DNA from: an uncultured Gammaproteobacteria bacterium
Lineage (GTDB): Bacteria > Patescibacteriota > Patescibacteriia > Magasanikbacterales > UBA922
Assembly: GCA_964550845.1 (NCBI GenBank)
Contig: CAZKAD010000003.1
Span: forward strand, 447-64,446
Length of the DNA stretch: 64,000 nucleotides
Reading direction: 5' to 3'
The notes beneath the pieces are model-generated. The model was not told the DNA's origin. It made no database searches and saw only the letters and a program-made list of their open reading frames with translations. A program made the translations under genes and the position numbers. The number at the start of each line of letters is the position of its first letter. The first letter of the stretch is position 1. Below, one piece after another: positions 1-64,000 of the stretch.

Positions 1-52
1 AGTATGTCCAGATGGCTAAAGGAAAGAATTGTCCATCCAAAGAAAAATTCGA

Positions 53-1699
53 ATGCGGAAGCAAGAAGAGTTGGAATTTGAGCTTGTTCGACTCCCACAC
101 AGGCGGAAAATAGAACCCCCCTTGTTCCCAAAAATGCCACAACTCTATCTTGATCTGCTTGGAAACACGAAGAAGATGAAGAAAGATTATGTACATTCTG
201 GTAAGGAATTTGTTCCAAACTATGATAAAGCTCCCTTCCCCAACTATTTTCAAAGTTCTAATTTTGATTATCAACCTGCCAAACGAGAAATTGACGACAG
301 TAATTTTAATATTGACGATAAGGATGAACAAGAAAAGAATGACCATAGCCAAACCGAAAAGTCTAATGACCGCGAAGATAAAAAGCAAAATAGTAATATT
401 CATGACATTTTTCAAAAAGCAAGAGATCGTCACCGAGACAAAGATCGGGAAGGAGATCTGGAAGGAGATAAAGACCGACATCGGGACTCGAGAGACAAAG
501 ATCGAGACTCGAGAGATCGGCATCGAGACAAAGATCGAGAAAGAGATAAAGACCGACATCGAGACTCGAGAGATCGGCATCGAGACAAAGATCGAGACTC
601 GAGAGATCGGCATCGAGAAAGAGATAAAGACCGACATCGAGACAAAGATCGAGACTCGAGAGATCGGCATCGAGACAAAGATCGAGACTCGAGAGAAAAA
701 GACAGACATCGAGATTCAAGAGACCGTCATCGAGATTCAAGAGATTCAAGAGACCGACATCGAGATTCAAGAGACGGAGATGATTCGGATAGAAACGAAC
801 ACGGCGACCCTCTTACGGATTTTCTTCAAGGAACAAGACACATTCGCCACACAAAGGACGCGAGAACACATGTTTCAACTGTCTCCTCAAAGCCGGCTAA
901 CAGAATGCCTCCTTCTCTCACAGAAATCGAAGAGGGTGGAGCTTTTAGTGGAGGTATTCGCAATTTGAATTATGTCTCGAAACAAACCCTTGAAGAGGAA
1001 GCGAAACTTCGAGAATATTTGTTCAAATGGGAATTGATTCGTAATGCGAACAAAGATAAAGCCGCCGAACTTCCTAAGTTTACCATACACAATAAATTGG
1101 ATCAAGTTGTATCTGCTTATGATGACTGGAATCGAAAGACGCAAATTCCTATCGTGATTAATCGCTATCGAAAGTGGCTAATTGGAAGTTTCCATGCTAT
1201 TCAATGGCTTGCCCCTACAATAGGTCTTGATATGTCAGGATTTGTTGAACAACAAAAAGAAGAAATGGACGAATATGAAAAATTGTTGATTGAACTTGGT
1301 GAAAAATCTTGGATGCCTAAATCGAGTTGGCCAGTAGAACTACGTATTGTTCTTGCTGTACTCGGTTCGGCTCTTTCGTTTGCTGCCCAGAAATTGGTAA
1401 TTGATACTATTATGGGTGGAGAATCCAAGTCCGGACAACCCGGACAGCCAATAACTCCTCCAAAACCTCAAAATATTTCAAAACCTATGCCCAAACCTTC
1501 AATTAAGCTTGCAGACTTGCCTGGAGCAAAGAAACAAGAAGAGAAAAAACCTTTAGCGATACCCGAAAAGGCGGCTCTAAATACTCAAAATACTCCGAGC
1601 ACTTCGACCACTCAAAATGGAAAGAATAATTCGCCTCCACTCGAAGAAAAGAAATCTGAGCCAGATAAAAAGCCGGTCATTCCAGTTAAACGTTCCTAA
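53..1699 (+). CDS. RD/RH dipeptide-repeat protein (approx. 120 aa of RDRHRDKDRDS-type repeats) with a C-terminal globular region and a Pro/Lys-rich tail
   Basis: Long ORF. The listed start at 29 is a TTG; the first ATG is at 53, preceded by an in-frame stop at 17-19. The periodic charged repeat and the non-repetitive C-terminal half look protein-like. Confidence 0.6.
   Translation: MRKQEELEFELVRLPHRRKIEPPLFPKMPQLYLDLLGNTKKMKKDYVHSGKEFVPNYDKAPFPNYFQSSNFDYQPAKREIDDSNFNIDDKDEQEKNDHSQTEKSNDREDKKQNSNIHDIFQKARDRHRDKDREGDLEGDKDRHRDSRDKDRDSRDRHRDKDRERDKDRHRDSRDRHRDKDRDSRDRHRERDKDRHRDKDRDSRDRHRDKDRDSREKDRHRDSRDRHRDSRDSRDRHRDSRDGDDSDRNEHGDPLTDFLQGTRHIRHTKDARTHVSTVSSKPANRMPPSLTEIEEGGAFSGGIRNLNYVSKQTLEEEAKLREYLFKWELIRNANKDKAAELPKFTIHNKLDQVVSAYDDWNRKTQIPIVINRYRKWLIGSFHAIQWLAPTIGLDMSGFVEQQKEEMDEYEKLLIELGEKSWMPKSSWPVELRIVLAVLGSALSFAAQKLVIDTIMGGESKSGQPGQPITPPKPQNISKPMPKPSIKLADLPGAKKQEEKKPLAIPEKAALNTQNTPSTSTTQNGKNNSPPLEEKKSEPDKKPVIPVKRS
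430..780. repeat. Coding tandem repeat array with an approx. 33-nt unit (cgagacaaagatcgagactcgagagatcggcat and variants) that encodes the RD/RH repeats
   Basis: Direct reading of near-identical units. The antisense and alternate-frame ORFs at 189..968, 363..770 and 430..678 are artefacts of this periodicity. Confidence 0.85.
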
Positions 1700-1740
1700 T
1701 GGGCTGGTCGAAATAAAATAAAATTTTCTTCTTTTTTGAA

Positions 1741-2277
1741 ATGGGATCATCGACAAAGAAACGACAGAGTAAAAACACGGAGAGGAAGTCGAGACGAAAA
1801 CGGACTTCAGGCCGAAAAAAGAAAAGTAAGCTTCGAAGTCCTTCACATCGAAAAAGGACAAAGAGCAAGCTTCGAAGTCCTTCACATCGAAAAAGGACAA
1901 AGAGCAAGCTTCGAAGTCCTTCACATCGAAAAAGGTCTTCGTATGGAAAAGCATTTGCAATAGTTAAGTTCGAACTATTCGACGAAAGTACTCAGCTCAA
2001 ATATCCTCCACAAGGAGATGAAATTCGAAAGTGGTACGATCAATTATTTGCTAAAATATCACCAATGTACAATGATTTGAACAAGGATGTTTATCTCCTC
2101 TCGAAAAGATGGCTAAGTGATGCTGAACTGAAGCTAACTTTTGTCACATCACTGAAAGATCAATCAGAAGTTGATACATTACTTGAACTTTTAACGGATC
2201 TTGATGATGACGGAAATTATCCAATTCGGGGAATGTTAGTCATACCAAAGGTCTTATCAATTGAATATTCATTTTGA
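1741..2277 (+). CDS. Basic repeat protein (KSKLRSPSHRKRT x3 at the N-terminus) with a C-terminal globular domain; possible DNA-binding or core protein
   Basis: ORF with a 39-nt triple repeat (1830..1935) that encodes Lys/Arg/Ser-Pro motifs. The C-terminal 100 aa are non-repetitive. Confidence 0.55.
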   Translation: MGSSTKKRQSKNTERKSRRKRTSGRKKKSKLRSPSHRKRTKSKLRSPSHRKRTKSKLRSPSHRKRSSYGKAFAIVKFELFDESTQLKYPPQGDEIRKWYDQLFAKISPMYNDLNKDVYLLSKRWLSDAELKLTFVTSLKDQSEVDTLLELLTDLDDDGNYPIRGMLVIPKVLSIEYSF

Positions 2278-2310
2278 AAAAATTTTTTCTTCTCTTCCAA
2301 AACAAAACGA

Positions 2311-2586
2311 ATGGCGAAATCAAAATCGAGATCGCGGCGATCAAAATCGCGACGATCGAAGAGTAAATCTCGATCAAAGCGATCAAAGAAGTATTCTTGC
2401 AAACGTGTCAAGCCAAAGAAGCGAAGCAAGTCGAAGAAATCGAAGCGAGCAAAGAAATCAAAGAAGGAGAAGGTTGAATCAACTCAGTCTCATTCTTTGT
2501 TGGCTAGATTGTCACGCACGAGTGCGAGCGCTGCACCTGCAGACGCGCCAATTGAATGGAAAGCAGGAGTAAATTGGGTAAAGTAA
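2311..2586 (+). CDS. Protamine-like, highly basic SR/KS/KR-rich small protein
   Basis: 91 aa, more than 60% K/R/S (SKSRSRRSKSRRSKSKSRSKRSKK...). The context among other basic proteins supports a real gene rather than a frame artefact. Confidence 0.5.
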   Translation: MAKSKSRSRRSKSRRSKSKSRSKRSKKYSCKRVKPKKRSKSKKSKRAKKSKKEKVESTQSHSLLARLSRTSASAAPADAPIEWKAGVNWVK

Positions 2587-2594
2587 AAAATTGA
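2587..2594 (+). promoter_or_regulatory. AAAATTGA octamer (Mimiviridae-type early promoter) upstream of the Skp1-like gene
   Basis: Exact octamer 66 nt upstream of the ATG at 2660. It is immediately followed by a perfect hairpin, ATCTGGGgtttCCCAGAT (2601..2618), after the stop of the preceding gene. Confidence 0.5.
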
Positions 2595-2659
2595 TTTTTT
2601 ATCTGGGGTTTCCCAGATAAAAATAACAAAATAACATAAATCTTAATCTCACAATCGAA

Positions 2660-3277
2660 ATGTCTACTGAAGAACAAAAGATCGAAACGTCTACTAACGA
2701 ACAAAAGATGGAAATTGAAGGACTTGATGCTGGAGTACAAGATGATTTCATCAAATTGAATTGTCGGGATAAAGTAATCGTTTCTGTGCATAGAAGAGCC
2801 TGTAGACTGTCTTCCTTGTTTCGAGGTTTACTCGAAACTCAGCCATGTGCGCCCGAGCATGAGGTTAAACAGATCGACTCTCATATCATGAAGCTAATTG
2901 TTGAATATCTTGAACATTATCGATACGAAGAACCGAAGATTCTGGAACCTCCATTGAAGACTCCTGATCTAAAGGATCACGCCTCGGAATGGGATTGCAA
3001 GTTTGTTGCATACGACACCCCCGAACAGATGGGAACTTTTCTGACGCTGCTCAATGCGGCAAATTTCTTGGAAATTATTTCGCTGAGAAATCTTTGCTGT
3101 GCAAAGTTCGCCACATTTCTCAAAACTAAAAATGTTGATGCATTGAAGGCATTGTTTAATGTGAAAGCCACGTTGACTCCCAAAGAAGAAAACGAAATTC
3201 GAAAGAAGTACCCCGAATACTTTGCTTGGTTGAAGTCTTCGCAAGAGACAAAAACCGAGAGTAAAGTTGACGAATAG
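2660..3277 (+). CDS. Skp1 homolog (adaptor subunit of SCF ubiquitin ligases)
   Basis: Aligns with Skp1 along its length. The N-terminal BTB/POZ-like part is ...KLNCRDKVIVSVHRRACRLSSLFRGLLE... The C-terminal F-box-binding part is EWDCKFVAYDTPEQMGTFLTLLNAANFLEIISLRNLCCAKFATFLKTKNVDALKALFNVKATLTPKEENEIRKKYPEYFAW, compared with Skp1 [54 protein letters not shown]...EEEAQVRKENQW. The true start may be Met17 (2708). Confidence 0.8.
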   Translation: MSTEEQKIETSTNEQKMEIEGLDAGVQDDFIKLNCRDKVIVSVHRRACRLSSLFRGLLETQPCAPEHEVKQIDSHIMKLIVEYLEHYRYEEPKILEPPLKTPDLKDHASEWDCKFVAYDTPEQMGTFLTLLNAANFLEIISLRNLCCAKFATFLKTKNVDALKALFNVKATLTPKEENEIRKKYPEYFAWLKSSQETKTESKVDE

Positions 3278-3392
3278 CCGAACTCATTGATGTGTGTAAA
3301 TTCGATAATAAAATGATTTTAATTCTTCTCGAAGAACTAAAAATAATACGTACTACTTACTTAAAATAATCTTCAGATGAGAAAGTAAAGTT

Positions 3393-3806
3393 ATGCTAAC
3401 TTTTATTTTTATTCGAAGGATCAATATGTACCATTTTCTTAAGAATTGTTTTCCTTCGTTGACACGCAAAACATACAATTACACTGTCCGATCTCCAAGC
3501 TTTCAAGGATGGGTGATTGGAAAACATCAAAATATTGATGTCTGTTGCTGTGCCATATTCCGTAAAGGACCAAAAATAAAAATGGGCTTATTTGCGGTGC
3601 TTCCACACTATCAAAACAAAGGTTTTGGGAGAGAAATGTACAAATATCTCTGTAATCAATATCATTCTTTCCAATGGACAACTAACACACAAAAAGCATA
3701 CAATTTTTGGATCAAATGCGGAGCCATATTAATTGATACTTACATTATGGATGGAGTTAAATACCATCTGTTCAAGAACGCGCCAGTCGAAGAAAAAAAG
3801 AAATAA
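3393..3806 (+). CDS. Small GNAT-family acetyltransferase-like protein
   Basis: LPHYQNKGFGREMYKYL resembles GNAT motif A (Q/R-x-x-G-x-G/A). Confidence 0.4.
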   Translation: MLTFIFIRRINMYHFLKNCFPSLTRKTYNYTVRSPSFQGWVIGKHQNIDVCCCAIFRKGPKIKMGLFAVLPHYQNKGFGREMYKYLCNQYHSFQWTTNTQKAYNFWIKCGAILIDTYIMDGVKYHLFKNAPVEEKKK

Positions 3807-3892
3807 TTTCCTTTGGGAAATTATTAATTAAACGTCCTTGAAGGACTTTTAAGCGTCCTCGAGAAGGACTTTTAAACGTTCTCGAAAAGAAC
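3805..3892. terminator. Array of 3'-end hairpins shared by the convergent genes 3393..3806 and 3896..4123
   Basis: AATTTCCtttGGGAAATT overlaps the TAA stop. It is followed by TTAAACGTCCttgaaGGAC, GCGTCCtcgagaaGGAC and ACGTTCtcgaaaaGAAC. Confidence 0.6.
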
Positions 3893-3895
3893 TCT

Positions 3896-4123
3896 TTAAA
3901 AATATTTTTCAACCTTATCCTGCATGCTGTCAGGCACAAAAAGATGGTATCCTCCATAGAGAACTCCTAGAGAACCTCCAATAATCATGACGGTATGAAG
4001 GAAAGTTAGAATATTCATTTGAGTACTGGCAACTTGTTGACCATTTCGGCATTTTCGTTCCGAGTCAAGAGCCAATGAGGCGTAGACAAGAATAAAAGCA
4101 GCGACAATAAAAACTGCAAGCAT
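3896..4123 (-). CDS. Small membrane protein with two predicted TM helices
   Basis: 75-aa ORF with two hydrophobic stretches (AVFIVAAFILVYASLAL; VMIIGGSLGVLYGGY). It is convergent with 3393..3806 and shares the terminator hairpins. Confidence 0.4.
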   Translation of the reverse strand: MLAVFIVAAFILVYASLALDSERKCRNGQQVASTQMNILTFLHTVMIIGGSLGVLYGGYHLFVPDSMQDKVEKYF

Positions 4124-4159
4124 TTTCCTTTGGAAGGAAGAAAAAAGAATTTTCTTTTT

Positions 4160-4687
4160 TCAGGGAATGATTGGCTCCGAGACACAATAGACATACCCGT
4201 TATTGAACAAATTTCCATTGGTGGTGAGAGAAAGGGTTTGCATACTGCCATTCAAAAAGAGAGAAATTTTACGCTGAACGAGTGTAAGCTTAATCTTCGG
4301 ATTTCGTGTTGGTAAAATAACTTGCTGGGAAAATAAGTCATCAGGTCCCCGAACCAAGTCGAAAATATGAGCCCCAATAAACTGTGTTGCTTCGGCTCGA
4401 TCAAGACTAAGCAACATTTTTTGAACATCTTTCGGAAGTGAATCGTCCGGTACAACCAGTAAAGTCACTTTTGCTTTCGGATCATTGAGAAGATCTGGAA
4501 AATGTGTTTTTTCAACAAGAGTTTTGTAGATGGAAAAATTTTTATCTTGAAGAGCACTGTAAATTGTCCCCGGTTGAGGAGTCCAAGCAAGATAAGGATT
4601 TTTTGCAAGTGCTCGATCAAAACGAAGTTCACCTACACTGGGAAACTCTTTCGACCATTCTACGTTATACCCGCTGGTGACTGACAT
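4160..4687 (-). CDS. Fasciclin (FAS1)-like domain protein
   Basis: KVTLLVVPDDSLPKDVQKMLLSLDRAEATQFIGAHIF...NGYVYCVSEPIIP matches the FAS1 pattern TVFAPTNEAF..LP......IL.YHVV...NGVIHVID.VL.P. Confidence 0.45.
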   Translation of the reverse strand: MSVTSGYNVEWSKEFPSVGELRFDRALAKNPYLAWTPQPGTIYSALQDKNFSIYKTLVEKTHFPDLLNDPKAKVTLLVVPDDSLPKDVQKMLLSLDRAEATQFIGAHIFDLVRGPDDLFSQQVILPTRNPKIKLTLVQRKISLFLNGSMQTLSLTTNGNLFNNGYVYCVSEPIIP

Positions 4688-4741
4688 CTTTTACAGAAAA
4701 AGATTTTATTTTTCTACGAATAAAAGTTTGACCCCTTCTAA

Positions 4742-5959
4742 ATGTCTTCTTTTTGGCTTGAGGATCCAACAGAATTGTTCCGAAATTTGGAGCTTCTTCC
4801 AAATCCAGGGAGCAATATCGCGTCAAAGTTGAATGCGCTTACGAGATTGGCAGTTGTAGTCGGACTTGGAATTTATCTTCTTAATAAGGACTCAAAAGAG
4901 TCGAGCTCTCTCTGTATAATCACATTTGGTATTCTTCTTTTGTTCATCGTAATCACTGCTTATTATTCAAAGAGTAAGGAAGGTTTCCGACCTCCTCCGA
5001 TGCCAGTAGTTGAAAAGCCTACGCCAACATATCCTCTATCTTCACCAACCGTCAACCTCTCTGGATTGCAAGCAACCCCATTGTGGTATGATCCAAAATA
5101 CGGAGCTGGACCAAAAGAATATCGAGACCCTCCAGTAATTCCACCAAATCCGGCTGATGCTAAATTTTGGGGAGGATTTCAATCGAGGATTAATGAACCT
5201 CGACCACAAATTATTCACTCGAATGTTGAAAGTGTTCTGTTCAAAAATGAACAACCTTATTCACAGCGAATTAGCCTTCCCTCTCGACAGAGAAAAGGAT
5301 TTAAAATTCTTGGTGGACCTCATCAAGACGAACCTGAAATTCCATTTGTTATTGATGACCAGGGACTAAACCCCCCGAATTACACTCGTATTCGAGGATA
5401 TTCGATGCATGATCCGAGTGTTCCTCCTTATTCGAATCTTGAGCTATTATCACCAAGTCAATCTTTTGTTCCGGGAGCTCAAGTCCCTTCGGGACGGTCT
5501 CAACTTCATGCTTATGATGACTTTGCAAATGTTTGGTCTGCCGGAAACACTGACTTTTTGACCTCTAAGATGGCTATTCATCGTACTCATCCCGCGGTTG
5601 ATACTGGAGAATTCCGTCAAGCTTCCACAATTGGTCTGGCAGATTCAATGTACAATCCAACATTTAAACCGTTTGACCCGGCAAGCACTTATTTTAAGAC
5701 CAGTAATAACCCTTATGACGGTTTGTTCATTGGACGAAGTCTAATTGAACACGTTGATATGCGAGCTCCAAATGGTGAAGTTCTTCCCGGTTATTTGAGA
5801 ATGGGATTTACCAGCGACGACTTTATGGATGAAGCGACAAGTCGTCAAGAAGCAGATGAATTGTACTTTCGAGAAGCAATGGTTGCCGATGTTCGTGCTC
5901 GGATGAATGAGCGAGAGCAAGAATTCCGAATGGCACCTGTAATGAATCATTTCATGTAA
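4742..5959 (+). CDS. Pro-rich membrane protein (hypothetical)
   Basis: 405-aa ORF with N-terminal TM segments (LAVVVGLGIYLL; IITFGILLLFIVITAYY) followed by a long Pro-rich region. Confidence 0.6.
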   Translation: MSSFWLEDPTELFRNLELLPNPGSNIASKLNALTRLAVVVGLGIYLLNKDSKESSSLCIITFGILLLFIVITAYYSKSKEGFRPPPMPVVEKPTPTYPLSSPTVNLSGLQATPLWYDPKYGAGPKEYRDPPVIPPNPADAKFWGGFQSRINEPRPQIIHSNVESVLFKNEQPYSQRISLPSRQRKGFKILGGPHQDEPEIPFVIDDQGLNPPNYTRIRGYSMHDPSVPPYSNLELLSPSQSFVPGAQVPSGRSQLHAYDDFANVWSAGNTDFLTSKMAIHRTHPAVDTGEFRQASTIGLADSMYNPTFKPFDPASTYFKTSNNPYDGLFIGRSLIEHVDMRAPNGEVLPGYLRMGFTSDDFMDEATSRQEADELYFREAMVADVRARMNEREQEFRMAPVMNHFM

Positions 5960-6047
5960 AGTGAGAAGTGTAAAGTCCTAAGTAAAAGAAGCATAAAAAT
6001 TGACTCTTTTCTTCTTTTGAAGGAAGAAAAGATTTAATTAATACCCG

Positions 6048-6782
6048 ATGTCACATTCGCCCCAAAAAGGAAATAATCACTGGTCACCAGAATTTGAACG
6101 ATCTCTCCGAGTCATACATGATTATTGTGCTGGATATAGTTGGATGTATTCGCGAGATATTCAAGTTTACACAAAATATTCTTATTATTTGTCAGGTGCA
6201 ATTTTCTTGGTAAGTACTTTATCAAGTTTACTCAATACAATTCAAACTTCTTTTTCAATTGACGATAAAATTTTTGATGCAATCATCGTGATCGTCTCGT
6301 GGTTAACTGTAACATTTTATACCGCATCATACATTAAAGATTATTCAGCCGTGATTAAAGAATTGAACAATCACAAAGCAGAATATGTCGATTTAGCCAA
6401 TACGATTGATCGGCAACTTCAACTTCCACCCGAAGAAAGAGAAAATGTTGAAGATTTTCATCGATGGATTTCGAGTTATTATCAATTACTTGGAAGATGG
6501 TCAGTCGAAATTCTACCTCGGACAGTAGAACAATATCGCGTTCATGCCCAAAAAGAAAATGTTCCCTTCCCGGACGAATTGATCGATTCCTCGAGTAAGA
6601 GATTGACTCAAAAGGAAAATGAAAAGAAGATTGATTTGTTGATTGACAAAGCACTTGCGAATCAAGAACAGAAAGAAGAAAAGAAAGAAGAAAAGAAAGG
6701 GACCCTTCGTGATAAAGATAAAAAAGTTAACCTTTATCAGATTCAATATGAACTCGAACGACTTCGAGGGCACGCCGATTGA
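6048..6782 (+). CDS. Hypothetical membrane protein with a K/E-rich C-terminus
   Basis: 244-aa ORF with TM segments (GAIFLVSTLSSLL; AIIVIVSWLTVTFY). Confidence 0.55.
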   Translation: MSHSPQKGNNHWSPEFERSLRVIHDYCAGYSWMYSRDIQVYTKYSYYLSGAIFLVSTLSSLLNTIQTSFSIDDKIFDAIIVIVSWLTVTFYTASYIKDYSAVIKELNNHKAEYVDLANTIDRQLQLPPEERENVEDFHRWISSYYQLLGRWSVEILPRTVEQYRVHAQKENVPFPDELIDSSSKRLTQKENEKKIDLLIDKALANQEQKEEKKEEKKGTLRDKDKKVNLYQIQYELERLRGHAD

Positions 6783-6886
6783 CAAAGATTGAAATTTTAA
6801 TCCATTATTTTGAAAGTATAGATAAAATTTGTTTAGTATATATACTAAATAAATTAACTGCCTCAAAGATTGAATATTGATTAAGG

Positions 6887-6894
6887 AAAATTGA
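6887..6894 (+). promoter_or_regulatory. AAAATTGA octamer upstream of the cap-modifying enzyme gene
   Basis: Exact octamer 34 nt upstream of the ATG at 6928. Confidence 0.5.
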
Positions 6895-6927
6895 TCCTTT
6901 TTTTCTTTCAATCGGAAAGGAAAGCGA

Positions 6928-9900
6928 ATGGCTGTCTTCTTCGCAAAAAGTCGGGACCCATTTTCAAACTTTTATCCGGTCTCATTTACTGTCGATGATT
7001 TGAAATACTCGAGTTCGGAACAGTATTTTATGGCCTCGAAAGCGAGATTCTTTAAAGATGTTGAAGCGGAGGACCAGATTATGGAAGCGGAATCTCCGAA
7101 AGAACAAAGAGAACTTGGACGTTCAGTCAAAAAGTTTGATCCAAGAGAATGGGATCGAGTTAAATTTAAAATCATGAAACAAGCCCTGTTGATTAAATTT
7201 CAACTTCCAAAGATGAAAAAGTTCCTTGTTGAGAGTCAACGAAAAGTTTTAATTGAAGCTGCACCTTGGGACGCGATTTGGGGAATTGGAATGGATGCTG
7301 ATAAAGCTGTGAATACACCCTTTCGTGAATGGGGAAAGAATGGACTTGGATTCTTATTGATGGAAGTTCGAGATTTTCTCCAAGGTAATTGGATTCAAGA
7401 AGACTTTGGTGTCTCAATGATTGGAAATTTCTATATCGGTGCACATCCAACTGAAGACCAAGCAAAGTTTCTTTTGGGAAAAGGAGTGAATCTATTTGTC
7501 TCCCTTGAGGAAAATCCAAGATATTTATCAGTTGTTGGTCAAGCATCGTCAAAAGTTTTTGCTCTTCCTACAGGAGGTATTCGAAATGATCAAGAGACAC
7601 TTGAATTTCTCGGTTGGTTACGAGATCAATATTTTCTCGGAAAAATCATTTATCTCCATAGTCGAAGAGGAATTGGAAGAACCGGATTGATTGCCAGTTT
7701 ATTTCTGAACTTGTTTCTCGGATATCAACCAAGTGATGCGTTGGATAAAGTTCGAAAATCTATTCATAGTCGAACTAATTTTAACCAGTCCTTCGGGACG
7801 TTTAAGCTTAAATTTATGCCTATTCCAGAAACTGCTTCACAAATAACTCAATTCACTCGTCTTGCCGACGGTGATAAAACCGATATTGATATGTCTGCTT
7901 ATACTCTTGAAGCAGAGAAAGCATGGATGACAAAACTTTCTGAAATTGAGCAAGACGACTTGATGACACGGGAAGATGTCGAATTGTATCAACAAATTGT
8001 ATCTCCTTCCTCTTCTTCAAAGGAAGTGAAAAAGGAAGATGAAATTAAACGTCTTGAAAAGTCTCTTAATCTTCCTGTTGGTGCAATTGAAGATGAGCAA
8101 GAAAATGACCCTCTTGCGGGTGCACTCGCAGAACTTGAACTTCGAAAGAGTGAAGAGAAGGAAGAACTTCGAAAGAGTGAAGAGAAGGAAGAACTTCGAA
8201 AGAGTGAAGAGAAGGACCCATTTGAAGCTGAACTTGAAGCGTTTGAAAATGAGGGTAAAAAAGATCCGCTCGAAGCTGAACTCGAGGCATTTGAGAATGA
8301 AGTAATCGAGCCTGACATCAAAACTTTCCTTGAAGAAGAGGCTAAAGTTGAAGTTAAACAACGAACTTCATTGACCGATCGAGATCTCGAAGAACAATTT
8401 CGACGTTTCGCTAATCAAGAACTTCATCTTCAAGCCGAGGAAGGTACATTTGTTCTTCAATCTGTCTTGAATGATATTTTCAATCGTTTTCTCGAACAAC
8501 AAAATATTCAAATTATCGATGTCGATAAGTTTGAACAAATCGCAATTCCCCTAATTGGAGAACCAGAGAAAATCGAATCAAAAATTCCCGAGTATGATGG
8601 AGATAAATATATTGAATCAAAAGTGTCAAAGTTGAATACTGGTTATCGAGTCAACTTTCGACTTCTTCCCGATGCAAATATTCGAATTACAAAAGTAAAA
8701 TCGCCAAAGCGATCACAAAAGAAGAAATCGAAAAGTGAAACTTTGTCTGAGAAAAAAGATGTTTCTCAATTGAGTCAAATTGAACCACCGAAAGAAGAGG
8801 TGAAAGAAGTGAAGATCGAGAAAAAACTTTCGTCATTTTTGTCCCATTTCTTCCCTGGCGATATTACCTTCATTCAACCGAATATCAATTTCACCGAAGA
8901 AACTTTGCATTATATGTCTCCAATGAGTAAAGCCGACAAACTCGCCGCATTACTTAAGACATATCCTCGTGCACAATTAGTTGTCGATGTTTTTGCTGGT
9001 ATTGGAGGCAATACACTTGGATTTGCTCGTGCAGGATTGCGTGTAGTCGCATATGAACGAGATCCGGAACGATTTAAAATGTTGAGAAATAACGTCCTTC
9101 ATTATCGGTTTGAGAAACAAGTGACGACGATTCGAGGAGAATTTAACCCCGGAAAAGATCTCGATATTATTCGAACTATTCAAAAGATTGAAGCAGACAA
9201 AGTAGTCTTCTTCTTTGATCCTCCATGGCTTCCATCTTTTGTCCAAAACTTTGACAAGTCACAATACATCTTAACTGGAATTACTCTTGCCGGTCAACTA
9301 CTTGAAGACATTGCTAAGAAAACTTTGCAGGAATATGGAGGATCGATATTTCATTTGCCTCCCGGTTACTCACTCAATTTGGCTGGAAGAATTGTTGATG
9401 ATAAATCTGATAACAAAGCGAGATTGATTTACTTTTTTGGCGATCAAATTCAAGCCAATATTGCCAAAGATTACAAACTGCAGATCAATTATGCAACTGA
9501 ATTTCCACGTGAACAATCCGAGGTCAAATATTCTCAAAATGAGTTAGTTGAACAACTGAAAGAAGTTGAACAACAAAAAGTGGAAGCTAAATTGTATCAA
9601 CCTCCGGTCAAAACAGTCTCGGTGGTCTTTCAAACTTTTCTGAATAAAAGCTTTCCTCGACGATCATATCAACATGAACCTTTCCATCCGAAAGCGGTTC
9701 ATAGTGGACAGCGAAAATTACTCTTGTCCGAGATTGAATTCTTGACTCGAGTTCTCTCAAAGGAAAAAACACTCGGTAAAGGCGGATCTTATACTATGCT
9801 TTACGTTGGAGCCGCGCCAGGAATTCATATTCCTTTGCTTGCAAATAAGTTTCCTGAAGTCAAGTTTATTTTGTATGATCCGGCCAAATTTGATATTGCT

Positions 9901-10542
9901 CCATCATCTCAGATCGAAATTCATCGAGAACTTTTCACTGATGAAAAAGTCGAAATGTACAAGAAGACTGAAAATTTATTGTTTGTGAGTGATATTCGAT
10001 CGACGCCGAAACAATTCGATCCAAATCAATCCGGCTTTGATTCGAGTTTTGAACAAGAGGTGATTTTTAACATGGAGCAACAAAAGAAATGGGTGACGGA
10101 ACTTCAACCACTCAGAAGTCTACTTAAATTTCGTCTTCCTTACAATGATCCTGAAAACCCTCGAGATGAACAGGAAACATTTAAATATCTTGATGGTATT
10201 CTTTTTTTCCAAGCTTATCCTCCAGAGCAATCAGGAGAAACTCGGCTTGAAGTTGGACTTCCGTTGAAAGAGACTGGTTATTTTCTTGCCCAGTATGAAC
10301 AGCAAATGTTTTATTTTAATACTCGATATCGGATTCAATCCTTCTCTCATTATTCACAATTTTACGGATGGTCTTATGATACTCTGAGAGAATACTTTAT
10401 TCTTCAAAACTATTACAAATTTCGTGGGATTATCGACAGTGATAAGAAGATCGAATATGATTTTCAAGATCACGACCGGATGGCTCACGGCCCGGAAAAG
10501 AAGATTTTTAACATTCTTCGTAACGCGGCAAAATACGGATAA
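6928..10542 (+). CDS. Multidomain RNA cap-modifying protein: NADAR (YbiA-like) domain, dual-specificity phosphatase / Mce1-like RNA triphosphatase-like domain with the catalytic Cys replaced by Ser, an acidic coiled-coil linker, a Tgs1-like cap guanine-N2 methyltransferase and a poxvirus VP39-like cap 2'-O-methyltransferase
   Basis: NADAR: FSNFYP...SSEQYFMASKARFF...LGR...W....IMKQALLIKFQ...LIEAAPWDAIWGIGMD...LGFLLMEVRDFL, which follows the YbiA consensus. PTP-like: IYLHSRRGIGRTGL, a Cx5R P-loop in which the Cys is Ser (agt at the catalytic position). Tgs1-like: VVDVFAGIGGNTLGFARAGLRVVAYERDP...FFFDPPW. VP39-like: HSGQRKLLLSEIEFLT...GGSYTMLYVGAAPGIHI...KFILYDP, compared with vaccinia VP39 FEGQKKLL..EF / VVYIGSAPGTHI. 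No guanylyltransferase KxDG motif was seen. Confidence 0.85.
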   Translation: MAVFFAKSRDPFSNFYPVSFTVDDLKYSSSEQYFMASKARFFKDVEAEDQIMEAESPKEQRELGRSVKKFDPREWDRVKFKIMKQALLIKFQLPKMKKFLVESQRKVLIEAAPWDAIWGIGMDADKAVNTPFREWGKNGLGFLLMEVRDFLQGNWIQEDFGVSMIGNFYIGAHPTEDQAKFLLGKGVNLFVSLEENPRYLSVVGQASSKVFALPTGGIRNDQETLEFLGWLRDQYFLGKIIYLHSRRGIGRTGLIASLFLNLFLGYQPSDALDKVRKSIHSRTNFNQSFGTFKLKFMPIPETASQITQFTRLADGDKTDIDMSAYTLEAEKAWMTKLSEIEQDDLMTREDVELYQQIVSPSSSSKEVKKEDEIKRLEKSLNLPVGAIEDEQENDPLAGALAELELRKSEEKEELRKSEEKEELRKSEEKDPFEAELEAFENEGKKDPLEAELEAFENEVIEPDIKTFLEEEAKVEVKQRTSLTDRDLEEQFRRFANQELHLQAEEGTFVLQSVLNDIFNRFLEQQNIQIIDVDKFEQIAIPLIGEPEKIESKIPEYDGDKYIESKVSKLNTGYRVNFRLLPDANIRITKVKSPKRSQKKKSKSETLSEKKDVSQLSQIEPPKEEVKEVKIEKKLSSFLSHFFPGDITFIQPNINFTEETLHYMSPMSKADKLAALLKTYPRAQLVVDVFAGIGGNTLGFARAGLRVVAYERDPERFKMLRNNVLHYRFEKQVTTIRGEFNPGKDLDIIRTIQKIEADKVVFFFDPPWLPSFVQNFDKSQYILTGITLAGQLLEDIAKKTLQEYGGSIFHLPPGYSLNLAGRIVDDKSDNKARLIYFFGDQIQANIAKDYKLQINYATEFPREQSEVKYSQNELVEQLKEVEQQKVEAKLYQPPVKTVSVVFQTFLNKSFPRRSYQHEPFHPKAVHSGQRKLLLSEIEFLTRVLSKEKTLGKGGSYTMLYVGAAPGIHIPLLANKFPEVKFILYDPAKFDIAPSSQIEIHRELFTDEKVEMYKKTENLLFVSDIRSTPKQFDPNQSGFDSSFEQEVIFNMEQQKKWVTELQPLRSLLKFRLPYNDPENPRDEQETFKYLDGILFFQAYPPEQSGETRLEVGLPLKETGYFLAQYEQQMFYFNTRYRIQSFSHYSQFYGWSYDTLREYFILQNYYKFRGIIDSDKKIEYDFQDHDRMAHGPEKKIFNILRNAAKYG

Positions 10543-10547
10543 CTTTC

Positions 10548-10566
10548 TGTTCCCCTCGGGGAAAAG
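10548..10566. terminator. 3'-end hairpin GTTCCCCtcGGGGAAAAG directly after the stop of 6928..10542
   Basis: Perfect inverted repeat starting 6 nt after the TAA. The same TTCCC(C)..GGGGAAAAG design recurs at 40875..40894 and 12977..13003. Confidence 0.55.
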
Positions 10567-10572
10567 AAAAGA

Positions 10573-11247
10573 TTAATATTCTGTTTTCATCCACTTAAAA
10601 TTTTGAATCAACAAAAGCAAACGTGGGTCATACAATTCTTGTGTCAAGAAAAAAGACCAAGGATTTTTGTGAATAACATCTTTTGGAACACATTCAACGT
10701 CAGATAATCCCGCTGCAACAATCTCACATAGAGGATCATAACCACAATCAACTTTCTCTCCAATTATCCTCACAATTAATTCAAGGAGATAGTTATGATC
10801 ACAGACGATATCATCTTCTAGGCCATAGTCATGAGAACAGACACTAATTAATCCTTGAGAGTTAACTATTGCAATTTTAGCACAACGTTTTGAATCCTTT
10901 TCGATACCTGTTATACCAGAAAAAGGAAAATTTTTTGGTTCGAAATAAGACTTCTTTAACGTGTCAAAAATCCGATCATTTGGATAATTTTGTTCAATAA
11001 ACTGTTCGAACAATGGTAATTGCTCTAAAGTAAAAACTTTTTGTTCAATTCCATTCCAGATCCAATCTTCCTTCCAAAATATGTTATGGGAGAAGTAAAA
11101 GTAAAGCATTCCTTTTTCGAAAAATTTCTTATCAGTACCGAGATGAAAGAATAAATCCGGGCTATCTTTACAAGGTTGACATTTTTGTACAAATATATTT
11201 GCCGGGACTCGAAAGATTTCAATTGGGTGGAATTGAGGAATTATCAA
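10573..11247 (-). CDS. Member of the 'FLTxDLYDPRLL' family (F-box-like motif at the C-terminus)
   Basis: C-terminus ...NPWSFFLTQELYDPRLLLLIQNFKWMKTEY carries the family motif that is shared with five other ORFs in the window. Confidence 0.7.
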   Translation of the reverse strand: MIIPQFHPIEIFRVPANIFVQKCQPCKDSPDLFFHLGTDKKFFEKGMLYFYFSHNIFWKEDWIWNGIEQKVFTLEQLPLFEQFIEQNYPNDRIFDTLKKSYFEPKNFPFSGITGIEKDSKRCAKIAIVNSQGLISVCSHDYGLEDDIVCDHNYLLELIVRIIGEKVDCGYDPLCEIVAAGLSDVECVPKDVIHKNPWSFFLTQELYDPRLLLLIQNFKWMKTEY

Positions 11248-11256
11248 TGAAGGTTT

Positions 11257-11264
11257 AAAAATTG
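11257..11264 (+). promoter_or_regulatory. AAAATTGA octamer upstream of 11314..11865
   Basis: Exact octamer 50 nt upstream of the ATG. Confidence 0.45.
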
Positions 11265-11313
11265 ACTGTTCAACAAATTTTATTTGATTTAATCAATTTT
11301 AGTATTGTAATAA

Positions 11314-11865
11314 ATGCCCGTCGATAATTACCACTGTATCTACGGCTTCGTGTTCACTTTTGAACAAATTTGGCGGTGGTTTTACCCGAATGTTAAATAC
11401 AACGATGAAGAAAATAGTGGTTGGATGATCGACTTTATTGAGTTGTTTGACAATTCATTTGTACCTCATCGACTAGAAAAGTTTTATTCATTGTTGATGA
11501 AACAATTTCCAAATCAAATGAAAAAATTGTCCCGATTGACGATGAGACGATTACCTCATAATCATTCCTTTCTTCTTCCAAATAAAAATAAATATTCACA
11601 AGTTGCGGTTGGTATCTTTGCCAATATCGAAATGGAAGGAAAGGATGTCTTCTTCGAAATCTTTTATGACAAATATTTTGACCGAATCGAAAAGATCGGT
11701 CAAATTTGCCCGGCTTTGTGCCAAACTGAATGGTTTGATCTAGTAAAACCATTCCTTGTCTCTCCTGACGAGAGAACCGATCTTTTGAATGTGCTTGATT
11801 TCTTCTCTCGAAATGACGATCCGAAATTTTTACTTGTAGGAGACGATTGTGGATGCTGTAATTAA
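11314..11865 (+). CDS. Hypothetical protein ending in GDDCGCCN
   Basis: 183-aa ORF with an octamer promoter and a convergent terminator hairpin downstream. Confidence 0.6.
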   Translation: MPVDNYHCIYGFVFTFEQIWRWFYPNVKYNDEENSGWMIDFIELFDNSFVPHRLEKFYSLLMKQFPNQMKKLSRLTMRRLPHNHSFLLPNKNKYSQVAVGIFANIEMEGKDVFFEIFYDKYFDRIEKIGQICPALCQTEWFDLVKPFLVSPDERTDLLNVLDFFSRNDDPKFLLVGDDCGCCN

Positions 11866-11897
11866 CATCTTTGAATTCATCTCTTGAAAAGGTGGGT

Positions 11898-11922
11898 CTT
11901 TTCATTCCTCGAAAGGAATGAA
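11898..11922. terminator. Perfect 9-bp hairpin TTTCATTCCtcgaaaGGAATGAAA between convergent genes
   Basis: Inverted repeat read directly. It lies between the stops of 11314..11865 (+) and 11942..12952 (-). Confidence 0.6.
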
Positions 11923-11941
11923 ATTTTTAGGATGTTGGTTT

Positions 11942-12952
11942 TTAATCGCTTGGAAGGAACTTTTTGACTCTTTCAAGAGATTTCTTCATTGCGACGAGTT
12001 GATCTACTTCGGGTTTCACAGTCTTATAAGCTTCATCAAACAGCTGAGATAAATCCCAACACCATCCGTAATCTTTTTGTTTCTTAATGAATGCAGCTTT
12101 CATCCAATCGAAAACAATTTCTTCTTCGTTTTCGATTACGATCTTTCTTTTTCGAGGATTTTCAGGCTCATATGGAGGAGAAGGCTCGTTGATTGGTTTT
12201 TCAGCCGTCTTAGCATCTTGAGAAGGCACAACTACTTGTTGAGCAGGCTTGACATCTTGAGCAGGCTCAATTGCAGATTGAGGAGGAGCAGCCATCTTGA
12301 CTTCTTGACGAGACAAATATTGTCGATTATTTCCAATAAAATAATCAGTTTTGCGTCTAAAAGGCATCATGCAGTCAAGGTGATCGATTGACATTCCGTG
12401 TTTATCTTTGAAAACTTGAATAGTTTCAAAGTTATCTTCTTTTGACGCAAACTTTGGATGAACAAATACTCTTTCAAGTACCCATTCATTAAAACTTATG
12501 GGACGATTAGGTCGACAAAAATTGAGATGAGCAACTTGGTCAAAATGATGACCAAATTTTTCATTCAACTTTTCTAGAGAATTGGCTGTAACAACACAAA
12601 ATTCACTTTTGTCTCCTCTACCATTTTCAAAGAAATGACTCAGGATACAAATATATTTTCGAGTTTTTTGGAATTTAATTTTCTTTTGCCCTCCGTTCAA
12701 AATCTTCTTCAAATTATAAACTGCACGGCCATTAGTTACACAAGAAGATTTCAGTTCAAAGACGTCGTTTCCTTGTTTGATCTTTTTTTCTTCTTTGTTG
12801 ATGGCTTTGCTGTAGCTTTTAGCTTCAGCATAAGTAAAGTTATTCTTATTATAAAGAATACAATTGGACAAGATCAATTCGGCACCTTCACGGCCGCGTA
12901 ATTGATCTTTGTAGGCGCGTCGATATGTTACCACAACATGATATTGCTCCAT
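11942..12952 (-). CDS. Hypothetical protein; paralog of 13120..14076
   Basis: Blocks shared with the neighbouring gene: KYICILSHFF/QYICVFSQL, CVVTANSLEKL/AAVMVHSLDRKSIEKI and W.LE.VFVHPKF/WEFEGVFLHPDF, followed by a charged low-complexity tail. Confidence 0.65.
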   Translation of the reverse strand: MEQYHVVVTYRRAYKDQLRGREGAELILSNCILYNKNNFTYAEAKSYSKAINKEEKKIKQGNDVFELKSSCVTNGRAVYNLKKILNGGQKKIKFQKTRKYICILSHFFENGRGDKSEFCVVTANSLEKLNEKFGHHFDQVAHLNFCRPNRPISFNEWVLERVFVHPKFASKEDNFETIQVFKDKHGMSIDHLDCMMPFRRKTDYFIGNNRQYLSRQEVKMAAPPQSAIEPAQDVKPAQQVVVPSQDAKTAEKPINEPSPPYEPENPRKRKIVIENEEEIVFDWMKAAFIKKQKDYGWCWDLSQLFDEAYKTVKPEVDQLVAMKKSLERVKKFLPSD

Positions 12953-13071
12953 TCCGACGTTCTTACTAATTCAAAATTCCCCATTTCTTTTCGATGGGAA
13001 AATCAGTTTTCTCCGAAGAGATCACCGAAGATAAAAATTTTTATTCTTTTTTTCGTTTTCTATAATAGAGG

Positions 13072-13118
13072 GTAAACGTCCTTGGGACTGGTTAAACGTC
13101 TTGAAAGACTGGTTAAAA
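13072..13118. promoter_or_regulatory. Two tandem copies of the conserved intergenic palindromic element (TAAACGTCCttGGGACTGGTTAAA; CGTCTtgaaAGACTGGTTAAAA)
   Basis: Direct reading. Located immediately 3' of the stop of 13120..14076 (-). Confidence 0.6.
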
Positions 13119-13119
13119 T

Positions 13120-14076
13120 TTAGTCAGCGTAATAAGAGTCACCATGACTCTCGACAGTCAAATCAATTGACTCAATCTCTTCTCGGAAAACTTTTCTTGC
13201 CGAAGATGAATCTTCGTCATGTTCCTTTCTCTTTCGAGGAAGTTCTTCCTTGAGATGCATTTTACTCAAGCGAGGTTCATCTTGAGATGAGGAAACCTTT
13301 CGCTTTCTCATCTCCTTGTGTTCGGAGTCAGAATCGGACACGTGATCTTCTTCGTGGAGATGTTTGTTCTCAATTGGGAAATCAACTTCGGTCAAAACTT
13401 CGTCTTCTTCGAGTTTTCGCTTCCCCTTTTTCTCAGGTTTTCTCTGATGGTCAGACCATTCTTCATCGTCACTTGCATCTTCGCCCTTTTCGGCTCTCTT
13501 TTTGTCTCGATTGAATTCACGTTGAAAGTGTGTCGGGACTTTAGTACAAAGATTTGGTGCATCAGGAATAGGGAAGTCCGGATGTAAGAAAACTCCTTCA
13601 AATTCCCAATCACTGAGCTGTTGTCCTTCTGGAATCGAACGAATTTCATCTTTCTCAACAGGGAGTTTTTCCCAGTTTTGACTGATTACTACCCCGACAT
13701 TTTGTCTGGCGTCCTTGAGGACTGATTCAATCTTTTCAATTGACTTTCGGTCAAGTGAATGAACCATCACAGCTGCGAAATTAGATTCTTGATTGGCTCT
13801 TATTTCGACATTCTTTTTGGCCTTTGACAATTGGGAGAACACACAAATGTATTGCCAGTCATCTTCTTGATATTCAGGAGAAATATGCTTAAATTGGACT
13901 CCTTCCGGTCGAGCCTCAATTGTGAAGCCCTTCTTAGCAATCCTCTTTCTAGCGCTCTCAGTTGCTAAATACTTTTCCGCCTGCTGTGCATGATCAGCTA
14001 AACTAACTTGCTTGACAGTGAAAATCCTTTTGGTTGATCGTTCGAAGAAGACGACGAGACTCATTAGCGAAATCAA
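13120..14076 (-). CDS. Hypothetical protein; paralog of 11942..12952, with an acidic/basic C-terminal tail
   Basis: See the paralog blocks above. 318-aa ORF. Confidence 0.65.
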   Translation of the reverse strand: MISLMSLVVFFERSTKRIFTVKQVSLADHAQQAEKYLATESARKRIAKKGFTIEARPEGVQFKHISPEYQEDDWQYICVFSQLSKAKKNVEIRANQESNFAAVMVHSLDRKSIEKIESVLKDARQNVGVVISQNWEKLPVEKDEIRSIPEGQQLSDWEFEGVFLHPDFPIPDAPNLCTKVPTHFQREFNRDKKRAEKGEDASDDEEWSDHQRKPEKKGKRKLEEDEVLTEVDFPIENKHLHEEDHVSDSDSEHKEMRKRKVSSSQDEPRLSKMHLKEELPRKRKEHDEDSSSARKVFREEIESIDLTVESHGDSYYAD

Positions 14077-14138
14077 TTCACTCTACAGATTCAAAATTTA
14101 CTTTATTTCCAATAAAATTATCATTTTTAATAAAAGTA

Positions 14139-14166
14139 ATTAAACGTCCTTTTAGGACTGGTTAAA
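14139..14166. promoter_or_regulatory. Conserved intergenic palindromic element TTAAACGTCCttttaGGACTGGTTAAA; its TTA supplies the stop codon of 14162..14899
   Basis: Direct reading. The stop TAA (minus strand) lies inside the GGTTAAA flank. Confidence 0.6.
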
Positions 14167-14899
14167 TTATTCCGTAGACATACACACTACTTCCAGTTGC
14201 AAATAGTCTTCCAGAAGACTTTGACGTTACTCCCAAACTGCGAATAGGAGCTTGTGTTATTTTTAATGCCATTGGATATGTCATTACCCCGTATGCATTG
14301 GTTTCAAGTGAAGCCCATCCAACACAATCTGGAATAAATATCATTTTTGTTGTTCCAGTTGTAGCTGGATCTGAAATATATAAATTAACGGTTGCAAATC
14401 CATCATTCGGACCCGAAGGCCCTTGTGCAGAAATATCAAATTCTACGTTAGCAGTTGTATTAATTGTCGGGCCAGATCCTTGAAGCGAATATTTATTCAT
14501 AACCGTCGTAATCCCAGGTTCGTCGGGAAAAAATACTCCATATCTAAATGTGCCAGTCGTCGATAATTTCAAGTTAAATAGCACACGAAGAAAGTTATAA
14601 CCAGTCGCGTTAAATGAAAATGTTCCACTCGATACAGTTCCATTATTAAACACAAAACTGGTCAACAAATATTCACCATTGGTTCCATTTGGAGGGCCAA
14701 CCGGCCCAGTCGGTCCTGTTATTCCATTTCCAGAAGGGCCAGTTGGTCCGATCAATCCGGTTGTGCCAACTGGTCCAGGAGATCCCGAAGGACCAGTTAC
14801 TCCAGTCGCACCTCTGATAACCGGAATTAGATTTGTGAACAACGGAGACGTATTATTGCCGAGCCCGGATGTAAATTGAGAAACACGGAAAGAAGACAT
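14162..14899 (-). CDS. Collagen-like protein with GxT/GPT triplet repeats and a C-terminal globular domain shared by a fibre-like family
   Basis: MSSFRVS... N-terminus. Approx. 50 aa of [41 protein letters not shown]. The C-terminal domain ends ...[18 protein letters not shown]. Confidence 0.8.
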
Positions 14900-14957
14900 T
14901 TAATTGGCAAATTAATTTTTATTATTTTCTCAATTCTCCTTTATTCCAAATGAGAAA

Positions 14958-15755
14958 TTAAATTTCCGCGTGAAACGAAATTCGAGATCCAGGTGCAATT
15001 AATCCTCCACTCGAAGGTAACAAAGTAATTTTTGTAATTGCTCCAGTACTATTCCAGAAATGAACACCAGAATATTTTTGCCAATAGAAATACAAAGAAT
15101 CAGCTGGAAACTTTGACGACATTAGTACATCTTCAGAAGAAAATGTTTTTGGTATTCCTGTCACTCCATAAAGAGGAAAATCTATTTTTGCAAAACTATA
15201 GGTTCCAGTTGGGAGTGAGTTCGAAGCCATATTACCAATAAAAGCTCCAGTTAAATTTGATATGTGTAAGGTTCTTGAAATAGTATTGGAATCGTCTGGT
15301 CCGGTTGAAACTAAATAACGACATGCTGTTATATATGGGCCAGTGAGATCATTGATTCGAACCGCTAACCCTGTTCCTGTTCCAACATCAGTCGATCGAA
15401 ATGAACACAAACAAAAGATTTTTGAATATGATAGAGGGAAAGATTGAATTGATATCGAAGCTGTTGCAGAGGTAACAACTGTGGAATAAATTTGAACCAA
15501 TGCTGATCCAGAACCACTTGTGAGTGGACCGGTTGGACCGGTTACCCCAGTGGATCCAGTAGCTCCCGCTGGGCCCGCAACTCCATTGGGTCCAGTTGGC
15601 CCCGTTATTCCTGGAGCTCCAATTGATCCGACAGGCCCGGTTGGCCCGGTTGTTTCGGCATAAATTACTTCGGCTGAAATGGAATATACGGTTGGAACGT
15701 ACGGTTCAAGCAAAGAAACAGTTTTTGCAGCTACTCGAAACGAAGGACGATCCAT
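14958..15755 (-). CDS. Collagen-like protein (GPTGP repeats) with the family C-terminal domain
   Basis: Start set at the internal Met ([11 protein letters not shown]...) to match the paralog N-termini (MSFRVS) and to avoid overlap with 15782..16471. Repeats are [43 protein letters not shown]. Confidence 0.75.
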
Positions 15756-15781
15756 TGATATTTTGCTTCCGAATAAAATTT

Positions 15782-16471
15782 TTAATCGAGAAAATATAGC
15801 GATATTTTTGAGCCTGTCGCAAAATTTCCTCCGCTCACACTGAAAAAGGTAATATTTGACACGCCTGTAGACAATGCAGTTGTAATTAGAACATTTTCGA
15901 TGGAACCTGTATTTGAATCGACCCAACTGCCATGTTCACCAAACATCGTTAATGCATTCGACACATTCCGAGAAAGATTTGAAATGGTCAAGGTTTGAAC
16001 ACCAAAAGCTGTGGTACCAAGACCAGGGGTTTTATACGCATATCCGTATGTTGACGCAAATGCAAATCGAGTTGCATATGTAGATCCAGACAAGGAATAA
16101 TGTACCACATTGACATAAGGTCCAGAACTATTGTTGACTGTAACCCCAACTGGAGAACTGATCACATCCGAGAAACGAGTACACAACAAGGCTCGAATCG
16201 ATTTTATCGGCGAAGGAAATGATGTAAACGAAATCGAACTTGTCGCTCCCGTTAGCGTAACAGAACCAATCACCGACGAAACGATTGCAGCCACCGGGCC
16301 GGTTGGACCAGTTATAGCCGAACCAACTGATCCGGTTGGGCCTGTAGCTCCGGTTGGACCTGTCGCAACTTCTACAAAAGCCGGTCCTGTAGGTCCGGTT
16401 GGGCCGGTTGGGCCTGTAATTGGTAAAACAAGTCCAGGAGGACTGATTGAACTTGACACACGGAATGACAT
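15782..16471 (-). CDS. Collagen-like protein ([11 protein letters not shown] repeats) with the family C-terminal domain
   Basis: [59 protein letters not shown]... The C-terminus [21 protein letters not shown] contains the GNFATGS family motif. Confidence 0.8.
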
Positions 16472-16574
16472 GTTAATTCGGATAATTCAAATAATTTAGA
16501 TAATGTAAAATTTATTTAATCGCAAAATTTGCACAAAGTTCAGTAATTCGATTAAACATTTTCTGCTTAACAAA

Positions 16575-18950
16575 ATGTCTTTCACTATTGTCACTGGACT
16601 GATAGACATTCGTCGAGGAGAATGGAACAGTTATTTTCGTCGGAGCATCCAAAATTACTTTGCCTCAATGACCAAAGGGGTTCTTCGATACGATCATCCA
16701 ATGATTGTATTCATTGAGCAAGAATATTACCCTCAAGTTGTCGAACTCCGCGAAGAGTTTCCAAATACTCGGATTATTCCGGTTACATTGTCGCAAACTT
16801 ATTTGTATCCACAAAGAGACCGTATCGGACAGATTCAATCTTCTTCGGAATACAAAAGTTTACTGCGAGAAGAAAGCAAAGTTAATCCAGAGCATTGGTG
16901 TCCGGACTATGATATCGTCACAATTCAAAAGGCATGTTGGATGCGAGATGCAATTCGAGAAAATCCTTTTTCAACTGAATACTTCGTCTGGATTGATGGT
17001 GGATATAGCAAAGGAACACTTGGTCTGACCATTCCAGCTACACTTGATTTATCTCCAATTCTTCAAATGATGGATTCGTCAAAAATCTTCTTTCAAGTTC
17101 TCGGAGAATCTCCTCGGAATCCATCCTTATTTCCTCTTGACATGACTCCGCTCGACTATTTCAAGAAGAATGATACTTTTATTTCCGGAGGACTTTATCT
17201 TGCAGGTAAAGCAAGTTTACCAATTTTTGATTATTACATTGAATTGGTTGATAAATGTTTACAACAAAATCTGATTGATGATGACCAGTTTTACTGGTTT
17301 CTCTGTATGAATTGTTCCAGATTTGCTCCATCATTTGTAGCTTATTCAATCGATGGTTGGGGTGAAGTATTTGAATTATTGAAAGCTCTTTCATTACCAG
17401 GTCAAAGAAAAATTTCCTCTTCAGCAGAAGAAAAATTTGTCCAAGTCAGTCAGCCAAGGATTGCAGTTCTTCTCACTGGCAATATTCGATCTTGGAAATA
17501 TATTGATAAGGCTTGGATGAAAAATTTTGATTGCTATGCAATCACCTATCCGAATAAATATATGTATCATCCTTTTATTCAATCTCAAATTGGAACATTT
17601 GATAAGAAGATTGATCCAACAGAAGAACTTCGAGACTTTCCTTTTAAGAAGATTTGTACAGTCTCTCAAGATCGAGATGACGAAATGGAAGCAAAAATGC
17701 ACCCTGAAATGAAAAAGATTTATCATGGTTATTATCAATATCATACTTCTCTCGAAGCTTTCCATCAAATATCAGAATTAAATCATTATGATTTTGTGAT
17801 TCGCACTCGATTTGATTTACAACCTCCTCCTGGATTGTTGGACAATTTATATCGAATCCTTTCAGTGTTTGAACCGACATTGTTACTCAACTCACTTGGG
17901 GATTTCTCCAATAAACCCAATCTTCCAATCCAAACCAATTTGAATGAACTTCAAGGAATTGCGGCGAAATCTATTTTGTATCCTCCTGAAACAGCTGCAT
18001 TCTATACTTACAATCCAAATACTATTCCGTCAGATACAGTTTTTATGGGGCCGCCCGAGATGATAAAGAAGTTGTTAAGTTTTGCAATTTCATCATATTT
18101 TCAACCAAGTTCTGAAAATTGTTGGAAAAATCCTCCTCATGGAATCATTCGTGAATTTATCTTGAAAAATCAAATCACTACACATGTTGCCAATTTTGGA
18201 ACGATTTTCAGACCACTTCCTCTTGAAGATCTTCCACCAAGAAAGGAGACTCTTTCAATTGGATTGCTGATTTCTGGGAATCTTCGGGGAAAATCACTTG
18301 CCTTGCCTCCACAATATCTTTTGACTAAACATCATATTACCGTTTATTTTGCTTCTTGGATTGATGAAGATTTTCTTTATGCTATTCAAGATCTCGAGCG
18401 TCTATCAAAACAAGGAATTGAATACCGTCTGATGTTGTTTCCACGTTCAAGTTCTTCGAGAATTGTTGAAAGTAGTTCCTCTACAAATTATCAGACTTAT
18501 CCCGGAATCTGTGGAGAGAAAACATTCGGCAATGCTTGTTCAATGTGGTATCTGTTTGAACAAGGATTGCAAGCAATTAAAACTTCGGAGCAAAAATGCG
18601 ATTTGATTATTCGCTGGCGTCCAGATTTGATTCTCGATTCGAATTGTATGCTTGATGATGAATTGATGTATCAAAGTGTTGAAAAGAATTGTCTGATGAT
18701 GCCGAAGTGGCATGGAAAATTTGGAGATGTCAATCGGCAAATGATGGATCAACTTTTCTGGGGTCCCGTCGAATTGATGCAAAAACTTTGTCTTTATTCG
18801 AGTCGAAAAGAACATTCCGAACAATCCGAATTTGCCCATACCGGAGAAGGGATGCTTGCGAGAATGATTGAAAAGGAAAAGATTTCCCTCGAACGTTTCC
18901 CAGCTCATTATGGGCTAAGGAGGAATGATCGTGTTGAAAAGATTGTTTGA
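16575..18950 (+). CDS. Large hypothetical protein with three internally repeated modules; possibly carbohydrate-modifying, by its position between the collagen-like genes and a glycosyltransferase
   Basis: 791-aa ORF. The repeated module starts are FTIVTGLIDIRRGEW, IAVLLTGNIRSWKY and IGLLISGNLRGKSL. Function is not established. Confidence 0.7.
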   Translation: MSFTIVTGLIDIRRGEWNSYFRRSIQNYFASMTKGVLRYDHPMIVFIEQEYYPQVVELREEFPNTRIIPVTLSQTYLYPQRDRIGQIQSSSEYKSLLREESKVNPEHWCPDYDIVTIQKACWMRDAIRENPFSTEYFVWIDGGYSKGTLGLTIPATLDLSPILQMMDSSKIFFQVLGESPRNPSLFPLDMTPLDYFKKNDTFISGGLYLAGKASLPIFDYYIELVDKCLQQNLIDDDQFYWFLCMNCSRFAPSFVAYSIDGWGEVFELLKALSLPGQRKISSSAEEKFVQVSQPRIAVLLTGNIRSWKYIDKAWMKNFDCYAITYPNKYMYHPFIQSQIGTFDKKIDPTEELRDFPFKKICTVSQDRDDEMEAKMHPEMKKIYHGYYQYHTSLEAFHQISELNHYDFVIRTRFDLQPPPGLLDNLYRILSVFEPTLLLNSLGDFSNKPNLPIQTNLNELQGIAAKSILYPPETAAFYTYNPNTIPSDTVFMGPPEMIKKLLSFAISSYFQPSSENCWKNPPHGIIREFILKNQITTHVANFGTIFRPLPLEDLPPRKETLSIGLLISGNLRGKSLALPPQYLLTKHHITVYFASWIDEDFLYAIQDLERLSKQGIEYRLMLFPRSSSSRIVESSSSTNYQTYPGICGEKTFGNACSMWYLFEQGLQAIKTSEQKCDLIIRWRPDLILDSNCMLDDELMYQSVEKNCLMMPKWHGKFGDVNRQMMDQLFWGPVELMQKLCLYSSRKEHSEQSEFAHTGEGMLARMIEKEKISLERFPAHYGLRRNDRVEKIV

Positions 18951-18987
18951 ACTTTTTGAACTTTTTGAACTTTTGAAATAAAAAGCA

Positions 18988-19236
18988 ATGAGCGCCCATC
19001 GACGGCGGGAGTGTCCCGAATGCGGAGGTTTATCTGCGACCGAATGCAATCATGAATGTGGGACATTTATTTGCCAAGCCCGCGGATGTTCAAGAATTGG
19101 CGACTCCTTTTACTATGATCCTATGGCGAGACATACTGTTCTTGGACATAATCCAAACTGTAATCAATTGAGTTATGATAGTGATACAGATGAGACTGAA
19201 TATGATCAAGAATCTTCTAACGAAGAAGAATATTAA
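18988..19236 (+). CDS. Small Cys-rich (zinc-binding-like) protein with an acidic tail
   Basis: RECPECGG...CNHECGTFICQARGC (8 Cys) followed by a D/E-rich C-terminus. Confidence 0.45.
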   Translation: MSAHRRRECPECGGLSATECNHECGTFICQARGCSRIGDSFYYDPMARHTVLGHNPNCNQLSYDSDTDETEYDQESSNEEEY

Positions 19237-19259
19237 ACGTTTCTTTTCTTTGTAAAACA

Positions 19260-19595
19260 ATGGAGAAATTTCGTTTGATTGAAAATGAAACTGAAAATGT
19301 GATTGCTCTTTTTGATGCAAGCGATGAAGATGATGCTTGGGCACAACTGTTAAATTCATCTGATTACAATGAGATGGTTCAGGAACTACTTGACGGAGTC
19401 AATCTGAAGTATCAGGCCAAATACGGGAAAAAACCTGATCTGGCTTGTTTTACGAGAAATGCGAATGGGAAAGTTGCCAATCTCGAAAAATGCATTATTC
19501 ATCTCAATGTTGCCTATCAAATGATTGAGGGAGAAGAAAGCGATCATGACGAAAGTGACGATGAAGAACTACAAGAAGAATTCGAAGATTTTTAA
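19260..19595 (+). CDS. Hypothetical acidic protein
   Basis: 111-aa ORF in the same orientation as its neighbours. A hairpin spans the next gene's start (TTCGCTTCCAaaaaTGGAAGCGAA at about 19628..19653). Confidence 0.45.
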   Translation: MEKFRLIENETENVIALFDASDEDDAWAQLLNSSDYNEMVQELLDGVNLKYQAKYGKKPDLACFTRNANGKVANLEKCIIHLNVAYQMIEGEESDHDESDDEELQEEFEDF

Positions 19596-19651
19596 TCGCT
19601 TCCGAAAGGAAAGTTAATCAAAGAGAAATAAAGAATTTTTCGCTTCCAAAA

Positions 19652-19918
19652 ATGGAAGCGAAATTTGTGCTTGTAACAGGAAAGACTGGTCCTCGCGCTG
19701 AGGAAGAGGAATTTAAGATTACTGAAGATGAACTGTCGGCTTATACAATTATTCCGCTCAAGCCAGGATATCGAGTTCAACTATGGTGTAGTCATCTTCA
19801 ATTGACCGCCGAATTCGAAGATGAAGAAGAGTTCGAAGAATTGAAAAATTTTTTGAGTAATTATCCGCACAAAGATCGATTGACTCAAATGAAAGAGAGG
19901 AGGAAGAAGAAAAAATAA
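19652..19918 (+). CDS. Hypothetical small protein
   Basis: 88-aa ORF. A convergent terminator element follows at 19972..19996. Confidence 0.4.
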   Translation: MEAKFVLVTGKTGPRAEEEEFKITEDELSAYTIIPLKPGYRVQLWCSHLQLTAEFEDEEEFEELKNFLSNYPHKDRLTQMKERRKKKK

Positions 19919-19971
19919 ATGCTTAGGCAATTCTCCTCGATTAAACTTCTTTGAGACTTTTCGAATTGATT

Positions 19972-19996
19972 ATACGTCTCTTTAAGACTAGTTAAA
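19972..19996. terminator. Conserved intergenic palindromic element ATACGTCTCtttaAGACTAGTTAAA between convergent genes
   Basis: Direct reading. Located between the stops of 19652..19918 (+) and 20006..22171 (-). Confidence 0.6.
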
Positions 19997-20005
19997 TATA
20001 TCTAT

Positions 20006-22171
20006 TTATGCGCTGAGATAAACCCACCTTGCTCGACTAAACATAAATCGAGCTGTACCAAGACTATCTAAAAGGCTTGCAGTTGGTATTGAAATTACAC
20101 TTCCTCCTGCACCTGCAAGATTGCTCCCGTTTTCAGTCGTCAATGTCAATAAATTACTTCCCCCAGTAATTATTACAATCATCATACCTTCATATGCTAA
20201 AGTTATAGGCAATATCAACGTGTAACCGTTAACTGTATCGACATTTTCAAAGTATGTTCCTATCATACTTCCAACTCCTAGATTGAATGTTCCTCCTCCT
20301 TCCGGAATTAAAACTAATCCGTGTGCCCATGTTTTTAATGCCGGTAAATGATCAACGATTAAAGAACTTCTGTAATAATTACTTCCGGTTCCAAATGATT
20401 TGTCATCTTGATGTAAAATAGTCCATCCAGAAGCACTTGTTACATTCACTCGATTACATCCTATTAAACATAAATTTCTTGAATCTGTGGAAGTGCACCC
20501 TGATGAATAAGCCATGAATACACCAGTAGAACGCAAACAGAAACCCGACGGACTTGACAGAAGCATACAACTATCCGATCCAGAAGCTCTTGATCCAGTT
20601 GCCAGCAAAATAGAAACAAATTTGGATGATAATATATTTGAATCGTGCGCGAATAAGATTGAACAATTAACTGGAGAAGGATTTGTTATTGGGTTTATTG
20701 TCGAAACAGCTTCTGGACGGGCATTTAAATTCATTCTGTTATTTGCACCTCCTACAATTAACGAATATAACCCAGCATGCATTGTCGATCCAGATGATAC
20801 TAAAATACCACAGTTTCTCGGGGGTATTATAGCATTCCAATCAAAATTATTGACTAGAATGCTATCTAGAGTTAGTCTATTACCGAATCCTCCCATGATA
20901 AAAGAATTTGAAGATCCTGACATTAAAGATGAAGGTGAAAATAAAATTGCAGAATTATTGCATCGAGCTGAAACAGTCGCATTATTCGAATGTGCAATTA
21001 AACAGTCAGTCGATCCTGACATAATAGAACTTATCGAGCCAATAGATGTGGCTCTTATTGCATTGGTTACTACAGAACTTTCTCCTCCGATTAAATTGCT
21101 TGTATCCGATCCGTTCATTGTTGTAGATTTTGAGCCGATGTTAGAACTATGAATTGAAGAACCGACTGAGCTAGCATATGCTAATAGATTAATATTTTCA
21201 GAAGAAGTAACTGTATTGAATTCTCCGGCAATCATCGAATATGAAGATTGATTAACAGTATTTTGTAGCCCTGATACCACACTTGAACCAGTTCCTCCGG
21301 TCGTAATTGTTCCGGAAATTCCTCCTAATATCGATCCTATTGAAGCTTGATTAACGGGAGTTCTACCAAAAGAGATTGATTCTGTATTTGATAATAGTCC
21401 TTGAGGTCCAGTGACTCCCGTCGGTCCTAAATTTCCTTGAACTCCTTGAACTCCTTGAACTCCTTGCGGTCCAGTTGGTCCAATTGGGCCTTGAACTCCT
21501 TGAACTCCTTGACTTCCATTCGCTCCCGCGGGTCCAGTTGGACCTGTCACACCCTGAATTCCTTGACTTCCGTTTGCACCTGCAGGACCAGTTGGTCCGG
21601 TTGCACCCGTAGGACCATTCGCTCCCGCGGGACCAGTTGGTCCGGTTGCACCCGTGTTAGTTGAGAATCCATCTGCTCCCTGAGGTCCAGTTGGACCTGT
21701 CGCTCCCGCAGGACCATTCGCTCCCGCAGGACCAGTTGGTCCGGTTGCACCCGTATTGGTAGCCGAGCCTGGAATTCCTTGCAATCCGGTTGGACCTGTA
21801 ACTCCGGCTACTCCTTGAGGTCCTGTTGGTCCTGTCGCTCCTGTGCTTGTAGCAGAGCCTGGAATTCCTTGAGGTCCAGAAGGTCCAGTTGGACCTGTTA
21901 TTCCAATTATTCCCTGAGGTCCAGTTGGTCCGGTTGCTCCTGTGCTTGTAGCCGAGCCTGGAATTCCTTGTGGTCCAGTCGGTCCTAAATTTCCCTGTAC
22001 TCCTTGAATTCCTTGTACTCCTTGTGGACCAGTTGGCCCAATTGGCCCTTCAGGACCCTGAGGACCTGTGGCTCCTGTACTTGTTGCAGAACCGGCAGGC
22101 CCTGTTGGCCCAATGCCAGCGCCGAGAAGAAGTAAAGGAGTATAAGAATTAAGGTTAATAATTCTTGACAT
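20006..22171 (-). CDS. Large collagen-like protein with approx. 250 aa of Gxx/GPT triplets at the N-terminus and a Ser/Thr/Asn-rich beta-rich C-terminal region; fibre-like
   Basis: [49 protein letters not shown]... and so on, followed by an approx. 450-aa S/T/N/G-rich region. Confidence 0.8.
21400..22130. repeat. Coding collagen triplet-repeat DNA (GGTCC/AGTTGG periodicity)
   Basis: Direct reading. The periodic 9-nt codon pattern generates the spurious antisense ORFs 21437..21664, 21547..21750 and 21779..21988. Confidence 0.85.
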
Positions 22172-22216
22172 TTTGTCAAAAAATCCTACTTTTTAATAAA
22201 AGTAAGAAAAAAATAA

Positions 22217-23158
22217 TCAATCGAACATAATCTGGTAAAACTTTTTCATTACATTTTCCTCTGAAAAAGCTAAATATGGATTAGCAGTATTAGGAACAGT
22301 ATGCTTTTGCCACAACAATTGTTGCAGTTCTTCAAGATTATGAAACACTTTGATTCGGTCTTGACCAAGTGAAATATGTTCATTATCTTTGGTAATTGTT
22401 GCTGGACAAGTTAGAATAGGTTTATCTTGAATTCCAAATTCGGCAACCGCCAAACCAAATGTTTCTCCTTCTTTTCTGGCGTGAATCATTGCGTCACAAC
22501 CAAGAATATAGTTACCTTTTTCTTCGAGATCAATAATGGTTGGGAGAAAAAGAACTCTTGGGTGAACAATAAATTTATCTGTATTGACAAAGACAAACCA
22601 AAAATCAGGATGGTCGTCAAGATGATCTTGAATTTCCCTCTTGACATAATCAATCGAAAAGGTGTCTTTTCCTCCATGCCGCCCGTAAACATAAGCATCT
22701 ACCGGAATATTCCATTTTTTTCGAAATGCGAGTCTTTTCTGATGATCATTTGGATATTGATGAACAATATGAGGTAACCATTCGGCTTTGTGATCATCTG
22801 CAATTTTCTTTGAGACGCAAGCATATCTTCCATGTGGTTGATAAGCAAAGACCGAGTGAATCAGACATGGAACTTTATCAGTAATCAAATGATCCTTGTT
22901 GCCATATTTAATAATGTAAAGACCATCAATTTCAAATGTTTGTATTTTCTTCTCAACGTCTCTCATGTCAGAAAATTTAACTACTGAATCCCCAAAACGC
23001 TGGGTGAATTTTTTCAATACATCTGGATGTGTCGCATAGTTATAAAAAATCAGCGAGATACCTCCACTCTTTTCATGAGCATCTGCATAATCAAACAAAG
23101 CGACAGTTGTACCTCGTTCACAAAGTTGAACTGAGAGGAAAGCAATGACTTTTTCCAT
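22217..23158 (-). CDS. Glycosyltransferase (GT1/GT4-like C-terminal domain)
   Basis: DAMIHARKEGETFGLAVAEFGIQDKPILTC matches the GT4 E-x7-E motif (EGFGL..LEAMA.G.PVI). Confidence 0.6.
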   Translation of the reverse strand: MEKVIAFLSVQLCERGTTVALFDYADAHEKSGGISLIFYNYATHPDVLKKFTQRFGDSVVKFSDMRDVEKKIQTFEIDGLYIIKYGNKDHLITDKVPCLIHSVFAYQPHGRYACVSKKIADDHKAEWLPHIVHQYPNDHQKRLAFRKKWNIPVDAYVYGRHGGKDTFSIDYVKREIQDHLDDHPDFWFVFVNTDKFIVHPRVLFLPTIIDLEEKGNYILGCDAMIHARKEGETFGLAVAEFGIQDKPILTCPATITKDNEHISLGQDRIKVFHNLEELQQLLWQKHTVPNTANPYLAFSEENVMKKFYQIMFD

Positions 23159-23261
23159 TCCTTTGAAGGAATAGAAACTCTTTTAACCAATTCAAAATGG
23201 CAGTCCTTTATCTTCAAGTAAAAATGATTTTTCTTCTCTTTTTCGAAAAGAAAAATATAAA

Positions 23262-24587
23262 ATGAGTTTTTACATCCTTGACAGAACCTTTCGTCATAAC
23301 TTAATTAAGGCCTCCGAAGAGAAAGATGTGATTCTTCTTTCTGAAGAGAAAGTCAGGAAAAATTGGTCGTCCAATGATCTGCATTTGGTTGACAGCACTG
23401 TCCGAAAAAACAATCAGGCAATAGTTGACAAATCATTTCGTGATTCAAAGACATCAACCGAAGAATATAAGTATACATCATCTCGAATCGAGAATGTGGC
23501 TGGTTCATTTAAAGTTGGTCTTGGAAAGAAACATGTTTACTTTCCAGGTAACTTTATGAAAGAACATTGTGATACCAGAATTTCAGAAAATCACGTTGGT
23601 ACCCTAATTTTGACTGATTCTATTACAGAACTTCGTCTTCATGGAAAGGTTGTGAATGATATTGATCAAAAATGTAAACTCAGCGAAGAAGAATTTAGTA
23701 GTAATCGAACTGGTTTACTCGGATTGGAAAAAGTTTATTCTTTATTCATTCCATTGAATATGCCTCATCAGGTTTTACCTGTTGAAAAGACTCGAGTTTC
23801 ATTTTCTTTTCCTCTCTTCGGCACATTGCATTTAGAAGGAAAAAAAGAAAACAACACATTTGATGAATGGATTCTTGCACAAATTCAGTCAAAAGAATTT
23901 AAGGAATCGTATGCACTCGACCAACAAAAAAGATTGTACGAATTGATTTGTCAAGTTGGTTCTCCGAAACAGATCGATTGGGTAGAGAAATATCTCAATC
24001 TTGATCGACAATGTGAAGTAAGCGAGGAAGCCGAAGGCCCGACCTTTTTGTTTGAAGTTACTTTTGCAGACGGAAAAAAGAAAGTGTTTAATCAAGAAAT
24101 TTCTTTTGGTATTAGCCCTTTAATTTCGAACATACAAGTTTTAGCCGGTACCGCTGCCTTAATTGCACAACTCAAATTGATTCTCGAGGAACGAAAATTG
24201 AACAATGCCAAAGCATTCCAGCTTCCGGAGGAAAAGATTGAACTTCCTTCGATTCCAGAAGGAATGAAGACAAGTGTAATTAAATTTATACTGACTGGAT
24301 ATTATCCATTTCGAGAACTATCTCTTTCGCTACTTACACCTCGAGATCATCAAATCAGAGAGATGTTTGAACATGAAGGCTATGCAGTCTTTTTTTCCTT
24401 GATTAATCAAGGAGATCGAGCTTGGACATTGGATCGAATGACAAATAATTTTGTGATTGCCGATTCAATCGAATATGATATTTTTCACTCGGGATCTGGG
24501 TTCGAATATGGAGATAACCCGGGTACTGATACATATTATTGTATTTCAAAGGGAACCTGGGGCTTTACTTGTCTAAAGACTGTGTAA
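23262..24587 (+). CDS. Hypothetical protein
   Basis: 441-aa ORF with ordinary (non-repetitive) composition. Confidence 0.65.
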   Translation: MSFYILDRTFRHNLIKASEEKDVILLSEEKVRKNWSSNDLHLVDSTVRKNNQAIVDKSFRDSKTSTEEYKYTSSRIENVAGSFKVGLGKKHVYFPGNFMKEHCDTRISENHVGTLILTDSITELRLHGKVVNDIDQKCKLSEEEFSSNRTGLLGLEKVYSLFIPLNMPHQVLPVEKTRVSFSFPLFGTLHLEGKKENNTFDEWILAQIQSKEFKESYALDQQKRLYELICQVGSPKQIDWVEKYLNLDRQCEVSEEAEGPTFLFEVTFADGKKKVFNQEISFGISPLISNIQVLAGTAALIAQLKLILEERKLNNAKAFQLPEEKIELPSIPEGMKTSVIKFILTGYYPFRELSLSLLTPRDHQIREMFEHEGYAVFFSLINQGDRAWTLDRMTNNFVIADSIEYDIFHSGSGFEYGDNPGTDTYYCISKGTWGFTCLKTV

Positions 24588-24625
24588 TTTTTCAAAGCTT
24601 TTCGAAGCTTTGAAAGTTTTTCTAA

Positions 24626-25012
24626 TTACATGGAAGATCCTTTTTCAAAATAATCTTCTCCATAAACTTTACACATTTGCTGATAACGCAAATATTCTTC
24701 ACTCGAAAGTTGAGCTTTTTTCATCTCGACAAAACGATCAAAAAACTTCGACGGACAATCAAGATCTTGAAGCTCTCGATGTTGAAAATCTTGAATTTTT
24801 CCATCTCGAGTACAATGATAACGCATCATATTTGCGTAAAAGAGGATATCAACGCATGATTCTTTTTTCTTTTCTTTTCCAGGCTCTTTTACTTCTGGAG
24901 TTGAGGGGTTGGACGATATCTTAGCCATTGGACGAGGTTGATCTGCTACTAGTTTGGGGATTTCAACAAAGTTTTTTGATGATGATGTTAGTAATGCCAA
25001 TAAATTGAACAT
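24626..25012 (-). CDS. Hypothetical small protein
   Basis: 128-aa ORF. It is preferred over the overlapping + strand ORF 24610..24924 because its composition is more protein-like. Confidence 0.45.
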   Translation of the reverse strand: MFNLLALLTSSSKNFVEIPKLVADQPRPMAKISSNPSTPEVKEPGKEKKKESCVDILFYANMMRYHCTRDGKIQDFQHRELQDLDCPSKFFDRFVEMKKAQLSSEEYLRYQQMCKVYGEDYFEKGSSM

Positions 25013-25100
25013 TTTAATTTTGGGTAAACGTCTTTCAAATTAGTTAAACAAGTAAGGTTCTTTTTAAACAAGCCGATAGGAACAAATCATTTTTTATTCA

Positions 25101-26270
25101 ATGAAGATCATTGGTATTTCAGGTGGTGCCGGAACGGGAAAGGATTTTCTCCTTTCACAATTGTTTATTCCAATGCTGACTCGTGGAAAACCTTACGCAA
25201 TGATGGCTTTTGCCGATCACTTTAAAATGGAATGTATCGTGACAAAAGGATTAGATCGAGCCAAGGTGTTCGGAAGAAAGGATATTGAGACGAGAAAAAT
25301 TCTCCAGATTAAAGGTACAGAAGAAGGGCGGGACATCTACGGAGGTGATTTCTGGGTTCGTATTCTTCGTGAACGAATGATTCAATATCAAGCGAGAGGA
25401 ATCGAATATTTCTTTATTACTGATGTTCGTTTTCCTGAAGAAATTGCATTTGTGCGAAGTCAAGGAGGAGTAGTAATTAAAATTAATGCTCCTGATCGAT
25501 ATCTCGAAGCGATGAGAATTGAAAACGGTAATGATCCGTCGGTAGTTCAACATCGATCTGAAACATCTGTCAAAGAAGAAAAATTCGACTTTACGATTAA
25601 TAATCGATTGACTGATACTGATGTAGCCGATCAAGCTCGAGAAATTGTTTTGATTCTTCGCGAGAGATGGAAATATCAATGCACCGTGTTTTGCGATCTT
25701 GATGACACTCTGGTTGAATGTAATCGTCATTACAAGGAGATTATTGATCAAGTACTTGACAAAATACTGATTGCATATCCTCAGCTTGATCGAAATTTTC
25801 TTCGCTCGAAGTTTCTTGCCGAAGAACATTTAATTGGAGAATTATTCTTCTCTCGAGAAGCTTTTGCAGTCTCTTTGAGTAAATTGGGTCCTCCTGATGC
25901 TCTTGCTTTCACAAGAGAAATTTTCTCTCTTGGAATGAGCGTTCATCAATCTGAGTTTAATCTATTGCCTAGCGCAAGAGAAAATTTATTTACTTTAAAT
26001 AGGAAATTTCATCTCGTGATCACTACAGTTGGAGATCCAGTTGATCAAGTTCGAAAATTGTTTAAAAATGGTCTCTATGGTTTCAAGCTAGAATGCACCA
26101 GCAAAAAAGATGTCGGTTTTTTCCGGAATATGATCGAAAAATATCCATCGAAGCACTATGCTGTAATTGGAGATTCAATTCATGCTGATATTTTACCGGC
26201 AGTCAAAGCTGGTGTTCTTGATATTCATCACATTGAGAATCACAATTTCGGACAACTTCGGTTTGAATAA
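25101..26270 (+). CDS. Fusion of a T4 gp1-like deoxynucleoside monophosphate kinase (N-terminus) and a HAD-superfamily phosphatase (C-terminus)
   Basis: N-terminus MKIIGISGGAGTGKDF (P-loop), compared with T4 dNMP kinase MKLIFLSGVKRSGKDT, plus ITDVRFPEE...GGVVIKINAP. The C-terminus carries HAD motifs I (CDLDDTLV), II (VITTVG), III (K) and IV (GDSIHAD). Confidence 0.65.
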   Translation: MKIIGISGGAGTGKDFLLSQLFIPMLTRGKPYAMMAFADHFKMECIVTKGLDRAKVFGRKDIETRKILQIKGTEEGRDIYGGDFWVRILRERMIQYQARGIEYFFITDVRFPEEIAFVRSQGGVVIKINAPDRYLEAMRIENGNDPSVVQHRSETSVKEEKFDFTINNRLTDTDVADQAREIVLILRERWKYQCTVFCDLDDTLVECNRHYKEIIDQVLDKILIAYPQLDRNFLRSKFLAEEHLIGELFFSREAFAVSLSKLGPPDALAFTREIFSLGMSVHQSEFNLLPSARENLFTLNRKFHLVITTVGDPVDQVRKLFKNGLYGFKLECTSKKDVGFFRNMIEKYPSKHYAVIGDSIHADILPAVKAGVLDIHHIENHNFGQLRFE

Positions 26271-26301
26271 TTGTATGGAAATTTGACTGCAGCGTAAAAA
26301 A

Positions 26302-26826
26302 TTATCTTCTATTCCTCGAAAATGCTCTCTTTTTCATCATCTCCTTGACGAATTTCCTCAAATGTGAGTTATTTTTTGGATCATCTCGAAAACAAGCAAA
26401 TGAAATCCAGCCATTTCCAGTCACGTCGTTTTCTGGATTTGGATCGATTGACAGACAATTCCACTGATCGGGAAAGTCAAAAAATGGATAATAAAAATAA
26501 GTGGTTCCTCCTCCATAGGAATATCGTTTCAATTGGTCAAGTTCTTTAGCGGGGATCTCGATTCCAGTTTCTTCTTTCAATTCGCGTGAGGCAGTTTCAG
26601 CAAGAGATTCTCCTTTCTCTTGTCCACCTTTTGGGAAACCAAGATGTTGATGATAAGTTTCAACTAATAGAAATTTGTCATCTTTAATTGAATGGAGAAT
26701 GACTCCAGCACGAATTCTTCGCTCTTTTTTTGCTCCAATTGGTCTTACATACAACTTTTCTTTCTTTTCAGTCACGAGAGAATACCACACGCATCCACAT
26801 TGTTGATGACGATTGATCGATGACAT
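26302..26826 (-). CDS. Nudix hydrolase
   Basis: Nudix box GFPKGGQEKGESLAETASRELKEETGIEI (G-x5-E-x7-REUxEExGU). Confidence 0.75.
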   Translation of the reverse strand: MSSINRHQQCGCVWYSLVTEKKEKLYVRPIGAKKERRIRAGVILHSIKDDKFLLVETYHQHLGFPKGGQEKGESLAETASRELKEETGIEIPAKELDQLKRYSYGGGTTYFYYPFFDFPDQWNCLSIDPNPENDVTGNGWISFACFRDDPKNNSHLRKFVKEMMKKRAFSRNRR

Positions 26827-26911
26827 TCCAAAAATCTTATCTCTTTACTCGAAAGTTGTTTAATTAAGCTAAAAAATTGAATTTCATTTTCGAAGAAAAA
26901 AGAATATCAAA

Positions 26912-27265
26912 ATGGAGACAAAGGAAGAATATACTCTTGTGATTGTGACGGATGCCGATTGTTATGAAGGTCCGAATGCATATGTACTGAATGAGAAGGA
27001 TTTGACTGATGATGAACGGAAGATGCTTGATTATTGGGTGGAGCAAAATAAGAAGGGAATTCAATTGATTGACTATTGCCGGAGAACTCCATATGAAGAG
27101 CTTGAAGGTGAAGATAAGATGTATGTAATGTCTGCCGAATTGATTACTGGTTGGGATCGACAAAAAAGTGGTGGTCCTCAAGAGCATCCAAAAAGTCAAC
27201 GCGTTAAAAATATGACTCCATATTTGGGTAAGTTGAAACGATTGATTCGATTCTTCAATTGGTAA
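26912..27265 (+). CDS. Hypothetical protein
   Basis: 117-aa ORF. Confidence 0.45.
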   Translation: METKEEYTLVIVTDADCYEGPNAYVLNEKDLTDDERKMLDYWVEQNKKGIQLIDYCRRTPYEELEGEDKMYVMSAELITGWDRQKSGGPQEHPKSQRVKNMTPYLGKLKRLIRFFNW

Positions 27266-27350
27266 ATTTGTGAGTTGGAAAAATGATTTTAATCTCCTTG
27301 GAGATTAAAAGATTCATCGAAATCGACTGATTAAAAGATTCGTCGAAAGG

Positions 27351-27857
27351 ATGTCAAAATTCTACACTGATGAACTCAGACATAAGCCGTTGGCTGAAAT
27401 CAGAGAAATTGTACGTCAGAGAAGTATGAATAATATTTTCAAGCAACTCGAAGATAAACTACTTAAATTTGAACACGATTTTCTCGATAGAAAACTTGAT
27501 GATCAAACTTATCGGTTTGATATTTCATTCGATTTTTCTGTCAATTCTCTTCAACTTGCCCGGGATGTATGTAAGCAAATACGTGCTTGGGCCAAGCAAA
27601 AAGATATTGCTATCGGGAAAATTCCAACGACCACAACTCCGCGTAAAATAAGTGTCGATTTTCAATGGAAGCTTGTTCAAAGACCAACGGGATTTTTCGT
27701 CTTGAAAAATCTCACTCTGCTTGGTCTTTCAAGTGAACAAGAGCAAAGTGTATGGACAAAATTTTTGACCCAAGAACTATATGATCCAAGACTGCTTGGA
27801 TTGATCTATTCATTTTTACATTCCACCAAAACTTCAACGTCTCAAAAAACCAATTAA
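27351..27857 (+). CDS. Member of the 'FLTxDLYDPRLL' family (F-box-like motif at the C-terminus)
   Basis: C-terminus ...LTLLGLSSEQEQSVWTKFLTQELYDPRLLGLIYSFLHS... Confidence 0.65.
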   Translation: MSKFYTDELRHKPLAEIREIVRQRSMNNIFKQLEDKLLKFEHDFLDRKLDDQTYRFDISFDFSVNSLQLARDVCKQIRAWAKQKDIAIGKIPTTTTPRKISVDFQWKLVQRPTGFFVLKNLTLLGLSSEQEQSVWTKFLTQELYDPRLLGLIYSFLHSTKTSTSQKTN

Positions 27858-27858
27858 A

Positions 27859-27880
27859 TTAACTCCTTTCGAGGAGTTAA
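27859..27880. terminator. Perfect hairpin TTAACTCCtttcgaGGAGTTAA 1 nt after the stop of 27351..27857, between convergent genes
   Basis: Direct reading. The same TCCTTTCGAGGA core follows the Pol X stop at 50779..50790. Confidence 0.65.
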
Positions 27881-28027
27881 TGTCCATTTTTTCAATCCGA
27901 AAAACAGAAAAAATCGAAAATAACAAGCTTATTTGCACCTTCGAGAAGATGTAAATATGTGTCGTTTTTTGTGATTTTTCTGTTTACTGGGTAGGAAGTC
28001 AACAGAAGTAAAATCGTTCATTTCCAA

Positions 28028-28615
28028 TTAATCTTCACACGAATTGCATTCGTCGTCCGAATGTTCTTCCTCGGAACGTTTAACCAGTTCTTCGTCAGAA
28101 CGTTTAACCGCAACTGGATAGCCTCGGTTCGCTTCTCGATTTGCATCACTTACCTTGTCTGGGTAACCTTGATCGGCAATTTGTTTGACAAAAGTAACCG
28201 AAATAACCCTTCCTTGACTTTTTTCGCGAAATTGTTCAAGTTGATCGAAAATTTCTTGAGTCAAAGTAAGTTTCGCAAAGCGAGGATAATAGTGAACTAC
28301 AGTATCATCACGAAATTCAGTTAAATATTCGTAAATTTGATCGGCGCCAACATCAACAATATCCGCACAAAATGGAACCAGAAGATCAATCGGGAAAGAA
28401 GGAATTTTGCCAACTTCCAAGTCCCCTTCATCCAAAATGTCGAATAGTTCGTTTAAAATCACCTTATACATTTCAATCATGAACTTTGGTTTATCCACAA
28501 ACGAAGGAAGGGAATCCTTCGAATGATACTCGACGAGAATTCGTCGGAGGTAATCACTCAACAGAGGAAATTCTTCGACGAGAATTGTTTCATTTTTCTT
28601 TTCTTGAGTAGACAT
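28028..28615 (-). CDS. Hypothetical acidic protein; the C-terminus is encoded by terminator-type hairpin repeats
   Basis: Start moved to the internal Met (MSTQEKK...) to remove overlap with the kinase gene. The final codons, (E)LVKRS[DE]EE x2, are encoded by GTTCttcctcgGAACGTTTAACC and GTTCttcgtcaGAACGTTTAACC at 28064..28109. Confidence 0.55.
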   Translation of the reverse strand: MSTQEKKNETILVEEFPLLSDYLRRILVEYHSKDSLPSFVDKPKFMIEMYKVILNELFDILDEGDLEVGKIPSFPIDLLVPFCADIVDVGADQIYEYLTEFRDDTVVHYYPRFAKLTLTQEIFDQLEQFREKSQGRVISVTFVKQIADQGYPDKVSDANREANRGYPVAVKRSDEELVKRSEEEHSDDECNSCED

Positions 28616-28670
28616 TTCTCGAGGATAAAGAATAATTATATTAATTTGTACATTAATATCTAAGAAAGAA

Positions 28671-29510
28671 TCAATTTTCGAAATTAAAATAAGCTGACGA
28701 ATATATTTGTTCAATTGATGGTCTTTTATCAGGGTCTTTATTCAACATCAAAGTAATCGATTCTTTTGCTTGGTCCGAAAAATGTTTCGGAAATGAAATT
28801 TCAGCATTAATAATTTGTCTGAGAGTGTCTGGTTGTTCCTCCATTTCAAATGGAGGAAAGCCGGCTAAGCATTCATAAAGCAAAATTCCAATTTGCCAAA
28901 CATCGACCTTTTTAGTGTCATACAAATTAAGCTGATATTCTTCTCCGTCTTTCAGGTCAGAATTCTGATAAAGAATACCTTTTGCCATTTCGGGACTCAG
29001 ATAATCGAGAGTTCCTCGAAGCTTTCCATACATTAATTTTTTCGTACTATGCCCCCAATCCGCAAGCTTGTAAGTAATCCTATTCTCAAAACTTACACTA
29101 ATGATATTTTCCGGTTTAATATCGAGATGGGCAATATTTTTTTGATGTGCAGATAAGAGACCCGCAAGTACATCTCGAATTATTTGTTTGGTCAACGTTT
29201 CATCAAATCGTTCTTGTTCTACGAGTAATTTGTATAAACTACTAAAACCAAGTTCAAAACCTATACACGGACGTTCTCCATTCAAATCAAAGCCAAAATA
29301 CGCTTGAATAATATTCGGATGTCTTGGTAAGGAAAGATTAATTTTAATTTCATTCTGAATTACGCTTCTTTCATATGCATTTTCTATTTTACAATTGAAG
29401 ACTTTCAAAGCGCAATATTTTCTATCTTCTTTTCTTCGAGCCAAATAAACAGATGCATATTTGCCTGATCCAAGAGGCTTTCCAATTTCAAAATCTCGAA
29501 GCGTATTCAT
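28671..29510 (-). CDS. Serine/threonine protein kinase
   Basis: Motifs LGSGKYASVYLARRK (Gly loop), ALKVF (VAIK Lys), HLDIKPENI (catalytic loop), DWG (DFG variant), SPE and DVWQIGILLYECLAGFPPF. TCAATTTT (the reverse complement of AAAATTGA) lies 32 nt upstream at 29542..29549. Confidence 0.85.
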   Translation of the reverse strand: MNTLRDFEIGKPLGSGKYASVYLARRKEDRKYCALKVFNCKIENAYERSVIQNEIKINLSLPRHPNIIQAYFGFDLNGERPCIGFELGFSSLYKLLVEQERFDETLTKQIIRDVLAGLLSAHQKNIAHLDIKPENIISVSFENRITYKLADWGHSTKKLMYGKLRGTLDYLSPEMAKGILYQNSDLKDGEEYQLNLYDTKKVDVWQIGILLYECLAGFPPFEMEEQPDTLRQIINAEISFPKHFSDQAKESITLMLNKDPDKRPSIEQIYSSAYFNFEN

Positions 29511-29598
29511 CTTGTTATATCAATCGCGCAGACAAAACAGATCAATTTTTAAAATAAATTTCTTTTTATTCAATTTAAACTGGTAAACTTTTAAACTT

Positions 29599-29979
29599 AT
29601 GCCCTTATTCGATTTTGACAGCGATTTGATCGAATTGATCGCAACTGGTCTCGCCTTGCTACTGACCATTGTCGCTTTGATTCGGGGGAACACGTCTGGT
29701 TCAAAGGGTCTAATTATTGCTGCAATTGTTCCTCTAATGATCGGAGCTGGAGTAATGGCCCAAGAAGTAAAGAATGAAGATGAGTTTATCCTTACCCATC
29801 GACGGTTTGTACGCGAGCTTCCCGAGTATGAAATTCCAACTCGATACGGTCCAGCTCGTCAACCAGAGTTTGAAAGCTTACCTGAATATACCCAACCGAT
29901 TGGAGTAGTTCGAAAGAAACGAGATTTCGGCGAGTTTGATATGTCAAAATATTTCGACGACGAAAATGGGAAAGAATAA
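29599..29979 (+). CDS. Small membrane protein (hypothetical)
   Basis: N-terminal TM stretches (LIELIATGLALLLTIVALI; LIIAAIVPLMIGAGVMA). Confidence 0.45.
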   Translation: MPLFDFDSDLIELIATGLALLLTIVALIRGNTSGSKGLIIAAIVPLMIGAGVMAQEVKNEDEFILTHRRFVRELPEYEIPTRYGPARQPEFESLPEYTQPIGVVRKKRDFGEFDMSKYFDDENGKE

Positions 29980-30047
29980 AAATGTTATCCACTCTCCGAA
30001 GAGAGTAGATAAGGAAATGAGCATGTCTTTTTGACTCTCTGAAGTGG

Positions 30048-30716
30048 TTAAATTTGCAACAAAATAATTCCGCCATTAATGAGAGATAAAATATGAGCCA
30101 CATTCACAAAATGGATCATTTCGATTTTGTGAATAGCCAAAGCGAAATTCCAAAGATAAAAAGCGAGCATAGCTAATCGTCTTGATTTTTGCATAGGTAA
30201 CTTGGGAACGATAAATGCTCGTCCTACTGCCAATCCAGCAAGCAAATAAGTTGTCATAAAGACTCGCTGAAGTCCTTCAACTTCAATTACATCAAATGAT
30301 GCCAAAATGACAAAAAAGATCATCATTCCAAAAATAATTACATCGAAAGTCATCTTGAGGAAAATTAAACCACCCACTAAATATGCCTGCCATCGATTTC
30401 CTTCAACATCAACGTCTGGTTGACGACAAAGTGGGCAGTTTTTTAAAGAAGGCTGACATTCTCTGCAAACTTTGGGATTGCATTCAGCAGTACATTTCTC
30501 ATCTCGAGAAAATTTAATTAATGCCGAGTCAAGTGGAACTCCGCAATTTCCTTTCAAACAGACAAGACACACATTTTCATCTTCGAGCTGAGAAGATTGA
30601 TTAACATCAATCTTCATTTCATTGTTTTTTTGATCGCTCAATATTTGAGGAGGTACTTCCTCGGAATTGGATGCAAAATTTTCGCTTCTTTCAACGGTGG
30701 CCAAAAGAGTTTCCAT
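30048..30716 (-). CDS. Membrane-anchored RING-like (C4C4-type) zinc-finger protein with MARCH/viral K3-like topology; candidate E3 ubiquitin ligase
   Basis: CLVCLKGNCG...CTAECNPKVCRECQPSLKNCPLC (9 Cys, no His) followed by 3-4 hydrophobic helices (LVGGLIFLKMTFDVIIFGMMIFFVILASF; LLAGLAVGRAFIV; LAMLAFYLWNFALAI; ILSLINGGIILL). Confidence 0.45.
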   Translation of the reverse strand: METLLATVERSENFASNSEEVPPQILSDQKNNEMKIDVNQSSQLEDENVCLVCLKGNCGVPLDSALIKFSRDEKCTAECNPKVCRECQPSLKNCPLCRQPDVDVEGNRWQAYLVGGLIFLKMTFDVIIFGMMIFFVILASFDVIEVEGLQRVFMTTYLLAGLAVGRAFIVPKLPMQKSRRLAMLAFYLWNFALAIHKIEMIHFVNVAHILSLINGGIILLQI

Positions 30717-30781
30717 TTTCTCTTTTTCGAAAATAGATGAAAAAGAAAATCATTTTTGTTCATAGTTACACAGTGAATATT

Positions 30782-31345
30782 TTAAGGTGCAGGCGAAACT
30801 GCAAAATAAGATCCAGTTGCAAAGTTTCCCTCAGAGAGGAAGAATTGAATTGATGATACCGCGTTTGTGCTCCGGAACAAGCCTTGCATTGTTCCGGATC
30901 TTGCTTCGCTACCAGTTGTCACATGGTTACCAGCCGCAGTAATATTTTTAAACCAAGTAGTATTTTTACAATTTGGAATAATTATACTGGCATTACCGGA
31001 AATTCCAGCCGCAGCTCCATTAGCCGGAAAAGCGTCAAGTGAAAAAGAATTTTGATTGTAAGCGGCAACAACCGCGGTTGTATCATTGACTCCATATGAG
31101 GAAACTTGGTCATAAATGGTTCCCGTATTATTATTTAATCTCATGAACACATTAGCTTTTCCATCACTAGCAGTAAGTCGAGTATTGATATTAACTTGAA
31201 ATGACCCTCCAGCTGGAAGATTATTTAGGTTGACAGATGAGGTTGCAGCCGTTAACACCACACTTGTAACTGGGAGTACCGAGGCAATCAAATTTGTGCT
31301 TGGAATTTGATTCCTCAAATCTGCGCTTTGCGAAATTCTTGACAT
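30782..31345 (-). CDS. Fibre-family protein (shared C-terminal domain, no collagen repeats)
   Basis: The C-terminus ...QFFLSEGNFATGSYFAVSPAP shares the GNFATGS motif and the preceding beta-rich domain with the collagen-like ORFs. Confidence 0.6.
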   Translation of the reverse strand: MSRISQSADLRNQIPSTNLIASVLPVTSVVLTAATSSVNLNNLPAGGSFQVNINTRLTASDGKANVFMRLNNNTGTIYDQVSSYGVNDTTAVVAAYNQNSFSLDAFPANGAAAGISGNASIIIPNCKNTTWFKNITAAGNHVTTGSEARSGTMQGLFRSTNAVSSIQFFLSEGNFATGSYFAVSPAP

Positions 31346-31359
31346 CGGGGAGAAAGCTC

Positions 31360-31382
31360 GATTACTCTTTTTTGGAGTAATC
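31360..31382. terminator. Hairpin GATTACTCttttttgGAGTAATC downstream of 31408..32010
   Basis: 8-bp perfect inverted repeat 26 nt after the stop (minus strand). Confidence 0.5.
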
Positions 31383-31407
31383 GAAATTATTTTTATTCTT
31401 TTTCTTT

Positions 31408-32010
31408 TTACATCGGCACTACAGTGAAAACCGAACCAGTGGCAAAGTCTCCGTCGGATGAGGACAAAGTTACTGAGCTAATTGCACCAGTGCTTCGGAA
31501 GGTCAATTGAGACACTGCTACACGTCCGTCAGTTCCAGATGAGGCATGCGAGCACATCACGTGAATTGGTTTGAACCAATTAGTATTCACTCCAGCAATC
31601 AAGATCTGGGCTTGTCCAGCATTTCCGGTAGCAGATGCATTAGCAGGGAAAACACCAATGGTACCACTGGTTTGGGCATAAGCAATTGAACCGGTTGTTG
31701 TTGATCCGGTGTTTGAAACTGCAATACCATCATAGTTGGCTCCGGTATTGCTATTGCATCGGATAAAAACAGTTCCAATTCCAGTTGCTCCCAACAAGCG
31801 AGACATAACTGAAATTCTCAAATTTGCTGCCAGAGGCAAGGGTGACAAAGTCACTGATGATGTGGAGGCAGCCAAAGCGATTTGTACCGGAGGAACAAAT
31901 CCAACCGTCTGAAGGCCAGGGACGGTATTCAATAGAGCGGGATTTTGAGTGAGTCGCGAAGCCATTGAAGATGAAGTTTCTTTCAGAATCAAATGAAAAA
32001 ATTTTTTCAA
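31408..32010 (-). CDS. Fibre-family protein (shared C-terminal domain, no collagen repeats)
   Basis: C-terminus ...VTLSSSDGDFATGSVFTVVPM. Paralog of 30782..31345. Confidence 0.6.
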   Translation of the reverse strand: MKKFFHLILKETSSSMASRLTQNPALLNTVPGLQTVGFVPPVQIALAASTSSVTLSPLPLAANLRISVMSRLLGATGIGTVFIRCNSNTGANYDGIAVSNTGSTTTGSIAYAQTSGTIGVFPANASATGNAGQAQILIAGVNTNWFKPIHVMCSHASSGTDGRVAVSQLTFRSTGAISSVTLSSSDGDFATGSVFTVVPM

Positions 32011-32014
32011 AAAT

Positions 32015-32602
32015 TTACTTCTTTTCTTTCTCAGGGATCGCGATCATTACATCATTTTCGCAATATCCCGGAAGGAAAGAAAATGAGTAAGTTGTATTCA
32101 GCTCGGTAAGAGATTTTCGAATTTCGGACAAAAAATCAATCTTTCCATAAGACTGTTCTCCCCATGGATACATATTCTTCAGAATTCGGACGTCATCAAT
32201 ACAAATAATATGATCTTTTCGAGGCAAACATTTGAGTGCTTTTAATTCATGAAGCAGAGGACAAAGATTTCGATGGCCCTGGATCTGACTGTTGTCAACG
32301 TGAGCATCGAAGAAAAATAAAGTTCTTTGATTGAAATCTGGATTACCTTCAAGGACTTCGGCAATATCATTACTATCCATTTGCAAGAGAGTTAATCGAT
32401 GAATTGAAAGATCTCGGGCGAAAGCTTGTTTTCCAAGGTCCACCCAATCTTTGCGAAGTTCGACTGAGTACAACTTGCGAAAATCACATTGAATCGCTTT
32501 GCGCAAACTTACGTTGCGACGAGGGTCATACAGCCCTGTTTCGAAATAATTTACAATTTGATGTTTGGCTCGGATTTGTTCAAGATCAAATTCAATCGGC
32601 AT
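32015..32602 (-). CDS. Hypothetical protein
   Basis: 195-aa ORF with only a 4-nt gap to the upstream gene. No recognisable motif. Confidence 0.6.
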   Translation of the reverse strand: MPIEFDLEQIRAKHQIVNYFETGLYDPRRNVSLRKAIQCDFRKLYSVELRKDWVDLGKQAFARDLSIHRLTLLQMDSNDIAEVLEGNPDFNQRTLFFFDAHVDNSQIQGHRNLCPLLHELKALKCLPRKDHIICIDDVRILKNMYPWGEQSYGKIDFLSEIRKSLTELNTTYSFSFLPGYCENDVMIAIPEKEKK

Positions 32603-32644
32603 CTTTTCTTTTCAAAGAAAAGGTTTAACTATCTCAAAAGACTT

Positions 32645-33511
32645 TTATTCATCTCTCACAACTGAAAGAAAATTTAGATGATCAACTACGCAGGCAGCAG
32701 CATTGAAATGTCCTCCGCCTCCAAATTGCTTAGCAATTGCCGAACAATCGACTTTGTCCTTTCCGCGAAAACTGACTGAATATCGCCCATTAAAAGTTTT
32801 CGAATAAAGTACGACAAAATCAATATTATATTGTCTATTCAGAAAGTCTCCAAGGTCACTTCGAAAAGCAGCTTCACATTCTCCAACCAAAACGTTATAT
32901 ATTTTTTGATCGAACGTCAAAGTTGCTCGAACAAACTTTTTAGCCAGTTCTTCCAGCACAAGTTGTTGTCGTCGAAGCAATTCTTTTCCATCTCGAATAA
33001 ATTTATCCAAATTCCAATATTGATGAAGAATTTGGATGTCGACTGGAGTTGGACTTGAAGCAAGAATAACCGCGTTGATCGCCTTTGATTCGTGAAGTTG
33101 AAATTTCCATAGATCTCGATCTCCGATATAATCAATAATTTCGGGTCTTTTCTTTCCAGGGAAGAAATAATCCCAAGTTAATTGAGCTCCACTTCGATCG
33201 AGATCGAAAATAAAATTAGTTTTTGTTTTAATCAATTCTGATTCGTTAGCTGTCTTATGATGATCAATTACAGTTACTTTTTTGGCTCGACAAATTAATT
33301 CTTCCATTACTTTTGGTTCAAAAGTGAGATCGAGAAATAAAATTCTCTGACCATCGACAAAAGAAGGACAATCTTTTGTATTGTAGGGAAAGCCGAGAAT
33401 TTCAACTTTGACTTTATTTTCGTCTGCCCACTTTTGAGCGATCCATCCGGATGCAGCTCCATCATAACAAGGCGAATGATAAAGAATATAATCAAACTCT
33501 TCAATAGTCAT
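32645..33511 (-). CDS. DHH-family phosphoesterase (NrnA/RecJ-like, with a DHHA1 domain)
   Basis: Motif I ILYHSPCYDGAAS, motif III VIDHHK and the DHHA1 motif FGGGGHFNAAA. Confidence 0.7.
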   Translation of the reverse strand: MTIEEFDYILYHSPCYDGAASGWIAQKWADENKVKVEILGFPYNTKDCPSFVDGQRILFLDLTFEPKVMEELICRAKKVTVIDHHKTANESELIKTKTNFIFDLDRSGAQLTWDYFFPGKKRPEIIDYIGDRDLWKFQLHESKAINAVILASSPTPVDIQILHQYWNLDKFIRDGKELLRRQQLVLEELAKKFVRATLTFDQKIYNVLVGECEAAFRSDLGDFLNRQYNIDFVVLYSKTFNGRYSVSFRGKDKVDCSAIAKQFGGGGHFNAAACVVDHLNFLSVVRDE

Positions 33512-33532
33512 TCTTTTTCTGTAAAGAAAAAG

Positions 33533-33595
33533 AAACGTTTAACCAATCCCTCAGGACATTTAGCCACTTCAAAGAGTCCTTCGGGACGTTTAACC
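33533..33595. promoter_or_regulatory. Two copies of the conserved intergenic palindromic element in reverse orientation (GTTTAACCAATCCctcAGGAC...; AGTCCttcgGGACGTTTAACC)
   Basis: Direct reading. Located between the stop of 33601..34827 and the start of 32645..33511 (tandem, minus strand). Confidence 0.6.
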
Positions 33596-33600
33596 AATTC

Positions 33601-34827
33601 TTATTGAGCCGGAGCCGAAAGATCTCCTTCTTCCTTCTTTTTCAGGATCGATTGATCAAGAATAACTTTATCCGGTTTGACATCATCGAGATCGGTACGC
33701 CCTTCCTTAGCCTTAATCACCAATTCTCTTGCAGTCGCTCGGGCATCAACATCATCTTCGTTGAAGAATTTCAAATCGGAACTAACTTGAATTTCTGGGA
33801 GACGATCTGGAACAATTGCAAGATCAAATGGATCTCTGCCGACCAAAAAGCGAAGAATGTTATTTTTCTCATCTGGCACTCCTGCTTCTCGACAGGCGTG
33901 ACGATATCGATCAGCTGCCTCTTTCTCAAGAGCAGGATTCTTTGCATCCATGGTTTGAATCAATCCAATAGTTGCCATCAAAGTATCCTTCAAACGTTTC
34001 ATATTCTTCAAACTCTCATAAATGGCGAAGAACAAATTGGCTCTCTTGACACGAAGAGTAATATATTGTTCGTTTTCATCTACTTCTCCACGAATAGCAG
34101 CATCTTCCTTCTTCTTCAAATTTTCAGCTCGAGCCCGAGCATCTTCAATCTCCTTCTTCTCATGCTCTCGACGCTTTTTCATATCATCACTCATCTCTTT
34201 CTGAAGCTCTTGTTTGAGACCAACCGAGTTTACCTCGAGAACAAAATCGTCGTTATCGTCATCAACCAGAGGAAGAGGATAACCAACTTGACCCATATGA
34301 ATATGATGATAGGAGTCACATTTGTTAATAATTTCAGTTGCGTGAGCTTCGAGATCGGTTTCGTTTGAGAAATTACCTCGATTTTTCAGAATACCATACA
34401 AACCTTTTGAATTCGGTTTCGCTCCTGGAGCGGGAATAAAAGAAAAAGCACAATAATTTTGTCCGTGAGGAATGACACTATCGGCAAATCGAGTTTCAAT
34501 TCGAGGATATTTTGTCACAACCTTTTTGTAAGCCTCTTGAAGTTCGAGGTCAGTCATGCGAATAAACTTTGAGTCAACAGCATTCTCTCTCGGCTTTCTC
34601 GTAGGTTGTTCGGTCAAAAATAGAGTTTCATCTGTATCAGTCAATCGATATCCCTGTTTCTCAAGATGATTGAGCAAACTTGGGACATTGATCCAATTGC
34701 GAGGATTCGATTCCACTGGTTTCGGAGGATCCTGAGTCTTGGTCTCTTGGACCGGAGCTCGCGTCTCCTTCGGATCCGTTTCTTGCTTCGAATCTTGCTT
34801 TGGTTGTTTGACTCTCTTCTTTGGCAT
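33601..34827 (-). CDS. Hypothetical protein with a basic N-terminus and a charged coiled-coil segment
   Basis: 408-aa ORF with a segment EMSDDMKKRREHEKKEIEDARARAENLKKKEDAAIRGE. Confidence 0.65.
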   Translation of the reverse strand: MPKKRVKQPKQDSKQETDPKETRAPVQETKTQDPPKPVESNPRNWINVPSLLNHLEKQGYRLTDTDETLFLTEQPTRKPRENAVDSKFIRMTDLELQEAYKKVVTKYPRIETRFADSVIPHGQNYCAFSFIPAPGAKPNSKGLYGILKNRGNFSNETDLEAHATEIINKCDSYHHIHMGQVGYPLPLVDDDNDDFVLEVNSVGLKQELQKEMSDDMKKRREHEKKEIEDARARAENLKKKEDAAIRGEVDENEQYITLRVKRANLFFAIYESLKNMKRLKDTLMATIGLIQTMDAKNPALEKEAADRYRHACREAGVPDEKNNILRFLVGRDPFDLAIVPDRLPEIQVSSDLKFFNEDDVDARATARELVIKAKEGRTDLDDVKPDKVILDQSILKKKEEGDLSAPAQ

Positions 34828-35018
34828 CTTTCTCGTTTAAAATCTTCTTTAAGTTTGCCATTTCGATTAAAATTCGATCAATTTTCTCTTCGGCTGTTGG
34901 TTCTCGTCCATAGTAAATGTAGCGTCCGAGATAATAAAGTCCGGTTATTGAACCTATTAAGATATCTTTTCCGAGTTGAAAAAGAAAGGAAGCCATCCTT
35001 TCTTTAAGGAAAAATATT

Positions 35019-35351
35019 TTATCTTTTTCCGAGAAGTTCGAAGATAAAACTAATCAATTCAAAGTTATCAACGTAATTTTTATGAATCGAATAGCAAATC
35101 TGATTTTGAGATGAAATAGTTAATTGCTCACCATCTTCAGAGGGAAATCGTTCAACAATCCAAAGACTGTAATTCTCATCATTCAGCAATTTTTTAATCA
35201 ACTGAATCTCCTTTTCATCTTCTGAACCGGGTATTGGACGCATTATTGTTTCAGCCATCAATAAGGAGTGCCAAAATTTTTTATCTTTGTTAGAGTATAA
35301 TGCTGATCTTTTGAATTCGTAGCGAAACTTTATAGGATCCATTTTATTCAT
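35019..35351 (-). CDS. Hypothetical small protein
   Basis: 110-aa ORF whose start overlaps the stop of the upstream gene (ATGA-type 4-nt overlap at 35348..35351). Confidence 0.5.
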   Translation of the reverse strand: MNKMDPIKFRYEFKRSALYSNKDKKFWHSLLMAETIMRPIPGSEDEKEIQLIKKLLNDENYSLWIVERFPSEDGEQLTISSQNQICYSIHKNYVDNFELISFIFELLGKR

Positions 35352-37354
35352 TTTTCTCCAAGTTGAAATCTTTTTCTTGACAATGATTCAGTCAAGTCTT
35401 CAATTTTTTCCGCTGGCTGATACATTTGAATTGAGCCAAATTTCTCCATCACTTCTTCGAGAGGGGCTGATGCTTGAGTTTTCCTTCCTCGTCGAACTCC
35501 GTTCAGATCAAGGGGATTGATAAACATTCGATGGAGAGGAATGTTTCTTTGAATTTGACATCCTTTGTATTCCTCTTGAGGGAAATACAGCTTACCTTCG
35601 GGGGTATAAGCTTCATTAGTAATTGCAGGAATAATTACGGGTCCTCGTTCAGTAATCGCTGGAGCAATAACGAAGTGCCGGAATTTTTCTCGCTCATACT
35701 TGAATGCCAACATCGATTGGACAAAATCTTCATAAAGCACCAAAATATCAACATCAAAATGCAATAAAATCAAAGGAGTATTTTTATCGACATTTAGGTC
35801 GTCATTGGAGAGGCATGGGAAATGAACCGTAAAAGTTTGGGTCGATTTTCTTCCGGGTGAAGAAGTTTCGATTAATCCAAAAATAAACCTCCTTAATCGA
35901 GAGAGTGTACTTCTCCGAATATAACCATTTTGAGCTTCATCGAGAACATTTTGACAATAACGAACAACCCCATAGAAATATCTACGAATCTTATCACTCG
36001 GTGCTAAAATCTTAAACCAATTGATTGGATCAACTTTCTCATATCGAGCTCTCAATTCTCGAGTTCCTCGATCTGCTTCTTCGATATAAGGCGCGACTAA
36101 TCCGCGAACATGTTCGTCAAGATTACCAGTTAATTGAACCGGAATTTGTTTATTTCTTTGAACTCGAAGAATCTTATTAATTTCTCCTGCAAGATCTTCA
36201 ACCATTGCAATTGCATTCTTTCCATCGGGAAAGACGTTCAAAAATCTGGTGTACAATCTTTCTCCAAATTCACTTAGATAACCCATCATTTGTTCAAATG
36301 AATAGCAATAAACCGAATTTCCAAATGAAATGATTAAGTTCGAATTCTTTTTCAAATGTTGATCTACATCAATCTCTGCATTTCCCATCTCAGTTATTTG
36401 TAGACACTTGTCAGGTAATGATTCTTCTTGATTCAGAAAATTAACTGGAGCTCGTTCGTTACTTGAACTGGTGTAATAAACCTTACCATCAGCAATCAAA
36501 TAAGTTACACCTGATTTGTAATCATGGAAAAATTGAGGCATCTCGTCTTCTCCTCGGGCAAGGAAATTCCAATGATTTCGAAATCCGATTGCAACTGTTG
36601 GTCCGTAGCTTGCCGTACCTCCATTTTTCTTTGATTTTTCAGGCCAAGGCAAATTGTTGTTTAAAATGTAAGAGAGTGGATAATCAGCGTTCTTCAAATG
36701 GATCAATGTTGTCCAATTAAATTTAAATCCGCGATCCTGATACTTATGAATTCGTTTGAGTGTTCGAAGCCATTCAAAAGGAGATTGAGTTTCAATTGCC
36801 TTCATTCCGATTGAAGTTTCTTTCTCTGGTAAATAAGTCAGATCAAACATAGTGAAAAATTTTTGTCCATCAAAAAATACTTTACAAACATCGATGTCAA
36901 AATTATTGATTGCGCTCAAAATTGGGTAGGTACTTTCTTTCTCATCTTCATCGGTGTAAAGAACAATAATTTGCACACGAGGAAATTTAGCCTTTTGAAT
37001 ATGATGAAGAAAATGAATATGTTTAACCGTACTTCCAAATCGTAGATAATCTTCGCTTAAACTCTCGGTTCCAAGTTGGCTTGGTAGTTCATAGTCAAGT
37101 TGAAGAAAGTAACTGATTAAATTTTTAACTCCTCTTTGATTTGAGGTCCAAATGTCAACATCTGAATCTGACCATACAACATTCATGATCATTTGAAGAG
37201 GGAAACTTCCGGCGACAACTGCTTGGGACGATCGAAGCACATTTCCAAAGTCTGGGAAGATATTGAATAAATCTTGAACGTTTTTATGGAGCACAACTTT
37301 GTCAATTCGGAGTTGTCCACTTGAAAGTGGTTTGACCTTTTCTTTCAGATCCAT
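35348..37354 (-). CDS. Large protein with a pol-beta-type nucleotidyltransferase-fold motif; tandem paralog of 37391..39592
   Basis: AGSFPLQMIMNVVWSDSDVDIW fits hG[GS]-x(9-13)-DhDh. A third acidic site is FDIDVCKVF. The two copies share FEWLRTLKRIHKYQDRGFKF / YEWFRTLRRVEKYMSRGFSF. Confidence 0.7.
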   Translation of the reverse strand: MDLKEKVKPLSSGQLRIDKVVLHKNVQDLFNIFPDFGNVLRSSQAVVAGSFPLQMIMNVVWSDSDVDIWTSNQRGVKNLISYFLQLDYELPSQLGTESLSEDYLRFGSTVKHIHFLHHIQKAKFPRVQIIVLYTDEDEKESTYPILSAINNFDIDVCKVFFDGQKFFTMFDLTYLPEKETSIGMKAIETQSPFEWLRTLKRIHKYQDRGFKFNWTTLIHLKNADYPLSYILNNNLPWPEKSKKNGGTASYGPTVAIGFRNHWNFLARGEDEMPQFFHDYKSGVTYLIADGKVYYTSSSNERAPVNFLNQEESLPDKCLQITEMGNAEIDVDQHLKKNSNLIISFGNSVYCYSFEQMMGYLSEFGERLYTRFLNVFPDGKNAIAMVEDLAGEINKILRVQRNKQIPVQLTGNLDEHVRGLVAPYIEEADRGTRELRARYEKVDPINWFKILAPSDKIRRYFYGVVRYCQNVLDEAQNGYIRRSTLSRLRRFIFGLIETSSPGRKSTQTFTVHFPCLSNDDLNVDKNTPLILLHFDVDILVLYEDFVQSMLAFKYEREKFRHFVIAPAITERGPVIIPAITNEAYTPEGKLYFPQEEYKGCQIQRNIPLHRMFINPLDLNGVRRGRKTQASAPLEEVMEKFGSIQMYQPAEKIEDLTESLSRKRFQLGEK

Positions 37355-37390
37355 TTTTGGATCGGAAATTTTTATTCTTTTTCTTTCGAA

Positions 37391-39592
37391 TTATTCTTTT
37401 CTTCCATTCCCAGATGAATACCGAAGAATTTCTTCTTCATTGATTGGCTCTTCTTCCGGTTCAAGTCCCGAAGGGACGGATTCAAGTCCCGAAGGGACGG
37501 ATTCAACCGTTTGTTGAATTGGTGGAGGAGGTGATAATTGTTCAATCACTAGAGGAGATCTCCGAATTCCTTTGAGTCGTTCGGCATCTTCGGGTTGAAT
37601 ATTCTTTTTGTCAACAACAGTGTAACTCTTTCCATCAGGTCGATAAATGTGCTGTTCCTTTCGATAGAGTTGATAAACAAGTTTCTCCGATCCAGCTTGA
37701 CAGTGATCGGCCGAAATGTACAATTCGCTTTGTTTTTGTTCATCGTTGACTAAACCATAATTAATTGTGTAATCGAGACGTTTGTGATATCCTCGTTCAT
37801 CTTTCATTGGCTTGAGGACAAAATGTCTCGCTCCAAAAAAGAAGGAGTCAATTGCCATCGTAACCTGTTTAAGTGGAATCAGGAAGTTTCCAGTGAGTCG
37901 AAGAAGAAAATATCCATCTTCAAGAGGGGGATTTTTTGGACTTTTATCTTTACCTGAACAACCAAAGAAAATATTCGAATTTCTTTCACTCGTTTTCCCT
38001 GTGATGTAATATTGATTCTTAATCAGATTAAAAATGCCGTAAACATTGCCTATCATCACTTCGGAATTGTTTGACGCGTCGTCGTTCAAATCCGACAAAC
38101 TATTTGCAATATAGTTCAAGTCTGGATAGTGCCTCAATACACGATTAAAGTTGACATGTTTACTCACTTCTTCTTCAAACTTTTCAAACTGCTCGACCCA
38201 ATTCTTAATGAGTTTATTGAGAAAAGGGAGGATTGAACGATTGCACTGAAATTCTTCCAGATTCCAATTGCAAGAATTTTTGTAAAGAAATCTCAAAGCA
38301 TCGCGATAAGACATCACAGTTGAGCAAAATGGAGTCATAAATTCTTGAGCTTTTGCCAAAAGAGCAATTTTAGGGGAAGATTCAATTCCTTCTGAAGAAT
38401 TTACTTGGAATTGTCTAAGCTCGGGAAATTCAAATCCAAACTCGTTCGGGTCAAACGAAAAAAGTTTGAGAAAATGTTCAATTGAGAAGCAATAAATTTG
38501 ATCTCCAACTTGAATAGTCGCTTTGAAAGTATCTTCAATTTGATCGAATTTTGTCTCATCAAACATAATATAATCGAAGCATTTTGTCGGAAGATCTTCT
38601 TCAATCAATTCGATCGCCTTTCCGAAATCTTTCTTTATTAATTCGATTGAATAGATTACTTCACCATGAATATAGAAATGAAGATGATTGAGTGTCAAGA
38701 CAAGATGGGGAATTTCACCAATTTTTGAAATTTGATCGGCAAGTGAATTCCATTTATTGACATAAGCGTCGACAAAATTTGTACCATATTCATGTGGATA
38801 ATAAGGATATGGCTCTTCTGGTTTTGGATAAACTTTGGCGTACTTTCGAATAAAATTGTACATCGGAGATTCATGAAGAGCATAGTCGAGTCCGGACCAG
38901 TCGAATGAAAATCCTCTTGACATATACTTTTCAACACGACGAAGCGTTCGGAACCATTCATATGGAGACTGTTCAAAAATGGCATTTGAATTGAGTGATG
39001 TTTTACGTTGTTTCAAGTTGGTATTTTCAAATGAAGTGATCAGTTTCTCTCCATCTGTAAACACACAACAAGCGTCAATGTCAAACGATTCGACGAGATC
39101 TTTTAAAGCAACGTTTGCATGAGTTAAAATTGCTTGAACATCAGGTTTCCTTCTATTTGTATCTTGGTAAACGTAGATTGTTCTCACCCATCTCTTCAAT
39201 CTTGAATATGTGTCAGATTCAGTCAAGACAGTTCCATGCTTTACAGGAAGATTATATCCCTGTGCAAGGAGATAAGAAGAGAGTTTTCGAAGTTTATCTT
39301 TATCAGCAATCCAAATATCTACATCCGAATCGCCCCATTTTTCTCCAATTAAATGTTGAAGGGGGAAACTACCTGCAATAATCATTTCATTTTGAGAGAG
39401 AAGATCTTGGAGTCCTGGAAATTGATTGTCAAACCAATTCTGTAGTGAATCTGGCAATCGATGAATCGAAACTTTTCTCTGAACATCAGAAGCTTCACTG
39501 ACTGATTTCAATAAGAAGGGGAATTTATTTTCTGCGATCCCTTCGTTATCGAGCTGCGATGAAGTCGCGCCCATGTTGTCTTTTCCATTCAT
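37391..39592 (-). CDS. Large protein with a pol-beta-type nucleotidyltransferase-fold motif; tandem paralog of 35348..37354
   Basis: AGSFPLQHLIGEKWGDSDVDIW and FDIDACCVF. The C-terminus has a duplicated SVPSGLE repeat (the DNA repeat ccgaagggacggattcaagtc x2 at about 37460..37505). Confidence 0.7.
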   Translation of the reverse strand: MNGKDNMGATSSQLDNEGIAENKFPFLLKSVSEASDVQRKVSIHRLPDSLQNWFDNQFPGLQDLLSQNEMIIAGSFPLQHLIGEKWGDSDVDIWIADKDKLRKLSSYLLAQGYNLPVKHGTVLTESDTYSRLKRWVRTIYVYQDTNRRKPDVQAILTHANVALKDLVESFDIDACCVFTDGEKLITSFENTNLKQRKTSLNSNAIFEQSPYEWFRTLRRVEKYMSRGFSFDWSGLDYALHESPMYNFIRKYAKVYPKPEEPYPYYPHEYGTNFVDAYVNKWNSLADQISKIGEIPHLVLTLNHLHFYIHGEVIYSIELIKKDFGKAIELIEEDLPTKCFDYIMFDETKFDQIEDTFKATIQVGDQIYCFSIEHFLKLFSFDPNEFGFEFPELRQFQVNSSEGIESSPKIALLAKAQEFMTPFCSTVMSYRDALRFLYKNSCNWNLEEFQCNRSILPFLNKLIKNWVEQFEKFEEEVSKHVNFNRVLRHYPDLNYIANSLSDLNDDASNNSEVMIGNVYGIFNLIKNQYYITGKTSERNSNIFFGCSGKDKSPKNPPLEDGYFLLRLTGNFLIPLKQVTMAIDSFFFGARHFVLKPMKDERGYHKRLDYTINYGLVNDEQKQSELYISADHCQAGSEKLVYQLYRKEQHIYRPDGKSYTVVDKKNIQPEDAERLKGIRRSPLVIEQLSPPPPIQQTVESVPSGLESVPSGLEPEEEPINEEEILRYSSGNGRKE

Positions 39593-39626
39593 TTAAAAAA
39601 AGTTTTTTCAAATTAAATACATTCCA

Positions 39627-39875
39627 ATGTCACTTCGGCTAAATTCAAGGATGATGACTCCAAATCGAATCCAACTTGGGGAAGTTTTTGGTGTTCCAAT
39701 CTCAACAGGTAGCGTCGGAAGTTCCGGAAGCAATGAAAATGGAGAAGACATTCGATCAATTGATGAACCTGAGCCAACGCCTCCAAGTGCATGTTCTGGT
39801 GCTCAACAAGGTCTTCGAGAAGACTTGATTCAAGCTCGAATCAATGCGATGACAATGAAAAATCGATATGAATAA
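39627..39875 (+). CDS. Hypothetical small protein
   Basis: 82-aa ORF in a gap between larger genes. Confidence 0.35.
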   Translation: MSLRLNSRMMTPNRIQLGEVFGVPISTGSVGSSGSNENGEDIRSIDEPEPTPPSACSGAQQGLREDLIQARINAMTMKNRYE

Positions 39876-39971
39876 AGATGTGAAATTGAAAAATGATTTT
39901 TTTTGACAGAAAAGAAGGGAAAAATTGTAAAACAGACTCACTTTGATATTTGTTGAAGTATCAAATTGAAA

Positions 39972-40847
39972 ATGTCAATCCGTCTTCATACAATTTCTCG
40001 CGATGTGAATGGTGAACGAAAGGAGTTCATCCAAGCTCTGCCTGCCAAGTTTGACAGTAAGAGATGTGGCTATGGTGATCAGTGTAAACGATTCATCGAG
40101 TACTGGTCGGCGTTCGAACAAAACGTCTTGCCTCATCGAGGAAGAAAGCTTTATCAACAAGCTTTAAAAGCCCATCAAGAAATCTTTAGTGATCCGACCA
40201 AAAAATGTGGGCGAGTTCATCCTACTGAGTTCCCTCATGAGTACGAGTTTCGTACCCAACTGGTGTGGCCAAGTATTCCACATGGTCAAGAGCAATACCT
40301 AAGAAATACTGCTTACTGTGTCGATTACTTTGGTGCATTTCCACTTGGTAAGTGTAAGCGCAAAGATTGTGCTCAAGCTCATGATGTGAAACAACTGGTT
40401 CCACGATTGTGCTTTGATCGTTTGACTTGTCCGTCATATTGCAATCAAACTGGAGAATGCCCTCGTCTTCACCAAGATATCTTGGGGAAGAAATGTGAAA
40501 CAATTGAGGAATGGATGAATCGAACTGGTGATTGTCTCTATCAACCTTTGAACGATATTATTCTACTCGCCAAGATGAAAATCAAGGCGAGAATGAGAAA
40601 ATATGATGACATTCACTTTCAACTCAATGGACGCAAGATTCCAAAGAATAAGAAAAACAAGCCTGCAGTCGAAATCACTTTTGAGAGTGATGAAAGTGAT
40701 GAGAGTGATGAAAGCGAAAAAGAAGAAAGCTCTTGCAATAATAACAATAACAAGAGTGAAAAAGAAAGTCTGTCAAAAACCGAACCAATGGTTTTGTCTG
40801 TTGAAGTGCTTGAACGAACTGTCTCGGCAATTTCATCGAATGAATAA
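39972..40847 (+). CDS. Cys/His-rich protein with an acidic ESDESDESDE tail
   Basis: ATG at 39972 (the listed start at 39966 is a TTG). It contains many Cys, e.g. CGYGDQC, CGRVHP, CKRKDCAQAH and CPSYCNQTGEC. Confidence 0.6.
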   Translation: MSIRLHTISRDVNGERKEFIQALPAKFDSKRCGYGDQCKRFIEYWSAFEQNVLPHRGRKLYQQALKAHQEIFSDPTKKCGRVHPTEFPHEYEFRTQLVWPSIPHGQEQYLRNTAYCVDYFGAFPLGKCKRKDCAQAHDVKQLVPRLCFDRLTCPSYCNQTGECPRLHQDILGKKCETIEEWMNRTGDCLYQPLNDIILLAKMKIKARMRKYDDIHFQLNGRKIPKNKKNKPAVEITFESDESDESDESEKEESSCNNNNNKSEKESLSKTEPMVLSVEVLERTVSAISSNE

Positions 40848-40874
40848 CTGACCGATAACCATCATTACAAAAAT

Positions 40875-40966
40875 CTTTTCCCTTTGGGGAAAAGATAGAC
40901 CCACTTTTGACCAGTCCTCGGGACGTTTAATTAGTTCAAAAAAAATCTTGAAGGGACGTTCAATTT
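40875..40966. terminator. Hairpin CTTTTCCCtttGGGGAAAAG plus two copies of the conserved palindromic element (CCAGTCCtcGGGACGTTTAA; GAAGGGACGTTCAA) between convergent genes
   Basis: Direct reading. Located between the stops of 39972..40847 (+) and 40965..42179 (-). Confidence 0.6.
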
Positions 40967-42179
40967 ATTCTGCTTCAAAAAAGCTTTCAATATCATTGTA
41001 AATACGATTAATCAAGGATTCATCGGCAACTTTCTCTTGAATAGCTTTATTAAGATTTTGTTTGAATTCTGGCAAACGCGATTTGTCAACTTTGCTAACC
41101 GCACTAATCATTTCGGGTATTTCCTCTTGCTTTATCTTAGGATCTAGAATAGACACAATTGTTAAAGCCAATGCAAAATGATCTGCTTTCACAGAAGGTG
41201 GAATGTGATAATTCAATGCATCTAACAATCCAGATGTTTTATCGACATTTCGACATTGAAGCAACGAAGAACTCTCTTTTGTAAAACAACTCTTTCCGAG
41301 ATCTGACAGCGTGGCAACCGGTTTTCCATTTTTCTCGAAGACGAGAATGTTCTTTGGTGCAATTCTTCCATGAACAATACCGTACATATGGAGTACTTCA
41401 AGTTGGTTGTATATTTGGTCGTAAATATCTTCCACCCATTTTGATTTCAATTCTGAAGGCAGTTCAAACAACGGAATTCCAGGATTCCATTTGTAGACCA
41501 GATAGATTATGTTCGGACTAACCTTAAAATCAAGTAACGGAATAAATTCGTTTTCAAATTGAGAGCCGAGTTGGTTCGAAATTTCCCTTAACATTTCAAG
41601 TTCGTGAAGAGGGATAAACTTTCCCATTCCTCCCACAGTGTTTTTCATTGATTTAATGAAAACCTTTTCTTTAGTTGTATCGTCCTGGCCTTCGTATGCA
41701 ATTGATTCTCCATTTGATGAGATTTGCCTTCCAATTGAAAAAGATTTGTTAGAATCGGTAACAAATCCGATTCGACTTCGAGAAATTTCTCCAATACTTT
41801 TTGGAAGTTGAGGTGAAAATTCGGCGATTAATCTTTTCGAGTTACGAAGAGAAGGGAACTTTTCTCGTGATTTTGAACGGAGCTTTTCAGCGAGTAAGTA
41901 ATCTGCATTTTCGGGTAAGATCCGAATTGGCGACGTTCTTTTTGGATGATCATTCAATTTTCTCTTTCCACTATAAGTTTTGATTGATGCTTTTCTCTTC
42001 GAGGAACTCTTCCTTTTCTTCGGACTTGGACTCTTCCTTTTCTTTGGACTCTTCCTTTTCTTTGGGCTTCGAGAAGATTTACGACTTTGTCGCTTTGATC
42101 GGGAAGATTTACGATTTCGTCTCTTTGATCGGGAAGATTTACGACTTTGTCGCTTTGATCGAGATTTTGATTTGGGCAT
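40965..42179 (-). CDS. Protein-kinase-like domain (probable pseudokinase) fused to an N-terminal SPKK/RS-rich basic tail
   Basis: N-terminus MPKSKSRSKRQSRKSSRSKRRNRKSSRSKRQSRKSSRSPKKRKSPKKRKSPSPKKRKSS. Kinase-like core: VFIKSMK, IVHGRIAPKNILVF (where canonical HRDLKPENIL has its catalytic Asp replaced) and LSDLGKS (DLG). Confidence 0.65.
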   Translation of the reverse strand: MPKSKSRSKRQSRKSSRSKRRNRKSSRSKRQSRKSSRSPKKRKSPKKRKSPSPKKRKSSSKRKASIKTYSGKRKLNDHPKRTSPIRILPENADYLLAEKLRSKSREKFPSLRNSKRLIAEFSPQLPKSIGEISRSRIGFVTDSNKSFSIGRQISSNGESIAYEGQDDTTKEKVFIKSMKNTVGGMGKFIPLHELEMLREISNQLGSQFENEFIPLLDFKVSPNIIYLVYKWNPGIPLFELPSELKSKWVEDIYDQIYNQLEVLHMYGIVHGRIAPKNILVFEKNGKPVATLSDLGKSCFTKESSSLLQCRNVDKTSGLLDALNYHIPPSVKADHFALALTIVSILDPKIKQEEIPEMISAVSKVDKSRLPEFKQNLNKAIQEKVADESLINRIYNDIESFFEAE

Positions 42180-42205
42180 ACCGAACTTCTTTCATTCAGG
42201 AAAAA

Positions 42206-43198
42206 TTAATCAAATATTTTTCGAGAAATTTCAACCAATTCGGCATCATGTTGAATCATTTTGCTCAATTCTTCTCGAAAAGATACTTTTTGCGCAGCCT
42301 TGACCGGAAGATATTGAACAAACTTTTGCTTATAAGCAATTCGAATCCCTTGTTCAAGAAGTTGATGGTATAAAATACCTTGTTTAAAGGTCTTAAACTC
42401 TTCTTCATGTCCGGAAAGAATCAATTTGAATTTTAAATTTTGTTCTGGTTTGAGTAATTGAATTACATTATGATCAAGAGGTAAACTGGCATGAATAGTT
42501 TTCTTCCTTGGAGGATAAATGTTAACTGGAATTATTTCTTTAGTCTCAAGTCGATATTCAGTGAGTAGACAATCTTGAGTCTCTCCAAATGAAACTTGCA
42601 TTGAAGAACCAGTATAATGCAAATTGGGAAAAGGTGTTTGACGGTCGTGAATATGACCAGAGATCATCAAAGGATACTTTTCATCCCAATCTTCAACATT
42701 TTCTGCGACAATAGCACCCATTTTCACTTTATTAAATAATTGATGTCCAAAGAAAAGATCAAAATTTTCAATCTTTTCACCAGAGACTTCAACTGCTTCT
42801 CGAAATCTCCCATCTGGCAGATATGGCATCATGCATATGTTATATTTTTTGTCTTGATGGAAAAGTTCAACTTTAGTTAGACGATCTACAATTTGATGAT
42901 CTTTCTTCCATGTTAAATAAGGATGGAGATCTGAGAGAAATTGCGCATTGTTTACATACTCATGATTGCCAACTAGAACATAAGTCGAAGAGTATTTTTC
43001 GCAAAGTTGTACATATTCGAGCATCTTATTCAGACAGAGAGTATGTAAAGTTTCATGTGTATGAAGAGTGTCACCGAGGATAATAATCAATTGATATTTT
43101 GATTGACTCAAATGTTTCTCAAGTTGTGTAAGAAAGACATTAATTTCTGCAAGATTACTCGGTTGAATATGAAGATCTCCAAGAGCCAAAATACTCAT
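42206..43198 (-). CDS. Calcineurin-like metallophosphoesterase
   Basis: Motifs ALGDLH, ILGDTLH, GNHEY and SGHIHD. Start set at the internal Met (MSILALGDLH), which removes the overlap with 43227..43496. Confidence 0.7.
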   Translation of the reverse strand: MSILALGDLHIQPSNLAEINVFLTQLEKHLSQSKYQLIIILGDTLHTHETLHTLCLNKMLEYVQLCEKYSSTYVLVGNHEYVNNAQFLSDLHPYLTWKKDHQIVDRLTKVELFHQDKKYNICMMPYLPDGRFREAVEVSGEKIENFDLFFGHQLFNKVKMGAIVAENVEDWDEKYPLMISGHIHDRQTPFPNLHYTGSSMQVSFGETQDCLLTEYRLETKEIIPVNIYPPRKKTIHASLPLDHNVIQLLKPEQNLKFKLILSGHEEEFKTFKQGILYHQLLEQGIRIAYKQKFVQYLPVKAAQKVSFREELSKMIQHDAELVEISRKIFD

Positions 43199-43226
43199 TT
43201 TATTTCTCAATTGAGAAACAAAACGT

Positions 43227-43496
43227 TCAATTTTTACGAAACGAATTGTACCATTCGCGAAAGACATCTCGGACTTCGGTGTCACTAAGTTTTGCTAACT
43301 CCTCTTTTGAGATGTATTTGAGAAATACCTTCCGGAGATCTTCTTCGGATAAATATTCAAATCCGACAGTTCGATCACGCTTTTTTAATCTTTGATATCT
43401 TTGTTCAATCGCAAACAAGGCTTCTGTTTTTGTATTGAATGGAAGCGTGATTTCAGACAAAATTTCTGGACTTCCTTCATCCTCAAATGATGCCAT
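43227..43496 (-). CDS. Hypothetical small protein
   Basis: 89-aa ORF with ordinary composition. Confidence 0.45.
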   Translation of the reverse strand: MASFEDEGSPEILSEITLPFNTKTEALFAIEQRYQRLKKRDRTVGFEYLSEEDLRKVFLKYISKEELAKLSDTEVRDVFREWYNSFRKN

Positions 43497-43517
43497 TTTT
43501 CGAAATTTTCGAAGTAA

Positions 43518-43880
43518 TTACAATGGATGAATATAAACTTTTGAATCTGGGGAAAGTTTCGGAATTGCTTGAATCAATTGAACAGTTCCCTTTGAATTGG
43601 CGAGAGGAAAACAGAAAATAAATTCAGGTTTCTCAGATAACATTTGGTTGTTCCTTCGTGGACCAGCTGATGCTCCATATTTACTCCATTCAGGAAAATA
43701 GCGTTTAATCTCCCATTTATGTTCGACTGCAAATTCCTCTGCAAATGTATCAGCTCCTCGACATCCTCCTGAGAGGAGAGTTTTCGAGACATTCGGATGT
43801 TGTCGATCAAATTCGAGAAGAACATCCCAAATTACTTTCTTGTCTGCCCATTCACGAGAGCCGGAAACACAAATTTTCAT
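43518..43880 (-). CDS. DUF2493 / SLOG (YspA-related) domain protein
   Basis: ICVSGSREWAD...LLSGGCRGADTFAEEFA...PEWSKYGASAGPRRNNQM fits the DUF2493 pattern (GSR.W...GGa.GAD..Ae.wA...W..Gk.AGp.RN..M). Confidence 0.55.
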   Translation of the reverse strand: MKICVSGSREWADKKVIWDVLLEFDRQHPNVSKTLLSGGCRGADTFAEEFAVEHKWEIKRYFPEWSKYGASAGPRRNNQMLSEKPEFIFCFPLANSKGTVQLIQAIPKLSPDSKVYIHPL

Positions 43881-43910
43881 GATTAATCGGTTCTTTATGA
43901 CGTTTAATTT

Positions 43911-43934
43911 TTTGATATCAAGAATGATATCAAA
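43911..43934. terminator. Perfect 10-bp hairpin TTTGATATCAagaaTGATATCAAA downstream of the SWIB gene
   Basis: Direct reading. Preceded by GACGTTTAATTTTTT. Confidence 0.55.
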
Positions 43935-44032
43935 AATTCAGTTTTTATTTGCAAGGATTAAAATGTACATTCAAGTTATTTTAAGACTAATATCAAGACT
44001 AAGACTAAGAAATTTATTCAATTATAAGATAT

Positions 44033-44881
44033 TTAGTTTGAAGCACTCGCAACAGTCTCGACAACAGCGGGAGCTGCAACCGAAGCACTTGCCGCTGGAT
44101 CGGCAGGGGCACTCGAAGCAGGGGCACTCGAAGCACTCGCGGCGGCAGCAACACTGGCAGGAGTAGCCTCAAACACGTTCGCCAAAGCCTGTTGGAGATT
44201 GCAATAGGTCAGACGATCACCAGCGGATCGTCGCAACAAAACGGCCAAGGTTTGATCAAGAGTGAAAAACTTCTTTTCCTTTTGGTCCTTGAGACCATTC
44301 TCCTTGATGTACTTACAGAGGAGTTGAGAAATCTCAATACGAGACATCTTATCTCCATGAGGACGCTTGGCGAAGTCAGCCATTGCGTCAGTGACCAATT
44401 GCAACTTTCGGAAACCTCCATTGGGGTTAGAAGTAGGTCGTCGAGTCTTCTTTCGAGAGCTGGTCAACAATCGAGTGGTATCACTTTGAATCTTCTTGAC
44501 ACGAGAACCAATTTGACGCAATAGACGAGATCCAGTAGGAACCGTCGACTTCGGTTGTTGCTCCTTTCGCTCGGCAATTGCCTTCAATTCATCATCAACC
44601 AACTTGAGCACCTCAGCAAAAGCAGCACCCAAAGTGGCCTCAGTAATTTCACGTCTCTGACGAGTCTTCTTCTCCGGAACAGCAGGAGTGGCGGGGACGG
44701 GAACATAAGTAGGGACACCATTAACAATTTGAACTACATAGGTTTGTTGAGGGGGGACGGGAGCAGGAGCCGCAGCTACAGGAGCAGCCATCACAGGGAC
44801 CGCAGCAACGGGAGCGGCCACGGCAACGGGAGCAGGAGTCATAGCAACTTGAGCAGACATTTGAAGTTTTGAGTTTTGCAA
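44033..44881 (-). CDS. SWIB/MDM2-domain protein with an Ala/Pro/Val-rich N-terminus and an Ala/Ser-rich C-terminus
   Basis: MSRIEISQLLCKYIKENGLKDQKEKKFFTLDQTLAVLL, compared with the SWIB consensus SRTEVVKKLWEYIKENNLQDPKNKRKIICDEKL. TCAATTTT lies 47 nt upstream, at 44928..44935. Confidence 0.7.
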   Translation of the reverse strand: MQNSKLQMSAQVAMTPAPVAVAAPVAAVPVMAAPVAAAPAPVPPQQTYVVQIVNGVPTYVPVPATPAVPEKKTRQRREITEATLGAAFAEVLKLVDDELKAIAERKEQQPKSTVPTGSRLLRQIGSRVKKIQSDTTRLLTSSRKKTRRPTSNPNGGFRKLQLVTDAMADFAKRPHGDKMSRIEISQLLCKYIKENGLKDQKEKKFFTLDQTLAVLLRRSAGDRLTYCNLQQALANVFEATPASVAAAASASSAPASSAPADPAASASVAAPAVVETVASASN

Positions 44882-45083
44882 TTCGAGTGAAGAGCGAGGG
44901 TTTTATTTCTAATCCGTTACCTTTAGATCAATTTTTTTGTAGTTTTGTTATTAAAGTGATAACTGAGACTCTTTTTAATTTAACCGGTTCGAAAAGTTTA
45001 AAAAAGAGAAAAATAAACAACCCCGATTAAATCGCGGATAAATTAATGATTCAAAATCGCCTCAAGTGAGCAAATAAAAAATA

Positions 45084-45091
45084 AAAATTGA
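45084..45091 (+). promoter_or_regulatory. AAAATTGA octamer upstream of 45194..46504
   Basis: Exact octamer about 100 nt upstream of the ATG, in a divergent intergenic region. Confidence 0.4.
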
Positions 45092-45193
45092 TTATCTATT
45101 TTTTAATTTGAAGAGAAACCCTCCTTCTTAAAGATCCCAAGTATTTCAAACGCTAAAAACTTTCTCTAAATCGAAAACTTCATTACTTTCAAC

Positions 45194-46504
45194 ATGGCTA
45201 CTCAACAACCTACATTTCAACCTCAACAACTTACATTCCAACCTCAACAATCCGATAACTTTTCAATCGTTCCTTCAAATGCAACACCTTGGAACAAATA
45301 CCCTCTCAACACCGCGTCCCAAGATCAAGTCTATCAATGTGGTCAAGAAAACGGAACATTTCTTGGTTATGATTTGAATCGTTTGACATTTACTGAACCA
45401 AAGCTCGAACCCGTGAAATCTGATGACGGAAAGGCAATGCCCGCTTATCGAATCCAAATTAAGGATCGACGTCCGGATGGAAAACTTCAGAATCTCGTCT
45501 TCCGTTTGAAAGAGGCTTATTGCTTCGGAGTCAATCCCTCGACTGATATGAAAGATAAAAATCTGTTGACTGGTTATCAAATTGGCTATGCAATGTGGAG
45601 TCGTGATGGGGCGACTGAAGATGAAAAATATATTACTGATTTGATTGAATATTGGATTGTTGATCGTGTTCTTGATCATTTGATGAAAATCAAAGATACT
45701 GTTTTGCTTGGTGACAAAGATAAGAGAGATCTTCGTAATACAAAGGTTTTTTCTCGTGGTAAGGATAAGGCATCGGGAAAGATTAAGAAAGACGATCCTC
45801 CAATCTGGAATCCAAAGTTGTTTGTTACAAAGACCGGTAAACCCCCAGTACAAACAATTTCAATTCGAACTAAATTTTATTGGAAAGATGTCATTGATGC
45901 CGATGGAGCTCCTGCGGAAGTTGATCCGATGGTCTTTCTGAAGAAAGGTTTTAAGGCAACTCCTTCAATTATTTTGGAAAGTATCTACATTTCAGCTAAA
46001 GGTGAAGTCTTTATTATGTCAAAGGTCCATGAAGTTGATTGCCAACCTGCTGGAGATTTCCTTCCTCGTTTGGGTAAGGTGAGCGAAAATGCAGTACCAG
46101 TTGATCAAGTTTTGTCTGATCCAAAGTATGCTGCTTATCTTACGGCAAAAAAGAGTCTATTGGCTATTATGCTTCCGCCAATCGGAGTGTCTACTTCAAC
46201 AGAAAATCCTTTGCTCTCGACAACTCCTTTGACTACTGGAAATGTCGGTCCGGTTGGAAATGTTGCTCCAATTGGAAACACTGAGCCTCCAAAGACAGAA
46301 TTTTCTGCTCCTCCACTGATGATGAATCTTCCACAAAATGTTCCTGGGATGCCTTCAGGCCCCCAAGTTCCAAGTATTCCGCAAGTTCCCGGTATGCCTT
46401 CAGTTCCTCAACTTCCTTCAGTTCCTTCTATGCCTCAACTCCCAGTTATGCCTCCAAAAGTAACTGCGCTCAATCCCTCAATGGTACCACCTCCTAATCG
46501 ATAA
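45194..46504 (+). CDS. Hypothetical protein with a Gln/Pro-rich N-terminus and a PxxP/VP-repeat C-terminus (possible structural protein)
   Basis: 436-aa ORF. The C-terminus is PGMPSGPQVPSIPQVPGMPSVPQLPSVPSMPQLPVMPPK. Confidence 0.65.
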   Translation: MATQQPTFQPQQLTFQPQQSDNFSIVPSNATPWNKYPLNTASQDQVYQCGQENGTFLGYDLNRLTFTEPKLEPVKSDDGKAMPAYRIQIKDRRPDGKLQNLVFRLKEAYCFGVNPSTDMKDKNLLTGYQIGYAMWSRDGATEDEKYITDLIEYWIVDRVLDHLMKIKDTVLLGDKDKRDLRNTKVFSRGKDKASGKIKKDDPPIWNPKLFVTKTGKPPVQTISIRTKFYWKDVIDADGAPAEVDPMVFLKKGFKATPSIILESIYISAKGEVFIMSKVHEVDCQPAGDFLPRLGKVSENAVPVDQVLSDPKYAAYLTAKKSLLAIMLPPIGVSTSTENPLLSTTPLTTGNVGPVGNVAPIGNTEPPKTEFSAPPLMMNLPQNVPGMPSGPQVPSIPQVPGMPSVPQLPSVPSMPQLPVMPPKVTALNPSMVPPPNR

Positions 46505-46551
46505 AATGATAAAACGATAAAATGAAAGTAGATAAACGAAATAATTAAAAA

Positions 46552-46575
46552 TTCTTCACCTCTCAAGGTGAAGAA
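46552..46575. terminator. Perfect 9-bp hairpin TTCTTCACCtctcaaGGTGAAGAA between convergent genes
   Basis: Direct reading. Located between the stops of 45194..46504 (+) and 46585..47886 (-). Confidence 0.6.
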
Positions 46576-46584
46576 AAATTATTC

Positions 46585-47886
46585 TTATTCTTTTGGTAGA
46601 GAAAGATCGAAGTTTGGAAAAGATGCTCGAAAATCAAGCACTTTTGCACCAACACTCATTGCATATTTTCTTCGTGAAAGATAATGCTTTTCAAGATTGG
46701 GTAAATTGTCTACCAAGTCGACAATAATAGGAGAAACATCTTCTCTACGGACACATCTTCCAAAATATTGTGCAAACATTTCTTCGACATCAGAAGCAAG
46801 GATTAACATATCCAATTTTGGATGATCAAAACCAACTCCACTCTTCGAGAAAGTAGTGACCAGAATTCTTGCATCACGATTGAAATCTGATTTCGATCCA
46901 GTCGTATAATCAACGCTCTCTTTACAGTGCAATAAATTGTAATACAAAGTTTCTGTTTGTTTAACTCTTTTACAAAGAACTAAGATATTTCTGTCTTTAA
47001 ACAGGCGACATAACTGAATGATCCAAATATTTCTCTGATTATGATCGGCTTGAAAAGCTAGCACTGAATTCCAATCAGTTCTTCCTTGCATATTCATTTT
47101 CTTTGGAGGAATCAGTCTTGTTTCGAGTTTGTAGTAGATACATTCAACTTGAAGAGGTACAATAATTCGATCTTCACTAAAATGAAGATCAAGAATTTTA
47201 TCCATTTCGTCACTTCGATCTGGTGTTGCAGTCAAACCAATACAAATTTTAGGGCAAAAATAAAAGAGAGCTCGACTCATCTTTTCGGAACAAATCGCAT
47301 GTGCTTCATCAACAATCAGACAACCAATATTAGCAAATTCTGCTCTGTTTCTTTTCATTACATTAATTGGATTCATTAAGACAAAGTCCGCTGATGGATC
47401 AATTAGCGACTTACTATCAAGCAGCTGAACTTTTGCTTTCGGAAGAACCTTTTCAATAGTTTCCTTCCATTGATCAAATAAACTAATACGATGCATTAAT
47501 ACCATGGTTTGATATCCAAACAAAGAAGCGAGATAAATTGAAGTCAATGTTTTTCCTTTTCCTGTAGCCATAGATAAGAAAGCTGTTCTCACTTTCAACA
47601 ATCGTTCAATTGCTTGTTTAGCAACTTTTTCCTGATATTCTCGAAGTTTTCCTTCAAACGGTAAAGATTTTTGTGTAAACGGAAAAGCTTCATTTGGATA
47701 TTGTTTCAAATATTGACAGCCGAAATAAAAAGGAAGATAGACATTTTCACCATCAATTTCATATGCGTTCACTACAACGCCTTCAGTTTGAATAAATGGA
47801 TTATCTTTACTTCTTACTTCAAGTTGTTGAGTTAAAGTTTCACGCTGTTGCTGTGTAAGTTTTTGAAGAGGAACAGCAATTGACAT
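46585..47886 (-). CDS. SF2 helicase (DEAH box; NCLDV D6/A18-like, XPB-type)
   Basis: Motif I ATGKGKT, motif II LIVDEAH, motif III GLTATPDR and motif VI QYFGRCVRR. Confidence 0.8.
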   Translation of the reverse strand: MSIAVPLQKLTQQQRETLTQQLEVRSKDNPFIQTEGVVVNAYEIDGENVYLPFYFGCQYLKQYPNEAFPFTQKSLPFEGKLREYQEKVAKQAIERLLKVRTAFLSMATGKGKTLTSIYLASLFGYQTMVLMHRISLFDQWKETIEKVLPKAKVQLLDSKSLIDPSADFVLMNPINVMKRNRAEFANIGCLIVDEAHAICSEKMSRALFYFCPKICIGLTATPDRSDEMDKILDLHFSEDRIIVPLQVECIYYKLETRLIPPKKMNMQGRTDWNSVLAFQADHNQRNIWIIQLCRLFKDRNILVLCKRVKQTETLYYNLLHCKESVDYTTGSKSDFNRDARILVTTFSKSGVGFDHPKLDMLILASDVEEMFAQYFGRCVRREDVSPIIVDLVDNLPNLEKHYLSRRKYAMSVGAKVLDFRASFPNFDLSLPKE

Positions 47887-47924
47887 TCAAAGGACTTTTG
47901 AGATTGGTTTTGAGATTGAGATTG

Positions 47925-47968
47925 ATTAAACGCCAGAGGGCTGGTTAAACGCCAGAGGGCTGGTTAAA
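47925..47968. promoter_or_regulatory. Two tandem copies of the conserved palindromic element with a variant stem (TTAAACGCCAGagggCTGGTTAAA x2), in a divergent intergenic region
   Basis: Direct reading. The flanks are conserved and the stem differs (GCCAG/CTGGC) but still pairs, which is a compensatory change. It lies between the starts of 46585..47886 (-) and 48040..49707 (+). Confidence 0.55.
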
Positions 47969-48039
47969 GATTTCTTTCTTCTTCTAAAGACAAAGAGTCA
48001 ATTTTTTGGTACTTACTTTTACTTCCTTAACATCAACAA

Positions 48040-49707
48040 ATGCCTCGTCGATCGACTCGACTTCATTTTCGAAAACTTGAAAATGGCGAAGTCATTCTTC
48101 TGAATGATAATCCAAATAGCGTCGAAGATGACGCAATCGAAGTTGTGACACGTGGAGGAAAGAGAAAACTAATTTTTGATGACGAAGATCAACCAGTTGA
48201 AGTTGATGTTCCTCCATTAGCCCAATTGAATCCTCCAGTTTCAAATATTCAAAAGAATGAGTTTGATCCACTTGAACAAACTTATATCGACTTTTACACT
48301 CTTGTAATTGGGGACGAGAAACTTTCTCGCAAACAAAGAAAATTACTCCGGGGTTATTGTAAAGAAGTGATTCAAGAGCAACCATCAGCTTTAAAGTTAC
48401 TTACGAGTAACATCTTTCATTCAGATAAATTAAAGTTACTTGAAATGCTTCGAGTGTTGAAGGATAAAGATCCGGACTCAGAAGATTATCTTGATTACAA
48501 AAAAGTTTATCAAACTAAATTTGAATCTGCACAGCGAAATTTCGATGAATTGTTAAGTCTACCACCTGATCTACAACGATCTCATACCGAAGAAAAAGAT
48601 CGAATCGACAAACTTGCCCAAAAGAAATCTTTTTCATTTCAAATCATCAATCTTCCTGTTGATGATGAGACTAAACGTTTCATCTATCAACGATATATTC
48701 ACTATGAACGAATGGGTAATAGTGATGATGAAAAGCCAAAACTTGAACAATGGTTGAACACAGTCTTGCAGATTCCGTATAAAGTGTTTATTGATCTTCC
48801 TTCAGAACGAGAATTTTGTTTGCGTAATTTTCGAGATATTCTTGATCGGGAAATTTATGGCATGCAAGTAGTCAAAGAGCAACTGTTGGTCTTTTTGAAT
48901 ACCAAATTGACCAATCCGCATGTTCAGGGATCCAATCTTGCTCTCCTTGGTCCTCCGGGAGTAGGTAAAACAAAAATTGCTCGCTTAATGGCGAAGGCAC
49001 TCAATCTTCCTTTTGCTCAAGTTCCTTGCGGCGGCCTTGAATCAATCGATCGTATCCGAGGTCATTCATATACTTATATTGGTTCTCAACCAGGTGAAAT
49101 AACTTCAGCCGTCCTTTCAATGAAAGCAAACAATGGGGTTATGTTCTTTGATGAATTTGAAAAGATTGGAAGTGAAAAAGCTCATCTGACTAATAGTTTG
49201 TACAATATTTTTCTCCATATTCTTGATCCTGAGCAAAATGGGAACTTTCATGATGATTACCTCGGGCTTGAAATTCCGATTGATCTTTCTCGAATGTGGT
49301 TCATTCTTGCAATGAATAGTTTACCAAATTTTCAACCTTTGATTGACAGATTGTATGTTGTTCAAGTTCCAGCATATACAATTCGAGAAAAGATTATTAT
49401 CGCCCAACGACATTTAATTCCGGAGATTTTCGCTGCATTGAAACTTGATCAAAATAGTATCATATTTACCGATGAAATTATCTCTCGTATTATTCATCAC
49501 TTTAATCTATCCAGTATTCCGGGTTTGAGACAATTAAAGAATATTCTTCGAGAGATTGTGCTAAAGATTCATTTCCTTCAAACGTCAAATCTTCAAATCT
49601 CTTTTCAATTGAAGAATATGAAACTTCCTTACAAACTTCAAGAAGAAGATCTTGATAAACTTCAATTAAATGTGAGTAAAGAAGATCGCCCTTCAATGTG
49701 GACTTGA
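48040..49707 (+). CDS. Lon-type AAA+ ATPase module with no protease domain
   Basis: [54 protein letters not shown]...[12 protein letters not shown]...LHILDPEQN...LAMN..., compared with E. coli Lon [55 protein letters not shown]...LFLLDEIDKMSSD...LEVLDPEQN...FVATSN. The ORF stops about 30 aa after the AAA+ alpha-subdomain and no Ser-Lys protease domain follows. Confidence 0.8.
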   Translation: [555 protein letters not shown]

Positions 49708-49769
49708 AACTCGTCCTTCACCGTGGACTTGAAACTCGTCCTTCACCGTGGACTTGAAACTCGTCCTCG
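49699..49769. repeat. Three tandem copies of a 25-nt hairpin repeat (TGGACTTGAAACTCGTCCTTCACCG); the first copy overlaps the last codons and stop of the Lon-like gene
   Basis: Direct reading. Each unit carries the inverted repeat GGAC..GTCC. The array is followed at 49770..49777 by AAAATTGA for the Pol X gene. Confidence 0.8.
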
Positions 49770-49822
49770 AAAATTGATTAAATTTCTGATTTTTGTTAAT
49801 CAACAAAAATCAATTAATAGTA

Positions 49823-50770
49823 ATGTCCTCAAAGAAAATCGAATTTGAGAGAGGAGTTCCTCGAACTGAGTTTCTCTTTCAACTTGAAGCTCTGACAAGA
49901 GCTGCGAAAGGATTTCGAAAAAGAGCATTCACCAACGCAATTGAATCACTGAAGGGAATCTCAAACGAACTCCTCTATTACAACGATCTTCATGAATTGA
50001 AGGGATTTGGAGAAGGAATGTTAAATCGGTTTCTTGAATATCAGTCAACTGGCCAACTCAAAGAGCTAATTTTTTCTGCCGAAGAACAAGAACGCAAGCG
50101 AGTACTCGATCTTTTTCAAGGTATCTATGGAGTTGGAGAAGTTACTGCAACTGTTTGGTATGAGAAAGGTTTGCGTTCACTTGAAGATTTGATTAAATTC
50201 AATATTCCCTTGACCGATCATCAACGAGTTGGATTGTATTATTACAATCAAATTAATTCGCGAATTGAGCGAAAAGAGATTGATGAATTTAACCAACAAC
50301 TTCAAAAGAAAGTTGTTGAGTTTAATCAAGAAAATAAGGTACAAATTGAAATGAAAATATGTGGTAGCTATCTTCGAGGTAAAACGACTTCTGGTGATAT
50401 TGATGTAATCGTTCGAGAAAAGAATGATCAGTTACCTTGTTTAATTGATAGTCTATTGAAATATTTATATCCACTTGTTCGACATATTCTTGGTCAAGGT
50501 AATGTTAAAATTTTGACTCTTGGAGGATCAACAGATATCCATCGAAGAATCGACTTTGAACTCGTTGAGAATGCAAGATGGCCATTTGCCTTATTGTATT
50601 TCACTGGTTCAAAAGATTTTAATCGACAAATGAGAGAGATTGCAAAAAAGAAAGGTCTTCTTCTCAATCAACGAGGCTTATTTTACGGCAATCAAGAATT
50701 TCTTTACAAAGAAGAAAAAGATATTTTTGATGCCCTCGGAATGACTTACTTATCTCCTGAACAACGATAA
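49823..50770 (+). CDS. DNA polymerase family X (Pol beta-like)
   Basis: GIYGVGEVTATVWYEKGLRSLEDL (HhH), CGSYLRGKTTSGDIDVIV (nucleotidyltransferase motif; compare Pol beta GSFRRGAESSGDMDVLL) and FALLYFTGSKDFNRQMR. Start taken at MSSKK (49823), 46 nt downstream of AAAATTGA. Confidence 0.85.
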   Translation: MSSKKIEFERGVPRTEFLFQLEALTRAAKGFRKRAFTNAIESLKGISNELLYYNDLHELKGFGEGMLNRFLEYQSTGQLKELIFSAEEQERKRVLDLFQGIYGVGEVTATVWYEKGLRSLEDLIKFNIPLTDHQRVGLYYYNQINSRIERKEIDEFNQQLQKKVVEFNQENKVQIEMKICGSYLRGKTTSGDIDVIVREKNDQLPCLIDSLLKYLYPLVRHILGQGNVKILTLGGSTDIHRRIDFELVENARWPFALLYFTGSKDFNRQMREIAKKKGLLLNQRGLFYGNQEFLYKEEKDIFDALGMTYLSPEQR

Positions 50771-50795
50771 CCTCCTTCTCCTTTCGAGGAAAAGG

Positions 50796-50803
50796 AAAAT
50801 TGA
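50796..50803 (+). promoter_or_regulatory. AAAATTGA octamer upstream of 50838..51749, preceded by the hairpin TCCTTTCGAGGA at 50779..50790
   Basis: Exact octamer 35 nt upstream of the ATG. Confidence 0.5.
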
Positions 50804-50837
50804 TTTATTTTGGAAACAAACGGGGAAAAATAAATCA

Positions 50838-51749
50838 ATGACGTCAACTCTTCAGTTTCCGAAGCGACTCGAAGAACATGGAATTAAGATTGTTTTTGCG
50901 ATCGAGAAACCAATCGTCACAATAAGTCATGACAATGTAAACGATTTTACAGTTGACTTTACCGATGAAAAAGCAAGTTTAACCAATCCTAAAGGACGTT
51001 TAACTCGAGGTTGTCGTAAAGAGACAATGAATAAGGGCGAAGAAGGCGATTGGTATTTTCTTCGTTCAAACAATGGTATCTATACAATTCGCAGCAGATG
51101 TGATTGGCAAGTAATTGATCCAAATGGTAAGCCAATATTCAAGCTGGATCATTTTCCTCAACGATGTCCCACAATCTCTCCTTCTGGAAGATATATTTCT
51201 TACGTGATATGCTCTCGTGTCATCGAAAAGACTAAAAGTATACTCATTGATCTTCAAGATCAAAAGATTTTTGAATATATAGGATTACCGGCTAACTTTT
51301 CACCAGATGAAAAGTATTTTGCTTATCCTCTTGTGAATGAGGTGTTTGTTTGCACTACTAAAGATAAGAAGCTTGTTATCCAACATTCTTTTTCAAAATA
51401 CAATCCTCACATTAACACTGTTCTTTTGTCTAACACTCATATCGTCATTATTTGGAGAGGCTTGCATGGAACTATAAAAGTAATGAAAATTGGTGAAAAA
51501 AATGTCACACATACTGATCAATCAGCATATTACCATATTCACTCTCATCTTTATTCTGATGGAACTCTATTATCTGTTGGAACAGATGAAATTAAAAAGA
51601 TCAAGTTTAATTTTGAAGAACCGAAGATTGAATCAGTTCCTCCAAATATCGAGATGAATCAAAAAGACGATTCGGTTCCTTCAAATATCGAGATGAATCA
51701 AAAAGACGATTCGGTTCCTCCAAATATCGAGATGAATCAAAACGTTTGA
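50838..51749 (+). CDS. Hypothetical protein (possibly a beta-propeller) with three C-terminal PPNIEMNQKDDSV repeats
   Basis: 303-aa ORF. 3x 39-nt repeat at 51640..51745. Confidence 0.6.
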   Translation: MTSTLQFPKRLEEHGIKIVFAIEKPIVTISHDNVNDFTVDFTDEKASLTNPKGRLTRGCRKETMNKGEEGDWYFLRSNNGIYTIRSRCDWQVIDPNGKPIFKLDHFPQRCPTISPSGRYISYVICSRVIEKTKSILIDLQDQKIFEYIGLPANFSPDEKYFAYPLVNEVFVCTTKDKKLVIQHSFSKYNPHINTVLLSNTHIVIIWRGLHGTIKVMKIGEKNVTHTDQSAYYHIHSHLYSDGTLLSVGTDEIKKIKFNFEEPKIESVPPNIEMNQKDDSVPSNIEMNQKDDSVPPNIEMNQNV

Positions 51750-51758
51750 ACATTTTAA

Positions 51759-51800
51759 TCATCCTTTGGGATGATTAAACGTCCTTTGGGACTGGTTAAG
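51759..51800. terminator. Hairpin ATCATCCtttGGGATGAT followed by the conserved element TAAACGTCCtttGGGACTGGTTAAG between convergent genes; its TTA is the stop of 51796..52785
   Basis: Direct reading. Confidence 0.65.
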
Positions 51801-52785
51801 TATAAAACTCTTTACGAATTTTCTTCGGAAAAAGATCTTGTAAAGTATCAACTAATTCGGAGTCGTGTTCAATCAAACATTGTAAACATTCTCGTTTATC
51901 TATTTTATTTGCACGAAGTAATATTTCGAGTTCATCTGGATGTTCGATTAAGTGTTCAGAAAATGGACATTCAAGAAAGATAAATAAATCAAGGGAGAAA
52001 TGATATCTCAATATCTTTTCCCAAAGAGGATGACTCTTCGAAAAATATTCAAAGAAAATTTCAATCTGAAAACCACCAAAAGAATTGAAGGAAGTAAACC
52101 TGGTTAAAGACAAATTCCATCTTTGATTAATGTCATCAAGAATTTGATCTCCTGGGAAATATTTCTTTATCATTTGATACCATCGGTGATAATCAATAAA
52201 AGTAAAGTTTAGCGATTGCAAAAAAAGTAGGAAAATTTTCGCCTCGATACTAACTCCATATTCCAAATAAACTGTTCCAGCTTGATGAATATCTTCGGCT
52301 AGATTCATAAAAATAAATTTAATATCATCAAACGAAAGTACATCCTGTTTTCGTTTATACTTCAAGAGTAAATTAAGCAAGTGATATTTTTCTGATACAA
52401 TTACATATACTGAGTATTCGTGCAAAAGTTTAAATCCAGAAATGCAATAATTATTTACCAATGAAAAAATATAATCTATCATTTCCGGTGAAGATAAATC
52501 GATGCAATGATAACTTGTATGCAAAGGTGACCAATAAAATGCGGTTATGTCTCCGCGGATATATTTTTGTGCCGTTTTAATAAAAAGATCATCTGGGAAA
52601 TAACATATCAAACCTCTTGGATAAATGGCTTGTAATTTATCTGCTTGGGAGAGATCAACAAAATTGGTAATTAACAAAAATAATCTTGGATCATACAAAT
52701 CTTTTGTTAAAAAAGAATTCCAATTTGTCTCTCGATTAGATAAACCTGACGCAATTAATTGAATCAAACGGTCAGAAATTGACAT
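51796..52785 (-). CDS. Member of the 'FLTxDLYDPRLL' family, with the motif at the N-terminus
   Basis: N-terminus MSISDRLIQLIASGLSNRETNWNSFLTKDLYDPRLFLLITNFVDLS... Confidence 0.65.
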   Translation of the reverse strand: MSISDRLIQLIASGLSNRETNWNSFLTKDLYDPRLFLLITNFVDLSQADKLQAIYPRGLICYFPDDLFIKTAQKYIRGDITAFYWSPLHTSYHCIDLSSPEMIDYIFSLVNNYCISGFKLLHEYSVYVIVSEKYHLLNLLLKYKRKQDVLSFDDIKFIFMNLAEDIHQAGTVYLEYGVSIEAKIFLLFLQSLNFTFIDYHRWYQMIKKYFPGDQILDDINQRWNLSLTRFTSFNSFGGFQIEIFFEYFSKSHPLWEKILRYHFSLDLFIFLECPFSEHLIEHPDELEILLRANKIDKRECLQCLIEHDSELVDTLQDLFPKKIRKEFYT

Positions 52786-52814
52786 TTCTTAAAGGATTCA
52801 TCCTTTAAGAGAAA

Positions 52815-53429
52815 TTATTTATCTTTGGTCAAGAACTTTGTTTTACCTTTCGTCGTAAGGGCAATAAATTCGATGCCAAATGCGACAAATTTTTGCATTG
52901 CTTGAAGAGAGTCATATGCTTCGATGTGAATCGATAAATTTTGATTCGGAATAGGAGTATCAAAAGAAAACTTCATCGGTGGATTTTCAATATAGGCGAG
53001 TAAATAATCAGTTTCTTCCAATGTTGATGATTTTGTGGTCAATCCCATTTTGACATCTCGAATTGACCATGGAATAGAATGTGTTATTTCTCGAATCAAT
53101 TGGAAAGATTGTGCTTTCGGAATTGTAATTTTTTGTCCAGGTTCAAGTAAAAAATTTACTCTGACTGTGACACCATCAAGATTTTTCTTTTCCGCATCTC
53201 CAAGATAGATATCAAGTAGTGAAATGTAAAAATCTCTACCCATTAAAAGAGGAAGTTCGAAGAAATTCCATTGTTGATTCGCACATGATCGGATTTGACT
53301 AAGAAGATTCTTAACGGAAAGAGGGAAACTAATCGGATTGCATGAAAATTTTCTACCGTATAAAGATAAGTCTTTTTCTTCATTCGGTAAATCCCAGAGT
53401 CGAATAATCTTTTGAGATGAATTATTCAT
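52815..53429 (-). CDS. Hypothetical protein
   Basis: 204-aa ORF. Confidence 0.55.
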   Translation of the reverse strand: MNNSSQKIIRLWDLPNEEKDLSLYGRKFSCNPISFPLSVKNLLSQIRSCANQQWNFFELPLLMGRDFYISLLDIYLGDAEKKNLDGVTVRVNFLLEPGQKITIPKAQSFQLIREITHSIPWSIRDVKMGLTTKSSTLEETDYLLAYIENPPMKFSFDTPIPNQNLSIHIEAYDSLQAMQKFVAFGIEFIALTTKGKTKFLTKDK

Positions 53430-53449
53430 TTGAATGATTCGATAAAGTG

Positions 53450-53507
53450 TTTAACTAGTCCCGAAGGACGTTTAACCAATTCAAAAAGTCCCGAAGGACG
53501 TTTAACC
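53450..53507. promoter_or_regulatory. Two tandem reverse-orientation copies of the conserved element (TTAACTAGTCCcgaaGGACGTTTAACC; AGTCCcgaaGGACGTTTAACC)
   Basis: Direct reading. Located between the stop of 53527..54255 and the start of 52815..53429 (both minus strand). Confidence 0.6.
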
Positions 53508-53526
53508 GTTTCTCTTCAAAGACTTC

Positions 53527-54255
53527 TTAAACCTCACTCAACTTAACATTCTCATTGCCTTCAAATCCAGTAGCTCCAATTGCGACACAAGAAAATCGGC
53601 TTGTCTTACCAGGACCGACTTTAATATTCCGATTACCAATCAAAGTACAACGAATCAAGTGAATCTCTGAATTTTGGTCAACCGAGAGCAAATCTTGATC
53701 GTCACTTGACAATTTGCAATTGTCAAAGAAGACAAATGCCGATGAATTTTTCACGCAGTCGATAAACGAACACTTCTCAGCAATCCATTTTCCAGAGATT
53801 TCCGATTGCCCTTCAAATTCATTATTATCAAGGAAGCCGTCTCCTTTGCCTTGAAAAGAGGTGATGGACGAGTTTTCAAGCGATAACATACTTTTTTCTT
53901 CTGTGTCGAGATGATCGACACACAGATAACTTGCTTGCCGAGAACTCGCTTGATTAAAGATACATTTATTAACTGCCACATTTTGAATGATACCAGTTCC
54001 ATTGACTGAAAGTTGATCAATTCGAATCATTGATGCTACACCTTTCCCCTCAATGTGAATTTGATCTGGAATGGTAACTTTTTCTTCATATTTACCCGGA
54101 TAAATTTGGATGATATCTCCAGGTTTCGCCGCCGAACAAGCAGCTTCAATTGATTGATATTGATCTGGTACAATTAAATTTTTGCTCTGGGAGCTTGGAG
54201 CTTTTGCAAAGAATTGCGTCCTTTGGTGCAAATCAACGAGACGAAACGCCATCAC
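53527..54255 (-). CDS. Hypothetical protein, possibly beta-helix-like
   Basis: 242-aa ORF whose periodic N/C/S-rich segments suggest a parallel beta-helix. No catalytic motif was identified. Confidence 0.5.
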   Translation of the reverse strand: MMAFRLVDLHQRTQFFAKAPSSQSKNLIVPDQYQSIEAACSAAKPGDIIQIYPGKYEEKVTIPDQIHIEGKGVASMIRIDQLSVNGTGIIQNVAVNKCIFNQASSRQASYLCVDHLDTEEKSMLSLENSSITSFQGKGDGFLDNNEFEGQSEISGKWIAEKCSFIDCVKNSSAFVFFDNCKLSSDDQDLLSVDQNSEIHLIRCTLIGNRNIKVGPGKTSRFSCVAIGATGFEGNENVKLSEV

Positions 54256-54350
54256 ACTTTTAGAGAATAAGAATTTTAAGAGAAGATTTTTAATGAAAAG
54301 ATTTTTGAACTACCGAAAGGAAGTGGCTAGTTTTATCTCAAATACACAAG

Positions 54351-54376
54351 TTAAACGTCTCTTCAAGACTGGTTAG
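54351..54376. promoter_or_regulatory. Conserved element TTAAACGTCTCttcaAGACTGGTTAG immediately 5' of the histidine-kinase ATG
   Basis: Direct reading. The element ends 0 nt before the ATG at 54377, in a divergent intergenic region. Confidence 0.5.
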
Positions 54377-56182
54377 ATGCCTCTTCGCAAACTGGCTTTC
54401 TATGTGAATCAACTTGTTTCGACCTCTCTAAATGATTTCTTCTTGAATTGTCTCAAGGAAATTCAAGAACAGACAAAATCTAATTCGGCGAATCTTCGGG
54501 TCTTTAACGGTCCGACAATTCAAACCTCAACAGATTCAATTGAAACAAATATTCATTCGGAGAAAGCAATCATTACGCGATCTATTTATTTTGACGAAAA
54601 AGAATCATGGATACCCTTATTATCTGGAGATAAAGTCTGTGGTCTAATTGGCTTACTCAGTCCAAAAGAGCGTCCAAATCAGTTTGTTGAACAACTAATC
54701 AACTTAATTGTTGCTCGAATTCTATCGATCAAGAAAGAATTACCAAATGATTCTTTTATCTCGAACATGAGTCATGAATTGAGAAATCCTTTGAACGGGT
54801 TACTGGGATATCTTCAAATTCTTGAATCATCGGGGTTAAATTCTGCTCAACAAGGATATCTCTACTCGGCACAAAAATGCGGTTTGAGTTTAATTCGAGT
54901 CGTCAACGATATCTTAGATTACTCAAAACTAATGTCAGGTAAAATGAAGTTAAACGTACAAATTACCAATTTGTATGATTTACTTGGTTTTGTCGAAGAA
55001 ACTCTCCATATTTCAATCCAAGAAAAAGGACACACTTTTACCCTCTTTTTTCATCCAGATGTCCCAAAGATGATTTTAACCGATTCTCAAAAATTAGCTC
55101 AGATTTGTATTAATCTGCTAAGTAATGCAATTAAATTCACACCGGCGAAAGGAAAAATTAACTTTGAAGTAAATCTGATGATCAAAGAAAAAGAATATCT
55201 TATCTTTAAGATTGCCGATACTGGTTGTGGCATTTCAAAAATTCAATCGGATGAATTGTTTCGAACTTTTACTCGACTTCATCATTCAAGAGAAGAGGGA
55301 ACAGGGCTTGGATTAGTTATTTCGAAAAAACTAACCGAATTGCTCTCAGGAACTATTCGTCTTGAAAAATCTTCATCTGAAGGTTCGGAATTTGTTTTTG
55401 AAATTCCACTTCAGAGAGCTCAAGAAGTTCGAAGTTCTCAACTTGGATTTAAGAAAGAAGTTTGTTTATTTGTTTCAGAGAAAGTTCAAACAGAATTAAA
55501 TCCACTGCTATTACGATGGGGAATGAAAGTATTTAATGTTCAATCTTTTTCAGAACTTTTAACAATCTTGAGCAGTTATGTATATGATTTTGAACTTGTC
55601 ATTCTTGAAGATGGAGAAAAAGAATTTGAACAAAATTCGAATAAGATTTGGGAAATTTGTCCAAAAATTCCAATTATACATGCCTGTAAAATCTTACCTC
55701 AAAAGAAGAGTGACTCATATTTTCATCTGCTTAATTTTACTCCAACAGAATTGTACAATTGTATTGCAAGGGCCTTGGAAAATTCTCTCTATTTGAAAAA
55801 GAAAAATTCGATTCGACTTGATCTGAAGAAAAAGATTTTGATTGCTGAAGATGATCCAAGTGGAAGGGAAATTTTGTCTAGATTACTCCAATCAATTGGT
55901 TTCTCGGAAATTGATTGTGCCGAAGATGGTCTTCAAGCCTTGAATATGATTCAAAAGAAAAGTTATTCTTACTTATTCATTGATTTGAAAATGCCGGTTA
56001 TTGACGGGTATGAAGTAATTACCACAATAAATAAGAAACCAAATAAGACAATGAAATTAATTTGTGTTTCAGCATCTGTTACAGATGAAGATAAACAATT
56101 TTGTCAAAAAGCATCTGTTCCATTTCTTGCAAAACCGGTTCAATTTCGAAATCTACAAGACTTGATGGTTTCATTGAGTTAG
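54377..56182 (+). CDS. Hybrid sensor histidine kinase: N-terminal sensor region, HisKA, HATPase_c, a degenerate middle domain and a C-terminal receiver (REC) domain; soluble
   Basis: H-box MSHELRNPLNGLLGYLQIL. N box LLSNAIKFT. G1 DTGCGI. G2 GTGLGLVISKKL. Receiver: ILIAEDDPSGREIL...LFIDLKMPVIDGYEV...LAKP. No TM helices were seen. Confidence 0.85.
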   Translation: MPLRKLAFYVNQLVSTSLNDFFLNCLKEIQEQTKSNSANLRVFNGPTIQTSTDSIETNIHSEKAIITRSIYFDEKESWIPLLSGDKVCGLIGLLSPKERPNQFVEQLINLIVARILSIKKELPNDSFISNMSHELRNPLNGLLGYLQILESSGLNSAQQGYLYSAQKCGLSLIRVVNDILDYSKLMSGKMKLNVQITNLYDLLGFVEETLHISIQEKGHTFTLFFHPDVPKMILTDSQKLAQICINLLSNAIKFTPAKGKINFEVNLMIKEKEYLIFKIADTGCGISKIQSDELFRTFTRLHHSREEGTGLGLVISKKLTELLSGTIRLEKSSSEGSEFVFEIPLQRAQEVRSSQLGFKKEVCLFVSEKVQTELNPLLLRWGMKVFNVQSFSELLTILSSYVYDFELVILEDGEKEFEQNSNKIWEICPKIPIIHACKILPQKKSDSYFHLLNFTPTELYNCIARALENSLYLKKKNSIRLDLKKKILIAEDDPSGREILSRLLQSIGFSEIDCAEDGLQALNMIQKKSYSYLFIDLKMPVIDGYEVITTINKKPNKTMKLICVSASVTDEDKQFCQKASVPFLAKPVQFRNLQDLMVSLS

Positions 56183-56242
56183 AAATTGATGTTTGCGAAG
56201 AAAAAAGTTGATGGGTAGTCAATCAGAAATTTGATTTTTGAC

Positions 56243-56297
56243 AAAAAACCAAGCTTAACGACGTCTAGTTATAGACCGAATTAAGCTTGGTTTTTTT
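56243..56297. terminator. Strong hairpin with a 15-16 bp perfect stem (AAAAAACCAAGCTTAA...TTAAGCTTGGTTTTTTT) flanked by an A-run and a T-run; bidirectional terminator-like
   Basis: Direct reading. Located between the stops of 54377..56182 (+) and 56406..57203 (-). The loop contains a nested GTCTAgttaTAGAC. Confidence 0.65.
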
Positions 56298-56405
56298 CGA
56301 TTTTTCAATATTTTTGACCGTTTTTCCCGACATTTCCGTTCAGGTTGATCTATTGTTAATTTCTCTTTCTTTCAAGAAAGAAAAGTTATTTGACTCTCAC
56401 TTTCG

Positions 56406-57203
56406 TTACTTTTCCGAAGATTGTTCTCCTTTCTCATCAATTGATCCATTTGCATCATCGGCGCCCTCTTGAATAACGGAGAGAGGAGTTGAAGAAATTT
56501 CTCCTGGGGTTTGGAACATTTTCATTGCAGTTCCCACCAGTGCATGAATATCCAGTTGTCCGGCTGAAGCTTGTTGCTCCATATTTTTCACCATCCTCGC
56601 AAATGCGCCATTTTTCATTAATTTAGTTGCAATTGCGATCGGATTACCAGCATTTTCGTCCATCATTGGAGAAATCTCCGCAATCATGTCATGAACTATT
56701 TTTTCTTCGTTAGTCGGCACTGGAGATGATTCGAGAGTTGTCAATAGTTCTCTTGCTTGACTGTCAGGGAAGAGAAGAGTTGTAATTGTCAAAAGATGAG
56801 TCCAAACTGCATCTGCAGTTTTTGGATCGGACTTCTCGAGAATCAAGTTAATTGGAAGATAGATTCGATCGCTATATTTGAGAGTTTGATCAACTGGCTT
56901 TCTTTTTGCAAGGATATCTTTCATATTTCTTACAATGTATTCAGAAAAACAGTTAATATGTTTGAGTACAATTTCAGGCTTAACCACTCCAGGATTAACA
57001 TAAACAAGTAATCTTGCGTAAAGATCGAGAGGACGTTGATGGGTTCCAATTCGGTTTGAACCTGAACCGGAGCCAAAACTCTCACTCAAAGCATTTACAA
57101 ATTCGGAAATAGCCGTAAAGGCAAGCTTTTGGGTATTTGTCAGCATTCTCTGTTTGTAAGAAACAGAGAATACTTTAACCAATTCTTCAGAATGTTTAAC
57201 CAT
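56406..57203 (-). CDS. Hypothetical protein
   Basis: 265-aa ORF. The conserved element GTTTAACCATCCttttGGACGTTTAAC (57194..57220) overlaps its start codon. Confidence 0.6.
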   Translation of the reverse strand: MVKHSEELVKVFSVSYKQRMLTNTQKLAFTAISEFVNALSESFGSGSGSNRIGTHQRPLDLYARLLVYVNPGVVKPEIVLKHINCFSEYIVRNMKDILAKRKPVDQTLKYSDRIYLPINLILEKSDPKTADAVWTHLLTITTLLFPDSQARELLTTLESSPVPTNEEKIVHDMIAEISPMMDENAGNPIAIATKLMKNGAFARMVKNMEQQASAGQLDIHALVGTAMKMFQTPGEISSTPLSVIQEGADDANGSIDEKGEQSSEK

Positions 57204-57265
57204 CCTTTTGGACGTTTAACAAATTGTTCATTTATTTTTACTCCGAAGAGCAAAAATTATCTAAA

Positions 57266-57745
57266 TCACTTAAATAATCGTTGAAGATCGTTATCATTTG
57301 TCACCCATGGAAGCAACCCGTAAGATTGCTGATGATCATAGATAGTCGCATTGTCTCCAATTAGATAACTGCCTTGATAAGACCAGTTCTTTGTTGAGAC
57401 TGAGAATTCAATTGGTTGATCAAATCTCTCAAAGTTGACTTTTTTGTCAAGGATCGTATTGAATTCTTGAACCGCCGATGATGAAAGTTGATTAAATGAG
57501 AGAGATCGAACGGCTAGTTTGTTTCCTTCAATGCGAGCAAACAGACAAACATATCGCTTAAGCACATCATACTCTCTTCCAATCACTTTTGAGAAGATGA
57601 ACTTTTGAGTTCCGTTCGAATTTAAGTTTAAGTTTAACAAATTGCAACTTTTCTCTGCATATTCGGCATTGGTAACATAGCAGCCATGCATAAGATAGTT
57701 ACCTTTGCTTTCAAGAAAAATTGCATAGAGCTCCATCTCGATCAA
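57266..57745 (-). CDS. Hypothetical protein
   Basis: 159-aa ORF. TCAATTTT lies 38 nt upstream (57783..57790). Confidence 0.55.
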   Translation of the reverse strand: MIEMELYAIFLESKGNYLMHGCYVTNAEYAEKSCNLLNLNLNSNGTQKFIFSKVIGREYDVLKRYVCLFARIEGNKLAVRSLSFNQLSSSAVQEFNTILDKKVNFERFDQPIEFSVSTKNWSYQGSYLIGDNATIYDHQQSYGLLPWVTNDNDLQRLFK

Positions 57746-57811
57746 GAAAATTCAATATTTTTGAAATAGTCAAAATTTTAATTCAATTTTCCAAAGTTAC
57801 TTTTCACTCTT

Positions 57812-58810
57812 TTAAGTCTTCGCCAATTCTTCAAGATGACGAAAGTTGTTTGATATTTCTGCCAACATGGTCATATTATCGAATAGTAATGTATCAACTG
57901 ATAAAGCAAGTTCATCCAAATTTTTTGTAGTTTCAAGAATACTTCGCACCAAATCCTTCAAAACATTTTCTTGTTTTTGAATTTCTTGAGCAAGTTTACT
58001 TTTATCTTCAACCACTTCGATCTTTTGTTTTAGTGATGAAAGCAAAGCCGATGTTTTTTCATGAGCTATTGTTAATTTTGCGTGTTGTTGAAGATAAAAT
58101 CTCTTCTTTTCTAAAATCTTTTTACTTGAAGTTAGAATGTTTCTTTTCTGTTCCAACATATTTTGAATCTTAGTTGTTTCGACTTGTTGATTATGGTTCA
58201 AGATTTCATAGAATTGAGAAAGAATTGTTTTAACTCCTTGTGCAACACGAGGTTCTTTGTAAAAGCTTTCCATTGAAAGCGTCAAAAGAATTCTTCGTTT
58301 CTTTGAATTACAATTTGTAATGAAATAACATTGTTCTTTGTTTTCTCGATCAATGACCATACAATCTCCATCAAAAAGTACAGGCTTATATTCAAGAGTT
58401 CGAAAACAAAGTTTGAATCTTTTCATCTGCCGAAGTAAAGCAGCAAATTTATTAACGCTTTTATTCTCTTCGCCCTTGATTGAAATTTGCCTATCATAAA
58501 GATCTACAAATCCAGATTCATTTTGAAGAAATGTGTCAAGATGATCTATTGATTTGTATTTTTGTCTCAATTCAGGCTCGTCGACTCCTTGTATAAATTT
58601 TTCACTCATTTCATCCTTTGGAAGTAACTCAAATTCATATTGGAGTTTCTTTGATGGAATTTTATGCTTACTGGGTACAGAAATTAGAATTGAAAAAGCC
58701 GAATCTAAACTGACAATTTCAAAGTAACGATAGTATCCATCAATAGTGTAATATTTATCAACCAAAAATCCATTTGATTCAAACAATTCAACGCACTTAT
58801 CTACGCTCAT
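57812..58810 (-). CDS. Hypothetical protein with a C-terminal coiled coil
   Basis: 332-aa ORF. The C-terminal half is rich in heptad-like K/E/L (...LAQEIQKQENVLKDLVRSILETTKNLDELALSVDTLL). Confidence 0.6.
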   Translation of the reverse strand: MSVDKCVELFESNGFLVDKYYTIDGYYRYFEIVSLDSAFSILISVPSKHKIPSKKLQYEFELLPKDEMSEKFIQGVDEPELRQKYKSIDHLDTFLQNESGFVDLYDRQISIKGEENKSVNKFAALLRQMKRFKLCFRTLEYKPVLFDGDCMVIDRENKEQCYFITNCNSKKRRILLTLSMESFYKEPRVAQGVKTILSQFYEILNHNQQVETTKIQNMLEQKRNILTSSKKILEKKRFYLQQHAKLTIAHEKTSALLSSLKQKIEVVEDKSKLAQEIQKQENVLKDLVRSILETTKNLDELALSVDTLLFDNMTMLAEISNNFRHLEELAKT

Positions 58811-58844
58811 TGTTTCTGGAATGAATCTTTTTGATCAATTTCTG

Positions 58845-58886
58845 GCGTTTAACTTGTCTGAAAGATGTTTAACTCGTCTAGATGAG
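58845..58886. promoter_or_regulatory. Degenerate pair of the conserved element (GCGTTTAACttgtctgaaagatGTTTAACtcgtctagatgag) in a divergent intergenic region
   Basis: Direct reading. The flanks are conserved and the stems are weaker. Confidence 0.4.
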
Positions 58887-58961
58887 ATTAAATTTTTAAT
58901 TTGTTTTATTAAAAACAAACAAAACATTCGAAAAGACCCAAACAATTGAAATAACCAAAAC

Positions 58962-59249
58962 ATGTCTGACGATTTGATTGCAAATCTTCCAGATGCAAAG
59001 GCAAATCCTCAAGATCGAGCTGCACTGGCTTCTCTCCTCATCGACGATAAGCCATCTTCACAAGATGACTCTTTTCGAAAAGCAATCATTGTAGCAGTAC
59101 TTGTCATGTTGTTTAACAACAGTGAAGTCACAAGTTTACTTGAAAAGAATATTCCCCCAATTCAAGGTTCTCCTCTCGGAATGCTCGTGGTCAAAGGCGG
59201 ACTGGCTGGATTGATTTTCTTTTTGATTTCTTTATTCAATCGATCATAA
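58962..59249 (+). CDS. Small membrane protein (hypothetical)
   Basis: 95 aa with hydrophobic segments (AIIVAVLVMLF; GLAGLIFFLISLF). Confidence 0.4.
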   Translation: MSDDLIANLPDAKANPQDRAALASLLIDDKPSSQDDSFRKAIIVAVLVMLFNNSEVTSLLEKNIPPIQGSPLGMLVVKGGLAGLIFFLISLFNRS

Positions 59250-59281
59250 AGAAAAGGTTAAACATCTTTCCCCGATTTAAA

Positions 59282-59782
59282 ATGGAACCATTGTTGTGCC
59301 ATAATTTTGAAAGTTCTTCAAAAAGCTTAAGTATTCATTATTCAATTTCAAAAGAAAAGATGAAGACATTTTTTCCTCCTCTCTTTCCAACCATTGAAAA
59401 GGAGATGAAAGCCAATTTTCTCTTTCGATTAAACTTTGACGTTCATTTTGATCGTCTTTTGACTCGGCTTCGGGCAGATGTTCGAAATGGATTTGAACAG
59501 TTAACAATTCGATTTCCTTCTCAAAATGGAAATTTCTTTTTGTTGAGAGAATTTGCAGATCAAATTCATACAGGCTTGCGGAGTTTAGGAAATAAAATAT
59601 TTCTAGTCCAAATCACTCCAATCGCCTGGTATATTACCGTCGAAGAATCTGAGCATCGGGCAATTTCTTTGCAGCCTCTTTCATCTGAATTCGAGCATCT
59701 TGATGAATATCCATCTTCGTTTGTAGATTTATTGAAGAAGACAAATCAATACCGGGCTTATCAATCGATATATAATGAATAA
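59282..59782 (+). CDS. Hypothetical protein
   Basis: 166-aa ORF, convergent with the family trio. Confidence 0.5.
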   Translation: MEPLLCHNFESSSKSLSIHYSISKEKMKTFFPPLFPTIEKEMKANFLFRLNFDVHFDRLLTRLRADVRNGFEQLTIRFPSQNGNFFLLREFADQIHTGLRSLGNKIFLVQITPIAWYITVEESEHRAISLQPLSSEFEHLDEYPSSFVDLLKKTNQYRAYQSIYNE

Positions 59783-59809
59783 TTTCCTTACCTCGAGAGG
59801 TAAAGAACA

Positions 59810-60862
59810 TTAAAAAGAGCAAATCGTTATGAGTAATCGAGGATCGTACAAATCTCGAAGCAAAAAGTCCATTAAAATGTCTTCTTGTGACAATCCAGCA
59901 CAGACTAACATGTTTAACATCTTTTGTTCCACATAGATGATTAGGTAGATATTTTTGCGGAAATTTAAAATGTCAATGTACATTCCTTCTTTTTGTTGAT
60001 CTGTCAAAAAGGTCCACTGAGGCATATTTTTTCGAATATCATTATTGATATTGAACGATGTCTTTTCATATCTATACATTGCACAATCATCAAGTACAAA
60101 AAGAGGCAAATCGATATTCGGATATTCTCGAATTGAAGTCAGTGTTTCTGGTTCTTTGTATCCGGGACATCCAATGACTGGAAGTTCGTCGAGAAATTGA
60201 ATTGACGGGAGAAAAAGGATAAATTGGAGTGCTTCAATATCATGGATAAATAATAAATAAACTTTTGTTTTAACGGCGCTCCAAAACTTTAAGGTCGTAA
60301 ATAAATTTCCATTGATTTTTTCATCTGAATCGCCTTGTATGGCTTGTTGAGAAAAAAGAGTTCGAGTGGAAGGTGTATATATTCCTCTTGTTATTTTCAT
60401 CGAAAGAGACGCGACCATTTTTTCTGATAAAATTTTTTCTGTGATCGGTCGATATTCTGTTGCACACACCCTCATCCTGACGCAAATTGGTATATTCAGT
60501 TGATCAAATAACTTCAAGATATTTGCTGGAGCCACGAGGAAAGTTTCTTTTTGATTGTTTGCATCAATCGAGATGATCCATTCTGGCGAATATTCTATCG
60601 ATTTGACTGAAATTAATTTTCTTTGAAAAATACTCTCAATTAATTTCTGAAATTCATCAATGTAAGATTCATGTGAAATCTGACTAAAAATCGAAAGAAT
60701 TAAATCGACTTCTTGATCTGAAAGTCGATTAATGATTGGATTTTCTTTCCCGAGGACGTCAAAGTTGTGGCGAACAGTACTATGATCTTCATCTATATTA
60801 ACTTTCGTTAACGCTGAACAAAAGAATTGATGAAACAAAGATAACTTTTGTCTAGAATTCAT
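59810..60862 (-). CDS. Member of the 'FLTxDLYDPRLL' family (tandem trio member A; F-box-like motif at the C-terminus)
   Basis: N-terminus MNSRQKLSLFHQFF...LSDQEVDLILSIFSQISHE. C-terminus ...LNMLVCAGLSQEDILMDFLLRDLYDPRLLITICSF. Confidence 0.7.
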   Translation of the reverse strand: MNSRQKLSLFHQFFCSALTKVNIDEDHSTVRHNFDVLGKENPIINRLSDQEVDLILSIFSQISHESYIDEFQKLIESIFQRKLISVKSIEYSPEWIISIDANNQKETFLVAPANILKLFDQLNIPICVRMRVCATEYRPITEKILSEKMVASLSMKITRGIYTPSTRTLFSQQAIQGDSDEKINGNLFTTLKFWSAVKTKVYLLFIHDIEALQFILFLPSIQFLDELPVIGCPGYKEPETLTSIREYPNIDLPLFVLDDCAMYRYEKTSFNINNDIRKNMPQWTFLTDQQKEGMYIDILNFRKNIYLIIYVEQKMLNMLVCAGLSQEDILMDFLLRDLYDPRLLITICSF

Positions 60863-60946
60863 TTATTTGTTTATTTAATTGGCACTTCTGGAGACAATTA
60901 AAATCAATTTCCTTACCTCGAGAGGTAACGAAAAATCACTGAGCAT

Positions 60947-61963
60947 TCAACAAAAAGGAAATTCTTCAAAGAAACTGTCATCTGAAAGAGCAAAACAATT
61001 AATTAAATTCAAGATGCGAGGGTCGAATAAATCCCGTGTAAGAAAGTTGTGCCAAGTTCCACCCTGAAATAAACCCGTGCAGATAATCATATTCAACATT
61101 GCTTGTTCATCACAGGTAATTAAATAGATACTGTGGTAATAGTTCTCAATATCATTCTCGGCTTCCCGTAAAGCTTCAAGATCTATCCAACTTGGAATCA
61201 AATTTCCTGCCCAAAATGAAAAGGGTTCTTCGTCATAATCAGGATTAAGATATACAAGCGGGCGGTTAACAAGAGTTTGCCGCTCGACTGATTTAATCAA
61301 ATATGATTGATCAAATGTTATTCCTCGTTTAGCAAAGATTCTCTTCAGTAATGTTGGCGAAGGTAGTTTTAGAATAGCTTCAAATGCCTCTTTACTCTGA
61401 GGCGCCAAAATATAAGTTTTGCTTTTTACAATACTCCAAAACAGTAAAGTTTCAGCGTTAGTTTCATTTAGTTTACTTTCCGAAAATACATCTTCAATTG
61501 TATTTGACCAGTTAATTTGGATAACAGGAGGCAAATCAATTTCTTCGAACAATCCATCGAGCTCTCGTAAATTGTCTTTTACTTCTTGGAAATCAAAAAA
61601 GACAGAGGTTTGAATGTTTAATTCTCGAATGATCGAATCTGCATTCAATTTGACTGGAACGTGTTTATACATATGACGTGTTTCAACACAAACATATTTT
61701 GATGATCCAAAATATCTTTGAAATCCTATAGGCTGCTTGTTGATTAATGCGTCAAGCAATAAACCGACATCATTAGAAATCGATTCTTCTCTTGAAATCA
61801 TCTTAAAGATCGAGATGATTGAAGCGACTTCTTGATCAGTCAATTGTTCAACAATTGGATGAGGTTGGAGCATATCATCGAGTTGGAAATGAGCAATCTC
61901 TTCTTCCGTTTCATACGGAAGAAAAAGATGGCAAATTGTGCTTAATTTTTGTCTGAGATTCAT
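60947..61963 (-). CDS. Member of the 'FLTxDLYDPRLL' family (tandem trio member B)
   Basis: Start set at the internal MNLRQKLSTICHLF, which is homologous to the paralog N-termini and removes the overlap. C-terminus ...LNMIICTGLFQGGTWHNFLTRDLFDPRILNLINCF... Confidence 0.7.
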   Translation of the reverse strand: MNLRQKLSTICHLFLPYETEEEIAHFQLDDMLQPHPIVEQLTDQEVASIISIFKMISREESISNDVGLLLDALINKQPIGFQRYFGSSKYVCVETRHMYKHVPVKLNADSIIRELNIQTSVFFDFQEVKDNLRELDGLFEEIDLPPVIQINWSNTIEDVFSESKLNETNAETLLFWSIVKSKTYILAPQSKEAFEAILKLPSPTLLKRIFAKRGITFDQSYLIKSVERQTLVNRPLVYLNPDYDEEPFSFWAGNLIPSWIDLEALREAENDIENYYHSIYLITCDEQAMLNMIICTGLFQGGTWHNFLTRDLFDPRILNLINCFALSDDSFFEEFPFC

Positions 61964-62012
61964 TGCAGTCCTCCAATAAAGATAAAGAGTAAAATCAATT
62001 TTGCTCTTCTTC

Positions 62013-63074
62013 TTAAATCTCACCAAAATTGCACACATTTGAAATACTAAATTGACTAATTAAAATCAAAACCCGAGGATCGTACAAATCTCGAAGAAGA
62101 AAATTACTCAACTTCCCTTCTTCAAATAAACCGAAACATACGAGATTGTGTAACAATGCGTGTTCAGTGCAAGTAATATAATAACTATTCAAGTAAAAAT
62201 GAACAACATCGGCGTAAATTTCATTATTTATCTCCTCATTTTCGGATGAAACGGGAATTTTCTTTCTCAGATTAAGATGAATGGATGAAAAATCCTTTTT
62301 GTTCTTTGTATAACAGAGATAACAGAGATAAAAGAGAAGATGATTATTATCCGGATATTGTTCGATTGCTTCGAGTGTGTCAGACTGCTCACGAATAAAC
62401 TTTTTGAGTATCTTTGGTGAAGGCAACGAGATTATCGATTCAAAAGCAATACTTGAGAGAGGCATCATTAAATAGACTTTTGATCGAAGAATGCTCCAAA
62501 AGAGTAAAATTTTTTTGTAATTCTCGAGATCAAGATCAACATTGGATGACGGAGAATGATAAACTTGAATCATTGTTGGTAGGCATATTTTATTCGATAA
62601 AATTTTTCCTCGATTAAATGTAGTTTCAAACGGATTTAAATATTTAAGACGCATGAATGTTCGAACATTTAACTGTTCTAACAGTGGACATACTTGTTGT
62701 TTTACATCAACTTCATCCTGCGCGTCAGATGTTTTGATGCTCATGTTCGTGTATTGAATACGAAAGTGATGATAGTCGGTTATTTGACATTCTTTTTTAC
62801 GAATAAGAGCTTCAATAAACAATCCGATATCTGACACATTTCCATTCTCAAAATCAATCATTTCAATCGCTTGAATAATGAGAGAAACTTCATGATCACT
62901 TAGACGTTCCAGACAATTCTCGAAAGTGGTTAAACTTCCCGGAGTACGTTTCGATTCCAGAAATTCGTCGAAACGAAAGTAATGGCCATTGTGTTTGATA
63001 CGTTGTTGAATATTCCGAGTCACATAAACTTGACAAAAAATAGCTAATTTTTGTCGCAAAGTGAAATCAGCCAT
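62013..63074 (-). CDS. Member of the 'FLTxDLYDPRLL' family (tandem trio member C)
   Basis: N-terminus MADFTLRQKLAIFCQVYV...LSDHEVSLIIQAIEMIDFE. C-terminus ...LHNLVCFGLFEEGKLSNFLLRDLYDPRVLILISQF... Confidence 0.7.
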   Translation of the reverse strand: MADFTLRQKLAIFCQVYVTRNIQQRIKHNGHYFRFDEFLESKRTPGSLTTFENCLERLSDHEVSLIIQAIEMIDFENGNVSDIGLFIEALIRKKECQITDYHHFRIQYTNMSIKTSDAQDEVDVKQQVCPLLEQLNVRTFMRLKYLNPFETTFNRGKILSNKICLPTMIQVYHSPSSNVDLDLENYKKILLFWSILRSKVYLMMPLSSIAFESIISLPSPKILKKFIREQSDTLEAIEQYPDNNHLLFYLCYLCYTKNKKDFSSIHLNLRKKIPVSSENEEINNEIYADVVHFYLNSYYITCTEHALLHNLVCFGLFEEGKLSNFLLRDLYDPRVLILISQFSISNVCNFGEI

Positions 63075-63111
63075 TCTTTATTTCATTCGGATAAAGAATA
63101 TTAATTCAATT

Positions 63112-63405
63112 TTACCATAAGAAATAGTAAGAAAACCATGCTCTCGAATAGAGCTTAGTAATGCATTTGGTTCCATCTTTACATCTCATTCCTCCATGAC
63201 GAGCTCGATAACTTCTCCTTCTAACAGGGTCGTTATGGTCTTTGTGTTTCCAGATTCCACCGCCAAGTGAAACTGGAACTGAATCTCGATAATGTTGGTA
63301 ATTTTTGTTTCCGAATGATACTCTCTTTCCATTCGGCAAAATAGCAGTGTATTTGGCGTCGCCTGATCCGCGAACAAAACGAATACCTTTCGGAAGACGG
63401 GGCAT
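63112..63405 (-). CDS. Small basic protein (hypothetical)
   Basis: 97 aa, rich in Gly/Arg/Lys (KYTAILPNGKRVSFGNKNYQHYRD...GGGIWKHKDHNDPVRRRSYRARHGG). Confidence 0.45.
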   Translation of the reverse strand: MPRLPKGIRFVRGSGDAKYTAILPNGKRVSFGNKNYQHYRDSVPVSLGGGIWKHKDHNDPVRRRSYRARHGGMRCKDGTKCITKLYSRAWFSYYFLW

Positions 63406-63437
63406 TTCAAAAAGAGATAATAAATTTCCGAAGAAAT

Positions 63438-63935
63438 TTATTTCAAGAAGTTTAATGCTTGCTGAGCACGTCGGTTAATGTATCCACATTGTCGATCTAA
63501 CTCTTCGGCTGTTATTTTAATCTGTTCAACCGATGGAAGTTGATAATATCCAATGTGTTGCTTTCGAATGTCTTTCAAATCCGAAATTTTATGAACCAAA
63601 GGTCCATCAGCAAGGATCTCAATCGAATGTTGATTAGTTAATGGTCCTTCAAACTTGACTATTCGGAGAAAAGTTGGCTTTTCTGCCGAGCAAAAAACTT
63701 GAGGTTCAAAAAGGACAGAAAGAAACTTGCCCGTCATATCCTCAAACAGAAATAGACTGTAGCGAAAATGATCATTGAAAATGAAGATTATTTTCGAGAC
63801 TAAAAAAGATGTTTTTCTCTTTTCTTCCTTACTCTTCTCTTCTTGATTGAATTGATCTAGCCAAGATTGAGCGTAAAGCTTTGAAGCAGTTTTGTCGAGT
63901 TCAATTGCATCCAAACGATTTTGAAATGGAATCAA
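63438..63935 (-). CDS. Hypothetical protein
   Basis: 165-aa ORF near the window end. Confidence 0.5.
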   Translation of the reverse strand: MIPFQNRLDAIELDKTASKLYAQSWLDQFNQEEKSKEEKRKTSFLVSKIIFIFNDHFRYSLFLFEDMTGKFLSVLFEPQVFCSAEKPTFLRIVKFEGPLTNQHSIEILADGPLVHKISDLKDIRKQHIGYYQLPSVEQIKITAEELDRQCGYINRRAQQALNFLK

Positions 63936-64000
63936 AAACCACTTTAAACTTGCTTCAAGTAACTTTTCAAAGTGAAATGGATCTTTTTGATTAATAAGAT

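Follow-up and report, generated by a model that had tools for sequence, protein, structure and literature searches.

A protease-less, Lon-derived ATPase of giant viruses with an HbYX-type tail, a candidate viral cap for the host 20S proteasome

The gene described here lies in a 64-kb window, by which we mean the whole stretch of DNA analysed (64,000 nt), and its source is a giant virus, Imitervirales-like. A single complete open reading frame (ORF) is flanked by a divergent SF2 helicase gene upstream and a family X DNA polymerase (Pol X) gene downstream (Table 1). The Pol X ORF is called from 49793, with its probable ATG at 49823, and begins about 90–115 nt past the stop codon of the Lon-like gene, both in the window and in an ortholog of 61% identity (locus L002), too close for a protease domain to fit in between. 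Ahead of Pol X lies AAAATTGA, an octamer resembling the Mimiviridae early promoter; it is not enriched across the window (observed 23 times, expected 23.9), and its placement ahead of starts is the one suggestive feature. A preliminary description of this DNA had placed a hairpin array behind the gene. The sequence there is a 25-nt tandem direct repeat, which starts within the last codons of the gene and copies them in its units, and its RNA folding is no better than that of shuffled sequence (z = 0.09), which rules out a hairpin array or terminator at this site. A Skp1 homolog is also encoded in the window, and the virus thus already engages the host ubiquitin-proteasome system.

Table 1. Genes, domains and sequence elements at the locus (window coordinates; residue numbers refer to the Lon-like protein).
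Feature	Position	Strand	Evidence
SF2 helicase (ResIII/DEAD), upstream divergent gene	46585..47886	-	Pfam; syntenic in ortholog locus
Lon-derived AAA+ ATPase without protease domain, complete ORF	48040..49707	+	555 aa + stop; Pfam, phmmer; identical sequence in public assemblies
Disordered basic/acidic N-terminal region, residues 1-74, including RGGKRK 38-43	48040..48261	+	pLDDT < 50 for 1-7 and 25-74
All-helical N-region, residues 77-244, equivalent to LonA long helix and helical bundle before AAA+	48268..48771	+	Model helices; PIM1 alignment from 132; Foldseek LONP1
AAA+ large (alpha/beta) subdomain, residues 257-445	48808..49374	+	PF00004 at 301-434; structural matches to LonA
Walker A GPPGVGKT, 304-311	48949..48972	+	G304, G307, G309, K310, T311 invariant, 36 sequences
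Pore-loop 1, 341-352, aromatic Y346	49060..49095	+	G341, G348, G352 invariant; T345, Y346 in at least 90%
Walker B, D371 and E372	49138..49164	+	Invariant in 36-sequence alignment
Lon signature LDPEQN, 395-400	49222..49239	+	D396, Q399 invariant; N400 in at least 90%
Sensor-1 N426 (ILAMNS) and arginine finger R437 (LIDRLYVV)	49303..49362	+	N426, R437 invariant
Alpha-helical lid, residues 446-516, sensor-2 R497 (PGLRQL)	49375..49587	+	G495, R497 invariant; PF22667 in relatives; PDB alignments to 512-516
Strand and short helix, residues 520-543 (SF.LKN...PY.L....L..L)	49597..49668	+	Block conserved in family; model strand 531-532, helix 535-540
Flexible C-terminal tail, residues 544-555, ending M-W-T (553-555)	49669..49704	+	Low pLDDT; family motif tally
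25-nt tandem direct repeat, 3.3 copies, across stop codon	49686..49767	+	Copies 2 and 3 re-encode ...RPSPWT-stop
AAAATTGA, Mimiviridae early-promoter-like octamer	49770..49777	+	46 nt upstream of probable Pol X ATG 49823
Family X DNA polymerase, downstream	49793..50770	+	PF14716, PF10391, PF14792, PF14791 (four Pol-beta-type domains); same neighbour in locus L002

AAA-type domains are the sole Pfam matches of the ORF product (PF00004, E = 5.6e-17), and the Lon protease domain Lon_C (PF05362) was not found in it by Pfam. In phmmer searches against PDB sequences, E-values of 1e-46 to 1e-41 were reached by Lon only (yeast PIM1, 1.8e-46, residues 132–512 aligned; human LONP1, 1.4e-44; bacterial LonA, about 1e-41), with ClpX as the next AAA+ class at 1e-8 at best. 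Similarly, the top 50 Foldseek matches of the structural model were LonA throughout, at an RMSD of about 3 Å; LonA AAA+ structures superposed at 2.7–3.5 Å over about 350 columns, with a TM score of 0.88 relative to 6n2i, full-length LONP1 was matched over about 500 columns, and identity with mitochondrial Lon was about 28%. The LonA-type helical N-region, AAA+ module and lid occupy residues ~132–534; the Lon_lid family (PF22667) is below threshold in the window protein and detected in its relatives. Residues 1–74 stand at the position of the Lon PUA-like substrate-binding domain and have no PF02190 match in Pfam, and this low-complexity N-terminal region aligns poorly across the viral family. 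At the other end, the PDB alignments reach residues 512–516, the last lid helix of the model ends near residue 515, and the stop codon follows 40 aa beyond; a tblastn alignment with a bacterial Lon runs to residue 591 of that protein, corresponding to window nt 49641. Residues 520–543, which align with the canonical Lon segment leading into the protease domain, are probably a vestige of this junction. The product is a LonA-type AAA+ module without the Ser-Lys protease domain, as the preliminary description had recognised. It has lost the PUA-like domain at its N-terminus and the protease at its C-terminus and has kept the helical N-region, ATPase and lid.

Residue conservation was scored over 36 sequences of 28–87% identity. 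The Walker A, Walker B, sensor-1, arginine-finger and sensor-2 residues are invariant and the pore-loop tyrosine is found in at least 90% of sequences; the Walker motifs and LDPEQN, already named in the preliminary description, were all located in the protein. Inteins occupy the P-loop of several homologs, as they typically do where a site is under functional constraint. With all ATPase and pore-loop residues conserved, a role as an unfoldase or remodeller is reasonable. This part of the earlier interpretation stands, together with the missing protease and the intact reading frame, while its views of the protein as uncommon, of downstream hairpins and of organellar mimicry are not supported.

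Five Lon_C queries run by tblastn at E ≤ 1 matched no frame of the window or of 11 related loci, and Pfam found no peptidase in 42 further ORFs of the window; a split protease gene nearby is thereby ruled out in the window and these loci. In other lineages the neighbours of the homologs differ, yet the protease is again missing, and in the four different lineages compared none of the conserved neighbours is a peptidase. The truncation recurs in orthologs: the gene ends at the same point at 61% identity, where the helicase/Lon-like/Pol X synteny is kept, and again at 85% identity, where Pol X is also next. The identical protein was recovered from independent assemblies, and the architecture is common to the 210 members of the family described below. 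Nothing beyond the missing domain itself suggests that a full-length Lon was cut short here by a sequencing frameshift or decayed into a truncated pseudogene; the independent assemblies, the shared ortholog ends and the Lon_C-free frames refute this reading, and we regard its probability as negligible, in keeping with the earlier claim that no frameshift is visible.

The protein had been called uncommon, yet it is one of 210 distinct protease-less sequences gathered from giant-virus-like contigs, the top 150 profile matches all having E < 1e-134. Structural matches in BFVD are giant-virus proteins annotated 'ATP-dependent Lon protease' (top E-values 7e-33 to 1e-22, whole model covered), including Moumouvirus L7RFX4 (E = 1.6e-26) and Megavirus entries, and the same wording was the only annotation in cluster look-ups (JGI). 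'Lon domain protease' also appears among the near-core genes of Mimiviridae (PMC3620924, PMC2245910). The names of such entries (Mimivirus L251, mimiCOG CLS10009; Bodo saltans virus, Tupanvirus, Yasminevirus, Megavirus and Moumouvirus) imply a protease, whereas the window protein and the 210 relatives are without one. The Mimivirus and Moumouvirus entries of roughly 1020 aa, and one entry named 'S16 C-terminal proteolytic domain', may be full-length Lon. A homolog search seeded with a 1027-aa relative (P0134) returned no named cultured-virus proteins. Tandem two-AAA+ viral forms exist and retain the C-terminal motif. Long, high-scoring profile matches bearing Lon_C were considered as viral full-length ancestors and ruled out, as these are bacterial Lons of Dependentiae/Babeliales with 2–3 tandem AAA+ modules, repeated domains that inflate profile scores.

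The C-terminus of the viral family carries an HbYX-type tail, a new finding that the preliminary description had missed. In 177 of the 210 members the chain terminates in hydrophobic-aromatic-X (Tyr in 154, Phe in 17, Trp in 6), located at the extreme C-terminus after a disordered linker that varies in length and sequence. Position −2 is Y in 135/150 members and position −3 is M in 112/150, and entropy is close to its maximum (3.3–4.0 bits) from position −4 to −14. Judged by its residues, this end corresponds to the HbYX motif known from PAN, Rpt, Cdc48 and Mpa. The motif was found in none of 111 protease-bearing bacterial Lons (70 + 41), and its background frequency is 0.7–1.9% of proteins (PMC11475706); the strict Tyr form is present in 1/73 window ORFs, and the loose motif arises by chance in 6/73 ORFs of this AT-rich window. 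The window protein has the rare variant M-W-T, in which Trp replaces Tyr; Trp is confined to its own clade of 6 near-identical sequences, and the nearest ortholog outside that clade ends I-Y-V. Met as the 'Hb' residue is unlike the usual Leu, Phe or Tyr. The 33 members without the tail (16%) are about 15 aa shorter past sensor-2. Over the last 15 residues of the window protein (541–555) pLDDT is 57 and then 46, and the AF2 monomer has no docked conformation of the tail. Literature searches returned no earlier description of HbYX combined with Lon, giant viruses or viruses.

HbYX tails of PAN, Rpt2/3/5, Cdc48, Mpa and Blm10/PA200 dock in the alpha pockets of the 20S proteasome and open its gate. 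In LonA, the lid is followed by the protease ring, and the residue just ahead of the protease domain sits on the face from which substrate exits. To our knowledge, the ATPases with HbYX tails all belong to the classical AAA clade, and no motor of the HCLR clade (Lon/ClpX/HslU) acts on 20S. We propose, at somewhat below an even chance, that the viral protein is an active Lon-derived unfoldase that has lost its own protease and is predicted to dock on the host 20S proteasome. We infer this docking from the three-residue motif together with the architecture; by analogy with LonA hexamer structures, the C-termini would lie on the docking, or substrate-exit, face of the ring, and the conserved tail points to the cytosolic/nuclear 20S proteasome as the partner. 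The protein would form a Lon-like hexamer and thread polypeptides through its pore, with flexible C-terminal tails leaving on the exit face, in the place once taken by the protease ring of Lon. The terminal tripeptide (M-W-T here, mostly M/L-Y-X in relatives) would enter the inter-subunit pockets of the host 20S alpha-ring, and the viral motor would substitute for the 19S cap, feeding chosen host or viral proteins to the core particle without ubiquitin. Against docking, the known HbYX ATPases are of another AAA+ clade, the window protein has Trp in place of the canonical Tyr and Met as 'Hb', the tail-less 16% of the family presumably works without a tail, and the loose motif recurs among window ORFs; other binding partners are also possible, as HbYX-like tails can bind elsewhere, for example to the PUB/PUL domains that take up the p97 tail.

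With LonA (bacterial Lon, LONP1, PIM1; MEROPS S16) the viral protein shares the pre-ATPase helical region, the HCLR-clade AAA+ module, the TY(I/V)G pore loop, LDPEQN, the lid and the strand/helix leading into the protease domain; it differs in the absence of the PUA-like N-terminal domain and the Ser-Lys protease and in having gained a disordered N-terminus and the HbYX-type tail. The proteasomal AAA+ caps, namely archaeal PAN, eukaryotic Rpt1-6 and actinobacterial Mpa/ARC, resemble it as ring unfoldases without a protease of their own and with a flexible hydrophobic-Tyr-X tail at the free carboxyl end, and the mode of action proposed for the viral protein, with its predicted 20S binding, is theirs. 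However, these are classical-clade proteins with coiled-coil/OB N-domains, non-homologous beyond the AAA+ core, whereas the viral motor is Lon-derived and, in the window protein, has Trp for Tyr. An HbYX-type tail is likewise found on the AAA+ unfoldase Cdc48/p97/VAT, reading L-Y-G in p97, and the archaeal form docks on 20S (PMC11475706, PMC6017811), but this is a double-ring classical-clade ATPase, and in eukaryotes the chief use of its tail is to recruit PUB/PUL cofactors. Like Lon, HslU belongs to the HCLR clade; it is a protein apart from its peptidase and activates it by inserting C-terminal tails between HslV subunits. Its tail is non-HbYX, however, an I-domain is present, and it pairs with HslV instead of the 20S alpha-ring (PMC11475706).

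A less probable reading, though the nearest in weight to 20S docking, is that the protein works as a stand-alone unfoldase, disaggregase or remodeller hexamer without any peptidase; its tasks could include the assembly of viral factories or virions and the stripping of host complexes. The tripeptide would then do other work, such as strapping subunits together in place of the protease ring, autoregulation or adaptor binding. The intact ATPase and pore residues fit such a role, and since the tail is absent from 16% of an otherwise conserved family, a tail-independent activity must exist. The protease ring is a major oligomerisation interface in Lon structures, and its loss would favour a compensating element. 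Yet this reading leaves unexplained why a free C-terminal hydrophobic-aromatic-X follows a variable linker, which is the signature of 20S docking, and both the undocked tail of the AF2 monomer and the absence of the motif from the protease-bearing Lons examined speak against it. It is improbable that the motor instead serves a separate viral or organellar host peptidase, its protease having moved to another gene or a different ring peptidase having been recruited in the manner of ClpX-ClpP or HslU-HslV, with the tail docking there. The activation of HslV by tail insertion from HslU, an HCLR-clade motor like Lon (PMC11475706), and the many proteases encoded by giant viruses (PMC11953307) make it conceivable, but it is opposed by the lack of Lon_C-like sequence in the window and the 11 related loci and of any peptidase as a conserved neighbour in the four lineages.

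Slightly less probable again is a decoy of the proteasome or the p97 pathway, in which mimicry of Rpt or p97 C-termini would block 19S or PA28 at the 20S alpha pockets or titrate PUB/PUL cofactors, translocation of substrate into the core not being the purpose. The same motif evidence applies to it as to 20S docking, and the L-Y-G tail of p97 is a ligand of PUB and PUL domains. A pure decoy, however, has no need for invariant Walker B, arginine-finger, sensor and pore-loop residues, and would not tolerate inteins whose splicing must restore the P-loop. The preliminary description had also raised dominant-negative mimicry of host mitochondrial or plastid Lon, which would call for co-assembly with that enzyme. 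We consider this very unlikely: although the best PDB matches are mitochondrial Lon and the N-terminus of the window protein is Arg-rich, the shared identity is low for mixed hexamers, and the N-termini of the family are variable, basic and then strongly acidic, disordered and of low complexity, with no conserved presequence or other targeting peptide. The conserved catalytic residues speak against a poison subunit, and the conserved tail would go unexplained.

Taken as a virus-host chimera, the 20S-docked protein would be an ATP-dependent protease assembled from a protease-less Lon motor with an HbYX tail and the host core particle; we put forward tentatively, a shade less firmly than the docking itself, that it represents the first HCLR-clade and the first virus-encoded proteasome cap, giving ubiquitin-independent control of host degradation. 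If 20S docking is true, proteasome caps can arise from another AAA+ clade through domain loss and the gain of three residues, giant viruses, which already have parts of the ubiquitin system, gain a direct ubiquitin-independent route to host proteolysis, and a widely mis-annotated 'Lon protease' family in Nucleocytoviricota gains a function. Even if docking is wrong, the 'protease' annotation of the family should be corrected, and the family is a clean natural case of a Lon motor that does without its protease.

The Lon-like open reading frame is real and encodes 555 residues. The only domains that Pfam detected in it are of the AAA-type ATPase kind (PF00004, residues 301-434, E 5.6e-17); Lon_C, the Ser-Lys protease domain of Lon, was not among them. 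In a phmmer search of all PDB sequences, the best match was yeast PIM1 (1.8e-46, query residues 132-512), with human LONP1 at 1.4e-44 and bacterial LonA at ~1e-41; high-significance matches were essentially all Lon, the next AAA+ class being ClpX at only 1e-8. An AlphaFold2 model from a 36-sequence family alignment (mean pLDDT 81.4; final 15 residues of low confidence) returned LonA structures as its top 50 PDB fold matches (RMSD 2.7-3.5 Å across ~350 columns), with a TM of 0.88 relative to 6n2i, an isolated Lon AAA+ domain. Sequence and fold matches thus confirm the Lon AAA+ module of the preliminary description, with its Walker A/B and LDPEQN motifs.

Features of the window, the window protein and related contigs
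Feature	Position	Strand	Remarks
Skp1 homolog	2660-3277	+	PF01466 and PF03931
1204-aa fusion	6928-10542	+	NADAR, cap-guanine-N2/Trm-like methyltransferase, poxvirus VP39-like domain (PARP_regulatory)
Lon-like gene	48040-49707	+	
25-nt repeat	49686-49767		3.3 copies
Other gene-end repeats	1828-1935, 3828-3900, 37460-37506, 47926-47968		19-39 nt, 2-3 copies
Octamer AAAATTGA	49770-49777		46 nt upstream of Pol X ATG
AAAATTGA examples	5996, 6887, 11293(-), 29542(-), 34878(-), 44928(-), 49770, 50796, 63106(-)		
Inverted repeat	49787-49812		11 bp, 4-nt loop
Pol X	49793 (call), 49823 (probable ATG)		
ORF after Pol X	50838-51749		39-nt repeat at 51636-51742
329-aa ORF	51796-52785	-	ends F-Y-T
Hybrid histidine kinase	54377-56182	+	HisKA, HATPase_c, receiver domain
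Disordered N-terminus	residues 1-74		window protein, AlphaFold2 model
All-helical region	residues 77-244		same model; AAA+ fold follows
Walker A	residues 304-311		GPPGVGKT
Pore loop	Y346		
Walker B	D371/E372		
LDPEQN	residues 395-400		
Sensor-1, arginine finger, sensor-2	N426, R437, R497		
Lid	last helix ends at residue 515		same model
Short strand + helix	residues 531-540		same model
L002, repeat	7353-7396		22 nt x 2
L002, kinase synteny	13091 onward		
L006, TnpB gene	2919-4163	-	IS605 OrfB/Cas12f-like
L006, ATG8 homolog	2463-2822	+	

The chain stops 40 residues after the lid, and a protease domain has no room downstream because of where the next gene, a family X DNA polymerase (Pol X) with four Pfam domains, begins. 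By tblastn, a bacterial Lon protease domain had no match anywhere in the 64 kb (best E 0.88), and full-length bacterial Lon aligned only up to its residue 591, at window nt 49641. Five diverse Lon_C queries gave nothing at E <= 1 across the window and 11 related loci, and Pfam scans found no peptidase among 42 other window ORFs. We rejected the idea that the truncation is an artefact, because the exact protein recurs in independent assemblies and both an 85% relative and the 61%-identical ortholog P0003 share its end point. Around P0003, the genes stand in the order of the window (a DUF2738-like gene, an SF2 helicase on the opposite strand, the Lon-like gene, Pol X); around homologs of other lineages the neighbours differ and the protease is still absent. 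The claims that the protein lacks a protease domain and that no frameshift hides one were both borne out, and the window and the 11 related loci gave no separate protease ORF.

At the 3' end of the gene, where a hairpin array had been described, we found instead a 25-nt tandem direct repeat that begins within the last codons; its RNA fold is not more stable than those of shuffled versions (z = 0.09). The repeat overall re-encodes RPS(M/P)WT-stop, copies 2 and 3 re-encoding RPSPWT-stop. At L002, the P0003 locus, a repeat of unrelated sequence also straddles the stop codon, and perfect tandem direct repeats lie at other gene ends in the window, a pattern suggesting that some process acts repeatedly on gene 3' ends in this lineage of viruses. 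A 39-nt coding repeat, VPPNIEMNQKDDS, forms the end of the ORF after Pol X, in 2.7 copies. The promoter proposed for the next gene fits the octamer AAAATTGA, at least nine copies of which sit 30-55 nt upstream of ORF starts, a placement that we take to resemble the Mimiviridae early promoter; there is no overall enrichment in the window (23 observed vs 23.9 expected). Between octamer and Pol X ATG lies a perfect inverted repeat (TGATTTTTGTT/AACAAAAATCA).

The 36 aligned sequences, which are 28-87% identical to the window protein, all keep the Gly/Lys/Thr of Walker A, the Asp-Glu of Walker B, the DPxQ residues, the sensor-1 Asn, the arginine finger and the sensor-2 Arg, and at least 90% of them have the pore-loop Tyr. 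P-loop inteins (Pfam PF05203, Hint/homing endonuclease) split Walker A in P0034, P0141, P0153, P0239 and P0257, and are likewise found in P0042, P0044 and P0049, an insertion pattern typical of strongly function-constrained sites; these interruptions explain the 'long' family members of 700-1200 aa. Given the conserved ATPase and pore residues and the P-loop inteins, the window protein would be expected to hydrolyse ATP and translocate polypeptides as Lon does.

The architecture, previously considered uncommon, is not: we gathered 210 distinct protease-less members. The first homolog search yielded ~48 clusters (480-620 aa; longest contig 414 kb) that outranked the first canonical Lon; all had AAA, some also Lon_lid, and none Lon_C. 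When 1.84 billion representatives were searched with a profile, the 150 top matches all fell below E 1e-134. BFVD relatives, compared by structure match, were giant-virus proteins titled 'ATP-dependent Lon protease' or similar (Bodo saltans virus, Tupanvirus, Yasminevirus, Gaeavirus, Megavirus, Moumouvirus and a Marseillevirus-labelled bin). The ~1020-aa Mimivirus/Moumouvirus proteins may still carry a protease domain. The gene is a member of a giant-virus family that is already known and is often mis-annotated; the near-core Mimiviridae gene list includes a 'Lon domain protease' (Mimivirus L251; PMC3620924, PMC2245910). Two-module viral protease-less forms (tandem Lon AAA+, 860-1033 aa; P0131, P0132, P0134, P0274-P0281) end in M-Y/F-X. 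Seven further homologs (P0138, P0146, P0166, P0221, P0234, P0241, P0266) carry 2-3 tandem Lon-type AAA+ modules and then a single Lon_C; P0138 and P0266, the latter with added ankyrin repeats, are annotated as Dependentiae/Babeliales bacteria, which are symbionts of protists. On L006, another virus-like contig, the family member neighbours a TnpB gene and an ATG8 homolog.

Inspection of C-termini revealed a hydrophobic-aromatic-X ending in most members: 177 of the 210 (Hb-Tyr-X 154, Hb-Phe-X 17, Hb-Trp-X 6), compared to none of 70 Gemmiger-type and none of 41 diverse bacterial canonical Lon proteins, counts that take in related sequences and are not independent trials. Of the 73 ORFs in the window that encode 100 aa or more, six fit the loose motif and one the strict Tyr form; in the literature, 0.7-1.9% of proteins have an HbYX (hydrophobic-Tyr-X) ending as background (PMC11475706). 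Apart from the Lon-like protein, the 329-aa ORF alone among these has a strict HbYX-like C-terminus. In a subset of tail-bearing members, position -2 is Tyr in 135/150 and position -3 Met in 112/150, position -1 is variable, and positions -4 to -14 are near maximal entropy (3.3-4.0 bits). The informative pattern is this conserved island at the free C-terminus, past a non-conserved, predicted-disordered linker, in clusters of <50% identity. Viral forms that carry two AAA+ modules in tandem retain it; the 33 motif-less members mostly end directly past the last conserved helix, ~15 residues shorter downstream of sensor-2. The window protein ends M-W-T and P0003 I-Y-V; all six Hb-Trp-X cases form the near-identical clade of the window protein, whose Trp for Tyr is a rare, putative HbYX variant.

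The window belongs to an Imitervirales-type nucleocytoplasmic large DNA virus and encodes a P9-type minor capsid protein, collagen-repeat proteins, protein kinases and a SWIB protein. Skp1 is an adaptor of SCF ubiquitin ligases, and with its Skp1 homolog the virus probably redirects degradation by the host's ubiquitin-proteasome system. For RNA cap or NAD-related chemistry, the 1204-aa fusion brings together an unusual set of domains, and the synteny of the hybrid histidine kinase is kept in L002.

In LonA, the chain departs the lid on the substrate-exit face and there forms the protease ring, whereas in the viral family the tail follows a retained junction strand/helix (residues 520-543). HbYX tails of PAN, Rpt2/3/5, Cdc48, Mpa and Blm10/PA200 enter 20S alpha-ring pockets and open the gate (PMC11475706), and most viral members likewise end in hydrophobic-Tyr-X, on a predicted flexible tail of what would be a ring ATPase. 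The most economical reading, judged from sequence, is that the viral motor shed its own peptidase and would dock on the host 20S core instead, with its helical region and the disordered basic/acidic stretch at the N-terminus choosing the substrates. Because the window encodes a Skp1 homolog, the host ubiquitin-proteasome system is probably already a target of this virus. We found no paper linking HbYX to Lon-like or giant-virus proteins, and we know of no HCLR-clade motor that uses 20S.

Other partners can bind HbYX-like tails, as PUB/PUL domains do with that of p97, and the protein might work alone as an unfoldase, its tail either stabilising the hexamer or binding an adaptor; that 16% of the family has no tail limits the case for 20S docking. 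It might also be a motor serving an unlinked peptidase, or a decoy. The dominant-negative mimic of mitochondrial or plastid Lon that had been proposed finds no support, since identity to mitochondrial Lon is only ~28%, the family's N-termini are variable and disordered, and its catalytic residues are conserved. The original observation stands apart from the hairpins, and its interpretation in part. The loss of the protease together with a conserved HbYX-type tail represents an undescribed variant whose mechanism is directly testable.

What the first reader, a model, noticed from the sequence alone, without database searches (positions are those of the whole stretch)
54377..56182. Hybrid two-component histidine kinase with an attached receiver domain, encoded in a virus-like genome
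The ORF has a complete set of H, N, G1 and G2 boxes and a C-terminal REC domain with the phospho-acceptor Asp (LFIDLKMP) and the conserved Lys (LAKP). A degenerate extra domain lies between the kinase and the receiver. It has no membrane segments, so it would sense an intracellular cue through its approx. 120-aa N-terminal region. Two-component kinases are rare in viruses, and a soluble hybrid histidine kinase suggests direct manipulation of a host phosphorelay, for example stress, osmotic or light pathways in an algal or protist host. No Hpt protein or stand-alone response regulator is present in the window.
Basis: partly seen in the sequence, partly recalled or inferred. Interest (0 to 1): 0.6.

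Follow-up and report, generated by a model that had tools for sequence, protein, structure and literature searches.

The report
Giant-virus soluble hybrid histidine kinase
A giant virus of an unknown microbial eukaryote carries an intact, selection-maintained two-component sensor kinase with its own receiver domain. It belongs to a kinase family found in many uncultured giant viruses, so it is real and interesting but not a new kind of thing.

Summary
ORF 54377-56182 (+, 601 aa) matches HisKA, HATPase_c and Response_reg well above the Pfam cut-offs. It has the H, N, G1, F and G2 boxes and a complete receiver signature (E491, D492, D536, S565, K586). It has no membrane segment.

- **Extra domain:** residues 361-476 are a pseudo-receiver. 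It is homologous to the intact first receiver of viral relatives but has lost the catalytic residues.
- **N-terminus:** residues 1-120 look like a compact, very divergent GAF domain. This assignment is tentative.
- **Not contamination:** the gene sits in a nucleocytoplasmic large DNA virus contig. It has syntenic orthologues at 87% and 54% identity, dN/dS of about 0.08 in every domain, a virus-type upstream motif and a 3' hairpin.
- **Family:** it belongs to a moderately supported, AT-rich clade of about 600-700 aa kinase-receiver-receiver proteins. At least 100 relatives occur on IMG/VR viral contigs, many of them named giant-virus MAGs. "Rare in viruses" is therefore overstated.
- **Partners:** the window has no Hpt protein and no stand-alone receiver. 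Two related giant-virus MAG lineages do encode a stand-alone Hpt near their kinase.

Most likely the kinase autophosphorylates on H133, passes phosphate to D536, and feeds or drains a His-Asp phosphorelay in the infected cell. The signal, the partner and the host are unknown. Hybrid kinases are already known from brown-algal phaeoviruses, so this is a new member of a known kind.

The parts
54350..54357 (+). GTTAAACG upstream motif, starting 27 nt before the ATG and followed by a short inverted repeat (GTCT-CTTCA-AGAC). Candidate promoter element of a non-AAAATTGA gene class.
   Evidence: GTTAAAC[GA] lies within 150 nt upstream of a same-strand gene start in 13 of 25 occurrences, although 89% of the window is coding. 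GTTAAAC occurs upstream of 10 genes against 1.3 expected. There is no AAAATTGA upstream of this gene.
54377..56182 (+). Complete ORF, 601 aa: soluble hybrid histidine kinase (GAF-like, HisKA, HATPase_c, pseudo-receiver, receiver).
   Evidence: Identical protein P0001 is in NCBI and Logan, on a longest contig of 81 kb. dN/dS is 0.077 against the 87% orthologue.
54377..54736 (+). N-terminal domain, aa 1-120: compact, divergent GAF-like putative sensor or dimerisation module.
   Evidence: AlphaFold gives an a-a-b...b-b-a fold with pLDDT about 57-88 per 10-residue block in the full-length model. All top Foldseek hits are GAF domains, but the best E is only 0.07. A profile search of 1.84 billion representatives finds only its own cluster strongly, plus weak hits (8e-7 to 8e-4) to multi-GAF bacterial kinases; the three matched segments I re-scanned lie inside Pfam GAF_2 domains. 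There is no Pfam hit for the domain itself; the orthologue P0003 scores GAF_2 at E 0.076. dN/dS is 0.057.
54752..54937 (+). HisKA (DHp) phospho-acceptor and dimerisation domain, aa 126-187. The phospho-acceptor His133 codon is at 54773-54775 (H box SHELRNPLNG).
   Evidence: Pfam E 3.6e-18. H133 is invariant in the alignment. Modelled as two long helices, 126-150 and 156-187.
55082..55414 (+). HATPase_c catalytic ATP-binding domain, aa 236-346, with N, G1, F and G2 boxes.
   Evidence: Pfam E 8.3e-24. Motif positions, invariance. Best solved relative of the kinase core (DHp + CA) is GacS 7z8n at E 3.9e-40.
55457..55804 (+). Pseudo-receiver (degenerate first receiver), aa 361-476. Canonical DD is S367/E368, the phospho-acceptor Asp is E411 with loss of the following D-x-x-M-P loop, T/S is C437, and Lys is T455.
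   Evidence: No Response_reg hit at E<=10, whereas the equivalent domain of relative P0005 scores 1.7e-15. hhalign against the first receiver of relatives gives probability 93.6%, E 2e-7. Modelled as a receiver-like beta/alpha fold, pLDDT 64-74. The full-length model best matches ShkA 6qrj, which has the same kinase/pseudo-receiver/receiver order. dN/dS is 0.113, so the domain is maintained rather than decaying.
55835..56161 (+). Canonical receiver domain, aa 487-595. The phospho-acceptor Asp536 codon is at 55982-55984. Also E491, D492, S565 and K586-P587.
   Evidence: Pfam E 1.6e-20. D492, D536 and K586 are invariant; E491 is conserved in at least 90% of the aligned proteins. pLDDT 82-93.
56243..56297 (.). 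Inverted repeat (AAAAAACCAAGCTTAA ... TTAAGCTTGGTTTTTTT) between the convergent kinase gene and the DUF5891 gene. Probable hairpin-type 3'-end signal for transcripts.
   Evidence: The 128-nt downstream region folds at -34.8 kcal/mol against -21.3 +/- 3.5 for shuffles, z = -3.8. A short palindrome also follows the orthologue in L001. Hairpin 3' ends are a described Mimiviridae feature (PMC6163669, PMC4402537).

Best explanation
**What it is.** A native, functional giant-virus gene for a cytoplasmic homodimeric hybrid histidine kinase.

**Shown by sequence and model.** The domain order is a compact GAF-like N-terminal module, a DHp helix pair carrying His133, an ATP-binding catalytic domain with all nucleotide-binding boxes, a pseudo-receiver that has lost its catalytic residues, and an intact receiver carrying Asp536.

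**Inferred from established two-component biochemistry.**
- The catalytic domain phosphorylates His133 of the dimer.
- The phosphoryl group moves intramolecularly to Asp536.
- From there it can only travel on through a histidine phosphotransfer (Hpt) protein to a response regulator.
- The HisKA phosphatase motif (H-E-x-x-N) is retained. The same protein could therefore also pull phosphate backwards out of an Hpt and act as a sink.
- The window encodes neither an Hpt nor a response regulator. The most likely partner is therefore a host Hpt, so the virus would feed or drain a host His-Asp phosphorelay during infection.

**Regulatory roles (inferred).** The N-terminal GAF-like module probably sets kinase activity in response to an unknown cytoplasmic cue, or simply stabilises the dimer. 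By analogy with Caulobacter ShkA, the pseudo-receiver probably acts as a regulatory or docking module that controls the receiver's access to the DHp helices.

**Family.** The protein belongs to a virus-specific clade of kinase-receiver-receiver proteins. The window's lineage has converted the first receiver into a pseudo-receiver.
For: - **Domains and motifs:**
- **Structure:** full-length model with mean pLDDT 78. The best solved match is full-length ShkA 6qrj (E 2e-27, 501 columns), which has the order DHp-CA-pseudo-receiver-receiver. The ShkA mechanism is described in 10.1101/675454 and PMC7010744.
- **Pseudo-receiver homology and degeneration:**
- **Purifying selection in all four regions:** dN/dS 0.057-0.113 at dS of about 0.88 against the 87% orthologue.
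- **Viral context:** P9_TM, DUF5767, DUF5832, DUF2738, VP39-like subunit, A18-like helicase, Pol X and collagen repeats. GC content is uniform with the neighbours.
- **Synteny:** helicase-AAA-PolX...kinase-DUF5891 is conserved with the 54% orthologue, and the flanking genes are conserved with the 87% orthologue.
- **Viral expression signals:**
- **Viral clade:** 23 of the top 120 homologue clusters form one bipartition (NJ bootstrap 25/30 on amino acids, 11/30 exact with Dayhoff-6 recoding, mean Jaccard 0.91). Eight members that I inspected lie in giant-virus contexts. At least 100 IMG/VR loci encode relatives.
- **No partners in the window:**
Against: - No biochemical data exist for this or, in the papers I found, for any giant-virus histidine kinase.
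- The window is only part of the genome, so a viral Hpt or response regulator elsewhere cannot be excluded. Two related viral lineages do encode an Hpt.
- The host is unknown, and whether it has a His-Asp phosphorelay is unknown.
- The GAF assignment is below every significance threshold for the domain itself.
- The ShkA analogy is architectural only. The DDR linker motif of ShkA is absent.
- Clade monophyly could be inflated by the shared AT-rich composition, and support drops with recoding.
- The clade was defined from only the 120 best of 7,780 hits.
Confidence: 0.6

Rival explanations
1. **Virus-internal relay.** The kinase is the input of a phosphorelay whose Hpt, and perhaps response regulator, are also virus-encoded elsewhere in the genome. 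The relay times the viral programme (for example, a switch between expression classes or a response to the state of the infected cell) rather than rewiring a host pathway.
For: Stand-alone Hpt ORFs with the H-x-L-K-G-S-S motif lie about 9 kb from family members in two giant-virus MAG lineages: L054, and L041/L045/L046. They score E 3.5e-14 and 8.7e-8 with a home-made HMM, and Pfam Hpt gives 27.6 and 33.9 bits against a cut-off of 24.6. The window covers only part of the genome. Most family members carry two receivers (74 of 96 kinase ORFs).
Against: No Hpt or stand-alone receiver occurs in the 64-kb window, in the syntenic relatives L001-L006, or in the roughly 20-kb neighbourhoods of about 90 other loci. 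No virus-encoded response regulator with an output domain was seen in any convincing viral locus. The only locus with extra receiver ORFs, L021, looks bacterial. A pattern scan of IMG/VR with the viral Hpt recovered only the same contigs, though that scan has low sensitivity.
Confidence: 0.2
2. **Phosphate sink or decoy.** The main activity is not kinase signalling. The receiver accepts phosphate by reverse transfer from host Hpt proteins and loses it by hydrolysis or by the kinase's phosphatase activity. This silences a host stress or hormone phosphorelay.
For: The intact receiver and the retained H-E-x-x-N phosphatase motif are present. Reverse phosphotransfer and sink receivers are established in multistep phosphorelays (general two-component knowledge, not tested here).
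Against: All ATP-binding boxes (N, G1, F, G2) are invariant and the catalytic domain is under strong purifying selection (dN/dS 0.063). A pure sink would not need this.
Confidence: 0.12
3. **Bacterial gene on a contaminating or chimeric contig, or a very recent bacterial capture with no viral function.**
For: All named homologues among the top hits are bacterial. The best solved relative is bacterial GacS. NCBIfam ranks TorS, BarA and RcsC models first.
Against: - The gene is flanked on both sides by giant-virus genes, with the same GC content.
- Orthologues at 87% and 54% identity are syntenic in related viral contigs from independent samples.
- Virus-type upstream motif and 3' hairpin are present.
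- The best bacterial relatives in GTDB species genomes reach only 25-32% identity over most of the protein (one local segment reaches 40%) and are spread over many phyla.
- All NCBIfam scores are far below the family cut-offs.
- The gene groups with other viral proteins.
Confidence: 0.02
4. **Decaying, non-functional remnant of a kinase-receiver-receiver gene.**
For: One of the two receivers has lost every catalytic residue. The N-terminal domain no longer matches any Pfam model.
Against: The ORF is intact in three diverged viruses. dN/dS is about 0.06-0.11 in every region, including the pseudo-receiver and the N-terminus. All catalytic motifs of the kinase and the second receiver are invariant.
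Confidence: 0.03

Closest known systems
ShkA of Caulobacter crescentus (PDB 6qrj), a cytosolic hybrid histidine kinase activated by c-di-GMP
   Same: Soluble, with the same domain order: DHp, CA, pseudo-receiver, canonical receiver. It is the best structural match to the full-length model (E 2e-27, 501 aligned columns) and matches by sequence at E 5e-37. In both proteins the pseudo-receiver has lost the two acidic residues after beta-1 but keeps an acidic residue at the acceptor position (10.1101/675454).
   Different: Only about 22% identical. ShkA has no N-terminal sensor domain, whereas this protein has a GAF-like module of about 120 aa. The DDR tether motif of the ShkA inter-receiver linker is absent from the linker here (ENSLYLKKKNSIRLDLKKK). 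The pseudo-receiver here arose inside the viral clade from an intact receiver, so the resemblance is convergent. c-di-GMP is not expected in most eukaryotic hosts.
Hybrid histidine kinases of phaeoviruses (EsV-1 six, FirrV-1 and FsV-158 three each, up to nine in a brown-algal endogenous viral element)
   Same: Hybrid histidine kinases encoded by Nucleocytoviricota, of unknown function, proposed to sense host or environmental cues (PMC11890097, PMC12993054). One EsV-1 kinase is reported in the virion (Delaroque et al. 2000, cited in PMC12993054).
   Different: They come from a different viral lineage: latent, integrating brown-algal viruses. No phaeovirus protein appears among the 120 best homologues. 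The window's virus shows AAAATTGA and hairpin signals typical of cytoplasmic giant viruses (PMC6163669, PMC11788076).
Uncultured giant-virus kinase-receiver-receiver family (metagenomic proteins P0005, P0008/P0129, P0017/P0022, P0019, P0021, P0051, P0067, P0099; IMG/VR and GVMAG loci L015-L094)
   Same: Same clade in the distance tree. Same length class (about 580-700 aa) and no membrane segment in the 17 clade members checked. Short N-terminal sensor, then HisKA, HATPase_c and two receiver-type domains. Found in giant-virus gene neighbourhoods.
   Different: Only 27-35% identical. Most have an intact first receiver (74 of 96 ORFs show two receiver hits). Some carry a PAS N-terminus rather than a GAF-like one: the two tested scored PAS E 6e-6 (P0017) and PAS_3 E 9e-4 (P0091). 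One member, P0046, has a bona fide GAF. The window's own sub-lineage (P0001-P0003) is absent from IMG/VR above 33% identity.
Unorthodox bacterial sensor kinases BarA/GacS, TorS, ArcB, RcsC
   Same: Best-scoring NCBIfam models (E 1e-58 to 1e-76). The closest solved kinase core is GacS 7z8n at E 3.9e-40, 34% identity in the Foldseek alignment. Same HisKA-type core followed by a receiver.
   Different: Scores of 198-257 bits are far below the family cut-offs of 676-920. This protein has no transmembrane or periplasmic sensor, no HAMP domain and no C-terminal Hpt domain.
Multi-GAF bacterial hybrid kinases with GAF(n)-HisKA-HATPase_c-receiver-receiver (for example metagenomic P0254, P0258)
   Same: They are among the few proteins, out of 1.84 billion representatives, weakly matched by the N-terminal profile. 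In the segments I re-scanned the match falls in the C-terminal half of Pfam GAF_2 domains. By reading their sequences, P0254 and P0258 also end in kinase-receiver-receiver.
   Different: They are very long (about 2000-2400 aa), GC-rich and bacterial. The match is weak and covers only about 35-40 residues per repeat.

Membership tests
HisKA-type (class I) sensor histidine kinase | DHp/HisKA domain with a conserved phospho-acceptor His in an H box | tested here: met
   Pfam HisKA 65.8 bits against a cut-off of 26.9. H133 in SHELRNPLNG is invariant in 13 relatives. Two long helices are modelled.
HisKA-type (class I) sensor histidine kinase | Bergerat-fold ATP-binding domain with N, G1, F and G2 boxes | tested here: met
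   Pfam HATPase_c 84.6 bits against a cut-off of 26.4. N246/N250, D281-G283-G285, F295 and G308-G310-G312 are invariant.
HisKA-type (class I) sensor histidine kinase | ATP-dependent autophosphorylation on His | not testable with these tools
   Needs purified protein and labelled ATP.
Hybrid histidine kinase (kinase plus receiver in one chain) | C-terminal receiver with the acidic pair, phospho-acceptor Asp, Thr/Ser and Lys | tested here: met
   Response_reg 73.7 bits against a cut-off of 30.2. E491, D492, D536, S565 and K586-P587 are present.
Unorthodox kinases (BarA/GacS, TorS, ArcB, EvgS) | C-terminal Hpt domain after the receiver; membrane-anchored sensor; score above the NCBIfam equivalog cut-off | tested here: not met
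   No Hpt by Pfam. The protein ends 6 residues after the receiver. No transmembrane segment. NCBIfam scores are 135-257 bits against cut-offs of 676-1995.
ShkA-type c-di-GMP-activated hybrid kinase | Domain order DHp-CA-pseudo-receiver-receiver | tested here: met
ShkA-type c-di-GMP-activated hybrid kinase | DDR tether motif in the inter-receiver linker and a c-di-GMP-binding face (Y338, R324, R344) on the pseudo-receiver (10.1101/675454) | tested here: not met
   The linker, residues 470-486 (ENSLYLKKKNSIRLDLKKK), has no DDR (sequence). I did not map the binding-face residues one by one. c-di-GMP binding itself cannot be tested here.
GAF domain | Significant match to a GAF profile or a confident GAF fold | tested here: inconclusive
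   No Pfam hit for the window domain; the orthologue scores GAF_2 at E 0.076. All Foldseek top hits are GAF domains, but the best E is 0.07 on a pLDDT-61 model. The profile weakly hits multi-GAF kinases; the three segments I re-scanned lie inside GAF_2 domains. hhalign to the GAF of P0046 covers only 22 columns at probability 5.7%.
Receiver domain (for residues 361-476) | Catalytic quintet D-D-D-T/S-K | tested here: not met
   The positions hold S367/E368, E411, C437 and T455. No Response_reg hit at E<=10. It is therefore a pseudo-receiver: homologous in fold and position but not a phospho-acceptor.
Giant-virus (Nucleocytoviricota) gene | Embedded among hallmark viral genes, conserved in related viral genomes, with viral expression signals | tested here: met
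   The order-level lineage is not resolved. AAAATTGA occurs in Mimiviridae but also in pacmanvirus, ASFV and some Iridoviridae (PMC11788076). The nearest named A18-like helicase is from the MAG 'Iridovirus LCIVAC01' at 40% identity.
Phaeovirus histidine kinases (EsV-1 type) | Sequence relatedness to EsV-1, FirrV-1 or FsV kinases | not tested
   Their sequences cannot be fetched with these tools. None is named among the 120 best hits.

The most novel reading that the evidence does not exclude
Uncultured giant viruses carry their own ancient, virus-specific lineage of soluble kinase-receiver-receiver proteins with interchangeable PAS or GAF inputs. In some lineages a virus-encoded Hpt protein accompanies the kinase. 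That would amount to a virus-borne His-Asp phosphorelay operating inside infected eukaryotic cells. In the window's lineage the first receiver has been remodelled, under purifying selection, into a ShkA-like regulatory pseudo-receiver. To my knowledge no paper in the searched library describes or names this family.
Probability: 0.35. Interest if true: 0.6.

Novelty: new member of a known kind. Interest (0 to 1): 0.4.

Why it matters
Two-component signalling is absent from animals but widespread in algae, amoebae, fungi and other protists, which are the hosts of giant viruses.

A virus-specific kinase family that is conserved and under strong selection implies that giant viruses routinely sense something in the infected cell, or tamper with a host phosphorelay. 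No function is known for any such viral kinase, including the phaeovirus ones known for 25 years.

This protein is small, soluble and complete. That makes it a tractable candidate for autophosphorylation, phosphotransfer and ligand-screening assays. Its pseudo-receiver offers a natural comparison with relatives that keep two live receivers. Stand-alone Hpt genes in two related viral lineages suggest that parts of the relay itself can be viral.

Tried and rejected
- **Phage DNA search:** megablast of the locus against phage records found no match. This was expected, because the collection holds no giant viruses.
- **N-terminal domain:**
  - An alignment with more distant relatives (A2) misaligned, so I dropped it in favour of the three close sequences.
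  - The N-terminus-only model had low confidence (pLDDT 61), and its fold search gave no significant hit.
  - hhalign to the true GAF of P0046 covered only 22 columns.
- **CikA lead:** a hit labelled CikA (P0102) turned out to have a receiver-kinase-receiver architecture, not GAF-kinase-pseudo-receiver. I dropped this as a relative.
- **Virus lineage:** the A18-like helicase search returned almost only unnamed metagenomic proteins, so the viral order stays unresolved.
- **Sample origin:** a search for sample accessions in papers found only one, unrelated to the window's samples.
- **Viral Hpt distribution:** an IMG/VR scan with the viral Hpt recovered only the contigs already known.
- **Bacterial donor:** the GTDB scan found no close donor.
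- **Hypotheses rejected:** contamination and pseudogene (see the rival explanations).
Full report
**1. The observation.** The ORF at 54377-56182 (+) encodes 601 aa. Its ATG is immediately preceded by an in-frame TAG, so no N-terminal extension is hidden. Pfam gives three matches far above the curated cut-offs:
- HisKA, residues 126-187, E 3.6e-18.
- HATPase_c, residues 236-346, E 8.3e-24.
- Response_reg, residues 487-595, E 1.6e-20.

- H box SHELRNPLNG (H133).
- N box NLLSNAIKFT.
- G1 DTGCGI, F box LFRTF, G2 GTGLGL.
- Receiver residues E491, D492, D536 (LFIDLKMP), S565 and K586-P587 (LAKP).

The H, N, G1, F and G2 residues, and D492, D536 and K586, are invariant in an alignment of 13 related proteins. 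E491 is conserved in at least 90% of them. The highest 19-residue hydropathy mean is 1.21, so there is no membrane segment.

**2. Genomic context: a giant virus, not a contaminant.** The window is 89% coding, with GC of 33-43% and no break at the kinase gene. Its ORFs include:
- a PBCV-type minor capsid protein P9;
- DUF5767, DUF5832, DUF2738, DUF5891 and DUF5754;
- a VP39-like poly(A)-polymerase regulatory subunit, fused to NADAR and methyltransferase domains;
- an A18-like helicase, an AAA ATPase and DNA polymerase X;
- collagen-repeat proteins, NUDIX, SWIB, Skp1 and two Ser/Thr kinases.

AAAATTGA lies within 150 nt upstream of a same-strand gene start in 16 of 23 occurrences. It is upstream of 14 genes against 1.0 expected. 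This motif is the early-promoter signature described for Mimiviridae (PMC6163669). It has also been reported in pacmanviruses, ASFV and some Iridoviridae (PMC11788076).

A second motif, GTTAAAC(G/A), is upstream of genes in 13 of 25 occurrences. The kinase gene has it starting 27 nt before the ATG and has no AAAATTGA. A strong inverted repeat at 56243-56297 lies between the kinase gene and the convergent DUF5891 gene (z = -3.8). This is the hairpin type of 3' signal described for Mimiviridae (PMC4402537).

The viral order is not resolved. The nearest named A18-like helicase is from a MAG called Iridovirus LCIVAC01, at 40% identity.

**3. Orthologues and selection.** An identical protein is on record from NCBI and Logan, on a longest contig of 81 kb. 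There are orthologues at 87% (P0002) and 54% (P0003) identity.
- P0003 lies in a collinear neighbourhood in contigs from several samples: A18 helicase, AAA, Pol X..., kinase, DUF5891.
- P0002 has the same flanking genes.

Nei-Gojobori dN/dS between the window and the 87% orthologue is as follows, at dS of about 0.88:

| Region | dN/dS |
|---|---|
| Whole gene | 0.077 |
| N-terminal domain | 0.057 |
| Kinase core | 0.063 |
| Middle domain (pseudo-receiver) | 0.113 |
| Receiver | 0.076 |

Two neighbouring genes give 0.088 and 0.194. The gene and each of its parts are therefore maintained by selection.

**4. The "degenerate extra domain" is a pseudo-receiver.** Relatives at 27-35% identity carry two receivers after the kinase. 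In the window protein and its two orthologues, the first receiver's signature residues are replaced:

| Canonical receiver position | Window protein |
|---|---|
| Acidic pair (DD) | S367, E368 |
| Phospho-acceptor Asp | E411, with the following D-x-x-M-P loop deleted |
| Thr/Ser | C437 |
| Lys | T455 |

The domain gives no Response_reg hit even at E<=10. The equivalent domain of P0005 scores 1.7e-15. A profile-profile comparison still shows the homology (probability 93.6%, E 2e-7, 101 columns). AlphaFold models a receiver-like beta/alpha fold.

The full-length model (pLDDT 78) is best matched in the PDB by full-length ShkA of Caulobacter (6qrj, E 2e-27, 501 columns). ShkA has exactly this order. 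Its pseudo-receiver binds c-di-GMP, which releases the real receiver from an auto-inhibited position (10.1101/675454, PMC7010744). The ShkA DDR tether motif is not present in the linker here, so the likeness is architectural and convergent.

**5. The N-terminal 120 residues.** Both models give helix-helix-strand...strand-strand-helix.
- The fold search returns GAF domains almost exclusively, but the best E is only 0.07.
- A profile of the three orthologues, searched against 1.84 billion representatives, finds its own cluster (E 2e-66). The only other hits are six very weak ones.
- I inspected four of those six. All four are long multi-GAF bacterial proteins, and two of them clearly end in a hybrid kinase. 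In the three segments I re-scanned, the match falls inside the C-terminal half of Pfam GAF_2 domains.
- Pfam itself sees nothing in the window domain, and gives GAF_2 at E 0.076 in P0003.
- A clade member, P0046, has a bona fide GAF. Two others tested have PAS domains.

I read this as a compact, strongly diverged GAF-like module and mark the assignment as tentative. Its ligand, if any, cannot be predicted.

**6. A viral kinase family.** In a distance tree of the 120 best homologue clusters, 23 AT-rich proteins of about 485-700 aa, including the window's, form one bipartition:
- bootstrap 25/30 on amino acids;
- 11/30 exact with Dayhoff-6 recoding, mean Jaccard 0.91.

Eight of these clusters were inspected, and all lie in giant-virus neighbourhoods. 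These contain P9, P11, NCLDV capsid, PolB, TFIIB, TBP, eIF-1a, intein-bearing topoisomerase II or collagen genes. A ninth, P0033, was ambiguous.

A scan of IMG/VR found at least 100 loci encoding relatives. Eighty were fetched, many of them on contigs named GVMAG and up to 505 kb long. Among the 96 kinase ORFs in all fetched loci, 74 have two receiver hits and 21 have one.

Named homologues are all bacterial, but at no more than about 30-35% identity over the full length. A scan of GTDB species genomes gives 25-32% over most of the protein, across many phyla, with no evident donor. The family therefore looks old within giant viruses. Its ultimate origin, bacterial or eukaryotic, is unresolved.

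**7. Partners.** No Hpt and no stand-alone receiver exists in the window, either by Pfam over all ORFs or by home-made Hpt and receiver HMMs over all six-frame ORFs (best Hpt E 0.098).

Two related GVMAG lineages do have a stand-alone Hpt ORF of about 125 aa, roughly 9 kb from the kinase. It carries the H-x-L-K-G-S-S motif and scores above the Pfam cut-off.

**8. Mechanism.**
- *Shown:* the domain anatomy, intact catalytic motifs, selection and viral context.
- *Inferred from standard two-component chemistry:* trans- or cis-autophosphorylation of H133 in a DHp dimer, transfer to D536, then onward or reverse transfer through an Hpt protein. That Hpt is most likely a host one, because the virus fragment has none.
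- *Speculative:* regulation by the GAF-like module and by the pseudo-receiver in the manner of ShkA.

Rivals are a virus-internal relay, a phosphate sink, contamination and a decaying gene. They are weighed in their own section. The last two are effectively excluded.

**9. Novelty.** Hybrid histidine kinases in giant viruses have been known since EsV-1. Phaeoviruses carry three to nine of them, and one is reported in the virion (PMC11890097, PMC12993054). A 2026 GVMAG catalogue mentions histidine-kinase-like orthology groups in passing (PMC13524828).

I found no paper in the searched library that describes this soluble kinase-receiver-receiver family, its pseudo-receiver variant or the viral Hpt genes. 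The finding is thus a well-supported new member of a known kind. The family-level picture is what deserves follow-up.

Noticed in passing
window 1685, 33543, 33594, 47944, 53455-53506, 54350, 57220, 58853-58873, 59257 and others: GTTAAAC(G/A) recurs upstream of genes: 13 of 25 occurrences lie within 150 nt of a same-strand start. It is sometimes tandemly repeated and is often followed by a short GC hairpin such as GTCCTTCGGGAC. It may mark a second promoter class, distinct from AAAATTGA genes, or a repeated intergenic element.
   Followed up: partly
window-wide, e.g. 2587, 5996, 6887, 11258, 26873, 49770, 50796: AAAATTGA, the early-promoter motif of Mimiviridae and some other Nucleocytoviricota, lies upstream of a same-strand gene in 16 of 23 occurrences.
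   Followed up: yes
window 10573-11109(-), 27351-27857(+), 51796-52785(-), 59810-60862(-), 60947-62038(-), 62013-63074(-): Six ORFs share a W..FLT.(D/E)LYDPRLL.LI..F motif, including three tandem paralogues of about 350 aa. None has a Pfam match. This looks like an uncharacterised multi-copy viral gene family.
   Followed up: no
L054 948-1325(-); L041, L045, L046 882-1262(-) (IMG/VR GVMAG-M-3300007622-7 and GVMAG-S-1091796-13): Stand-alone histidine phosphotransfer (Hpt) proteins of about 125 aa are encoded about 9 kb from kinase-family genes in AT-rich (23-24% GC) giant-virus MAG contigs. They carry the H-x-L-K-G-S-S motif and score above the Pfam Hpt cut-off. In the same loci a small ORF that looks multi-helix and hydrophobic by eye (not tested) lies just upstream of the kinase.
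   Followed up: partly
window 6928-10542(+): A 1204-aa fusion protein combines an N-terminal NADAR domain, a cap-guanine-N2-type methyltransferase region and a C-terminal VP39-like poly(A)-polymerase regulatory/2'-O-methyltransferase domain.
   Followed up: no
window 32645-33511(-), 43518-43880(-), 2660-3277(+), 28671-29510(-), 40965-42179(-): Other signalling- or nucleotide-related genes lie near the kinase: a DHH/DHHA1 phosphoesterase, a YAcAr (SLOG) domain protein, a Skp1 homologue and two Ser/Thr protein kinases.
   Followed up: no
L021 (IMGVR_UViG_3300033109_000048): This IMG/VR contig holds two kinase ORFs and three separate receiver ORFs within 11 kb. That looks bacterial rather than giant-viral, so the contig may be misfiled.
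   Followed up: no
window 14162-16471(-), 20006-22171(-), 30782-31345(-): There are several collagen-like (G-P-T/G-x-y repeat) and Ser/Thr-rich putative fibre proteins, which appear to be paralogous.
   Followed up: no

Follow-up and report, generated by a model that had tools for sequence, protein, structure and literature searches.

A small set of known boxes recruits cullin-RING ubiquitin ligases, namely the F-box, the SOCS/BC-box, BTB and the DCAF H-box, and viruses have repeatedly copied or mimicked such recruitment boxes. Mimiviridae-like viruses possess expanded families of host-interaction repeat proteins (ankyrin, BTB-Kelch, F-box/FNIP, LRR and WD40), and a palindromic hairpin after the stop codon is a transcription signal of the Mimiviridae type. 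The closest analogues, in architecture and logic, of the module described here are PRANC of the poxvirus ankyrin proteins and the motif of the chlorovirus proteins A682L and A607R. In the chloroviruses, as outlined in the source, a C-terminal Skp1-interaction motif of these ankyrin proteins pairs with the viral Skp1 A039L (PMC7019647). A SOCS-box-like motif is carried by the MGF505 proteins of ASFV (PMC13342108), and the octamer AAAATTGA is an early-type promoter element of Mimiviridae (PMC5294985).

The window, which is the whole 64 kb stretch of DNA analyzed, contains three adjacent minus-strand genes, t1 (59810..60862, 350 aa), t2 (60947..61963, 338 aa) and t3 (62013..63074, 353 aa), located where an earlier note had placed them. 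In t1 an orphan alpha/beta body is joined to a C-terminal module, termed the DPR module, whose end coincides exactly with the stop codon; ORF and alignment revealed the same architecture for t2 and t3. The start of t2 at 61963 (MNLRQKL), likewise taken from that note, is correct because it agrees with the 338-aa homolog P0002 and because a longer ORF to 62038 would overlap the upstream gene. The three proteins can be aligned over their full length, with pairwise BLASTP identities of 28-31% (E 4e-26 to 2e-43), and the alignment reproduced the shared blocks noticed before: an invariant N-terminal R-Q-K-L, an internal L.D.EV..I......I..E and a C-terminal C.GL...FL.RDL.DPR.L..I..F. Matches persisted after removal of the module (E 6e-12 to 3e-25), and therefore t1, t2 and t3 are whole-gene paralogs, more than sharers of a motif. 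Their proposed origin by tandem duplication gained support, and a syntenic trio is also present in L012, in which the t1 ortholog is 85% identical. Compared with L012, dN/dS was 0.26 for t1, 0.18 for t2 and 0.30 for t3, versus 0.08 for the His-kinase, so that the trio is faster-evolving; from these ratios and the synteny it follows that the genes are functional. The three genes belong to a Mimivirus-like (Nucleocytoviricota) virus, are the product of ancient duplication and have been kept by selection, and the suspected giant-virus-like character of the genome was upheld. A fold search with the AF2 model of the t1 body (pTM 0.65) gave no match, and when a full trio protein was modeled with AF2, confidence was low over the module.

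The DPR module is defined by L..ΦΦ..GL, a linker of 5-25 residues and W..FL.[RKQ].LYDPRL[FL]..I..F, together with a match to the A7 profile, the module HMM with which all copies were scored. Over about 45 residues it comprises three helices: helix 1 with L..ΦΦ..GL, helix 2 with W..FLT, a [RK][GDE]LYDP turn, and helix 3 with RL[FL]..I..F. The module lies at 59813..59935 (residues ~310-350, E 5.5e-14) in t1, at 60977..61123 (residues ~281-329, E 5.2e-17) in t2 and at 62037..62177 (residues ~300-346, E 1.6e-15) in t3, all on the minus strand. Three unrelated genes carry it as well: a plus-strand gene of 168 aa at 27351..27857 with a C-terminal module (~27690..27833, E 4.7e-17), a minus-strand ORF of 224 aa at 10573..11247, also with a C-terminal module (~10582..10740, E 9.3e-16), and a minus-strand gene of 329 aa at 51796..52785 (module ~52645..52779, E 1.7e-19). 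Six C-terminal modules had been reported earlier; six copies indeed exist, all fitting the family definition (A7 profile E 5.5e-14 to 1.7e-19), but the copy in 51796..52785 is N-terminal. In the six-frame translation of the window, [DE]L[YF]DPR was found 6 times versus 0.008 expected from composition.

Conservation of the module acts at the protein level, because nucleotide identity among copies does not exceed that of the amino acids, only about 49% of third-codon positions agree where the residues are identical, and the invariant Arg is encoded by five different codons. In the logo, D, P and R are each 100% conserved and G 99%. AF2 modeling of the module of 51796..52785 on a 110-sequence alignment gave three helices with a pLDDT of 90, and the module is thus predicted to be an autonomously folding terminal unit. 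When 1.84e9 proteins were searched with the module profile, 351 clusters were found at E<=1e-3, with 0 annotated. The module was C-terminal in 130/176 cases, N-terminal in 20/176, internal in 20/176 and stand-alone in 6/176, and it is fused to at least 68 unrelated partner clusters; besides LRR solenoids and WD40 propellers, more than 60 orphan bodies unrelated to one another carry it. The unit is portable, lying as a rule at the very C-terminal end and occasionally at the N-terminus. Partners recognizable by Pfam are almost exclusively LRR (15/139 and 16/101 in two sets) and WD40 (about 5/139 and 7/101), and ankyrin is absent from the 25 most frequent of 80 partner Pfam families. Carriers lie in tandem multigene arrays, in which the density of modules reaches 8-12 per 10 kb. 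In one lineage, L004, the module is a separate exon preceded by a GT..AG intron of 46-52 nt, whose length modulo 3 accounts for the frame relation in 7/7 paralogs. The motif defines a genuine and new family, as had been suggested: a Pfam search of the module returned nothing at E<=10, a PDB sequence search gave no match, and a full-text literature search on the motif and the source accessions found nothing relevant, its sole DLYDPR match being an unrelated streptokinase paper. DPR carriers resemble the repeat families of Mimiviridae-like viruses in forming tandem paralog arrays, in often being orphans, in the early-type promoters of some, and in evolving faster than core genes. The family is defined by its shared terminal module, and to our knowledge none of the described Mimiviridae repeat families carries such a module.

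The window also contains a virus-encoded Skp1 homolog, a candidate hub, at 2660..3277 on the plus strand (205 aa). Its scores were 38.6 bits against a cut-off of 22.3 for Pfam Skp1 (PF01466) and 24.7 bits against 21.9 for Skp1_POZ (PF03931), residues 31-183 align with residues 4-149 of human SKP1 (E 5e-11), and 31 PDB Skp1 sequences match. With both Pfam domains above the gathering score, this ORF is, as judged from its sequence, a bona fide member of the Skp1 family. An ortholog with 51% identity is encoded in L058 (MAG CALMMZ01), together with at least 16 module genes, and the two viral proteins have in common a C-terminal tail unlike the cellular one. Neither Pfam scans of ~60 ORFs nor an F-box HMM run on the six-frame translation detected a canonical F-box in the window, and 868 kb of module-bearing loci contain 255 modules versus 1 weak F-box match.

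The genes of both kinds are accompanied by transcription signals. An octamer AAAATTGA begins 39 nt upstream of the ATG of t2 (61995..62002) and of t3 (63106..63113), and an exact copy lies 53 nt upstream of the 10573..11247 ORF (11293..11300), all on the minus strand. On the plus strand, AAAATTGA occurs at 2587..2594, 65 nt upstream of the Skp1 gene; t1 has GAAATTGA, with one mismatch to AAAATTGA, beginning 49 nt upstream of its ATG (60904..60911, minus strand). The early-type element AAAATTGA is carried by the Skp1 gene and by 4/6 module genes. In the window, 15/23 octamers precede the start of an ORF on their own strand by 10-110 nt, versus a background of 4.8% (p = 6e-15). A perfect palindromic hairpin directly follows the t1 stop (59784..59807, minus strand), and its core TACCTCTCGAGGTA recurs 3' of the t2 stop (60914..60927, minus strand), giving 2 sites versus 0.11 expected; perfect palindromes lie 3' of 5/6 module genes. 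Transcription signals of the Mimiviridae type, with an octamer before starts and a palindrome after stops, are hence present in the window. Scans for sigma-70 promoters and intrinsic terminators were uninformative for a eukaryotic virus, though they flagged the hairpins.

Based on the architecture of the carriers and the presence of Skp1, the DPR module can be read, with some but less than even confidence, as a docking box of an SCF-type ligase whose likeliest partner is Skp1, either the viral one at 2660..3277 or that of the host. The variable body would bind a target while the invariant module would plug the protein into one common partner, so that module proteins would act as receptors bringing substrates to an SCF-type ubiquitin ligase, and host proteins would be diverted to degradation at an early stage of infection. 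On this proposal the module would be a functional analogue of the F-box, not a homologue. A more specific form, which appears unlikely though worth stating, is a private virus-specific SCF-like system, in which DPR would be a domain of F-box-independent origin docking to Skp1 or to another cullin-RING adaptor. The F-box-gripping tail of the viral Skp1 would then have been remodelled (KKYPEYFAWLK), and the turnover of host proteins would be reprogrammed early in infection by exchangeable receptors of the LRR, WD40 and orphan kinds, dozens of them in each genome. Precedents are provided by the MGF505 proteins with their SOCS-box-like motif (PMC13342108) and, as far as the source describes them, by the chloroviruses with a viral Skp1 and ankyrin proteins ending in a Skp1-interaction motif (PMC7019647). 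DPR has in common with the chlorovirus box and PRANC that it is encoded by a virus and placed at the C-terminus of repeat proteins, and Skp1 is virus-encoded as described for chloroviruses; the chlorovirus motif was compared with DPR by its description. PRANC (PF09372) differs in that 0/110 modules match it and the 25 most frequent partner families do not include ankyrin. Against the docking proposal, LRR and WD40 multigene families are common in giant viruses irrespective of function. Moreover, the genome probably extends far beyond these 64 kb, and canonical F-box genes outside them could supply the true partners of the viral Skp1.

Homology of the module to F-box/PRANC, which the earlier note had thought plausible and had made subject to refutation by a profile probability near background, found no support, the probability being at that level. 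hhalign gave the module a probability of 0.96% against the F-box, with a background of 0.3-1.5% and positive controls of 98.6-99.9%, and a circularly permuted module reached 1.2-1.5%, again the background level. At E<=10, 0/110 modules match F-box, F-box-like, F-box_4/5, PRANC or SOCS_box, and 0/6 full window proteins match F-box (PF00646 / PF12937), whereas eleven reference F-boxes match in the same library (E 3e-6 to 1e-34). A genuine F-box/PRANC that has diverged strongly, homologous to the cellular F-box and binding Skp1 canonically, is consequently a very improbable reading of the module. The resemblance that invites such a reading is one of design: like the F-box (PF00646/PF12937) of FBXL and FBXW proteins, DPR is a terminal three-helix module of ~45 residues, about the length of an F-box, joined to LRR or WD40, and like F-box receptors its carriers occur in large, tandemly expanded families with Skp1 in the same genome, here within the same window. 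The best local hhalign even pairs DPRLFLLI..F with the first F-box helix LPxELLL.I. Yet the DPR signature of G-L, W..FL and Y-D-P-R is absent from F-boxes, and helix 1 lacks the conserved L-P (L-P-x-E) start. The sole invariant Pro lies 10-12 residues before the module end, which is the protein end in t1. An F-box beginning at this Pro would retain a single helix out of three, and the hydrophobic residues that follow it are spaced unlike those of the F-box. Furthermore, DPR is usually C-terminal, in contrast to cellular F-boxes, which mostly precede the repeats, and Skp1 binding by DPR is a prediction. With Skp1 in the same window, an F-box-like function stays plausible although F-box ancestry is unsupported.

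Other boxes and other roles can be weighed on the same evidence. Sequence and profile comparisons showed no similarity to Skp1-, Elongin-C- or cullin-binding boxes, and comparison of folds brought out no specific likeness. A module resembling the SOCS-box/BC-box (PF07525), which would recruit Elongin B/C and Cul2 or Cul5, or another BTB-fold adaptor, instead of Skp1, seems improbable. DPR is, like the SOCS box, a three-helical terminal and usually C-terminal box of ~40 aa on WD40 and other binding domains, and the L-x-x-x-Φ-x-x-x-L spacing of helix 1 recalls the BC box; SOCS boxes pair with WD40 too, and LRRs can be present in BC/Cul2-box receptors. A further parallel is offered by the SOCS-box-like motif of ASFV MGF505 (PMC13342108), in that DPR likewise occurs on the products of multigene families in a large DNA virus. 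However, the L...Φ...L spacing is all that helix 1 shares: Ile, Val or Leu stands where the BC-box, with its consensus [STP]-L-x-x-x-C-x-x-x-[AILV], has a small residue (Cys, Ala or Ser), the L-P-x-P cullin box is absent from the modules, and nothing in the SOCS box corresponds to the invariant Gly or the YDPR turn. hhalign against the SOCS-box gave 0.2%, Pfam SOCS_box was matched by 0/110 modules, and the adaptor encoded by the virus is Skp1, not Elongin C, with no Elongin B/C homolog seen in the window. Unlikely, but carrying appreciable weight, is a role outside ubiquitin ligases, as a targeting, packaging or oligomerization tag for the viral factory, the virion or self-association. This reading sits poorly with a compact domain that AF2 predicts to fold by itself, unlike a linear signal, and with a hydrophobic stretch too short and too charged for a membrane anchor; the early-type promoter on 4/6 genes suits host manipulation more than late virion assembly (PMC5294985), and the LRR/WD40 bias with a resident Skp1 suits a receptor-and-hub system. 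Finally, many database carriers are fragments of 48-110 aa, some of them true gene-calling artefacts, which could suggest chance, a DNA-level repeat, a mobile-element scar or an annotation artefact in place of a functional protein feature. Such a reading is refuted and retains almost no probability, given the 6 copies versus 0.008 expected, 351 clusters with D-P-R invariant, dN/dS < 0.35, the pLDDT of 90, and short ORFs that are second exons of spliced LRR genes. A DNA-level repeat in particular was rejected, as synonymous sites are randomized.

The DPR module may be a new viral route into the protein-degradation machinery of the cell. If the docking proposal holds, one further, non-homologous box, apparently confined to giant viruses, would join the cullin-RING list, hundreds of giant-virus ORFans would acquire a function at once, and G-L...W..FL...LYDPRL would provide a simple handle for host-manipulation genes in metagenomes. 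With candidate hub and receptors encoded side by side, the system is directly testable. Even with a partner other than Skp1, DPR constitutes a new and well-defined family of domains.

The module was seen solely in uncultured giant-virus-like genomes. Searches of IMG/VR with the module and with the viral Skp1 gave no match, and the module marks a giant-virus clade missing from IMG/VR and partly mis-filed as bacteria. Matches in bacterial GTDB genomes were rejected as chance matches lacking the module or as mis-binned viral contigs, and P0045 (1,688 aa, 21 "stretches") was rejected as a simple-repeat false positive. Co-occurrence of Skp1 and the module is so far known from one viral clade; no Skp1 was found in 306 kb sampled from unrelated high-GC lineages with the module, for which host Skp1 would remain available. 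A difference between [DE]-LYDPR and G-LYDPR was considered as a signature of co-evolution with the viral Skp1 and rejected; because the other Skp1-bearing virus has Gly, the difference is a sub-clade marker only.

A six-frame translation of the window contains six copies of the motif [DE]L[YF]DPR, against 0.008 expected, and a codon comparison shows that selection on it acts at the peptide and not the DNA level. Three adjacent minus-strand ORFs were found where the earlier note placed them, at 59810..60862 (t1), 60947..61963 (t2) and 62013..63074 (t3), and each protein of this trio ends in a three-helix unit of about 45 residues, here called the DPR module. Extra motif copies lie outside the trio at 27351..27857 (+), 10573..11247 (-) and 51796..52785 (-); the last is N-terminal, so that of the six C-terminal modules previously described the number holds and the uniform position does not. 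The module logo reads L-x-x-[LIV]-[IVL]-x-x-G(99%)-L ... W(82%)-x-x-F-L(98%)-T-[RKQ]-G-L-Y(98%)-D-P-R(100% each)-L-[FL]-[LI]-x-I-x-x-F. AF2, run on a 110-sequence alignment, predicts three helices (pLDDT 90), with [RK]xLYDP forming the turn that precedes helix 3. In P0031, a module-carrying protein from a metagenome locus (L004:3813-4235), a second, partial core copy (RLYDPRLFLVIFAFALF) follows right behind the first, a tandem duplication of helix 3.

A module profile searched against 1.84 billion representative proteins retrieved 351 clusters at E<=1e-3, of which 37 reach E<=1e-10, one top match being a simple-repeat false positive, and found no match among PDB sequences, which bears out the proposal of a new motif family. 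By position, 130 proteins have the module at the C-terminus, 20 at the N-terminus and 20 internally, and in 6 it stands alone. Its partners belong to at least 68 families with no relation to one another, nearly all of the Pfam-recognisable ones being LRR and WD40. The DPR module is thus a real, new and portable domain, founding a new domain family in an architectural role of a known kind.

Homology of this domain to the F-box, which had been proposed from a hand alignment, is not supported. None of 110 modules matches the F-box, F-box-like, PRANC or SOCS_box models even at E<=10, while the same library recognised reference F-box and SOCS-box sequences at E 3e-6 to 2e-39; nor does this search support the suggested PRANC relationship. 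By hhalign the module scored 0.96% against the F-box and 0.20% against the SOCS-box, indistinguishable from a background of 1.5% for F-box versus SOCS-box and 0.3% for the reversed module, whereas split-half positive controls reached 98.6-99.9%; such near-background scores had been named beforehand as counting against the F-box proposal. Circular permutation of the module gave 1.2-1.5%. The hand alignment also fails in its spacing, and the module stops 10-12 residues past its sole invariant proline.

All carriers are environmental, and every database copy comes from a metagenome; a metagenome scan added 72 loci. The clade is absent from IMG/VR, where neither the module nor the viral Skp1 gave a match. 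Carriers form two groups, one low in GC and in part related to the window, the other high in GC and unrelated, and those outside the window lineage show dense tandem arrays. Among the GTDB genomes searched, the module is missing from bacteria and archaea that are genuine, matches there being due to chance save for an 'uncultured bacterium' MAG and a 2.6-kb 'Candidatus Babeliales' contig (L098). In the former, the species-representative CALMMZ01 (SRR5676435_bin.113, GC 0.34), there are at least 16 DPR-module genes (loci L085, L087-L090, L092-L094, L096, L099 and L101), and its 38,003-nt contig matches L058, a Skp1-bearing viral contig; this MAG is evidently the genome of a giant virus, a relative of the window virus, that was mis-binned as bacterial. 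The module on L098 is a true one, and that contig may likewise have been mis-binned.

In LRR carriers at L004:1-10543 (ENA ERZ650304 NODE_20), and also at L005, L008 and L013, a 46-52-nt GT...(pyrimidine-rich)...CAG segment separates the LRR body from the module. It occupies a homologous position in each of seven paralogs, and its length modulo 3 (1,1,1,2,2,1,0) fits the reading-frame change in all seven. These segments look like tiny putative spliceosomal-type introns, in which case many database 'proteins' of 83-110 aa would be mis-called second exons; the genome that carries them looks compact, ORFan-rich and giant-virus-like or protist.

The trio proteins are alignable along their full length (pairwise BLASTP identity 28-31%, E 4e-26 to 2e-43), and because their bodies match even after removal of the module (E 6e-12 to 3e-25), they are whole-gene paralogs. 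The ATG at 61963 was rightly chosen as the t2 start: it yields MNLRQKL, agrees with P0002, a homolog of 338 aa, and leaves t2 clear of the gene upstream. The full-length family numbers 7 proteins in 5.8 billion searched, and a further, more distant one. In a related virus, L012 (85-95% amino-acid identity), the whole trio is present in unchanged order, inside a block that is syntenic throughout; the triplication therefore predates the split of the two viruses, and the suggested origin by tandem duplication is supported. The trio genes are maintained, yet relatively fast-evolving: dN/dS is 0.26 (t1), 0.18 (t2) and 0.30 (t3), compared with 0.08 in the histidine kinase gene nearby. Across the block 51796..63405, dS to L012 varies tenfold among neighbours (t3 0.07, t2 0.14, t1 0.29, 51796..52785 0.42, histidine kinase 0.73), a pattern suggesting that the trio region has recently undergone recombination or gene conversion.

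The octamer AAAATTGA, the early-gene promoter element of Mimivirus (PMC5294985), shows no overall enrichment in the window (23 found, 24 expected; sites spanning 2587..63113) and is strongly positioned, 15 of the 23 sites preceding the start of an ORF on the same strand by 10-110 nt (background 4.8%, p = 6e-15). An exact copy starts 39 nt before the ATG of t2 and of t3, and GAAATTGA starts 49 nt before that of t1. Perfect palindromes follow the stop codon in five of the six module genes and in most genes inspected, similar to the Mimivirus 'hairpin rule' of palindromes after stop codons. From the positioned octamer and these palindromes, the source is placed as an uncultured, Mimivirus-like member of Nucleocytoviricota. 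An identical 20-nt palindrome, TTACCTCTCGAGGTAAGGAA, absent after t3, follows t1 (59784..59807) and t2 (60908..60930), two sites against 0.11 expected; the repeat represents either a hairpin for 3' end formation that was duplicated or what is left of the duplication unit.

The window also encodes a PBCV-1-type minor capsid protein P9, Pol X, a SNF2-type helicase, two protein kinases and DUF2738, DUF5767, DUF5832, DUF5891 and DUF5754 proteins. A 1,204-aa fusion at 6928..10542 (+) joins NADAR, a cap guanine-N2-type methyltransferase and a VP39-like 2'-O-methyltransferase (PARP_regulatory); its L058 counterpart is two adjacent ORFs, 7108-8136 and 8164-11007. Two-component signalling proteins are uncommon among viruses; the hybrid histidine kinase at 54377..56182 (+), with HisKA, HATPase_c and receiver domains, is 88% identical to its L012 counterpart (dN/dS 0.08). 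A collagen-repeat gene cluster, a SWIB/MDM2-domain protein and a fasciclin-domain protein (14162..15926, 20006..22171, 44033..44881, 4160..4687) are eukaryote-like.

A candidate hub for the module is the window-encoded Skp1 (2660..3277, +), which has both Pfam domains above cut-off, aligns over its full length to human SKP1 and is preceded by an early-type promoter octamer. A search for canonical F-boxes gave none in the 64-kb window, part of the genome, and only one weak match in 868 kb of module-bearing DNA (255 modules). The more distant relative L058, whose source genome has at least 16 module genes, encodes a Skp1 51% identical to that of the window, and their C-terminal tail is near-invariant and differs from the cellular one; co-occurrence of Skp1 and module concerns one clade. 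The invariant terminal box, variable bodies, multigene expansion, early promoters and resident hub together best support a model, tentatively preferred, in which the LRR, WD40 or orphan body would act as substrate receptor while the module would dock onto Skp1 or another common hub. Chloroviruses, with a viral Skp1 and ankyrin proteins bearing a non-canonical C-terminal Skp1-interaction motif (PMC7019647), offer a direct precedent, and the SOCS-box-like motif used by ASFV MGF505 proteins (PMC13342108) a second parallel. Docking on Skp1 specifically is rather doubtful, and a serious rival, that the module is a non-ubiquitin targeting or assembly tag, is likewise on the unlikely side. An F-box-like function is plausible even though F-box homology is not supported. 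At L058:6128-7036, a 302-aa DPR-module gene stands between homologs of 6048..6782 and 6928..10542, where the window has a 145-nt intergenic gap alone (6782..6928), 3.4 kb from Skp1; a module gene was therefore gained or lost between these related viruses.
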